Source: Pseudodesulfovibrio mercurii (GTDB lineage: Bacteria > Desulfobacterota > Desulfovibrionia > Desulfovibrionales > Desulfovibrionaceae). Taken from it: 32,000 nt of DNA. Below the pieces are notes generated by a model. The model had not been told where the DNA came from, made no database searches, and worked only from the letters and a program-made list of their open reading frames with translations. A program made the position numbers and the translations under genes. The DNA lies in contig NC_016803.1 of NCBI RefSeq assembly GCF_000189295.2, forward strand, positions 300,001 to 332,000, read 5' to 3'. This document shows positions 1-32,000 of this stretch, piece after piece; position 1 is the stretch's first letter, and each line of letters opens with the position of its first letter.

Positions 1-1
1 C

Positions 2-532
2 TCGACCATGCTGGTCTTCACCTGCGGCGACGGGGTGCACGGCTTCACCCTGGACCCGAGCGTGGGCGAGTTCCTGCTCTCCCACCCGAACATCCGCATC
101 CCGGAGCAGGGCAAGATCTACTCGGTCAACGAGGGGTACGAGCGCTACTGGGACCGCCACACCAAGCAGGTCCTGGCCTATTTCAAGTCGCCCCAGAACG
201 CCCTGCGCAAGCCGTACTCCGGCCGCTACATCGGCTCCCTGGTGGCGGACTTCCACCGCAACCTGCTCTACGGCGGCATCTTCATGTATCCCGCCGACCT
301 GCGCGATCCCAAGAAGCCCACGGGCAAGCTCCGCCTGCTGTGCGAGTGCAACCCCATGTCCTTCATCGTGGAGCAGGCGGGCGGCCTGGCCATCGACGGC
401 CTGAACCGGGTCCTGGACATCGAGCCCGACCATCTGCACCAGCGCATTCCCTTTTTCTGTGGATCGCGCAACGACGTCAGGGTGGTTCAGGAGATCTACG
501 AATCCGAGTCCCGGAGAAAAAAGAACCGCTGA
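2..532 (+). CDS. fbp: Fructose-1,6-bisphosphatase class 1, C-terminal part (5' end outside the window)
   Basis: The frame is open from the window edge. The translation ([47 protein letters not shown]) matches the conserved C-terminal half of class I FBPases. The stop TGA at 530-532 overlaps the next start (TGATG). Confidence 0.9.
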
Positions 533-1623
533 TGCGCATCCTCGGCATCGAGACTTCCTGCGACGAGACCGCCGTGGCGGTGGTGGAGGACGGCCGTCTG
601 CTGGGCGAGCGACTGGCCACCCAGGTGGACACGCACGCCCTGTTCGGCGGCGTGGTCCCGGAGATCGCCTCGCGCGAACACCTGCGCGTCCTGCCCCGGC
701 TCTACCGGCGGCTTATGGCCGAGACCGGCCTTGACGCCGGCGACCTGGACGGCGTGGCCGTGGCGCGCGGTCCGGGGCTGCTCGGCAGCCTGCTGGTGGG
801 CGTGAGCTTCGCCAAGGGGCTCAGCCTGGCCTCCGGGGCGGACCTGATCGGGGTCAACCACCTCTGGGCGCACCTGCTCGCGCCGGGCCTGGAAGGGGAG
901 CTGCGTTTCCCGGCCCTGGGGCTGCTCGTTTCGGGCGGGCATACCCACATCTACCGGATATCGTCCCCAACGGAGTTCGAGCTGCTCGGCCGGACCCTGG
1001 ACGACGCCGCCGGGGAGGCCTTTGACAAGACCGCCAAGATGCTGAATTTTCCCTATCCGGGCGGGCGGTTCATCGACCAGCTGGCCCAGGAGGCCGAGCC
1101 GGATACCGACTTGTTCCCGAGGCCGTACATCGACAACCCGACCCTGGACTTCAGCTTCAGCGGGCTCAAGACGGCGGTGGCCAATTACGTGGCCGACCAT
1201 CCGGAGCTGGTCTTCGGGACCATGGCCGATCCGCAGGCCGTGGCCGACCTGCCCGGGGAGCGGCGGGCCGCCCTGGCCCGGGTCTGCGCCTCGTTCAACT
1301 GGGCCGTGGCCGACACCCTGCGCATCAAGGTGGAGCGCGCCCTGAAGCGGGAGGGCCGGATGGAGAGCCTGATCGTGGCCGGAGGCGTGGCCGCCAACAC
1401 GGGTGTGCGCCGCGCCATGGGCGTCGTGGCCGAGGCCTTCGGCATCGGACTGACCCTGCCGGGGCTGTCCCTGTGCACGGACAACGGGGCAATGGTCGCC
1501 TATGCCGGATGGCAGCTCGCCAGGGCGGGGTACCGGCACGGGCTCGACCTCGAAGCCATACCCCGGGGCCGTATCGTCCCGCAGGACTGGGAGCGGGCGG
1601 GTTCCGGCGTCGAGCAGGGGTGA
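532..1623 (+). CDS. tsaD: tRNA N6-adenosine threonylcarbamoyltransferase TsaD (Kae1/Gcp family)
   Basis: ATG at 532 gives [18 protein letters not shown], the canonical TsaD N-terminus. The metal-binding HxxxH (VNHLWAH) and the C-terminal CTDNGAM motif are present. The upstream extension of the ORF to 340 overlaps fbp and is rejected. Confidence 0.93.
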
Positions 1624-1639
1624 AAATTCCGGCCACTCC

Positions 1640-1669
1640 TTGACAGTTGGGTACATGCGGACCTATTTT
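1640..1669 (+). promoter_or_regulatory. Candidate sigma70-type promoter for trxA-trxB (TTGACA-N18-TATTTT)
   Basis: TTGACA at 1640-1645 and TATTTT at 1664-1669 lie in the 144-nt AT-enriched gap upstream of trxA. This is sequence pattern only. Confidence 0.4.
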
Positions 1670-1767
1670 AAATAAATTGCGAAAACAATTGCGGCATGGC
1701 GCCGCCCCGGCCCTGCCGGACCATGAAAATACGCTGGCCCCCGGCCGAGCAAAAAAAGGAGAACTTC

Positions 1768-2088
1768 ATGGCGAACCAGATCACCGACGGTACTTTCGAG
1801 CAGGACGTTCTGCAAAGCGACATCCCGGTCCTCATCGACTTCTGGGCGCCTTGGTGCGGTCCCTGCCGCGCCATGGGTCCGGTCATCGACGAACTGGCCG
1901 AGGAGTTTGACGGCCAGGTCAAAATCGTCAAGATGAACGTTGACGAAAACTCCGCCACTCCCGGCAAATACGGCATCCGTGCCATTCCCACCCTGATCCT
2001 GTTCAAGGGCGGCGAAGTCCTCGACCAGTCCACCGGTGCCGTTTCCAAGAGCAGCATCAAGGAAATGATCACGAAAAAGGCGCTGTAA
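1768..2088 (+). CDS. trxA: Thioredoxin
   Basis: ATG at 1768 is preceded by AAAGGAGAA. The protein is 106 aa with the active site WAPWCGPC and typical thioredoxin length. The longer ORF from 1696 lacks an RBS. Confidence 0.95.
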   Translation: MANQITDGTFEQDVLQSDIPVLIDFWAPWCGPCRAMGPVIDELAEEFDGQVKIVKMNVDENSATPGKYGIRAIPTLILFKGGEVLDQSTGAVSKSSIKEMITKKAL

Positions 2089-2091
2089 TAG

Positions 2092-3009
2092 ATGGAAACG
2101 TATGACGCCGTAGTCATAGGGGGCGGCCCGGCAGGAATGACGGCTGCCCTTTATCTTTTACGGGCCGGGGTGAAGACCGCCATGGTCGAGAAGCTGTCCC
2201 CGGGCGGACAGGTTTTGATGACTTCGGAGATCGAGAACTACCCCGGTTTCCCCAAGGGACTCCAGGGGTGGGAGCTGGCTGACAAGTTCGCCAACCATCT
2301 CGAGGATTATGACCTGCACCGGATCAACGACGAGGTCCGCTCCATCAAGGTGGGCGCGCCCTGGCACACCATCACGGTGGGCGACCAGGAGATCGGAGGC
2401 AAGGCCGTGGTCCTGGCCACCGGCTCCCGCTACCGCAAGCTCGGCGTGCCCGGCGAGGACCGTCTGATCGGGCGGGGCGTGTCCTATTGCGCCCTGTGCG
2501 ACGGCAACTTCTTTCGCGGACGGAACGTGGCCGTCATCGGCGGCGGCAACTCCGCCCTTGAAGAGGCCCTGTACCTGTCGCGTCTGGTGAACAAGGTCTA
2601 CCTCATCCACCGGCGCGAGGATTTCCGCGGCCAGGTCTGCTATCAGGACAAGTGCTTCACCAACCAGAAGATCGAGGTCATCCGCAAGACCGTGGTGGAC
2701 GAGATCCTGGGCGAAAGCGACGTGGAGGCCCTGGCCCTGCGCAACGTCGAGAGCGGCGAGCAATCCCGCCTGGAACTCGACGGCGTCTTTATCTTCATCG
2801 GGTTCGAGCCGATCATCGACTTTGTGCCCGAGGACATCCGGACGGAGCGCAACGGGGTGATCACCGACGTGGAGATGCGCACCAACGTGCCGGGCATCTT
2901 CGCGGCCGGGGACATCCGGGCGAAGATGTGCCGTCAGGTGGCCTCCGCCGTGGGCGACGGGGCGACCGCCGCCACCGCCGCCTTTTCCTATCTTGAGCAA
3001 CTGGACTAG
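2092..3009 (+). CDS. trxB: Thioredoxin-disulfide reductase
   Basis: 305 aa with the FAD motif VIGGGPAGMTAA, the redox-active CALCDG (CxxC), the NAD(P)H motif GGGNSALEEA and a C-terminal AAGD. It starts 3 nt after trxA. Confidence 0.93.
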   Translation: METYDAVVIGGGPAGMTAALYLLRAGVKTAMVEKLSPGGQVLMTSEIENYPGFPKGLQGWELADKFANHLEDYDLHRINDEVRSIKVGAPWHTITVGDQEIGGKAVVLATGSRYRKLGVPGEDRLIGRGVSYCALCDGNFFRGRNVAVIGGGNSALEEALYLSRLVNKVYLIHRREDFRGQVCYQDKCFTNQKIEVIRKTVVDEILGESDVEALALRNVESGEQSRLELDGVFIFIGFEPIIDFVPEDIRTERNGVITDVEMRTNVPGIFAAGDIRAKMCRQVASAVGDGATAATAAFSYLEQLD

Positions 3010-3017
3010 GAGTCCCC

Positions 3018-3746
3018 ATGCGTCGATTATTGGCCCCTGTCCTTATTGTCGTCCTCTTGTCCCTTGCGGGCTGCATGTGGATCGACAGTTATTTCCTGCC
3101 CCCGCCCGAGGATACGGCCCAGGAGCTGTACGAAGCGGGTGTGGCGGCCATGGACGAGAAGGACTACGGGGACGCCCAGGACTACTTCTCAAAGCTCAAG
3201 GACCGCTTCCCGTTCAGCCCGTACTCCCTCAAGGGTGAACTGGCCCTGGGTGACGCCTACTTCCTGGACGAGGATTACGTGCACGCCCTGGACGCGTACA
3301 AGGAGTTCGAGGCGCTGCACCCGAGCAACGAGAACATCCCCTACGTGCTCTACCAGATCGCCAACACAGACGTGTCCATGTTCCGGACCATCGACCGGCG
3401 GCAGGAGAACGTCAAGGAAGGGCTGGAGTACCTCTACCGCCTGGTGGAGACCTACCCCAAGTCGCAGTACGCCGAAGCGGCCAAGGAAATGATCCTCAAG
3501 AGCCGCCGCATCCTGGCGGAGCACGAGGTCTTCGTGGCCGACTTCTTCTGGCGCACGGAGCAGTACGGTCCGGCCTGGCACCGCTACCAGTACGTGGTGG
3601 AGAACTTTTCGGACATCCCCGATTTGCGCGACTACGCCATGAAGCGGGCCGAATACTCCTACTTCGAATATCAGAAGACCCTGTCCGAGGAAGAGCGGGA
3701 GCGCATCCAGGGGAGCTGGAAGCTCTGGCTCAAGCAGTGGCTCTAG
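3018..3746 (+). CDS. bamD: Outer membrane protein assembly factor BamD (YfiO-like TPR lipoprotein)
   Basis: The signal peptide has the lipobox LSLAGC. The ~240-aa protein has TPR-like repeats (YEAGVAAMDEKDYGDAQDYFSKL, GDAYFLDEDYVHALDAYKEF), typical of BamD. Confidence 0.8.
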   Translation: MRRLLAPVLIVVLLSLAGCMWIDSYFLPPPEDTAQELYEAGVAAMDEKDYGDAQDYFSKLKDRFPFSPYSLKGELALGDAYFLDEDYVHALDAYKEFEALHPSNENIPYVLYQIANTDVSMFRTIDRRQENVKEGLEYLYRLVETYPKSQYAEAAKEMILKSRRILAEHEVFVADFFWRTEQYGPAWHRYQYVVENFSDIPDLRDYAMKRAEYSYFEYQKTLSEEERERIQGSWKLWLKQWL

Positions 3747-3780
3747 GAGCCGCCCAACCCTTCAGCCGTCGACCGTTCCC

Positions 3781-4644
3781 ATGCCTGAACCGGAATTGTC
3801 CCTTCCCGACCTGATTGGCGAGTCCCTGGTGGACGACGCCCTGTTCGCGCTCGCCTATGAGGCGTCCACGGACAACGGGCGCGCGTTGATGAAGACCTGC
3901 ATCGCCCGGCTGTACGACTGGTACGGCCCGCGCAAGGACGCGGCCCGCGAGGTCGCGACCAGCTGGCGGGGCGGGTTCGACTCCATCCGCCGGACCGCGC
4001 CCGTGGACGTCGCCCTGGTCCTGTTCGACGGGGCCATGACCTCTCCGGCCCGGCTACTGGCCGGGCTGGTGCCCGCCATCGCCTGCGGCGTGCGCCGGGT
4101 CCTGGCCGTCCGCCTGGACGAGCGGGGTCCCTGGGCCCCCGGTCTGCTCACGGCCCTGGAACTGGCCGGGCAGGAACTGGTGGCCGATCTTGACCGCGCC
4201 GGGCTCGCAGGCCTGTTCGCCGAACTGGCGGCCGCCGGGGCGAGCGTGGCGGTCATCGACCTGGCCTCGGACCCGGCGTCCTGTCCCGAACGGGCCGGGC
4301 TGGCCGTGCACCGGCCGGTCTTCGGCCGCGGCGTCGCCGTGTTCCTGGAGGACGCGGAGACCTTCGATCTCGACGCCCTGGTCCGCACCCACCCAGACAC
4401 CGCGTTCACCACCTTCGGGGCGGACGTCCCCCTGCCCGACGGCTTTACGCGCGGCGGGGCGGACTTCCCGGCCTTCCTGGACGCGGTCCGCGACGTGGCC
4501 TACGCCCCGACCGCACGCGCGGGCGAGACCCTGGGCCGCGCCCGGCTGGTCCTGGGCCCCGGCCAGGAGGGATGTTGGGTCTGGCCCGAACTGCAACCGG
4601 AATTTTTCCTTCACCACCGCACCGCCTGGACCATCGGAGACTGA
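3781..4644 (+). CDS. Hypothetical protein (287 aa, no recognisable motif)
   Basis: Long ORF in the same orientation as its neighbours. Its stop TGA (4642-4644) lies 2 nt before the GTG start of the EF-G paralog, which suggests co-transcription. I could not place any family signature by eye. Confidence 0.6.
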
Positions 4645-4646
4645 TC

Positions 4647-6698
4647 GTGAGCAAGAGCAACGCCCCTTCGGCGAAGGTTCTCGGCAACCTCCGCAATATC
4701 GGCATCATCGCGCACATCGATGCCGGAAAAACCACGTTGACCGAGAGAATCCTCTATTATTCCGGAAAGATTCACCGCATCGGCGAGGTCCATGAGGGCA
4801 CGGCCACCATGGACTACATGCCCGAGGAACAGGAGCGCGGCATCACCATCACCTCGGCCGTGACCACCTGTCAGTGGGACCCGTGCATGATCAACATCAT
4901 CGACACGCCGGGCCACGTGGACTTCACCATCGAGGTGGAGCGCTCCCTGCGCGTGCTCGACGGGGCCGTGGGCGTGTTCTGCGGGGTCAGCGGCGTGGAG
5001 CCGCAGTCCGAGACCGTCTGGCGGCAGTCCGAGTCCTATCACGTGCCCAAGCTCGCCTTCGTCAACAAGATGGACCGCCTGGGCGCGGACTTCGCGGCCG
5101 TGCTCGAATCCATGGTCCAGAAGCTTCGGGCCAACCCCGTGGCCATCCAGTACCCGGACGGCGAGGGCCAGGAATTTTCCGGCGTGTTCGACTTGGTGAC
5201 CATGGAGCGGCTCCAGTTCGACCAGGCGACCAGCGGGGCCGAGTACTCGCGCACCCCGGTGAGCGGGGAGCAGGCCGAGATGCTCTCTCCCTGGCGCGAG
5301 AAGCTCATCGAGGCCGCGGCCGAGGAGGACGAGGAAATCCTCGACCTCTACCTGTCCGGCGAGGAGGTCCCGGCCGACAGGATTCACGCGGCCCTGCGCA
5401 AGGGCACCCTGGCCCGCCGGTTCGTGCCCGTGCTGGTCGGCTCGGCCCTCAAGAACGTCGGCGTGCAGCCGGTCCTGGACGCGGTCTGCCGCTACCTGCC
5501 GAGCCCCCTGGACGTGCCGCCCGCCACGGGCGTGGACCCGGTCACGCACACGAAGAAACATTTCGAGGTCTCCTCCAAGGAGCCCCTGTCCGCCCTGGTC
5601 TTCAAGGTGGCCATGGACTCCGGCCGCAAGCTGGCCATGATGCGCATCTATTCCGGGCGCATCGAGGCGGGCGGGACCGTGTACAACGTGACCCAGGACC
5701 AGGACGAGCGCGTGGCCCGGCTGTTTCGGCTGCACGCGGGCCGCAAGGAGAAGATCGACGCGGCCTTTGCGGGCGACATGGTGGCCGCTGCGGGCATGAA
5801 GTACGCCCGTACGGGCGACACCCTGTGCGACCGCTCCTCGCCGGTCCTCCTCGAACAGATCGCGGACTACAAGCCGGTCATCTCCCTGGCCATCGAGCCG
5901 CGCAACACCGAGGAGGGCGACAAGCTCGACGAGGTCCTGGAAAAATATCTCCTGGAGGACCCGACCCTGGACCTCAAGCACGACGAGGACACGGGCCAGA
6001 TCATCCTGTCCGGCATGGGCGAGCTGCACCTGGAGGTCATCCTGGAGCGGCTCGGCCGCGAGTACGGCCTGACGCCGCGCGCGGGCAAGCCGCAGGTGGT
6101 CTACCAGGAGACCGTGGGCGCCAAGGGCGCGGGCAAGGGCGTGTTCAGCCGCGAGCTGGGCGAGGTCATGCATTTCGGTGCGGTGGAGCTGTCCGTGGAG
6201 CCGTTGCCCAGGGACAAGGAACGGAGCATCTCCTTCGAGGTGGACACCGAGGCCTGGCCCGCCGCCTGGCTGGAGGCCGTGGAGGACGGCATCACCGACG
6301 GGTTGCAGAGCGGCGTGATCCGGGGCTACCCGGTGCAGAACGTGCGCGTGCGGGTGCTCGGCCTTGAACGGCGGGAGGGCGAGTCCAGCCCGGTGGGCTA
6401 CCGCATGGCCTCGGCCATGGCCCTGAAGGACGCCCTGGCCAACGCCGATCCCAAGCTCATGGAGCCGATTATGTGGGTGGAGATCTCCGTGCCCGAGGAG
6501 TTCGTCGGCGACGTGGTCGGCCTGCTCGGCTCCAAGGGGGCCAAGATCGAGAATATGATCGACCGGCACGGGCTCAAGATCGTCCAGGGACTGGCCCCGC
6601 TGGCCAGCCTGTTCGGCTTTTCCACGGACCTGCGCTCGGCCACCCAGGGCCGCGCCGGGTTCATGATGAAGTTTTCACGTTTTGACGTCCTGGAGTAG
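4647..6698 (+). CDS. fusA: Elongation factor G paralog (EF-G2-like translational GTPase)
   Basis: G motifs [17 protein letters not shown] and NKMD are present, with EF-G domains II-V throughout and a length of ~683 aa. I chose the GTG at 4647 (VSKSNAPS) because the in-frame ATG at 4572 would overlap the upstream gene by 73 nt. The gene is not in an rpsL-rpsG-fusA-tuf context. Confidence 0.88.
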
Positions 6699-6701
6699 CT
6701 G

Positions 6702-7241
6702 TTGACCCAGATGATTTCCCGCCGGACGCCCCCGGAAAAGCCGTCGAAACGGTCCTTCCGGGAATGGTGGAGGGGCAGCAAGCGCTGGATGCGGTACTGG
6801 TACCTGCGTCTCATGCGCCAGAACTCGTCGCCCAAGAACCTGGCCGCGGCCTGCGCGTTGGGCATGTTCATCGGCGCGCTGCCCATCATCCCGTTCCAGT
6901 CCGTGGTGGTCATCGCCCTGGCCTTCGTCCTGCGGGTCAACAAGCTGGCCGCGTGGCTGGCCACCTGTTACTCCAACGCGGCCACCATGGTCCCGTTCTA
7001 CTACTTCCTCTTCCAGGTGGGCCAGGCGGTCACGCCCTTCCACGACGTGGCCTTCGACCCGGACAAGCTGCGCATGGTGGACATGATCCACGCGGGCTGG
7101 CAGGTCTTCGGGGTCATGTTCGCGGGCGGCCTGGCCTTCGGCATCCCGGCCACCATCGTGACCTATTTCTTCTCCCTGTACGCCATCCGCCGCTACCGCA
7201 GGCGGCGGGCCGTGCGCATCCTGCGCAAGCGCGAGGGATAG
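6702..7241 (+). CDS. DUF2062 family membrane protein
   Basis: The N-terminus is basic. A conserved-looking block, SPKNLAAACALGMFIGALPIIPFQSVVVIALAFVLRVNKLAAWLATCYSN, is typical of DUF2062, and hydrophobic helices follow. The start is either TTG 6702 or ATG 6711. Confidence 0.7.
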   Translation: MTQMISRRTPPEKPSKRSFREWWRGSKRWMRYWYLRLMRQNSSPKNLAAACALGMFIGALPIIPFQSVVVIALAFVLRVNKLAAWLATCYSNAATMVPFYYFLFQVGQAVTPFHDVAFDPDKLRMVDMIHAGWQVFGVMFAGGLAFGIPATIVTYFFSLYAIRRYRRRRAVRILRKREG

Positions 7242-7397
7242 CCGCCCCGGTCCCCGCGCCTTCCGTCCCCGGCCGCCCCGGCCGGACGCGATCCGTTTTT
7301 CCCGGCCAATAATTGCCAATATCCCGAAGAGAGGATAGTGGTGATCCGGTATACGCCTTTCCCTCTGCCGTTCACCTCAGCGCATGGAGCCATTTGC

Positions 7398-9479
7398 ATG
7401 CCGGTACGTCCCATGACGAAGATGATCCTGTTGGGCCTGGCCCTGTGCAGCCTGTTCGCCCTGGCCGCCACCCGAGAGGGGTGGTCGTATTACGGCCTGG
7501 CGGCGGGTGGTGCGCTGCTCGTCTGTCTTGCCGTCGGCGCCGCGTTGGAGAGGGCCGAGGCCCGGCTTCGGGCGGCCCTGGACCGGCTGGTCCGGGGCGG
7601 CGAGTTGCCCGAGGAGGACCGGGGCCTGCTCTGCGGAGCGCTGCTCCCGCTGGCCGGGGGGCTGGCCGCGCAACGCGAGGAGGCGGCCGCCGCCGAACGG
7701 GCCTTTCGGGCCCAGGGCAGCCCGGCCCTGATGTGCGACGCCAAGGGGCGCATCCGTCTGGTCACCGGGTCCCTGCTGGCCATCCTGCGCAAGGCCGAGG
7801 AACAGGTGGTCGGCCGGACCGTGAGCCAGGCCCTGTACGACCGAGACGGGGTTTCGGTGACGGAAAAGGCCCTGCGGACCATGAAGCCCGTGGCCGAGAC
7901 CCTGGACCTCAAATTGTGGGACGGGCGGATCGTGCCGGTGCAGCTTTCCGTGAATTTCGTCCTGGACGGGGCGGGTACGGCCATGGGGGCCGTGGCCTCC
8001 TTCCTGGACCTGTCCGAGCAGATGGGCCGCCGGCGGGAGCTGGAGGAGCAGCGCGGACGCATGAGGCAGGCGGGCGAGCGCATCAGCGACCTGGCCGAGC
8101 ACGTGGCCTCGGCCACGGAACTGCTTTCGGCCTCGGCCGACGAACAGGCCCAGGGCGCGCAGAAGCAGCGCCGTCAGACCGCCTCGGTGGCCACGGCCAT
8201 GGAGGAGATGACCGGCACGGTGCTGGAGGTGGCCCGCAACGCCACGGCGACCAGCGAGGCCGCGGACGAGGCCAACACCTCGGCCGCCGAGGGCGCGGCC
8301 ATGGTCAACGACGCGGTGTCGGCCATCAACCAGGTGGCCGAGTCGGCCCGCCAGCTGGGCCGGGAGATCGGTGAACTGGATTCCCAGGCCGGGGCCATCG
8401 GCCGGATCATCAACGTCATCAACGACATCGCGGACCAGACCAACCTGCTGGCCCTGAACGCTGCCATTGAGGCGGCCCGTGCGGGCGACGCGGGCAGGGG
8501 GTTCGCGGTGGTGGCCGACGAGGTGCGCAAGCTGGCCGAGAAGACCGTGGACGCCACCAAGGAGGTGGAGAAGGCCATCATCGCCATACAGGCGCGCTCC
8601 AAGGAGGCCACCAGTTCCATGCAGGCCACGGCGGCCAGGGTGGAGGAGAGCACGGCCCTGTCCAACCGCGCGGGCGAGTCCCTGCAACGGATCATGGACA
8701 ACATCCGCGACATGGTCGCGCGGGTGGCCCAGATCGCCACAGCCGCCGAGGAGCAATCCTCGGCCGCCGAGGAGATCATGCGCAGCGTGGAGGACATCGC
8801 CTCCATCGCCGAGGACGCGGACGAGGCCGCCGGACAGGCCGCCGGGGCCACCCGGGACATGGCCGAACTGGCCCGGGAACTGCTCGGCGTGTCCAGGGAG
8901 TTCGGCAGCGACGAGACCGGGGCGGGCGGCAGGCTGCGCCGCTCCGAGGGAGAGATGAAGGGCGTCCTGCCCAAGCTGGCCCAGGAGTACGTGCGCAAGA
9001 CCTTCGGCCAGGCGGTCTACGATGCCATGCAGGAGGAGATGGGCAATCCGGTCTTCCTGCCCGGCGACAGCTACCCGGACCAGGCCCTGCTTCAGATGGC
9101 CGAGATTGCGGCGGGGAGCGCGGGCGTCGAGGTCCGGGAGTTCTTCATCGGCCTGGGGAAGTACACGGTGGGCCGCTTCAACGAGCTCTATCCCGGCTAT
9201 TTCAAGAAGGACTCGCTCAAGGACTTCTACCTGCGCATGAACGACGTCCACGCCCAGCTGACCAAGGCCCAGCCGGGCATCAAACCGCCCACCTTCACCT
9301 ACGAGGACAAGGGCGACGTCCTGTTCATGAACTACCGTTCGAGCCGGGGGCTGTTCGACTACTTCGAGGGCATCCTGCTCGGCGCGGCTGACTTCAAGGG
9401 CGAGCGGGCCGAGATCGTCGTGAAGCCCTTTGACGGCCAGTCGGCCCGCGCCGAGATCCGATTCCTCGGTCCCCGCTAG
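7398..9479 (+). CDS. Methyl-accepting chemotaxis protein: TM hairpin, cytoplasmic PAS, MA signalling domain, C-terminal H-NOX domain
   Basis: The highly conserved MCP hairpin tip [44 protein letters not shown] is present. Two N-terminal TM helices are separated by only about 5 residues (TREGW). A PAS-like segment lies at about nt 7695-8018. The C-terminal 174 aa are H-NOX-like. ATG 7398 is preferred (GGAG 8 nt upstream); ATG 7413, ATG 7422 and the start codon opening the ORF at 7338 remain possible. Confidence 0.88.
8955..9476 (+). other. H-NOX (heme-NO/oxygen binding, HNOB) domain at the C-terminus of the MCP
   Basis: The domain starts [13 protein letters not shown] and contains YPGYF and NDVHAQLTK (candidate proximal His, codon 9249-9251). 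It also has PP, the heme-propionate motif YRSSR (Y-x-S-x-R), then [10 protein letters not shown]. These are collinear with the Caldanaerobacter tengcongensis H-NOX as I remember it (MKGTIVG, FPSYF, DEVHLQLTK, YVSKR, YDYFLGLIEG). Confidence 0.75.
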
Positions 9480-9620
9480 GCCGCCCCCTCGTTTCGGAAA
9501 AGATTATAATGGTCTATTCCGCACTTTCCGGTTGATATACTGTCAGTACGCCGCAAGTGGCCAACCTGTCCGGTGCACGCTCGTGAAGGCACGGGAATCT
9601 GACGTGAGGAGAGTGGCGGA

Positions 9621-11885
9621 ATGTCCGGAGACGACCTGAACAGGCAGATATTCAAGGAGGAAGCCTACGACCTCCTGATCGAACTCGAGGGCGCCCTGCT
9701 CGAACTCGAGGAAGCTCCCGACGATATGGATCTGGTCAACCAGATATTTCGGGCCCTGCATACCATCAAGGGGTCCGGTTCCATGTTCGGGTTCGAGGAG
9801 ATCGCCGCTTTCACCCACGAGGTGGAGACGGTCTTCGACATGGTCCGCAACGGCGACGTCCAGGCCACCCCGGTCCTGTGCAGCCTGGCTCTGCGCTCCC
9901 GCGACCAGATCCGGGCCATGCTCGAAGCCGAGGACGACGAGCCCGTGGCCCCGGAGGCCATGCGGGACATCCTCGACGGGTTGCGCGCCTTTGTCGAGGG
10001 GCTCGACGAGGCGGCCCCCGGCGAGGCGGCCGAACCCGCGCCCGAGTCCGTTGCCGAGGAACCGGCCGAACCCGAGGCCGAATCCGCAACCGACGACGCG
10101 TCCAACGCCACCCTGCATCGCTATGCCGTGACCCTCCGTCCCCTGGGCGGCGAGGTGGACGCCGAGGCGGTGGAGGCATTTTTCGAGGAACTGGAGCGGC
10201 TCGGGACCCTCAAGGTCGAGTCGGGCCACCGGGACACCGGCCACGGCTGGGAACTCTCCCTGGAGAGCGAGGCCGCCTGCGACGATGTCCAGGACGTGTT
10301 CTTCTTTTTGGACGCGAACCTCAAGGTCGAGGTCCGGGAGCTGGACGAAACCCCTGAACCGGCCTCCGTTGCGACCCCCGAACCGACCTCCGAATCTGTT
10401 TCCGAACCCGTTTCCGAACCGGACGAGGGGGCGGCCGAGTCCGCTCCGTCCGGCAAGCACAGGCCCGCCGCCCCGGTGGCCAGCTTCGTGGACGAGGAAG
10501 AGGAGTCCGTGCGCATCCCCATGATCGGCGAGATGCTCGTGGAGAGCGGGGACCTGACCTATGCGGACGTGGCCGAGGCCCTGACCTCCCAGAAGGGCGG
10601 GGTGGACAAGCCGTTGGGCCAGATCCTGACCGAGTCGGGCAAGGTCCCGGCGGACAAGGTGGACAACGCGGTCCGGCGGCAGGGCGAGGCCCGCGAGCAG
10701 GTGGCCGGGAAGAAGCGCCAGGAGGCCCTGAGCAGCATCCGGGTGGCGGCGGACAAGCTCGACTACCTGGTGGACCTGGTGGGCGAACTGGTCATCGTCC
10801 AGGCGCAGATCACCCAGGTGGTCAGCGAGAGGCACGACGCGGCCCTGACCCTTCTGGCCGAGGAGCTGGAGCGCTTGAGCGACGAGTTGCGCGACTCCAC
10901 GCTGGGCATCCGCATGCTGCCCATCGGCACCTCCTTCAGCAAGTTCCGGCGGCTGGTGCGCGACCTTTCGGGCGACCTGGGCAAGCAGATCACCCTGTCC
11001 ACCAGCGGCGCCGAGACCGAGCTGGACAAAACGGTCATCGAGCGGCTGGGCGACCCCCTGGTCCACCTGCTGCGCAACTCCATCGACCACGGCATCGAGC
11101 TGCCCCAGGAGCGGGTGGCCAAGGGCAAGCCCCCGCAGGGCAACATCATGCTCTCGGCCGAACACTCGGGCGGCGAGGTGCTCATTCGCATCACCGACGA
11201 CGGCAAGGGCATGTCCAGCGAGATGATCCGCGAGAAGGGCATCGAGCGGGGGCTGATCTCCAAGGACGCCGAACTGACCGAGAAGGAGCTGCTCAAGCTC
11301 ATCTTCGAGCCCGGTTTCTCCACGGCCAAGGTGGTGACCAGCGTGTCCGGCCGGGGCGTGGGCATGGACGTGGTCAAGCGCGCCATCGACTCCCTGCGCG
11401 GGACCATCGACATCGACTCCAAGCCCAACGCGGGCACGACCATCACCATCCGGCTGCCCCTGACCCTGGCCATCATCGACGGGCTCCAGGTCCGGGTGGA
11501 GAACGAATTCTACGTCATCCCCCTGTCCCTGGTGGAGGAGTGCGTGGAGCTGTCCCGCGCCGAGGTGGAGGAGTCCGGCTCCGGGCAGCGCATCCTGCAC
11601 CTGCGCGGCGAGATCGTGCCGTACATCCACATCCGCGAGTGGTTCGACATCGAGGGCGAGAACCCGCCCATCGAGCAGATCGTCATCACCGGCGTGGAGG
11701 GAAGCCGCGTCGGCATCGTGGTGGATACGGTCATCGGCGAGCACCAGACGGTCATCAAGAGCCTGGGCCGCGTGTACAAGGACGTGGAGGGCATCTCCGG
11801 AGCGACCATCAAGGGCGACGGGTCCATTGCGTTGATCCTGGACGTGCCCGGCCTGATCCGTCGGGTGATTGCCGAATCCAGATAG
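9621..11885 (+). CDS. cheA: Chemotaxis histidine kinase CheA (P1 Hpt, acidic linkers, MshEN-like insert, P3, P4 HATPase, P5 CheW-like)
   Basis: The Hpt site is [15 protein letters not shown] (His47). The dimerisation region is [20 protein letters not shown]. The N box is [12 protein letters not shown], with G boxes DDGKGM and GRGVGMDVV. The C-terminal CheW-like domain is IIDGLQV...[21 protein letters not shown] precedes the ATG. Confidence 0.93.
10512..10682 (+). other. MshEN / T2SSE_N-like double motif inside CheA (residues ~298-354)
   Basis: There are two consecutive 24-residue units, [24 protein letters not shown] and [24 protein letters not shown], separated by KGGVDK. They fit the pattern xLGxxLVxxGxLxxxxLxxxLxxQ described for MshEN/T2SSE_N repeats. 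The leading Arg of each unit is not conserved. Confidence 0.5.
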
Positions 11886-11904
11886 TATTTCCGAGAGGTT
11901 ATCC

Positions 11905-12972
11905 ATGCGAAAGATTCGAGTTCTCATTGTCGATGATTCCGCGGTCGTCCGGCAGACGCTCGAGGACATCCTGTCGTCCGACCCCCAGATCGAGATCATG
12001 GGCACGGCCGTGGACCCTTACGCGGCCGCCGAGCGGCTCAAGAAGGAGGTCCCGGACGTCATCACCCTGGACATCGAGATGCCGCGCATGGACGGGCTGA
12101 CCTTTTTGCGCAAGATCATGCAGCAGCGGCCCATTCCGGTGGTCATCTGCTCCTCCGTGGCCGGGGAGGGCACCTCCAACGCGGTCAAGGCCCTGGAATA
12201 CGGGGCCGTGGAGATCATCACCAAGCCCAAGGTGGGGACCAAGAAGTTTCTCGAGGAGTCGAAGATCCGGCTCATCGACAAGGTCAAGGCGGCGGCCCTG
12301 GCCGGGGCCCGGCCCGTGCGCCCGGCGGCCCCGCCGGTCCAGGTCAAGCCCAAGCTCAGCGCGGACGCGGTCATCGCCAAGGGCAAGCCCGTGGCCATGT
12401 CCCCAACGGAGAAGGTCTGCCTGGTGGGCGCGTCAACGGGCGGCACCGAGGCGCTGCGCGTCTTTCTCGAGGCCCAGCCCGAGAACTGCCCGCCCATCGC
12501 CATCGTCCAGCACATGCCCGAGCACTTCACGGCGGCGTTCGCCAACCGGCTCAACGGCATCTGCCGGATCACGGTCAAGGAGGCGGCGGACGGCGACGCC
12601 ATGATGCGCGGCCTGGCCCTGATCGCGCCGGGCGACAAGCACCTGCTCCTCAAGCGCACGGGCAACAAGTATTACGTGGAGGTCAAGGAGGGTCCCTTGG
12701 TCTCGCGGCACCGGCCCTCGGTGGACGTGCTCTTCCGCTCGGGGGCGCGGTACGGCGGGGCCAACGTGGTGGCCGCCATCATGACCGGCATGGGCGACGA
12801 CGGGGCCAAGGGCATGAAGGAGCTCAAGGACGCCGGGGCGTACACCATCGCCCAGGACGAGGCCAGCTGCGTGGTCTTCGGCATGCCCCAGGAGGCCATC
12901 AAGGAAGGCGGCGTGGACAAGGTCCTGTCCCTGGAAAAGATCGCGCCGGAGATTGTTCGAGCCTGCGGCTGA
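11905..12972 (+). CDS. cheB: Protein-glutamate methylesterase/glutaminase CheB (REC + CheB_methylest)
   Basis: ATG 11905 is preceded by GAGAGG. The REC domain is [12 protein letters not shown]...[12 protein letters not shown]. Methylesterase catalytic motifs are [10 protein letters not shown] (Ser), VQHMP (His) and GMGDDGA (Asp). Confidence 0.93.
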
Positions 12973-13005
12973 AGCCGCGGGGAAGGGATGGGTCTTGCGG
13001 ATGGG

Positions 13006-13038
13006 CCCCTGCGGGAGGATTTCCGCAGGGGTCTTTTT
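13006..13038 (+). terminator. Rho-independent terminator after cheB
   Basis: A perfect 9-bp stem, CCCCTGCGG (13006-13014) with CCGCAGGGG (13023-13031), has an 8-nt loop and is followed by TCTTTTT. Confidence 0.75.
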
Positions 13039-13102
13039 GTCGCGTTTCGCCGGACCCCGCGGGGGGCGTCCGGGACAGGGGAGCAGGGCGCCTCCGGCCC
13101 CC

Positions 13103-13435
13103 CTAGCTGTGGCGGTAGGCGATGACGTCCACCTCTTCGCGGGTGACCATGCCTTCCCTGAGCATGCCGTCGAGCTGGTCGAGCAGGGGCTTGAGCTTGT
13201 CCGGGTGGTCCACCACCTCCACGACCACGGGCAGGTCTTCGGACAGGCGCAGGATCTTGCTGGTGTGGATCAGGGAGTTGGCCCCGAAGCCCATCAGCCC
13301 CCGGTAGACCGTGGCCCCGGCCAGGCCCAGTTCGCGGGCCCGGCGGACGATGGCGTCGGCCAGGGGCTGGCCGTCGAACTTGTCGTCCTCGCCGATGTAG
13401 ATTCTGATGCGTTCCGCCTTTTCGAGCAGTTTCAT
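13103..13435 (-). CDS. DUF190 domain protein (PII-like, CrcB-associated)
   Basis: 110 aa, with RIYIGEDDKFDGQPLADAIVRRARELGLAGATVYRGLMGFG typical of DUF190. It lies 21 nt downstream of crcB on the same strand, and GGGGGAA precedes the ATG. Confidence 0.8.
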   Translation of the reverse strand: MKLLEKAERIRIYIGEDDKFDGQPLADAIVRRARELGLAGATVYRGLMGFGANSLIHTSKILRLSEDLPVVVEVVDHPDKLKPLLDQLDGMLREGMVTREEVDVIAYRHS

Positions 13436-13456
13436 GGCGTTCCCCCGAATGGTTGG

Positions 13457-13834
13457 TTAGAGCAGGCGGCCCAGGGCGATGCCGGTCAGGACCAGGGCCA
13501 GCCCGGCCACGGACTGGCCGACCACGTTGACCAGGGCCATGGCCATCTGCGCGGACTTGACCAGGTTCGCGGTCTCGAACATGTAGGTGGAGAAGGTGGT
13601 GAAGGCGCCCATGAACCCGGTCAGGACCAGGAGCCGGACCTCGCTGCCGGGCAGCAGACGGTTCTCGAAGAACCCCCAGACCGCGCCGAAGAGCAGGCAG
13701 CCGGCCATGTTCACGGCGAAGGTGCCCGCCGGAAAGGAGCCGCCCGCCATGCGCTGGGCCACGCCGGACAGGAAATAGCGCGACAGGGTCCCGGCGGCCC
13801 CGCCCAGAGAAAGATAGAGAATTTTGGTCAGCAT
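13457..13834 (-). CDS. crcB: Fluoride ion channel CrcB/FluC
   Basis: 125 aa with four hydrophobic segments. The signatures GGAAGTLSRY and GFMGAFTTFSTY are present. ATG 13834 is preceded by AAGGA, whereas the longer ORF start at 13867 lacks an RBS. Confidence 0.88.
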   Translation of the reverse strand: MLTKILYLSLGGAAGTLSRYFLSGVAQRMAGGSFPAGTFAVNMAGCLLFGAVWGFFENRLLPGSEVRLLVLTGFMGAFTTFSTYMFETANLVKSAQMAMALVNVVGQSVAGLALVLTGIALGRLL

Positions 13835-13880
13835 TTCGATATCCTTGGCCGAGGTATACCAACACAAGGAGAGAAAGCCA

Positions 13881-14477
13881 ATGGCGCTGGAGTGCGAATT
13901 GAAATATCCGGAGGCCGACCTGGCCGCCCTGGCCGACCGGCTGCGCGCGGCCGGGGCCGGGACCTCGGGCCGCTACTTCGAGGCCAACACGGTCTACGAC
14001 CGGCCCGACCGCTCCCTGAAGCGGGAGGGCGTCCTGCTCCGATTGCGCGAGCGCCAGGGGCAGGGGGTGCTCACGGTCAAGCGGCCGCCCGCGAACCCGG
14101 TGCCGTCGGCGCTCAAGGTCTTCGAGGAGATCGAGACCGGGGTGGACGATCCCTCGGCCCTGGCCCAGGCCCTGGAGGCCGTTGGCTTTGTCCCGGCCTT
14201 CCGCTACGAGAAGGTCCGCGAGAAGTGGCGCTACATGGGTTGCGTGGTCTGCCTGGACCATCTGCCCTTCGGGGATTTCGCGGAGATCGAGGGGGAAGAG
14301 GCCTCGGTCCCGGCCTGCGCCGCCGCTCTGGGCCTGGACCCGAACCGGACCACCAAGGCCACCTACCACGGCCTGAACCTGGAGTACCGGCTTGCGAAGG
14401 GGCTGGAACCGGACGAGAATTTCGTCTTCGAGCCGGGCGAACGCGCGGCCCTGCTGGACGAAATTGAGAATCTTTGA
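13881..14477 (+). CDS. CYTH domain protein (class IV adenylate cyclase / triphosphate tunnel metalloenzyme family)
   Basis: The N-terminal ExExK signature (MALECELKY) is present. The length is ~198 aa, with basic and acidic strands (REGVLLRLRE, LTVKRP, FEEIETGV, FAEIEGEE) typical of CYTH tunnels. AAGGAGAG precedes ATG 13881. Confidence 0.72.
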   Translation: MALECELKYPEADLAALADRLRAAGAGTSGRYFEANTVYDRPDRSLKREGVLLRLRERQGQGVLTVKRPPANPVPSALKVFEEIETGVDDPSALAQALEAVGFVPAFRYEKVREKWRYMGCVVCLDHLPFGDFAEIEGEEASVPACAAALGLDPNRTTKATYHGLNLEYRLAKGLEPDENFVFEPGERAALLDEIENL

Positions 14478-14488
14478 CCGTCCGCCCT

Positions 14489-14517
14489 CGACAGCCGGGT
14501 AAAACGAATTTATATTG
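14489..14517 (+). promoter_or_regulatory. Candidate sigma70-type promoter for clpS-clpA (TCGACA-N17-TATATT)
   Basis: TCGACA at 14489-14494 and TATATT at 14512-14517 lie in the AT-enriched gap upstream of clpS. This is pattern only. Confidence 0.35.
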
Positions 14518-14557
14518 GGAGCCAGGAAATACAAAGGATTGGTGGAGTCGAACCGTT

Positions 14558-14872
14558 ATGAGCGACCCTTTTACCGGGGACCGGTCCGATTCGGAACTTC
14601 TTGGTCAACACGAGGTCAAGGAGCCGAAGAAGTACAAGGTCCTGCTGCATAATGACGATTATACGACCATGGATTTCGTGGTCGAGATTCTGGTGCGCGT
14701 CTTTCACCGGACCGAGGCGCAGGCGACGGCCATCATGCTCTCCGTGCATAACCAGGGGTACGGGGTGTGCGGCGTGTATACCGCCGAGGTGGCCGAAACC
14801 AAGGTGGACCTGGTGCACCGGCTGGCCAAGAGCGCGGGCTTTCCGCTCAAGTGCAGCATGGAAGGTGAATAG
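14558..14872 (+). CDS. clpS: ATP-dependent Clp protease adaptor ClpS
   Basis: 104 aa with the core YKVLLHNDDYTTMDFVVEILVRVFH...A...MLSVHNQGYGVCGVYTAEVAETK, diagnostic of ClpS. It sits immediately upstream of clpA. Confidence 0.93.
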   Translation: MSDPFTGDRSDSELLGQHEVKEPKKYKVLLHNDDYTTMDFVVEILVRVFHRTEAQATAIMLSVHNQGYGVCGVYTAEVAETKVDLVHRLAKSAGFPLKCSMEGE

Positions 14873-14875
14873 AAT

Positions 14876-17197
14876 ATGACGATGCTGAGCAAGGAACTGG
14901 AAAGTGCGTTGACCTCCGCGGTCAACGAGGTGAAGCGTCGGAACCACGAGTTCCTGACGCTCGAACACCTGCTGTACGCCATCTCCATCGGAGAGCAGGG
15001 CGAGGAGATCCTCGAGGCCTGCGGCGCGGAGATGGAACGGCTCAGGGACCAGCTCGGGCGATTCTTCGTGGAGAACATGGAGTCCCTGCCCGAGGGAACC
15101 GAATCCGAGGTCATCCAGACGCTCGGCGTGCGCCGCGTGTTGCAGCGCGCCGTGTGGCAGAAGAAGGCCTCGGGCAAGACCACCGTGGAGGTGGGCGACG
15201 TTCTGGCGGCCATGTTCGACGAGGAGGATTCCTACGCGGTCTACTTCCTGCGCACCCACGACGTCTCCCGGCTCGACATCCTGGAGTTCATTTCCCACGG
15301 CATGTCCATGAGCGAGGACTGGAACGACATGGGCGACGACCAGCCGTCCAAGGCCGATCCCCTGGAGGGCCGTCCCGGCGAGAAGAAGAGCCCGCTAAAG
15401 GAGTTCACGGTCAACCTGACCGACCGGGCCTCCCACGGCCTCATCGACCCGCTCATCGGCCGGACCCAGGAGCTGGAGCGGACCATCCAGGTCCTGTCCC
15501 GGCGGCGCAAGAACAACCCCATCTTCGTGGGCGATCCCGGCGTGGGCAAGACCGCCATGGCCGAGGGGCTGGCCCTGATGATCGTCGAGGGCAAGGTGCC
15601 CAAGGAGTTCATCAACGCCGAGGTCTACAGCCTGGACATGGGCTCGCTGCTCGCGGGCACCAAGTACCGGGGCGACTTCGAGGCGCGGCTCAAGGGGGTT
15701 CTGGCCGAACTCAAGCAGAACCGCGACGCCATCCTGTTCGTGGACGAGATCCACACCATCGTGGGCGCGGGCTCGGTCTCGGGCGGGTCCATGGACGCCT
15801 CCAACATCCTCAAGCCCCTGTTGCAGTCGGGCGAGATCCGCTGCATCGGCTCGACCACCTTCGAGGAGTACAAGAACCATTTCGAGAAGGACCGCGCCCT
15901 GTCGCGTCGGTTCCAGAAGATCGAGATCGCCGAGCCCACCGTTGAGGAGACCATCGCCATCCTCAAGGGCCTGCAGTCCCACTACGAGCAGTTCCACGGG
16001 GTCAACTACACCCACTTCGCCCTCAAGGCGGCGGCGGAACTGTCCGAGCGGCACATCACCGACCGCTACCTGCCGGACAAGGCCATCGACGTCATGGACG
16101 AGGTCGGCGCGCTGTACAAGCTGTCCGGCCGTCCGCGCAAGGGCGACCGCATCAAGGTGGCCGACGTGGAGAAGGTCGTGGCCCGCATGGCCCGCATCCC
16201 GGCCCGGCGGCTGACCATGTCCGACCGCGAGCGGCTCAAGAGCCTGGAAAGCGACCTCAAGGCCGTGGTTTTCGGCCAGGACGAGGCCGTGGCCGCCCTG
16301 GCCAAGTCCATCAAGCGCTCCCGCGCGGGCATGCGCCAGGCGGGCCGCCCCGTGGGCAGCTTCCTGCTGACCGGTCCCACCGGCGTGGGCAAGACCGAGC
16401 TGGCCCGCCAGCTGGCCAAGGTCCTGGGCATCGGCTTTCTGCGCTTCGACATGTCCGAGTACATGGAAAAGCACGCCGTGGCCCGGCTCATCGGCGCCCC
16501 TCCGGGCTACGTGGGCTTCGACCAGGGCGGGCTACTGACCGAGGGCGTGCGCAAGAAGCCGCACTGCGTGGTCCTGTTCGACGAGATCGAGAAGGCCCAC
16601 CCCGACGTCTTCAACATCCTGCTCCAGGTCATGGACTACGCCACCCTGACCGACAACAACGGGCGCAAGGCGGACTTCAGGCACGTCATCCTGCTGATGA
16701 CCTCCAACGCGGGGGCGCGGGAGATGTCCAAGGGCGCCATCGGCTTCAAGCGCGACGAGAATTCCGACCGCCAGGGCGAGGCCATGAAGGCGCTGGAAAA
16801 GCTCTTCAGCCCCGAGTTCCGCAACCGACTGGACGCCACCGTGACCTTCCACTCCCTGGAACAGCCGGTCATGGAGCAGATCGTGGACAAGTTCATGAAG
16901 GAGCTCAACGACCAGCTCCAGGACCGCCGCGTGGTGGTCGTCCTGACCGACAAGGCCCGGGCGCGCCTGGCCGAGCTCGGCCACGACGCGACCATGGGCG
17001 CGCGGCCCATGGGCCGGGTCATCCAGACCGAGATCAAGGACGTCATCGCGGACGAATTGCTCTTCGGCTCCCTGACCAAGGGCGGCGTGGTCACCGTGGA
17101 CGCGGCGGCCAAGAGGAAGCGGTCCGGCAAGAAGCCGGTCAGCGGCGAGTCCGGGGAGTTCACCTTCTCCTTCGACGACGTCGGACCCAAGCAATAG
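14876..17197 (+). CDS. clpA: ATP-dependent Clp protease ATP-binding subunit ClpA
   Basis: 773 aa with a Clp_N repeat, two AAA+ modules (Walker A GDPGVGKTA and GPTGVGKTE) and no long coiled-coil middle domain, so ClpA rather than ClpB. Confidence 0.93.
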   Translation: MTMLSKELESALTSAVNEVKRRNHEFLTLEHLLYAISIGEQGEEILEACGAEMERLRDQLGRFFVENMESLPEGTESEVIQTLGVRRVLQRAVWQKKASGKTTVEVGDVLAAMFDEEDSYAVYFLRTHDVSRLDILEFISHGMSMSEDWNDMGDDQPSKADPLEGRPGEKKSPLKEFTVNLTDRASHGLIDPLIGRTQELERTIQVLSRRRKNNPIFVGDPGVGKTAMAEGLALMIVEGKVPKEFINAEVYSLDMGSLLAGTKYRGDFEARLKGVLAELKQNRDAILFVDEIHTIVGAGSVSGGSMDASNILKPLLQSGEIRCIGSTTFEEYKNHFEKDRALSRRFQKIEIAEPTVEETIAILKGLQSHYEQFHGVNYTHFALKAAAELSERHITDRYLPDKAIDVMDEVGALYKLSGRPRKGDRIKVADVEKVVARMARIPARRLTMSDRERLKSLESDLKAVVFGQDEAVAALAKSIKRSRAGMRQAGRPVGSFLLTGPTGVGKTELARQLAKVLGIGFLRFDMSEYMEKHAVARLIGAPPGYVGFDQGGLLTEGVRKKPHCVVLFDEIEKAHPDVFNILLQVMDYATLTDNNGRKADFRHVILLMTSNAGAREMSKGAIGFKRDENSDRQGEAMKALEKLFSPEFRNRLDATVTFHSLEQPVMEQIVDKFMKELNDQLQDRRVVVVLTDKARARLAELGHDATMGARPMGRVIQTEIKDVIADELLFGSLTKGGVVTVDAAAKRKRSGKKPVSGESGEFTFSFDDVGPKQ

Positions 17198-17239
17198 CGA
17201 ACACCGGGGCGGCTTCGGCCGCCCCGTTCCTTACCGCCC

Positions 17240-17932
17240 ATGACCATCTACCGCCTGTTCGACGAACCCGTGTTCCCCGACCCGGAAGAGGCCGATCCGG
17301 ACGGACTGCTCGCCGTGGGCGGCGACCTGTCTCCCCAGCGGCTGCTGAACGCCTACGCCGGCGGCATCTTCCCGTGGTACGCGGAGAACTCCCCGATCCT
17401 GTGGTGGTCCACCAACCCGAGGCTGGCCCTGCGGCCCGAGGAGCTGCACGTGCCGCGCAGCCTGCGCCGGGTGCTCAACAGGGGGACCTTCACCTTCACC
17501 CTGGACACCCGCTTCGAGGCGGTCATCCGGCGCTGCGCCTGTTCGCCGCGCCCGGAGCAGGAGGGCACCTGGATCGTGGACGAGATGATCGAGGCCTACA
17601 TCCTGTTGCACCGGCTGGGCTACGCCCACAGCGTGGAGGCGTGGCAGGGCGACGACCTGGTGGGCGGGCTGTACGGCGTGTCGCTGGGCTCGATCTTCTA
17701 CGGCGAGTCCATGTTTCACAACGTGCCGGACGCCTCCAAGGCGGCCTTCGCCGTGTTCGTGGAACAGCTCCGGAAGTGGGGGTTCACCCTGATCGACTGC
17801 CAGCAGACCACGCACCATCTCCTGCGCTTCGGCGCGCGGGAGTTGCAGCGGTTCCGCTTCATGGCCATGCTGCGCGAAGGGCTGAACGCGCCCACCCGCG
17901 AGGGGGTCTGGCGGTTCGACGAGCAGGCGTGA
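17240..17932 (+). CDS. aat: Leucyl/phenylalanyl-tRNA--protein transferase
   Basis: The blocks GLLAVGGDLSPQRLLNAYAGGIFPWY, WWSTNPRLAL and GESMFH are typical of Aat. Its position after clpS-clpA completes an N-degron pathway cluster. Confidence 0.9.
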   Translation: MTIYRLFDEPVFPDPEEADPDGLLAVGGDLSPQRLLNAYAGGIFPWYAENSPILWWSTNPRLALRPEELHVPRSLRRVLNRGTFTFTLDTRFEAVIRRCACSPRPEQEGTWIVDEMIEAYILLHRLGYAHSVEAWQGDDLVGGLYGVSLGSIFYGESMFHNVPDASKAAFAVFVEQLRKWGFTLIDCQQTTHHLLRFGARELQRFRFMAMLREGLNAPTREGVWRFDEQA

Positions 17933-17939
17933 GCCGGGC

Positions 17940-18416
17940 TTAGTCCTCGTCGGCCAGGGGCAGGTGGCGGCTCAGGTCGAAGTACCCCTTGAGGGGGAAG
18001 TCGAGGGAATAGCTCGGGATTTTCTCGAACTCGATGAACCCGGCGTCCTTGCCCGGCTGAATCTCGGTGAACCCGGCCAGCCCGGTCGGGACCGGGAAGG
18101 TCAGCGGGTTGGACCGGATGGCCGTAAGCCTTGTGGAATACTGTTGTTTCAGGTAATTGACGATGAGATCGCGCTCGTCGGCCGTGAAGGATTCCAGGAC
18201 GACCTTGCGGCTCTCCGGGGAGCCGTTTCCCGGGGCGGCATCGTGCTCCATCAGGTCGCCGAGGCCGGGGTCCGACTCCTCGCCGGCACCCCAGCGGGCG
18301 CGGAACAGGTGGACCTCGACGTCGCGCCGCCCCTTGAAGCTTCTGATGACCATGGACAGGGAGTAGGCCCGCTCGCAGGGCAGGGGGGAAGCGGGAGTGG
18401 TGATGGTGATATCCAT
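17940..18416 (-). CDS. Hypothetical protein (158 aa)
   Basis: The ORF has GGAG 7 nt upstream of ATG 18416. It is convergent with aat (7-nt gap between stops) and divergent from uvrB. No family signature was recognised. Confidence 0.55.
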   Translation of the reverse strand: MDITITTPASPLPCERAYSLSMVIRSFKGRRDVEVHLFRARWGAGEESDPGLGDLMEHDAAPGNGSPESRKVVLESFTADERDLIVNYLKQQYSTRLTAIRSNPLTFPVPTGLAGFTEIQPGKDAGFIEFEKIPSYSLDFPLKGYFDLSRHLPLADED

Positions 18417-18499
18417 AGCGCTGACTCCGGATCGCGGTTGCAGGGTTTTATTGATACTTACGTGTTTTAACGGGCCAGCTCAAGCCCGGGTGCCGAAGA

Positions 18500-20503
<2,004 letters not shown>

Positions 20504-20506
20504 GGG

Positions 20507-21541
20507 ATGAAAGGCAATTTTCATCGGCGGATGTTGCGCTTGCACGCGCGGCTGGGCTCCTTGTGGAGCATCGTGCTCGGCGCGGTCTATCTCTGCGTGA
20601 TCTTCCTGCTCGGCATCGGCTTCTACATGATCTACGAGCACTGGGACCTGGGCAGCGCCTTCTACATGGTGGTCATCACCCTCTCCACCGTGGGCTTCAT
20701 GGAGGTCAACCAGCTCTCCCCGGAAGGGCGCGTCTTCACGGCCTTCCTGATCATGCTCGGCGTGGGCGGCTTCGTGTACATCGCGGGCGCCTTCGCCCAG
20801 GTGCTCATCGACGGGCGACTGCAAATTCTGTGGGGTAAGCATAAGATGATGAAGATGATCAGCAAGTTAAGGAACCATTTTATTGTCTGCGGCCACGGCC
20901 GCATCGGCAGCATCGTGGTCCAGGAGATCATGGCCGACGGCCACGACGTGGTGGTCATCGAGAATGATCGGGCCCTGATCGACAAGATGGAGCAGGACGG
21001 CATCCTGTGCATCGAGGGGGACGCCACCAGCGACGCCGTGCTCATGAGCGCCGGGCTGCCCTACGCCAAGTCCCTGATCTCGGCCGTGACCAGCGAGGCG
21101 GCCAACGTCTACGTCACCCTGACCGCCCGCCAGCTCAACCCGAAAATTTCCATCGTGGCCCGGGCCGGGGACAAGTCGCACATCTCCCGCCTGGAGCTGG
21201 CCGGGGCGGACCGGGTGGTCCTGCCGCATTTCATCGGCGGGCTGCGCATGGCCCAGAGCGTGCTCCGACCCACGGTGACCAACTTTCTCGAACTGGCCGT
21301 GCGCGGCAGCATCGACCTCCAGATGGAGGAACTCCCGGTGTCGGCCGAGTCCGAACTGGTGGGCAAGGACCTCATCGAATCCAAGATCAGGGCCAACTTC
21401 AACCTGATCATCATCGCCATCAAGAAGGAGTCCGGGGAGATGGTCTTCAACCCGGGCCCCAAGGAAGTCATCCAGGCCAACGACACCCTGCTGGCCGTGG
21501 GCAAGAAGACCAATCTGGCTGAACTCAGAGAAATTTTGTAA
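20507..21541 (+). CDS. 2TM cation channel with RCK (TrkA_N + TrkA_C) gating domains, MthK-like; non-canonical filter
   Basis: Two TM helices flank a pore segment, ITLSTVGFMEVN. The Rossmann motif VCGHGRIGS is followed by a TrkA_C-like C-terminus (VGKDLIES...NLIIIAIKKE...DTLLAVG). Confidence 0.8.
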   Translation: MKGNFHRRMLRLHARLGSLWSIVLGAVYLCVIFLLGIGFYMIYEHWDLGSAFYMVVITLSTVGFMEVNQLSPEGRVFTAFLIMLGVGGFVYIAGAFAQVLIDGRLQILWGKHKMMKMISKLRNHFIVCGHGRIGSIVVQEIMADGHDVVVIENDRALIDKMEQDGILCIEGDATSDAVLMSAGLPYAKSLISAVTSEAANVYVTLTARQLNPKISIVARAGDKSHISRLELAGADRVVLPHFIGGLRMAQSVLRPTVTNFLELAVRGSIDLQMEELPVSAESELVGKDLIESKIRANFNLIIIAIKKESGEMVFNPGPKEVIQANDTLLAVGKKTNLAELREIL

Positions 21542-21555
21542 TTATATCCAGGTAG

Positions 21556-23619
<2,064 letters not shown>

Positions 23620-23652
23620 GCATACGAACTTCTTACCCGAAGGAGCGTCTCT

Positions 23653-24432
23653 ATGACCGTGGATATCGTCATCCTGGGGGCCAAGGGCCGCATGGGCACC
23701 ATGCTGGTCAACCAGACCCTGGCCGACGAGGAACTGAACCTGGTGGGCGCGTGCGAGCGCAAGGGCAATGCCGACGGCCTGCACTACGAGGACTGTGAAA
23801 TCTCCGATTGCCTCGAAGACCTGCTGCCCAAGGTGCCCGGCGCGGTGATTATCGACTTCACCGCCCCGGAAGCATCCGTGGCCATGGCCAAGACCGCCGC
23901 CAAATACGGCAACCCCGCGGTCATCGGCACCACCGGCCTGAACCCCGCCCAGCAGGCCGAACTGGCCGAGTCCGCCAGGAAAACCCCCATCTTCTGGGCC
24001 CCGAACATGTCCGTTGGCATCAACGTCCTGCTCAAGATCATGCCCCTGCTGGTCCAGGCCCTGGGCGAAAACTACGACATCGAGATCGTCGAGACCCATC
24101 ACAAGATGAAAAAGGACTCGCCCAGCGGCACCGCCCTCAAGCTGGCCCAGGTCCTGGCCGAGGCGCGCGGCTGGAACTACGACGACGTCAAGAAGCACTG
24201 CCGCGACGGCATCATCGGCGAACGGCCCAAAAAGGAGATCGGCGTCCAGACCCTGCGCGGCGGCGACGTGGTCGGCGAACACACCATGTACTTCTTCGGA
24301 CCCGGCGAACGCATCGAAGTCACCCACCGCGCCCATTCCCGCGAGACCTTCGCAGCAGGCGCCCTGCGCGCCGCCAAATGGCTCGCCGGCCAGAAGCCCG
24401 GCAAACTCTACAACATGGCCGATATCTTCTAG
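23653..24432 (+). CDS. dapB: 4-hydroxy-tetrahydrodipicolinate reductase
   Basis: The NAD(P) motif ILGAKGRMG and the catalytic block [17 protein letters not shown] are present. Length 259 aa, with GAAGGAG upstream of the ATG. Confidence 0.93.
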
Positions 24433-24454
24433 CCCCAACCTTACCGACGCTTCC

Positions 24455-24487
24455 GAGGGAGTCTCAAACGAGACTCCCTCTTTTTTT
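24455..24487 (+). terminator. Rho-independent terminator after dapB
   Basis: A perfect 11-bp stem, GAGGGAGTCTC (24455-24465) with GAGACTCCCTC (24470-24480), has the loop AAAC and is followed by T7 (24481-24487). Confidence 0.85.
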
Positions 24488-24507
24488 GTGCCGACGGACG
24501 AGTTGGG

Positions 24508-24595
24508 GATGCCTCCGGCGGCCCTCCGGGGGCCCCTTCGGGGGGACCAGAGAACCCTTTGGAAAGGGTTCTCTGGACTCTCCCAAACTTTTTGT
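24508..24595 (+). repeat. GC-rich hairpin repeat unit, copy A
   Basis: The unit has three parts: the box GATGCCTCCGGCGGCC (24508-24523), the palindrome CCAGAGAACCCTTTGGAAAGGGTTCTCTGG (24547-24576) and the tail AAACTTTTTGT (24585-24595). The same three-part layout recurs inverted at 24725-24831. Confidence 0.7.
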
Positions 24596-24724
24596 GTGCC
24601 TTCGGCAGGGGCGTGCGGTCGCGGGAGGGTGGAGGGGCGGGGGAAAAGAGAAATTGGCGAGGCGGCGTGTCGGACTAGGGAAAAGAGGGTGATTTCTCGG
24701 GGTATTGCCATCCGCGCAGCGGCG

Positions 24725-24831
24725 ACAAAAAGTTTAGGAGGGAGAAGGGGATGGGGGTCCGGGGGAAGGGGAAGAGGGAACTCTTTGAAAAGGGGTTCCC
24801 TCTTCCCCTTCCCCCGGCCGCCGGAGGCATC
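24725..24831 (-). repeat. GC-rich hairpin repeat unit, copy B (inverted relative to copy A)
   Basis: On the minus strand it reads GATGCCTCCGGCGGCC (24831-24816), then a 17-21 bp perfect stem (24761-24781 with 24795-24815), then AAACTTTTTGT (24735-24725). It begins 6 nt after the cls stop codon. Confidence 0.7.
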
Positions 24832-24837
24832 TTTCTC

Positions 24838-26295
24838 CTACAAAATGGGCGAGAGCAGGCGGGCGAAGCGGATGATGGTTTGGTGGAGGATATTTTTTTC
24901 GTCGTATTCGGTGAGGCCGGTTTCGACGCAGTGGTTGAAGTCGTTGAGGAACATGGTTTCGACGTCCTTGCAGAAGCCGGGTTCCTCGATGAGCATGGTG
25001 ATTTCGAAGTTGAGGCGGAAGGAGCGGTTGTCGAGGTTGGCGGTACCGACCCCGGCCAGGACGTCGTCGGCCAGGAAGACCTTCTGGTGCAGGAAGCCGT
25101 CGTCGTAGCGGAAGACCCGGATGCCGGGGCAGTTCAGTTCCTTGAGACAGGCGAAACCGGCCAGGTAGACGAGCAGGTGGTCGGGCTTGCGCGGGAGCAT
25201 GATGCGCACGTCCACGCCGCGCATGGAGGCCATTTGCAGGGCCTTCATGACCGAGGTGTCGGGCACGAAGTAGGGGCTGGCGATCCAGAACCGTTTCTTG
25301 GCCGAGGCGATGGCCTGGATGAACATGAGCGAGCAGTTCTCCAGGGGGTCCACCGGGCCGGTGGGCAGGGCCAGGACCTCTGCCGAGCCGCGTTTGGCGG
25401 GCATGGACAGGTCGAGTTCCGGGATTTCGCTGGTGGCCCAGTACCAGTCCTTGCCGAAGCAGACCTGGATGGGCAGCACGGCCGGGCCGGAGATCCGGGC
25501 GTGGGTGTCGCGCCAACCGCCGTAGCCGTTGTCCTTGTGGCCGAGGTATTCGGTGCCCACGTTGTGGCCGCCGATGAAGGCGGTGTGGCCGTCCACGACC
25601 ACGATCTTGCGGTGGTTGCGGAAGTTGAGCTGGAAGCGGTTGCCCGGTCCGCGCGTGGTGTGGAAGGGGAAGGCCTCGATGCCCGCGGCGCGCAGGGTGT
25701 CCCAATAGGCGGCCGGGGTCTTGTAGCTGCCGAGCTCGTCGTACAGGAAGCGGATGTGGACCCCTTCGCGGGCCTTGCTTACGAGCAGTTCCCCGAATTC
25801 CCTGCCCAGGTCGTCGTCGTGGACGATGTAGAACTGGATGAGCACGTAGCGTTCGGCCCCTTCCACGGCGGCGAAGATGGCCTTGAAGGTGGCCGGGCCG
25901 TCGACCAGCAACTCCATGTCGTTGCCGCCCAGGAAGGGCGATTCGGCCAGGGTCTCGAAGACCGTGTGCGGGGAGTGGGGGAACAGGCGTTCGGACAGGG
26001 GCGTGACCCTGGGCACGTCGTGGTTCCTGCCGATGCGCCGCTGGAACTCGGCCCGGCCGGTGCGCATGGCGTCCACGTAGCCGTGGAATTTGGACCGGCC
26101 GAATATCCAGTAGAGCGGCAGGGAGATGATCGGGAAGGTGACCAGGGAGATGGCCCAGGCCACGGCCCCCTGCGGGGTGCGGGTTTCGCGCACGGCGATG
26201 ACGGCCGTGACGATGCCCGTGATTTCCATGGCCGAGTAGAGCAGGCTGGCCAGGCCGAGCAGGAAGGACGTTTCCAGGGATTCCATAATCATCAT
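24838..26295 (-). CDS. cls: Cardiolipin synthase (PLD superfamily, two HKD motifs)
   Basis: Two N-terminal TM helices are followed by HKD motifs NHRKIVVVDGHTAFIGGHNVG and LHQKVFLADDVLAGVGTANLDNRS. ATG 26295 is preferred (AAGGGA upstream). The track start at 26316 is a TTG, and ATGs at 26292 and 26286 are also possible. Confidence 0.88.
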   Translation of the reverse strand: MMIMESLETSFLLGLASLLYSAMEITGIVTAVIAVRETRTPQGAVAWAISLVTFPIISLPLYWIFGRSKFHGYVDAMRTGRAEFQRRIGRNHDVPRVTPLSERLFPHSPHTVFETLAESPFLGGNDMELLVDGPATFKAIFAAVEGAERYVLIQFYIVHDDDLGREFGELLVSKAREGVHIRFLYDELGSYKTPAAYWDTLRAAGIEAFPFHTTRGPGNRFQLNFRNHRKIVVVDGHTAFIGGHNVGTEYLGHKDNGYGGWRDTHARISGPAVLPIQVCFGKDWYWATSEIPELDLSMPAKRGSAEVLALPTGPVDPLENCSLMFIQAIASAKKRFWIASPYFVPDTSVMKALQMASMRGVDVRIMLPRKPDHLLVYLAGFACLKELNCPGIRVFRYDDGFLHQKVFLADDVLAGVGTANLDNRSFRLNFEITMLIEEPGFCKDVETMFLNDFNHCVETGLTEYDEKNILHQTIIRFARLLSPIL

Positions 26296-26381
26296 TGCTA
26301 GCAAAATCCCTTGCAAAGGGAAAGCTTTGCTTGTCTTTGCCAGGGGGATGTGTTCTGGCTTTCCAGGCAGGAGAAGCAGCA

Positions 26382-27731
26382 GTGCAGGACAATCCGGCGG
26401 AAGCCGCGCGACATCCCTTTCTGGACAGGCCCAACCGGACGCTTATCCGCATGGCCGTGCCCGTGCTCTTTTCCCTGGTGGCCGAGCCGCTGACCGGGCT
26501 GGCGGACACGGCCTTCGTGGCCCGGCTGCCTGGCTCGGAGCCCGTGGCCGCGCTGGGCGTGGGCACCATGGCCTTTTCGGCCATCTTCTGGGCGTTCACC
26601 TTCCTCGGCATCGCCACCCAGACCGAGGTGGCGCACAGCGTGGGCCGGGGCGAGCCGGAACGCGCGGTCAAGGTTGTCTCCCTGGCCGGGCTCCTGGCCG
26701 CGGGCATCGGCCTGATCCTGCTGGCCGGGTCCATCTGGTTCCTGCCGCCCATCGCGGCCGTGTTCGGGGCCGAGGGGCTGGTCAACGACCTGGCCTGCGA
26801 CTACATGTTCTACCGGCTGCTCGGCGCGCCCGCCGTGCTGGTCACCCTGGCCTGTTTCGGCGGCCTGCGCGGGGCCCAGGACATGCGCACGCCGCTCTAC
26901 GTGGCCGTGGGCATCAACCTGGTCAACGTGGTCCTGGACTGGCTGCTCATCTTCGGGCACGGCTCGTTTCCGCCCATGGGCGTGGCCGGTGCGGCCATCG
27001 CCAGCACCATCAGCCAATGGATCGGGGCGTTCTGGTGCCTGATCGCGGTCCATCGCACCCTGGGGCTGACCTGGCGCATGCGCGGCGCGGGCCTGGCCCG
27101 GCTCATGCGCGTGGGCGGGGATCTGTTCCTGCGCACCGGGGCGGTGCTGGTCTTCCTGGCCCTGTGCACGCGGGTGGCCAACCGGTTCGGCGCGGACCAG
27201 GGCGCGGCCTTCCAGGCCATTCGGCAGTTTTTCCTCTTTTCGGCCCTGTTCCTCGACGCCTTCGCCATCACCGGCCAGAGCCTGGTGGGCTATTTCCTGG
27301 GCGCGGGCGACCGCGAGCGGGCCCGCAGGGTGGCCAAGCTGGTCTGCTGGTGGAGTTTCGGCACGGGCGTGGCCCTGTGCCTGGTCATGCTGCTCTGCAC
27401 GGACCTGGTGGCCTGGCTGCTGGTGCCGCCCGCGGCCTACGCGGTGTTCGGGCCGGGCTGGATCGTGGTCTCCCTGTCCCAGCCCATCGGCTCCCTGTCC
27501 TTTGCCACGGACGGCATCCACTGGGGCACCGGCGACTTCGCCTACCTGCGCAACAGCATGCTGGCGGCCTCGGCCGTGGGCGGGGCGTGTGTCCTGGCCG
27601 TGGAGACGGTCCGGCCGGAGCACGTCCTGGTCTACATCTGGCTGGCCTCGGCCCTGTGGACCTTCATCCGGGCGGGCTTCGGCCTGGCGCGCATCTGGCC
27701 CGGCGTGGGCAACGCCCCGCTCAAGGGGTAG
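26382..27731 (+). CDS. MATE family efflux transporter (DinF-like)
   Basis: About 449 aa with 12 predicted hydrophobic helices. The N-terminus RTLIRMAVPVLFSLVAEPLTGLADTAFVARLG and the internal duplicated topology are typical of MATE/DinF. GTG 26382 has AGGAG 8 nt upstream, whereas the TTG at 26295 would overlap the cls start. Confidence 0.8.
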   Translation: MQDNPAEAARHPFLDRPNRTLIRMAVPVLFSLVAEPLTGLADTAFVARLPGSEPVAALGVGTMAFSAIFWAFTFLGIATQTEVAHSVGRGEPERAVKVVSLAGLLAAGIGLILLAGSIWFLPPIAAVFGAEGLVNDLACDYMFYRLLGAPAVLVTLACFGGLRGAQDMRTPLYVAVGINLVNVVLDWLLIFGHGSFPPMGVAGAAIASTISQWIGAFWCLIAVHRTLGLTWRMRGAGLARLMRVGGDLFLRTGAVLVFLALCTRVANRFGADQGAAFQAIRQFFLFSALFLDAFAITGQSLVGYFLGAGDRERARRVAKLVCWWSFGTGVALCLVMLLCTDLVAWLLVPPAAYAVFGPGWIVVSLSQPIGSLSFATDGIHWGTGDFAYLRNSMLAASAVGGACVLAVETVRPEHVLVYIWLASALWTFIRAGFGLARIWPGVGNAPLKG

Positions 27732-27746
27732 TCCGGGCGCGGGCAC

Positions 27747-27777
27747 GAAAAAAGGCCCGCCGGTCACGCCGACGGGC
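27747..27777 (-). terminator. Rho-independent terminator after the Hpt gene (minus strand)
   Basis: The stem pairs GGCCCGCCGG (27753-27762) with CCGACGGGCC (27768-27777), with one mismatch. An A6 run (27747-27752) on the plus strand gives a U-tract after the hairpin on the minus-strand transcript. Confidence 0.6.
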
Positions 27778-27802
27778 CCGGAAAATCCGCGCTCGGGCCG
27801 GT

Positions 27803-28180
27803 TCAGTGCTCGGCCAGATAGTTGAACATGAATTCGTAGGCGTGACGCATCTCCTCTTCAAGGTGGTCCATGAGGGCCAGGGCCGAGTGCAGGTCGCCCG
27901 CCCTGCAGGCGTTTTCGAGCTGGAGACAGCAGTCGCGCACCCGTTCCACGCCGATGGTGGCCGCCCCGCCCTTGAGGGAGTGGGCCAGGTGGCGAAGCTT
28001 TTCCACGTCCCCGGAGGTCAGGGCGTCCCTGATGTTCTGGATTCTCTTGGGCTCCTGGGAGATGAACACGGTGAACATCCGTTTCATGAACGGACGCCGA
28101 TCCGCCATGGATTCCAGGAATTTGCTGTCCACTATTTCCTTTTCCACCGTATCTACCGCCTTTGGGGAAATACCGATCAT
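27803..28180 (-). CDS. Stand-alone Hpt (histidine phosphotransfer) domain protein
   Basis: 125 aa from ATG 28180, with the Hpt signature LRHLAHSLKGGAATIG and four-helix-bundle-like heptads. The in-frame extension to 28576 overlaps the CPBP gene and is Pro/Arg/Gly-rich, so it is rejected. ATG 28108 is an alternative start. Confidence 0.72.
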   Translation of the reverse strand: MIGISPKAVDTVEKEIVDSKFLESMADRRPFMKRMFTVFISQEPKRIQNIRDALTSGDVEKLRHLAHSLKGGAATIGVERVRDCCLQLENACRAGDLHSALALMDHLEEEMRHAYEFMFNYLAEH

Positions 28181-28254
28181 GCGATCGGATTCTCTCCCTA
28201 TACTGCGGCGGGTCGCTTTCGGCAACTGGTTTGCGAAGAAAGTGGGGTCGTCGA

Positions 28255-28884
28255 TCAGCCGGGATTGTAGAAGAATCGGCCGAGCCCCACGGTGAAGACG
28301 ATGCAGCCGTAGGCCGCGTGTTCCAGGGAGGCGAGGAGGAGTGACCCGGTCCTGCGGTAGATCCGGGCGAAGATGAAGCCCGCCGGGAGGGTCAAGACCA
28401 CGGCCACCCAGTTGCCGAAGACCACGTGCAGGAAGGAGAAGGTCAGCGCGCTGGCCCAGGTGCGGGCGGATTCGGATTTCAGGATGGGGGCGTAGCGCCG
28501 GAAGAGGAAGGCCCGGTACACGGCCTCCTGGGGGAAGGCGGACAGGAGCGGGTAGAGGGCCATGACGGTCAGCCACAGGAGCGGCCGGGTGCGGGGGAAC
28601 TCAAAGAGCCCGTCCGGGATGAAAATGAGCATGATGGCCACGGAAAGCAGGGCCACGGCCAGGGTGCGGAGGGCGATGGCCCGCAAATTGCGTGTATTTT
28701 CACCCAAAAAAACGAAAAAATCCGTTTTTCGAAGGAATCCGTTCCTGTCGAGATAGAGGAGGCAGGCGGCCGCGATGGTCAGGAGCAGGGGGATTTTGGG
28801 CACGGGCAGCCAGCCCAGGGCGTGGAGCAGCGGGGTCAGGCCGAACAGGGCCAGGAATTCGATCCACAGGAACGGGCCGGGCAT
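28255..28884 (-). CDS. CPBP family intramembrane metalloprotease (CAAX protease-like)
   Basis: 209 aa and polytopic. The motifs are FPQEAVYRAFLF (EExxxR-type, with the first Glu as Gln), FSFLH (FxxxH) and LEHAAYG (HxxxN/D-type). No clear Shine-Dalgarno precedes ATG 28884. Confidence 0.7.
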   Translation of the reverse strand: MPGPFLWIEFLALFGLTPLLHALGWLPVPKIPLLLTIAAACLLYLDRNGFLRKTDFFVFLGENTRNLRAIALRTLAVALLSVAIMLIFIPDGLFEFPRTRPLLWLTVMALYPLLSAFPQEAVYRAFLFRRYAPILKSESARTWASALTFSFLHVVFGNWVAVVLTLPAGFIFARIYRRTGSLLLASLEHAAYGCIVFTVGLGRFFYNPG

Positions 28885-29131
28885 TAGACGTATATACGCA
28901 CGGTTGCCGGGCCGATCCAGCCCGCCGGGTCATTGTCATGAAAATGCCGCATTCCTCCGATGACGGGGTTGTCCACAGATCTGTTTGCGGGATGTTCCTT
29001 ATCTGGTCAACCTGTGGAAAAAATGTGGAAAGTCGTCAAATCCTCCGCAGTCCCGGTTTCTTCGTGCATTTCTTTCGGATAATAATTTTCGTGTGTAGTT
29101 AGGGCCGAGGGTATCGGCGAGGGAGGTTCGG

Positions 29132-29896
29132 TTGATTTCAGTGTTCCATAGGCGTCCCCTGTCCGTGGTCGTATGGATGCTCCTGGCCTGTGCGTGCCAG
29201 ATGCATCCGGCCGTGGCCGGGGACGCCGTCACCTTCGCCCTGTTCACCAGGGGGTGGCCGCCCTTCGAGATGGTCGTGGACGGCGAACCCGAGGGAGCGG
29301 CCCTGGATATCTTCCGGGCCTCCATGCCCGACGGCGTCGGGACCTCCGTCAAGTTGATCCCGGCCTCGCGCAGCATGCTCCGGACGCCGGGGGACGATAT
29401 CTACACCCGGCTGGAGTGCCGGGAATGGATCGACGACGCCGACAACTACCTGTGGAGCGGACCGGTGCTGACCCTGCGGACCGTGCTCCTGTCAAGGCGC
29501 AACCGGCCCGTGGAATACACGGACGCGTCGAGTCTGCACGGTCTGACCATCGGCTGCATCAAGAGCTACAGCTATCCCGAGGTGGAACCGTTGTTCAGGA
29601 GCGGCAAGGCCTACCGCTACGACGTGAACAGCGACGTGGTCCTGCTGCGCATGCTCAAGGCGGGCCGGGTGGACGCGGCCCTGTTCGACCAGTACACGGT
29701 GCGCTGGATCATCCGCAAATCGTCGGAACTGTCCATGGCCGACTTCCATGTGGCGGCCCGGCCCCTGGGCAGCGCGGAGCTGCGTTTCGTCTTCAACCGC
29801 CATCCCGGCTGGGAGGCGCGTCTGCCCGAGATCGACGCGCGCATCCGGACCAACCGGGAGGACGGCGTGTACGAGCGTATCATGGACCGCTACTGA
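29132..29896 (+). CDS. Periplasmic substrate-binding protein, family 3 (SBP_bac_3-like), orphan
   Basis: TTG 29132 has GGGAGG 5 nt upstream and gives a proper signal peptide (MISVFHRRPLSVVVWMLLACACQMHPAVAG). The mature part has SBP_bac_3-like features (WPPFEM, GCIKSYSYPE, LLRMLKAGRVDAALFDQYT). No permease or ATPase gene is adjacent. Confidence 0.65.
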   Translation: MISVFHRRPLSVVVWMLLACACQMHPAVAGDAVTFALFTRGWPPFEMVVDGEPEGAALDIFRASMPDGVGTSVKLIPASRSMLRTPGDDIYTRLECREWIDDADNYLWSGPVLTLRTVLLSRRNRPVEYTDASSLHGLTIGCIKSYSYPEVEPLFRSGKAYRYDVNSDVVLLRMLKAGRVDAALFDQYTVRWIIRKSSELSMADFHVAARPLGSAELRFVFNRHPGWEARLPEIDARIRTNREDGVYERIMDRY

Positions 29897-29913
29897 TCGT
29901 CGGCGCTGGTCGG

Positions 29914-29952
29914 AAAAAAAGGGTGGAGGCCGGAGCCTTCACCCTTTTTTTT
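29914..29952. terminator. Bidirectional Rho-independent terminator between the SBP gene and the ACT gene
   Basis: An A7 run (29914-29920) precedes a 10-bp stem, GGGTGGAGGC with GCCTTCACCC (29921-29944, loop CGGA, one G-T pair). A T8 run (29945-29952) follows. The flanking A and T runs allow termination in both directions. Confidence 0.8.
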
Positions 29953-29970
29953 CGCATGCTTGCGGGCGCG

Positions 29971-30402
29971 CTACATGGTGTAGAGCTTGTCCCCGGGGAT
30001 GATGTTGATGTTGTTCTTTTTGAGCAGCTCGATGCCCTGGTCCGTGCGGTCGAAGCGGAAGATGAGGACCGCCGAGTCGCCGGACTGCTGGACGAAGGCG
30101 TACATGTACTCCACGTTGATGCCCGCCTCCTGGAGCATGCTCAGGATGGTGTGCAGGCCGCCGGGCTGGTCGTTGACCTCCACGGCCACCACCGAGGTGC
30201 GGCCCACGGTGAAGCCCGCTTCCTTCAGCTTGGTCTTGGCCTTTTCGAAGTCGGACACGATCAGGCGCAGGATGCCGAAGTCCGAGGTGTCGGCCAGGGA
30301 CAGGGCGCGGATGTTCACCCCGGCCTCGGACAGGATGCGGGTGACTTCGGCCAGGCGTCCGGCCCGGTTTTCCAGAAATATGGAGAGTTGATCGACTTTC
30401 AT
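29971..30402 (-). CDS. ACT domain-containing protein (tandem ACT, amino-acid-binding type)
   Basis: 143 aa with two ACT-like units ([29 protein letters not shown] and [30 protein letters not shown]). It lies 23 nt downstream of paaK on the same strand. Confidence 0.8.
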
Positions 30403-30425
30403 GGTATTCTCCTTGGCTTGGGGGA

Positions 30426-31730
30426 CTAGTCCTTCTGACGGTTGTCGATGATGCGCTTGGCCTTGCCCAGGGACCGTTCGATGGACTTGGGCTCGACCAG
30501 TTTGACCTTGGCGGTGACGCCCAGGAATTCCTTAATGTTCTTCATTACCTTTGATTCCACACGCTGTAAACTCTTGATCTCGTCCGAGAACAGGGACTCG
30601 TTGACTTCCACCCGGACCTCCAGGGTGTCGAGGTTGCCCTGGCGTTCGACGATGAGCTGGTAGTGCGGGGTCAGCCCCTCGGTGTCGATGAGGATGGACT
30701 CGATCTGGGACGGGAACACGTTGACGCCCCGGATGATGAGCATGTCGTCGGACCGGCCGGTGACGCGCTTCATGCGCACGGTGGTGCGGCCGCACTTGCA
30801 CGGCGTGTAGTTCAGGGTGGTCAGGTCGCGGGTGCGGTAGCGGATGAGCGGGATGCCTTCCTTGGTCAGGGTGGTGAAGACCAGCTCGCCTTCCTCGCCC
30901 GGGCCCACGGGTTCGCCGCTGACCGGGTCGATGGTCTCGGCCAGGAAGTGGTCCTCCTGGATGTGCAGGCCGTCCTGGGCGGCGGCGCACTCGATGGCCA
31001 CGCCGGGGCCCATGACCTCGGACAGGCCGTAGATGTCGATGGCCGTGATGCCGAGCTTCTTCTCGATATCCGCGCGCATCTCGTTGGTCCAGGGCTCGGC
31101 CCCGAAGATGCCGATGCGCAGGGGCAGATCGCGGATGTCGATGCCCATCTCCAGGCCGGTCTCGGCCAGGAACAGGGCGTAGGACGGGGTGCAGCAGATG
31201 ACGTCCGGGGCGAAGTCCTTGAGCAGGGTGACCTGCCTGCGGGTGGAGCCGCCGGACACGGGCACCACGGTGGCGCCCAGGGCCTCGGCCCCGTAGTGCG
31301 CGCCCAGGCCGCCCGTGAACAGGCCGTAGCCGTAGGCGTTGTGCACGGTGTCCGCGGCGGACGCGCCGGCGGCCATCATGCACCGGGCCACGAGTTCGCC
31401 CCAGTTCTCGATGTCGCGCTTGGTGTAGCCGACCACGGTGGCCGTGCCCGTGGTTCCGGAGGAGGAGTGAATGCGGACGATCTGGTCCTTGGGCACGGCG
31501 AACATGCCGAAGGGATACTGGTCGCGGAGGTCCTGCTTGACCGTGAACGGCAGCAGGGTGATGTCCTTCAGGCTCTTGATGTCCTGGGGCTTGACGCCCT
31601 TTTCGTCAAATTTTTTCTTGTAGAACGGGACGTTGGCATAAACCCGTTCGCACAGGGATTTGAGCCTGCGCAGCTGGAGCGCTTCCATTTCCTCCCTGGG
31701 CAGGGTCTCGTTCTTCACGTCGTAGATCAT
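30426..31730 (-). CDS. paaK: Phenylacetate--CoA ligase family protein (PaaK-like adenylate-forming enzyme)
   Basis: ATG 31730 is preceded by AAGGAGG (8-nt spacing). The protein is 434 aa with the AMP-binding motif [43 protein letters not shown] and a C-terminal lid domain. The upstream ORF extension to 31889 is rejected. Confidence 0.9.
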
Positions 31731-31777
31731 CCCTTCATCCTCCTTGGGCGGCCTGTTATCGGCCATGGTGTGCATAT

Positions 31778-31807
31778 GAAAAAACCACGGGTCTTCGAGA
31801 GCCCGTG
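31778..31807 (-). terminator. Terminator-like hairpin plus U-tract upstream of paaK (end of an upstream gene, or a leader attenuator)
   Basis: The minus strand reads CCACGGG-CTCTCGAAGA-CCCGTGG followed by TTTTTT. The U-tract ends 47 nt before the paaK start codon. Confidence 0.55.
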
Positions 31808-32000
31808 GTCCGCTTGAGCGCCATCCCTGCGCCGTTCCATAAGCCACGAGCCTCCTACAAGGAGCCCGTAAACCAGAAAAAGCGCGCAAATAGGAATTGT
31901 TGCATAGACCGAACAGTGCCCCATGTCGTGTGTAGCGTCAAGGGGTTTGTGGGCCGGGGGCGGTCCGCGCGTCCTTGTTCTTCGGGCCGCCGCTGTTGCG

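Follow-up and report, generated by a model that had tools for sequence, protein, structure and literature searches.

A predicted cytoplasmic gas chemoreceptor with a C-terminal H-NOX domain, encoded beside cheA and cheB in Pseudodesulfovibrio mercurii

What might a chemoreceptor sense when it carries no periplasmic domain and holds a heme-type domain behind its signalling hairpin? This question is raised by a gene of Pseudodesulfovibrio mercurii, a sulfate-reducing obligate anaerobe, that lies in the window analysed here, a stretch of 32,000 nucleotides (contig NC_016803.1, positions 300,001 to 332,000). The open reading frame specifies 693 amino acids and a stop codon, and its product is the annotated MCP of P. 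mercurii ND132 (GenBank EGB13487.1; UniProt F0JEC4, 693 amino acids). Both entries begin at the ATG at 7398, which has GGAG 8 nucleotides upstream; RefSeq WP_238528275.1 starts five codons later, at 7413, and has 688 amino acids. From N- to C-terminus the protein consists of a TM hairpin, a HAMP-like helical linker, a PAS domain, an MCP signalling hairpin of about 40 heptads, a linker of about 15 residues and an H-NOX domain (Table 1). Against Pfam, HNOB, MCPsignal and PAS_4 were all above the cut-off or significant.

Table 1. Features of the receptor gene and the che genes downstream, in window coordinates.
Feature	Position	Strand	Basis
MCP gene with C-terminal H-NOX	7398..9479	+	ORF, translation, 100% match to P. 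mercurii MCP
TM hairpin, residues ~5-25 and ~29-52, turn of 3-5 residues	7410..7553	+	hydropathy, AF2
Helical linker TM2-PAS, residues ~53-104, HAMP-like layout	7554..7709	+	AF2, conservation
Cytoplasmic PAS, residues ~105-205, no His, one Cys (C113)	7710..8012	+	Pfam, AF2
MCP signalling hairpin, residues 206-503, tip ~362	8013..8906	+	Pfam, AF2
Linker MA helix-H-NOX, residues 504-519	8907..8954	+	pLDDT, alignment
H-NOX (HNOB) heme domain, residues 520-693	8955..9476	+	Pfam, PDB phmmer, AF2, Foldseek
Ala528 (domain Ala9), at Tt Trp9 position	8979..8981	+	alignment
Thr590 (domain Thr71), at Tt Asn74 position	9165..9167	+	alignment
His618 (domain His99), predicted proximal heme ligand	9249..9251	+	aligns with Tt His102
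Y646-R-S648-S-R650, Y-x-S-x-R heme-propionate motif	9333..9347	+	alignment
Tyr655 (domain Tyr136), distal-pocket Tyr	9360..9362	+	aligns with Tt Tyr140
cheA (Hpt, dimerisation, HATPase_c, CheW-like)	9621..11885	+	Pfam
cheB (REC and methylesterase), overlaps cheA end, start codon uncertain	11869..12972	+	Pfam

Several candidate signals around the gene were discarded. A sigma-54-like promoter upstream was rejected for its wrong GG-to-GC spacing, and so was an internal translation start at Met520, where the Gly-Glu codons would put any Shine-Dalgarno-like sequence too near the ATG. A scan for consensus sigma-70 promoters and terminators gave nothing useful, and an Rfam search of the whole window returned no match.

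Hydropathy and structure prediction describe a similar membrane anchor. Hydropathy peaks lie at about residues 5-27 and 31-52 (Kyte-Doolittle values above 1.6 in 19-residue windows at 5-9 and 31-34), and the full-length AF2 model has helices at 5-25 and 29-65. As these TM helices are joined by a turn of only 3 residues, a periplasmic domain is absent; the receptor is predicted to be membrane-anchored, with all of its sensing parts in the cytoplasm. The linker that follows is poorly conserved and modelled as helices at 29-65, 72-75 and 82-104, and no Pfam HAMP match was found in it. The PAS domain is matched by PAS_4 at residues 106-208 (E 1.7e-6, 28.6 bits against a cut-off of 23.1), and its five-stranded fold is recovered in the model at 105-205. 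A sequence-only reading of this gene had already proposed a receptor with a cytoplasmic PAS domain and no periplasmic sensor, and Pfam, hydropathy and the full-length model bear this out. It had also called the protein a dual gas/redox sensor. This label is unsupported, because the PAS sequence contains no His and no detectable cofactor signature and resembles the cytoplasmic PAS of WalK only weakly; a second input is pure conjecture.

In the signalling hairpin, MCPsignal matches residues 286-470 (E 1.3e-48), a 276-residue stretch aligns without gaps to NCBIfam CtpM, and AF2 predicts two antiparallel helices (206-361 and 363-503) with about 20 heptads per arm (40H-like). The tip region, residues 337-383, is almost wholly invariant among 62 homologues, and methylation-type consensus motifs at 266-273 and 448-456 are both conserved. 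Behind it, the linker to the H-NOX domain has pLDDT values below 50 at residues 504-509, and a semi-conserved L-R-x-S-x-G-E just precedes Met520. Segment 497-519, which includes the linker, is 20-24 amino acids long in all 62 aligned sequences. With the linker predicted to be disordered and a pTM of 0.43 for the full-length model, the geometry of H-NOX docking is not established by the model.

The last 174 codons, which begin exactly with Met520 at 8955, had been read as a full H-NOX domain. HNOB (Pfam PF07700) matches residues 521-673 with E 3e-31 (109 bits against a cut-off of 25.5) and spans positions 1-161 of the 163 in the profile; on its sequence the domain is complete, and the match is far beyond chance. 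The best sequence match by phmmer in the PDB is the H-NOX of Caldanaerobacter (Thermoanaerobacter) tengcongensis, Tt H-NOX (E~1e-14, 27% identity). An AF2 model of the domain alone reached a mean pLDDT of 95.0 and a pTM of 0.90, and its best Foldseek matches in the PDB are Tt and Cs H-NOX structures (1U4H, 1U55, 4IT2; TM 0.87-0.91, rmsd 2.2-2.7 Å). Across Tt, Nostoc, Shewanella and sGC beta1 H-NOX structures, TM scores range from 0.84 to 0.91, in agreement with the H-NOX fold of a helical N-terminal and an alpha/beta C-terminal subdomain.

The residues expected of a heme pocket are also present, placed here by sequence alignment and fold match. His618, the only His in the domain, aligns with the proximal His of Tt H-NOX, domain residues Y127, S129 and R131 with Tyr131, Ser133 and Arg135, and Pro112 with Pro115. 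The hinge glycines G68 and G139 of the domain (G587 and G658 in the full-length protein) align with G71 and G143. The earlier assignments of proximal His, Y-x-S-x-R motif and distal Tyr thus all align with Tt H-NOX, and the alignment agrees with the proposed replacement of Trp9 by Ala and of Asn74 by Thr. Residues 520-693 are a candidate binder of heme b and a diatomic gas. With one His and no Cys, the domain cannot use the Zn/thiol redox mechanism of the heme-free Vibrio cholerae H-NOX, as summarised in PMC7108781 and PMC8738867.

How widespread is this arrangement? The H-NOX domains that follow MCPsignal form a monophyletic clade found across the Desulfovibrionales. It makes up about 24 clusters at 50% identity and reaches 72 or more species-level genomes; the 72 loci come from a scan of species representatives with a 6-sequence alignment, and this is a minimum, since the scan matches exact peptide patterns. 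Among homologues, the best 120 full-length proteins listed all carry PAS, MCPsignal and HNOB; a search with the H-NOX domain alone retrieved 16 proteins, mostly fragments. The suggestion that the architecture is novel was thus overstated. All of its parts are known, it is already visible in domain databases, and some members are named 'heme NO-binding domain-containing protein' at NCBI. Iyer et al. 2003 (BMC Genomics) and Pellicena et al. 2004 (PNAS) are also said to list an HNOB/H-NOX-MCP of Desulfovibrio desulfuricans. Full-text literature searches brought up no paper on a chemoreceptor with H-NOX at its C-terminus or on a Desulfovibrio H-NOX, so that the architecture is catalogued in databases and, as far as was found, uncharacterised in the literature.

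Conservation within the clade follows a clear pattern. Across 142 sequences, the proximal His, the Y-x-S-x-R motif and the Pro are invariant, and the distal Tyr is kept in 135 (95%). The position of Asn74 holds Thr in 107 and Ser in 29 of them, a Thr/Ser signature, and that of Trp9 holds A, T, M or V. The resulting pocket signature is M/A-T/S-Y, with M/A-T-Y as the dominant triad among 50% representatives. In a neighbour-joining tree the clade has as its sister a W-N-Y clade, to which the O2-binding Tt H-NOX belongs.

Such conservation bears on whether the domain signals at all. It could instead serve heme storage, oligomerisation or localisation, for instance, with the receptor signalling through PAS only, and the predicted flexibility of the linker would suit such a role. 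However, H-NOX matches the MA domain in strength of conservation, far exceeding PAS and the N-terminal region, and its heme-binding and hinge residues are all invariant, although clade members are only 37-67% identical overall. The segment that holds the linker also keeps its length. The MA-HNOB unit also persists while N-terminal sensors are swapped: it occurs with 4HB and HAMP, with dCache_3 and PAS, or with no such sensor, and some members lack PAS. A role without signalling is accordingly very improbable. The unit from MA to H-NOX is probably a mobile, co-inherited module of the Desulfovibrionales whose N-terminal sensors were exchanged in paralogues.

Some variants of the module were also seen. 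Two rare relatives (P0132 and L069) have a hemerythrin domain appended after H-NOX, in the order MCPsignal-HNOB-Hemerythrin. In Desulfothermus okinawensis (L073), an apparent stop codon separates MA from H-NOX in a fragmented draft assembly. Two apparent stand-alone H-NOX proteins (P0274 and P0270) were set aside as assembly artefacts, one arising from an N-run and a frameshift and the other from a frameshift-ridden long-read contig.

The gene neighbourhood suggests where the signal may go. A cheA gene begins 141 nucleotides 3' of the receptor gene, followed by cheB, whose product matches CheB_methylest (E 3.5e-65) and Response_reg (E 5.4e-23). This pair, immediately downstream, had been missed by the sequence-only reading, and the orthologue group keeps the linkage: the receptor lies directly upstream of cheA-cheB in D. 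oxyclinae, P. gracilis, D. inopinatus and Desulfonatronum. Adjacency of receptor and cheA is kept in D. oxyclinae, P. gracilis and 15 genome loci. More broadly, of the 62 genome loci with enough flanking sequence, 28 encode CheA no more than 3.5 kb downstream and 34 do not. Judged from this context, the CheA encoded downstream is a probable signalling partner of the receptor. The local che cluster contains no cheR, cheW or cheY; lacking cheW and cheY, it does not define by context whether the output is flagellar or of another kind. Orthologues of the receptor occur in Nitratidesulfovibrio sp. HK-II, Nitratidesulfovibrio sp. A2, N. termitidis, N. liaohensis and N. oxamicus. A link to the uncharacterised CheA2 (DVU1960) cluster in D. 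vulgaris Hildenborough (PMC3944678) was dropped, as no Hildenborough orthologue is listed.

In all, the protein is very probably a membrane-tethered, cytoplasmic, heme-based chemoreceptor for a diatomic gas, with H-NOX as its main input and the CheA encoded downstream as its target. A heme b-containing H-NOX would be joined by a short, length-constrained linker to the C-terminal helix of the MCP hairpin. Going by alignment and model, His618 would ligate the heme iron and Y646, S648 and R650 would hold the propionates, while Tyr655, probably helped by the hydroxyl of the conserved Thr590, would hydrogen-bond the bound gas. Both ends of the MCP hairpin are membrane-proximal, so the C-terminal H-NOX should lie beside PAS atop the four-helix bundle. 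Ligand binding would relax the heme and rotate the N-terminal H-NOX subdomain about the hinge glycines G587 and G658, in line with the hinge-glycine mechanism set out in PMC8738867. Such a rotation may alter the pull of H-NOX on the last MA helix, or its docking against that helix or PAS, and shift the balance of the bundle between its kinase-on and kinase-off states. Output would pass to the CheA encoded immediately 3', and adaptation would rely on the neighbouring CheB and on the methylation-type motifs conserved in the hairpin.

Which gas would trigger this response? The sequence-only reading left ligand specificity open, rightly so. O2 is tentatively placed first as the most probable physiological ligand, at a little under an even chance, and would imply O2 avoidance or a microaerotactic response in this obligate anaerobe. 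According to PMC8738867, H-NOX proteins need a distal Tyr to bind O2, and those found in obligate anaerobes are fused to MCPs as putative O2 sensors. Compared with the O2-binding Tt-type subclass, the P. mercurii domain has the Tyr140 equivalent and lacks both Trp9 and Asn74. O2 affinity could be low or absent because these two positions have changed to Ala and Thr.

The missing partners, which stabilise O2 in Tt H-NOX, are equally a point for NO, the second most probable ligand, though on balance an unlikely one. The receptor would then steer cells away from nitrosative stress by the same mechanism, triggered by formation of Fe(II)-NO and possibly accompanied by release of His618. Sulfate reducers are exposed to NO that arises from nitrite reduction or is released by denitrifiers nearby, and the H-NOX of Clostridium botulinum has been described as an NO sensor. 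This C. botulinum domain has the homologous Tyr, yet its NO rebinding and koff are unlike those of Ct H-NOX, from which the influence of Tyr140 was concluded to be 'not preponderant' (PMC10411614). NO is, moreover, bound by all H-NOX domains studied so far (PMC8738867). Nevertheless, NO-selective H-NOX domains are typically apolar at the distal position, with Leu or Phe in most stand-alone relatives, whereas the Tyr is 95% conserved in the C-terminal clade. The conserved Thr/Ser hydroxyl at position 74 likewise suggests that a polar, hydrogen-bonding pocket is maintained.

What is left after O2 and NO falls to CO or the redox state of the heme. Sensing of CO, sulfide or redox through Fe(II)/Fe(III) heme, as energy or redox taxis and possibly together with PAS, would suit anaerobic, sulfidic and CO-cycling niches such as those of the host, a pocket unlike that of both characterised classes, and a PAS domain adjoining H-NOX. 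It is nonetheless improbable: with no Cys in H-NOX, thiol-based redox sensing is excluded, and PAS offers neither a His nor a recognisable cofactor motif. A bolder proposal, doubtful but somewhat less so, is that the C-terminal clade represents a third functional H-NOX class, combining the M/A-T/S-Y ligand profile with reversed signalling in a two-input receptor with its dedicated CheA. If so, its profile would match neither the W-N-Y proteins that bind O2 with high affinity nor the NO-selective type with an apolar pocket; the domain could be, for example, an O2 sensor whose low affinity suits the oxic-anoxic interface, or a sensor modulated by CO or sulfide. Reversed signalling would run from the N-terminal H-NOX subdomain to the last MA helix and the adjoining PAS.

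Comparison with known systems places the favoured reading, a heme-based gas receptor with H-NOX as main input, among several relatives. The H-NOX-MCPs of C. tengcongensis and clostridia likewise combine both domains in one polypeptide of an obligate anaerobe, and Tt H-NOX shares the proximal His, Y-x-S-x-R, Pro115 and distal Tyr with the P. mercurii domain. However, their H-NOX is N-terminal (residues 1 to ~160 of proteins of ~600 amino acids) rather than C-terminal (520-693), and they lack the additional PAS. Their distal pocket is W-N-Y in 31 of the 32 N-terminal MCP-type sequences and A-T-Y in P. mercurii. The statement that known fusions are N-terminal fits the survey, where all proteins of ~600 amino acids with H-NOX at residues 1-160 fall into the separate W-N-Y clade. 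The stand-alone NO-selective H-NOX proteins of facultative anaerobes (Shewanella, Vibrio, Nostoc and Legionella) have the same fold and heme-binding residues (TM 0.86-0.91). They are, in contrast, separate proteins of ~180 amino acids that act in trans with histidine kinases or c-di-GMP enzymes, carry Leu or Phe at position 140 in an apolar pocket, and in some cases have a Zn/Cys site that is absent in P. mercurii. HemAT globin-coupled sensors and Aer2-type PAS-heme receptors also couple a soluble or cytoplasmic heme sensor to an MCP domain, but use globin or PAS folds placed N-terminal to MA; the PAS of P. mercurii has no His to ligate heme.

In layout, the receptor had been likened to DcrH of Desulfovibrio vulgaris, and the analogy is apt. 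This receptor from the same bacterial order carries a hemerythrin-like O2-binding domain C-terminal to its MCP signalling domain and is proposed to drive anaerotaxis (PMC13401364). DcrH differs in having a periplasmic region and HAMP but no PAS (PMC13401364). The two sensors, a non-heme di-iron hemerythrin and a heme-type H-NOX, are not homologous, and Pfam found no hemerythrin (HHE) match in the P. mercurii receptor; the likeness is one of layout only.

These observations may matter for how sulfate reducers find their place in gradients. They band sharply at oxic-anoxic interfaces, and the only sensors discussed in PMC8396549 and PMC13401364 are DcrA and DcrH; the term H-NOX has zero occurrences in a 2026 review of aerotaxis receptors. 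The clade amounts to a natural experiment in which the distal Tyr occurs without its Trp and Asn partners, and it could probe the rules of O2/NO discrimination. Its reversed attachment is also informative, as the tethered end is the H-NOX N-terminus, the part that moves on activation. It further offers a widespread case of sensory input that reaches the MA hairpin from its C-terminal end, by a route that is poorly understood (PMC13401364). A conserved H-NOX receptor beside its own CheA is a concrete candidate for a third aerotaxis sensor in sulfate reducers, and one that is genetically testable.

The ORF at 7398-9479 (+) translates into 693 residues and is identical to the annotated P. mercurii ND132 protein GenBank EGB13487.1/UniProt F0JEC4 (693 aa). 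RefSeq WP_238528275.1 (688 aa) begins five codons downstream, at 7413 instead of 7398 as in GenBank; the longer form is favoured because GGAG lies 8 nt 5' of the ATG at 7398. Pfam matched all three domains that the sequence-only reading had proposed for this chemoreceptor (MCP), namely PAS, MCPsignal and HNOB (table), and the H-NOX domain starts exactly where claimed, at Met520 (nt 8955). The E-value and near-complete profile coverage of the HNOB match place the H-NOX call far beyond chance.

Among PDB sequences (phmmer), the closest to this domain are Caldanaerobacter tengcongensis (Tt) H-NOX (1U55/1U4H and mutants, E~1e-14), with Kordia, Nostoc and Shewanella H-NOX ranking below. The phmmer alignment and a 269-sequence MAFFT alignment gave concordant residue mappings, and the motif statements made from sequence (proximal His, Y-x-S-x-R, distal Tyr, and Ala and Thr at Tt positions 9 and 74) were all correct. 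As the domain holds a single His, the proximal ligand is unambiguous, and its lack of Cys excludes the Zn/thiol redox mechanism described for V. cholerae H-NOX in the heme-free form. An AlphaFold2 model of the domain (22-sequence alignment as input; mean pLDDT 95.0, pTM 0.90) has the H-NOX fold: its top Foldseek matches in the PDB are exclusively H-NOX structures, led by Tt/Cs H-NOX (TM 0.87-0.91, rmsd 2.2-2.7 Å) and followed by Nostoc, Kordia, Shewanella and the sGC beta1 heme domain. Alignment plus fold identity, rather than explicit superposition, would place His618, Y646/S648/R650 and Tyr655 in the heme pocket, and heme b is almost certainly the domain's cofactor, bound by His618 and the Y-S-R triad.

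The receptor is therefore real and was read correctly at residue level, but the novelty claimed for its architecture was overstated. The best 120 full-length homologues listed all combine MCPsignal with HNOB, usually with PAS, and all belong to the Desulfovibrionales; NCBI names some of them "heme NO-binding domain-containing protein". A second search seeded with a Nitratidesulfovibrio member gave the same picture. The H-NOX domain was also searched exhaustively with phmmer against 1.84 billion 50%-identity representatives, of which 651 proteins matched at E<=1e-3. In all of the top ~25 (E<1e-29, 118-253 bits) H-NOX is C-terminal in proteins of 600-970 aa; below them, at <=93 bits, come ~180-aa stand-alone H-NOX and ~600-aa proteins with N-terminal H-NOX. 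With each GTDB species represented by a single genome, a pattern-based scan found at least 72 loci, spread over Pseudodesulfovibrio, Salidesulfovibrio, Solidesulfovibrio, Nitratidesulfovibrio, Desulfonatronum, Desulfocurvus, Humidesulfovibrio, Desulfolutivibrio, Desulfothermus, Desulfohalobiaceae and a few short MAG contigs assigned to other phyla. Nearly all encode the MCP signalling hairpin (MA) within one ORF together with H-NOX, whose end lies 0-16 residues before the stop.

In divergent members, Pfam shows the MA-to-HNOB unit joined to varied N-terminal sensors (4HB_MCP and HAMP with or without PAS, dCache_3 and PAS, or a TM hairpin and PAS) or lacking any recognisable one, and one lineage appends a hemerythrin domain to H-NOX. 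For example, a 764-aa metagenomic protein (P0132) and L069:3169-5487 from a Desulfohalobiaceae MAG read MCPsignal-HNOB-Hemerythrin (Pfam Hemerythrin E 1.2e-15), so that in a single receptor the MA hairpin is followed first by a heme H-NOX and then by a DcrH-type di-iron domain. Apparent stand-alone members of the clade are assembly artefacts. In the Desulfothermus okinawensis JCM 13304 draft (L073:4165-5037), the MA end and an H-NOX ORF starting MMKGILPKL lie apart, with a stop codon and a gap of 12 nt between them; this reflects either a true split gene (an MCP plus a stand-alone H-NOX of the clade) or an error in the sequence of this fragmented draft.

The distal pocket distinguishes the H-NOX types. 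Among 142 C-terminal domains, position 140 is Tyr in 135, position 74 is Thr in 107 and Ser in 29, and position 9 is Ala, Thr, Met or Val; the dominant triad in the 50% representatives is Met-Thr-Tyr. Trp-Asn-Tyr (W-N-Y) occurs in 31 of 32 N-terminal MCP-type domains, and stand-alone relatives mostly have Leu or Phe at position 140. The His, Y-x-S-x-R, Pro115 and two glycines, aligned with Tt G71 and G143, are invariant in the C-terminal clade; these glycines are presumed to correspond to the pair of conserved hinge Gly that PMC8738867 cites without residue numbers.

The conserved Tyr and the conserved hydroxyl residue at position 74 indicate that a polar distal pocket is maintained. Since distal Tyr is considered requisite for O2 binding and the H-NOX of obligate anaerobes are regarded as MCP-fused O2 sensors (PMC8738867), O2 is tentatively favoured as ligand, with not quite an even chance. 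NO is plausible, if less probable, because the distal network is incomplete and a comparison of C. botulinum with Ct H-NOX shows that having Tyr alone does not determine behaviour (PMC10411614). CO or redox sensing is possible. Stand-alone NO-selective H-NOX differ from the receptor in pocket chemistry and partner type.

The receptor's layout (table) is the same by hydropathy and in an AlphaFold2 model of the full-length protein (mean pLDDT 82.7), although the model's pTM of 0.43 makes inter-domain geometry unreliable. Despite the HAMP-like helix layout, Pfam found no HAMP match in the receptor. The C-terminal MA arm (141 residues, ~20 heptads) and a gap-free alignment of the MA region to NCBIfam CtpM over 276 residues suggest a 40-heptad-class receptor. 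Across 62 full-length homologues, conservation is highest in MA and H-NOX, moderate in PAS and poor over the first 100 residues. Most homologues retain the methylation-type motifs at 266-273 and 448-456. A description as a dual gas/redox sensor is unsupported, the PAS domain having no His, one partly conserved Cys and a single, weak PDB sequence match, which is to the cytoplasmic PAS of WalK.

An MCP hairpin has its two termini at the membrane-proximal end; the C-terminal H-NOX must therefore adjoin the PAS domain. The MA-to-H-NOX linker falls within segment 497-519, whose length stays at 20-24 residues in all 62 homologues and which ends in a semi-conserved L-R-x-S-x-G-E-M-K-G; this argues for constrained geometry and against a random tether. 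The tether runs from the final MA helix to the N-terminal H-NOX helix, which belongs to the subdomain rotating upon activation. Ligand binding could thus alter the pull on, or docking atop, the bundle and bias CheA control, with adaptation via CheB and the conserved methylation motifs.

Features of the receptor (residues) and its surroundings (window nucleotides)
Feature	Position	Strand	Detail
TM1	5-25		hydropathy, AlphaFold2
Three-residue turn	26-28		hydropathy, AlphaFold2
TM2	29-~52		cytoplasmic helix to 65; hydropathy, AlphaFold2
Second helix	82-104		HAMP-like layout; AlphaFold2
PAS	105-205		five-stranded; AlphaFold2
PAS_4	106-208		Pfam E 1.7e-6
MA hairpin	206-361, 363-503		long, antiparallel; AlphaFold2
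MCPsignal	286-470		Pfam E 1.3e-48
Linker	504-518		low model confidence; AlphaFold2
H-NOX	519-692		AlphaFold2
HNOB	521-673		Pfam E 3e-31; 109 bits (cut-off 25.5); profile 1-161 of 163
Tt Trp9	Ala528
Tt Asn74	Thr590
Tt His102	His618		domain His99
Tt Pro115	P631
Tt Tyr131/Ser133/Arg135	Y646/S648/R650
Tt Tyr140	Tyr655
Thioredoxin reductase			upstream of receptor
BamD (BamD/YfiO)			upstream block
Conserved ORF	3781-4644		upstream block; ~287 aa, no Pfam family match
EF-G paralogue	4572-6698		upstream block
DUF2062	6702-7241		upstream block
cheA	9621-11885	+	141 nt beyond receptor stop codon
cheB	11869-12972	+	overlaps cheA
DUF190, crcB (fluoride channel)	13103-13867	-	between cheB and CYTH gene
CYTH-like ORF	13824-14477		Pfam CYTH in its orthologues
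clpS, clpA			downstream of receptor
Long ORF	24751-26298	+	516 aa, no Pfam match
Long ORF	29173-30426	+	418 aa, no Pfam match

The che cluster of the window contains no cheW, cheY or cheR. The receptor-cheA arrangement is identical in Desulfovibrio oxyclinae; Paucidesulfovibrio gracilis has cheR in place of cheB, and D. inopinatus has a fuller set (H-NOX-MCP, second MCP, cheY, cheA, cheW, cheB, CYTH). Desulfonatronum has the order H-NOX-MCP, MCP-like gene, STAS, cheY, cheA, hybrid kinase. In 15 of the 62 genome loci whose flank was long enough, the start of CheA lies no more than 300 bp away; in another 13 it lies at 2-3.5 kb, and 34 have no CheA within 3.5 kb. These counts and the recurring arrangement place the receptor at the head of a small che module in the window's orthologue group; more distant paralogues are orphans.

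Across the window (9621-12972) and loci L003, L004, L005 and L001, the reduced set of the window, the P. gracilis variant and the fuller D. inopinatus cluster with the same CYTH gene suggest stepwise reduction of one ancestral cluster. In the Nitratidesulfovibrio, D. inopinatus and Desulfonatronum versions (L004:9200-11077, L001:10097-12013, L066:5140-7134), the H-NOX receptor gene is separated from cheA by the gene of a second MCP-like protein, 625-665 aa long, whose MCPsignal match is weak or divergent; it is absent from the window. The upstream block (2092-7241) shows conserved synteny with D. oxyclinae and P. gracilis. No fluoride riboswitch or other RNA family reached the Rfam gathering threshold anywhere in the window, and its two long ORFs may be spurious, or overlapped by real opposite-strand genes, in high-GC sequence.

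An H-NOX-MCP of Desulfovibrio desulfuricans reportedly figures in the lists of Iyer et al. 2003 and Pellicena et al. 2004; receptors of this kind have thus probably been on record for two decades, and the MCPsignal-HNOB architecture is visible to anyone running Pfam. In the literature searched, no paper addressed H-NOX at a chemoreceptor C-terminus or studied a Desulfovibrio H-NOX; nor was the clade found described as a distinct, monophyletic, order-wide group, or its pocket signature, reversed tethering, modular MA-HNOB unit, dedicated CheA neighbour or any experimental work on it. A 2026 review of aerotaxis receptors (PMC13401364) treats DcrH and nowhere uses the term H-NOX.

DcrH, from the same order, likewise carries a C-terminal O2-type sensor after MA (PMC13401364), but its fold is unrelated to H-NOX. 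The Tt and clostridial H-NOX-MCPs share sensor family and output domain with the receptor, which lacks their N-terminal placement and W-N-Y triad. In a neighbour-joining tree of ~150 representatives, the C-terminal members form one clade, together with one 171-aa fragment, as sister to the W-N-Y clade; lacking support values, the tree makes this relation suggestive at most. The relation is consistent with one H-NOX lineage of anaerobes, Tyr-bearing and MCP-associated, that may have been fused to receptors in two opposite orientations.

Follow-up and report, generated by a model that had tools for sequence, protein, structure and literature searches.

The chemotaxis histidine kinase gene cheA of Pseudodesulfovibrio mercurii lies in the 32-kb stretch of DNA analyzed here (hereafter, the window), behind a gene coding for a chemoreceptor with a C-terminal H-NOX domain and directly ahead of cheB (Table 1). 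The encoded protein matches the NCBIfam CheA model (E 2e-144) and is a complete kinase, with a P1 Hpt domain carrying the phospho-acceptor histidine, P3, a P4 HATPase_c domain and a CheW-like P5, the Pfam scores of which all exceed the cut-offs. The phospho-acceptor context (HTIKGSG) and the N, G1, F, and G2 boxes are legible in the translation. CheA of P. methanolicus is 86% identical, and P. karagichevae shares 92% identity across the insert described below. In D. aminophilus and P. methanolicus, too, this H-NOX chemoreceptor gene (654 aa in the latter) precedes cheA, and a che cluster made up of the H-NOX chemoreceptor, CheA, and CheB (with CheR in some relatives) is conserved across the Desulfovibrionales. 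Searches of the window found no genes coding for GGDEF, EAL, or HD-GYP domains and no Rfam RNA families.

Table 1. Location of cheA, its predicted domains, and the flanking chemotaxis genes in the window
Feature	Residues	Position	Strand	Basis and remarks
Chemoreceptor (PAS, MCP signaling, C-terminal H-NOX [HNOB])		7338..9479	+	Pfam; true start probably downstream of 7338
cheA	754 aa	9621..11885	+	ORF; complete histidine kinase, order P1-P2-MshEN_N-P3-P4-P5
P1 (Hpt) domain	8-103	9642..9929	+	Pfam PF01627, E 1.3e-16
P2-like βαββαβ domain	166-241	10116..10343	+	AlphaFold pLDDT ~95, topology E-H-E-E-H-E; Foldseek
Disordered linker, acidic, Pro/Ser-rich	244-296	10350..10508	+	pLDDT <50 for aa 244-291
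MshEN_N motif 1 (helices α1-α2)	301-324	10521..10592	+	Profile, alignment, AlphaFold
Inter-motif spacer KGGVDK	325-330	10593..10610	+	Alignment
MshEN_N motif 2 (helices α3-α4)	331-354	10611..10682	+	Profile, alignment, AlphaFold
Connector	355-370	10683..10730	+	Predicted extension of helix α4 into P3 helix 1
P3 dimerization hairpin	371-431	10731..10913	+	Pfam PF02895 (H-kinase_dim 371-427); AlphaFold helices 344-404, 407-431
P4 ATP-binding kinase domain	479-615	11055..11465	+	Pfam PF02518 (HATPase_c), E 8e-20
P5 CheW-like domain	621-748	11481..11864	+	Pfam PF01584, E 1.5e-28
cheB (receiver + methylesterase), directly downstream of cheA		11869..12972	+	Pfam, synteny; true start probably few codons in

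Between P1 and P3, the initial annotation had described two adjacent 24-residue units of the type found at the N terminus of the T2SS/T4P ATPases, and both are indeed there. With a 6-residue spacer, they add up to 54 residues (aa 301 to 354, positions 10521 to 10682). The interval first proposed, 10512 to 10682, has the exact end, but its start takes in three earlier codons (Arg-Ile-Pro). A pattern relaxed enough to admit both matched just these two units, side by side, in the six-frame translation of the whole 32 kb, and in 20,000 shuffled versions of CheA the double unit never appeared, while a single one did in 1%. It should be noted that this pattern was tailored to the units post hoc; statistics independent of it are provided by the profile matches, i.e., NCBIfam NF053729 (“c-di-GMP_motif, MshE-related”; E 4e-9) and phmmer to the pilus ATPase PilF (6f8l; E 1e-5). 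The insert aligns to positions 2 to 53 of the 53 in NF053729 (E 4e-9 to 1.6e-9), with 36.1 to 37.4 bits, 0.6 to 2 bits below the curated cut-off of 38. The same model was matched by all the inserts of 50 orthologs (best E 3.6e-18), and the NfrB and EpsG models match ortholog inserts as well. When a profile of these 50 inserts was compared with the PDB, it retrieved PilF (6f8l; E 4e-24), PilB (5tsg; 1e-8), and MshE (5htl; 5e-8). On these profile comparisons the homology of the insert to MshEN_N is secure, the curated threshold being narrowly missed by the P. mercurii sequence alone.

The Pfam model first suggested for this region, T2SSE_N (PF05157), had no match at E ≤ 10 in either CheA or the fragment, and NF053729 was matched in its place; the only Pfam match over the insert was a weak one to DUF4388 (E 0.04). 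The lack of a T2SSE_N match is probably explained by the Pfam model covering the full MshEN domain, of which CheA has the N-terminal half only. Full MshEN consists of an N subdomain followed by an α/β C subdomain (ca. 110 to 145 residues), and this second part is missing in the model of CheA, where helix α4 runs straight into P3. Together with the absence of a PF05157 match, this led us to class the module simply as MshEN_N, in line with what Wang et al. did for CheA (PMC5013675). The family is large: an HMM search of all representatives retrieved 14,439 clusters at E ≤ 1e-3, the best 150 of which are mostly multi-repeat proteins, so that the distribution among CheAs is not given by that search.

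The double motif had been thought to sit where P2 normally does, and here the domain order probably has to be corrected. The stretch from aa 166 to 241 is predicted as a compact domain, the best Foldseek match of which is P2 of Thermotoga maritima CheA (1u0s_A; E 4e-3, TMt 0.64), with Escherichia coli P2 (1ffg_B) also among the matches. The βαββαβ fold is generic, and ferredoxin-like proteins reached similar scores; Pfam CheY-binding gave a weak match (aa 179 to 229, E 0.12), and a sequence profile of the region compared with the PDB found no P2. Taken together, the modeled fold and the position in the protein suggest that P2 is present at aa 166 to 241. The MshEN_N module would therefore be inserted into the linker between P2 and P3, behind a disordered tether of ca. 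50 residues, rather than replacing P2.

We then looked at the conservation of the module among 120 CheA orthologs of the Desulfovibrionaceae. The double motif is present in 118 of them. Within the two units, the top-residue frequency was 0.68 to 0.70 with gaps at 0.01, against 0.20 and 0.45, respectively, for the linker upstream. In motif 1, G303, G310, and Q324 show little or no variation (G303 in 120/120, Q324 in 118/120); in motif 2, Q354 is kept in every ortholog and G333 and G340 in 118, the two exceptions being single-motif variants. Positions 2, 17, and 21 of the motifs stay Leu, Ile, or Val. The first position of motif 1 is more variable (R 55, K 50, M 10, L 5), with Arg or Lys in 105 of the 120, and motif 2 starts with KRLG or RRLG in more distant genera, so that P331 corresponds to the Arg. 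As judged from the ortholog sequences, this pattern shows the module to be under strong purifying selection across the Desulfovibrionales. A scan of species-representative genomes retrieved 278 related loci overall, and at least 76 of the best 80 carried the module; the query was a 13-sequence alignment including the start of P3, a choice that biases the scan to this CheA lineage and makes it uninformative on CheAs of other phyla. A Nitratidesulfovibrio locus shows the orthologous gene in this genus as well, and D. vulgaris has three cheA genes.

AlphaFold models the insert as a four-helix bundle (pLDDT 93), and aa 301 to 354 are thus predicted to adopt the fold of MshEN_N. The top Foldseek matches were the c-di-GMP-bound GSPII-B domain of PilF (8pfa, 8pdk, 8pe0) and MshE (5htl), i.e., ligand-bound structures, with TMq of 0.78 to 0.81 and an rmsd of 0.8 to 1.2 Å over 55 to 57 residues (probability 1.00), and all the first 15 were N domains of MshE or PilF/PilB (probability 0.99 to 1.00). 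In an AlphaFold model of the CheA monomer, a single helix from aa 344 to 404 (pLDDT 87 to 97) spans α4, the connector, and the first helix of P3. Among 115 orthologs, 96 agree in the length of the connector (gaps 0.01). Other genera differ in this respect: counted as far as the start of P3 (I/VRV), motif 2 is followed by 18 residues in P. mercurii versus 13 in Aeromonas veronii and 23 in N. oxamicus.

MshEN_N was defined as two tandem 24-residue motifs (separated by 5 residues in MshE, ca. 53 residues in total) (PMC5013675) that form a four-helix module binding one molecule of c-di-GMP in MshE, PilF, and NfrB, and in isolation it suffices for binding (KD 0.35 µM). The ligand contacts described for MshE at positions 2, 3, 17, 21, and 24 all have an equivalent in CheA. 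They are, for motif 1 (CheA/MshE), I302/L10, G303/G11, V317/L25, L321/L29, and Q324/Q32 and, for motif 2, L332/L39, G333/G40, V347/L54, V351/L58, and Q354/Q61. The Gly at position 3, the backbone amide of which contacts, together with that of the next residue, O6 and N7 of the guanine, is found in both CheA motifs (G303 and G333); mutation of either G11 or G40 in MshE abolishes binding (PMC5013675). Positions 2, 17, and 21, which form the triangular hydrophobic clusters that hold the guanines, are aliphatic in both (I302/V317/L321 and L332/V347/V351), with Val instead of Leu at three of the six; Leu-to-Ala changes in MshE cost 10- to 36-fold in binding. Both motifs also end with the Gln at position 24 (Q324 and Q354) that hydrogen bonds with ribose and phosphate. 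As for the residues that support the bundle, Gly10, which serves the helix-helix turn, is kept (G310 and G340), and of the core positions 6, 7, and 12, the first and last are hydrophobic in both motifs, while motif 2 has Thr at position 7. At position 11, where the consensus has a hydrophobic residue packed into the bundle core, CheA has a charged one in both motifs (Asp in motif 1, Lys in motif 2), although the bundle is still modeled with confidence.

The remaining atypical position is the first of each motif, the residue that stacks on the guanine, which is Met in motif 1 (M301) and Pro in motif 2 (P331). The strict motif has Arg here, the extended consensus allows R/K/L, and the relaxed search pattern [RKPN]; Met is in none of the published lists. 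The initial annotation had considered c-di-GMP binding uncertain for this reason. The residues are indeed unusual, but the doubt has been largely answered by characterized relatives. In PilF GSPII-B, a hydrophobic residue at this position improves binding (K167L 2 nM, wild type 6 nM, K167R 150 nM; PMC11731258), and L196 is a natural hydrophobic position 1 in a domain with nanomolar binding (Neissner et al. 2024, JBC; PMC11731258). GSPII-C, with Pro at position 1 of its motif II, has a KD of about 0.46 to 0.5 µM (PMC11731258), and A. veronii CheA, which binds c-di-GMP (see below), begins motif 1 with Met. By analogy with these proteins, Met and Pro would not be a real obstacle to binding.

The presence of such a module in a chemotaxis kinase had seemed an unusual input point, but the architecture was already in the literature: HPT-P2-MshEN_N-P3-P4-P5 was tabulated by Wang et al. 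2016 (Nat Commun 7:12481; Suppl. Tables 4 and 6; PMC5013675). One protein of this kind has a binding constant, a fragment of A. veronii CheA (aa 261 to 390; KD 2.6 µM by ITC; PMC5013675 supplement). It has the same domain order as P. mercurii CheA, with the N subdomain only, directly N-terminal to P3, and shares the Met at the start of motif 1. In contrast, it comes from a gammaproteobacterium and not from the Desulfovibrionaceae, its motif 2 starts with K-LG instead of K-P-LG, and it has Ala at position 11 where P. mercurii has Asp and Lys. MshE of Vibrio cholerae (MshEN, PDB 5HTL) has the 53-residue double motif and the four-helix bundle, on which CheA superposes at 1.0 to 1.2 Å with Gly3, the hydrophobic triads, and Gln24 all kept; unlike CheA, it has the extra α/β C subdomain, is fused to a T2SS/T4P ATPase, and has Arg at position 1 of both motifs and a spacer of 5 residues instead of 6. 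The best sequence match was to residues 302 to 359 of Thermus thermophilus PilF (6f8l, 8pdk, 8pe0), which correspond to motifs I and II of GSPII-C and share with CheA the K-P-LG start of motif II and a Lys at position 11, in this case in motif I. Unlike CheA, PilF is an ATPase of the pilus, unconnected with any histidine kinase, and contains three GSPII domains in tandem, each with a C subdomain. Other routes by which c-di-GMP enters a chemosensory pathway are the PilZ adaptor MapZ acting on CheR1 in Pseudomonas aeruginosa, the PilZ-containing chemoreceptors Tlp1 of Azospirillum and Cbp1 of Azorhizobium, and PlzC of V. cholerae. All of these rely on PilZ domains, with the methyltransferase, the receptor, or the motor as the target, whereas in P. 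mercurii a receptor module of the MshEN type is within the kinase polypeptide itself. No effect of c-di-GMP on any CheA, through MshEN_N or otherwise, was found in the literature searchable without a subscription.

A degenerate MshEN_N that has lost c-di-GMP binding and serves as a spacer or as a docking site for a partner, as the N domain of Xanthomonas PilB does for PilZ, is an unlikely alternative that deserves consideration, since nonbinding relatives do exist (XpsE, PilF GSPII-A, and D. geothermalis PilB_3). The charged position 11 in both motifs would fit with it, I19R at this position of XpsE being listed among the changes linked to lost binding, and so would the NF053729 score just under the cut-off. 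The structural matches also include the complex of PilB(N) with PilZ (7lkm), with a worse fit (rmsd 2.9 to 4.1 Å), whereas the model is closest to ligand-bound structures. However, the residues that do not vary are the ligand contacts (Gly3 and Gln24 in both motifs and hydrophobic 2/17/21), beyond what the bundle core requires, and none of the disabling substitutions of XpsE at Gly3, position 21, and Gln24 is present in the insert. Besides, the closest tested relative of the same architecture, A. veronii CheA, does bind. That the ligand in the cell is another cyclic dinucleotide, such as 3′,3′-cGAMP, seems very unlikely. Some deltaproteobacteria make 3′,3′-cGAMP with Hypr-GGDEF enzymes. The MshEN_N of V. 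cholerae does bind cGAMP, but weakly (KD 3.3e-4 M; PMC5013675), and the reading of guanine by the amides at Gly3 and the next residue leaves adenine to clash (PMC5013675); since Gly3 is conserved in both CheA motifs, the same guanine preference is predicted in both halves of the site.

[quoted passage not shown] We rejected this identity, which has hardly any chance of being correct, because the motif differs: LID repeats have an EFExLLD core and are confined to organisms having ParC/ParP, whereas the CheA insert is devoid of EFExLLD and matches MshEN_N in both profile and fold. Finally, the absence of a Pfam T2SSE_N match might have indicated a chance resemblance within a disordered or simple helical linker. 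This is practically discarded, being refuted already by the profile matches (NF053729 and that of the insert profile to PilF), the compact bundle predicted with high confidence, the shuffling, and the persistence of the double motif in nearly all the orthologs beside a hypervariable linker.

The best explanation for all these observations is that aa 301 to 354 of CheA are probably a c-di-GMP-binding MshEN_N, the ordering of which would be relayed to P3/P4. Each protomer of CheA would bind one molecule of c-di-GMP, with an affinity between high nanomolar and low micromolar. In the model, α4 would continue unbroken through the fixed-length connector and become helix 1 of P3; the N terminus of the P3 hairpin is predicted at the end from which the chain leaves toward the P4 kinase domain. 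With this geometry, the ordering of the bundle upon ligand binding would reach P3/P4, or else restrict the access of P1 to P4, and either way the rate of autophosphorylation would be altered. From what other c-di-GMP inputs do to motility, a high level of c-di-GMP would be expected to damp or bias signaling through the pathway. A more tentative proposal, and rather a doubtful one at this point, is that c-di-GMP acts as a direct allosteric input of CheA, with occupancy setting the kinase output; since the che cluster with the H-NOX chemoreceptor is conserved, a gas or redox signal and c-di-GMP would then meet at one kinase.

A receptor domain within the kinase would be, if true, the shortest path from the second messenger of the sessile/motile switch to chemotactic signaling. 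The fusion itself was already tabulated in 2016, in supplementary material that gives one binding constant. What our analysis adds is a module conserved and selected in one CheA lineage of sulfate-reducing Desulfovibrionales, predicted by the model to be rigidly joined to the dimerization helix, and encoded in the same gene cluster as an H-NOX chemoreceptor. These proteins, with point mutants at Gly3 and Gln24, make a defined set in which to ask about the effect of c-di-GMP on CheA. The orthologs also provide a variation on the theme. In 82 of the 120, the spacer is cut to a Lys alone, and two ortholog clusters have one hybrid motif. Given a nearly spacer-less tandem in most orthologs and these two single-motif clusters, in some CheAs the site might be built across the dimer, with one motif contributed by each protomer.

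[quoted passage not shown] Two 24-residue units had been read from the sequence in the initial annotation and were confirmed (motifs 1 and 2 in the table); the interval proposed for them ended exactly where motif 2 does and started three codons too early. A loose pattern fitting both units had no other match in any of the six reading frames across the window, and the tandem pair appeared in none of 20,000 shuffles of CheA. Since this pattern was fitted after the fact, it is the profile statistics that carry weight.

Features of the window (nucleotide positions with strand; amino acid positions in CheA)
Feature	Nucleotides	Strand	CheA aa	Detail
Chemoreceptor gene	7338-9479	+		PAS, MCP signalling domain, C-terminal H-NOX (HNOB, E 3e-31)
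cheA	9621-11885	+		ORF, 754 residues
Hpt			8-103	Pfam, above threshold
βαββαβ domain			166-241	AlphaFold, pLDDT ~95
Disordered stretch			244-291	AlphaFold
Motif 1	10521-10592	+	301-324	24 residues
Spacer			325-330	KGGVDK, six residues
Motif 2	10611-10682	+	331-354	24 residues
MshEN_N helix α4, continuous into P3 helix 1			344-404	AlphaFold, one helix
Dimerisation domain			371-427	Pfam, above threshold
P3 helix 2			407-431	AlphaFold
HATPase_c			479-615	Pfam, above threshold
CheW-like domain			621-748	Pfam, above threshold
DUF190 gene	13103-13435	-
ORF next to DUF190 gene	13457-13867	-
ORF with Hpt	27803-28576	-		257 residues, C-terminal Hpt (E 3e-19)

The check suggested at the outset, Pfam T2SSE_N on CheA, was run and gave no match. 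NF053729, a dedicated NCBIfam model of 53 positions entitled [quoted passage not shown] aligned end to end with aa 302 to 354 (E 4e-9), scoring 36 to 37 bits where the curated cut-off is 38, and matched 50 of 50 orthologous inserts (best 3.6e-18). NfrB-type glycosyltransferase NCBIfam models likewise matched the insert. In a phmmer search of the PDB, the CheA fragment matched residues 304 to 359 of Thermus PilF (E 1e-5), and a profile built from the 50 orthologous inserts recovered PilF (E 4e-24), V. cholerae MshE (5HTL, 5e-8) and Geobacter PilB (1e-8). AlphaFold2, supplied with the alignment of the 50 inserts, modelled four helices (mean pLDDT 93), for which the best Foldseek matches in the PDB were c-di-GMP-bound PilF GSPII-B (8pfa, 8pdk, 8pe0) and MshE/c-di-GMP (5htl), with TMq 0.78 to 0.81, rmsd of 0.8 to 1.2 Å over 55 to 57 residues and probability 1.00. 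The profile matches, predicted fold and Foldseek matches therefore identify the insert as an MshEN_N domain, in support of the MshEN-type double motif first proposed, and the profile matches and four-helix fold rule out a linker or a chance motif. The ParP-binding LID of Vibrio and Pseudomonas CheA shares the linker position but has a different repeat (EFExLLD). No MshEN C-subdomain follows the insert in a second AlphaFold model, covering aa 165 to 435. Pfam DUF4388 (PF14332) weakly matched the MshEN_N region (window 10440-10720, CheA aa ~303 to 362; E 0.04, profile positions 34 to 76), and this family may contain an MshEN-like segment.

The module had been placed where P2 normally sits, i.e., in its stead. 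This replacement is made improbable by the second model, in which a P2-like βαββαβ domain lies upstream of the module. Its best match is the CheY-bound P2 of T. maritima CheA (1u0s, E 4e-3, TMt 0.64), and E. coli P2 (1ffg) is also among the matches; generic ferredoxin-like folds reach similar scores. Because of the resemblance to 1u0s, P2 is most probably present, and the MshEN_N module would most probably be inserted in the P2-P3 linker with P2 kept. This domain order is the one given by Wang et al. (2016, PMC5013675), HPT-P2-MshEN_N-P3-P4-P5. The connector from motif 2 to the start of P3 (SSIRV) is of equal length in 96 of 115 orthologues, almost without gaps, which is compatible with a rigid helical link; Nitratidesulfovibrio has a longer connector and Aeromonas a shorter one.

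In MshE, c-di-GMP is contacted by the backbone amides of Gly3 (positions numbered within the motif) and the next residue, by triangular clusters of hydrophobic positions 2, 17 and 21, and by Gln24, and the aliphatic portion of the residue at position 1 stacks on the guanine (PMC5013675). Apart from position 1, this contact set is intact in both motifs when aligned with MshE (motif 1, I302/L10, G303/G11, V317/L25, L321/L29 and Q324/Q32; motif 2, L332/L39, G333/G40, V347/L54, V351/L58 and Q354/Q61), and neither carries any of the changes that XpsE has at the Gly, Gln and position-21 sites. The initial annotation had doubted binding because the leading Arg is replaced by Met and Pro. The substitutions are real, but the worry is largely removed by PilF, since GSPII-B K167L binds at 2 nM (wild type, 6 nM; K167R, 150 nM) and Leu is the natural first residue of its motif II (PMC11731258), while GSPII-C, whose motif II begins with Pro, has an affinity of about 0.46 to 0.5 µM. 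In more distant CheA orthologues motif 2 opens with KRLG or RRLG, so P331 is the Arg position. Other deviations, namely a charged position 11 in both motifs (motif I of PilF GSPII-C also has Lys there), a Thr as the seventh residue of motif 2 and Val in place of Leu at three cluster positions, could lower the affinity.

The contact set is also under selection. Among the 120 best CheA homologues, all Desulfovibrionaceae (the closest named being that of Pseudodesulfovibrio methanolicus, 86% identity), 118 have both motifs. Little or no variation is seen at Gly3, Gly10 and Gln24, and motif 1 opens with R (55), K (50), M (10) or L (5). Top-residue frequency is 0.68 to 0.70 with 1% gaps in the motifs, versus 0.20 with 45% gaps in the linker just upstream. 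The inter-motif spacer, five residues in MshE and six in the window CheA, is a single Lys/Arg in 82 of 120 orthologues and in 47 of 51 parsed genome loci. With each species represented by a single genome, a scan anchored on the P3 sequence of this CheA lineage, and hence no measure of other phyla, gave 278 related loci; at least 76 of the best 80 have the double motif, and these 80 include Pseudodesulfovibrio, Maridesulfovibrio, Salidesulfovibrio, Solidesulfovibrio, Nitratidesulfovibrio, Desulfocurvus, Humidesulfovibrio, Fundidesulfovibrio and others. Three of the 80 (L013, L057 and L071) are in MAGs labelled Planctomycetaceae or Acidobacteriota, with inserts 50 to 62% identical to the Desulfovibrionaceae type, and their labels probably reflect contig mis-binning rather than real distribution. 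Two independent CheA ortholog clusters (P0095 and P0096) have a single hybrid motif, RLGEILVRKGVVKAEDVDNAVKDQ, made up of the first half of motif 1 and, directly after it, the second half of motif 2; this is the pattern that loss of precisely one repeat unit would leave. As CheA is a dimer and c-di-GMP two-fold symmetric, each protomer in these clusters could conceivably supply one motif of a shared site.

The module had been called an unusual input point for a chemotaxis kinase; co-occurrence of MshEN with CheA was already stated by Wang et al., and the window CheA is a Desulfovibrionales-lineage example of that known architecture. Binding by a fragment of the same architecture has been demonstrated elsewhere: Aeromonas veronii CheA 261-390, whose motif 1 likewise begins with Met, has a KD of 2.6 µM by ITC (Wang et al., Supplementary Table 6), and the isolated MshEN_N of MshE an affinity of 0.35 µM. 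The window CheA would be expected to take one c-di-GMP per protomer with a sub- to low-micromolar KD. The N terminus of the P3 hairpin would lie at the same end as the exit of helix 2 toward P4, and a ligand-ordered bundle fixed to the P3 helix would shift P3/P4 geometry or affect how P1 reaches the ATP site, and the rate of autophosphorylation would change as a result. We found no work on a c-di-GMP effect on CheA via MshEN_N in open-access papers and bioRxiv.

The cluster order is PAS-MCP-H-NOX chemoreceptor, CheA and CheB, identical in P. methanolicus; the same type of chemoreceptor gene also precedes cheA in D. aminophilus. A YxSxR-type motif (YRSSR) is readable in the chemoreceptor translation. 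It is notable that a receptor with its H-NOX C-terminal to the signalling domain stands beside a CheA that is a probable c-di-GMP reader; the window has no genes for c-di-GMP enzymes. In the window (junction at 11885-11905) and in P. methanolicus, cheB directly follows cheA, without the cheR that lies between them in D. aminophilus, M. hydrothermalis and N. oxamicus (L002, L003 and L078). None of the loci examined has an adjoining cheW, and only N. oxamicus (MCP, cheY, cheA, cheR) has an adjoining cheY. Of the three CheAs of D. vulgaris, CheA3 alone is required for soft-agar halos (PMC3944678).

Elsewhere in the window, the ORF adjoining the DUF190 gene corresponds in position to genes annotated as CRCB (fluoride channel) in P. 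methanolicus and D. aminophilus. Across the whole window no Rfam family, the fluoride riboswitch included, reached its gathering score. The 257-residue ORF, with its Hpt and no other recognised domain, is predicted to encode a stand-alone phosphotransfer protein.
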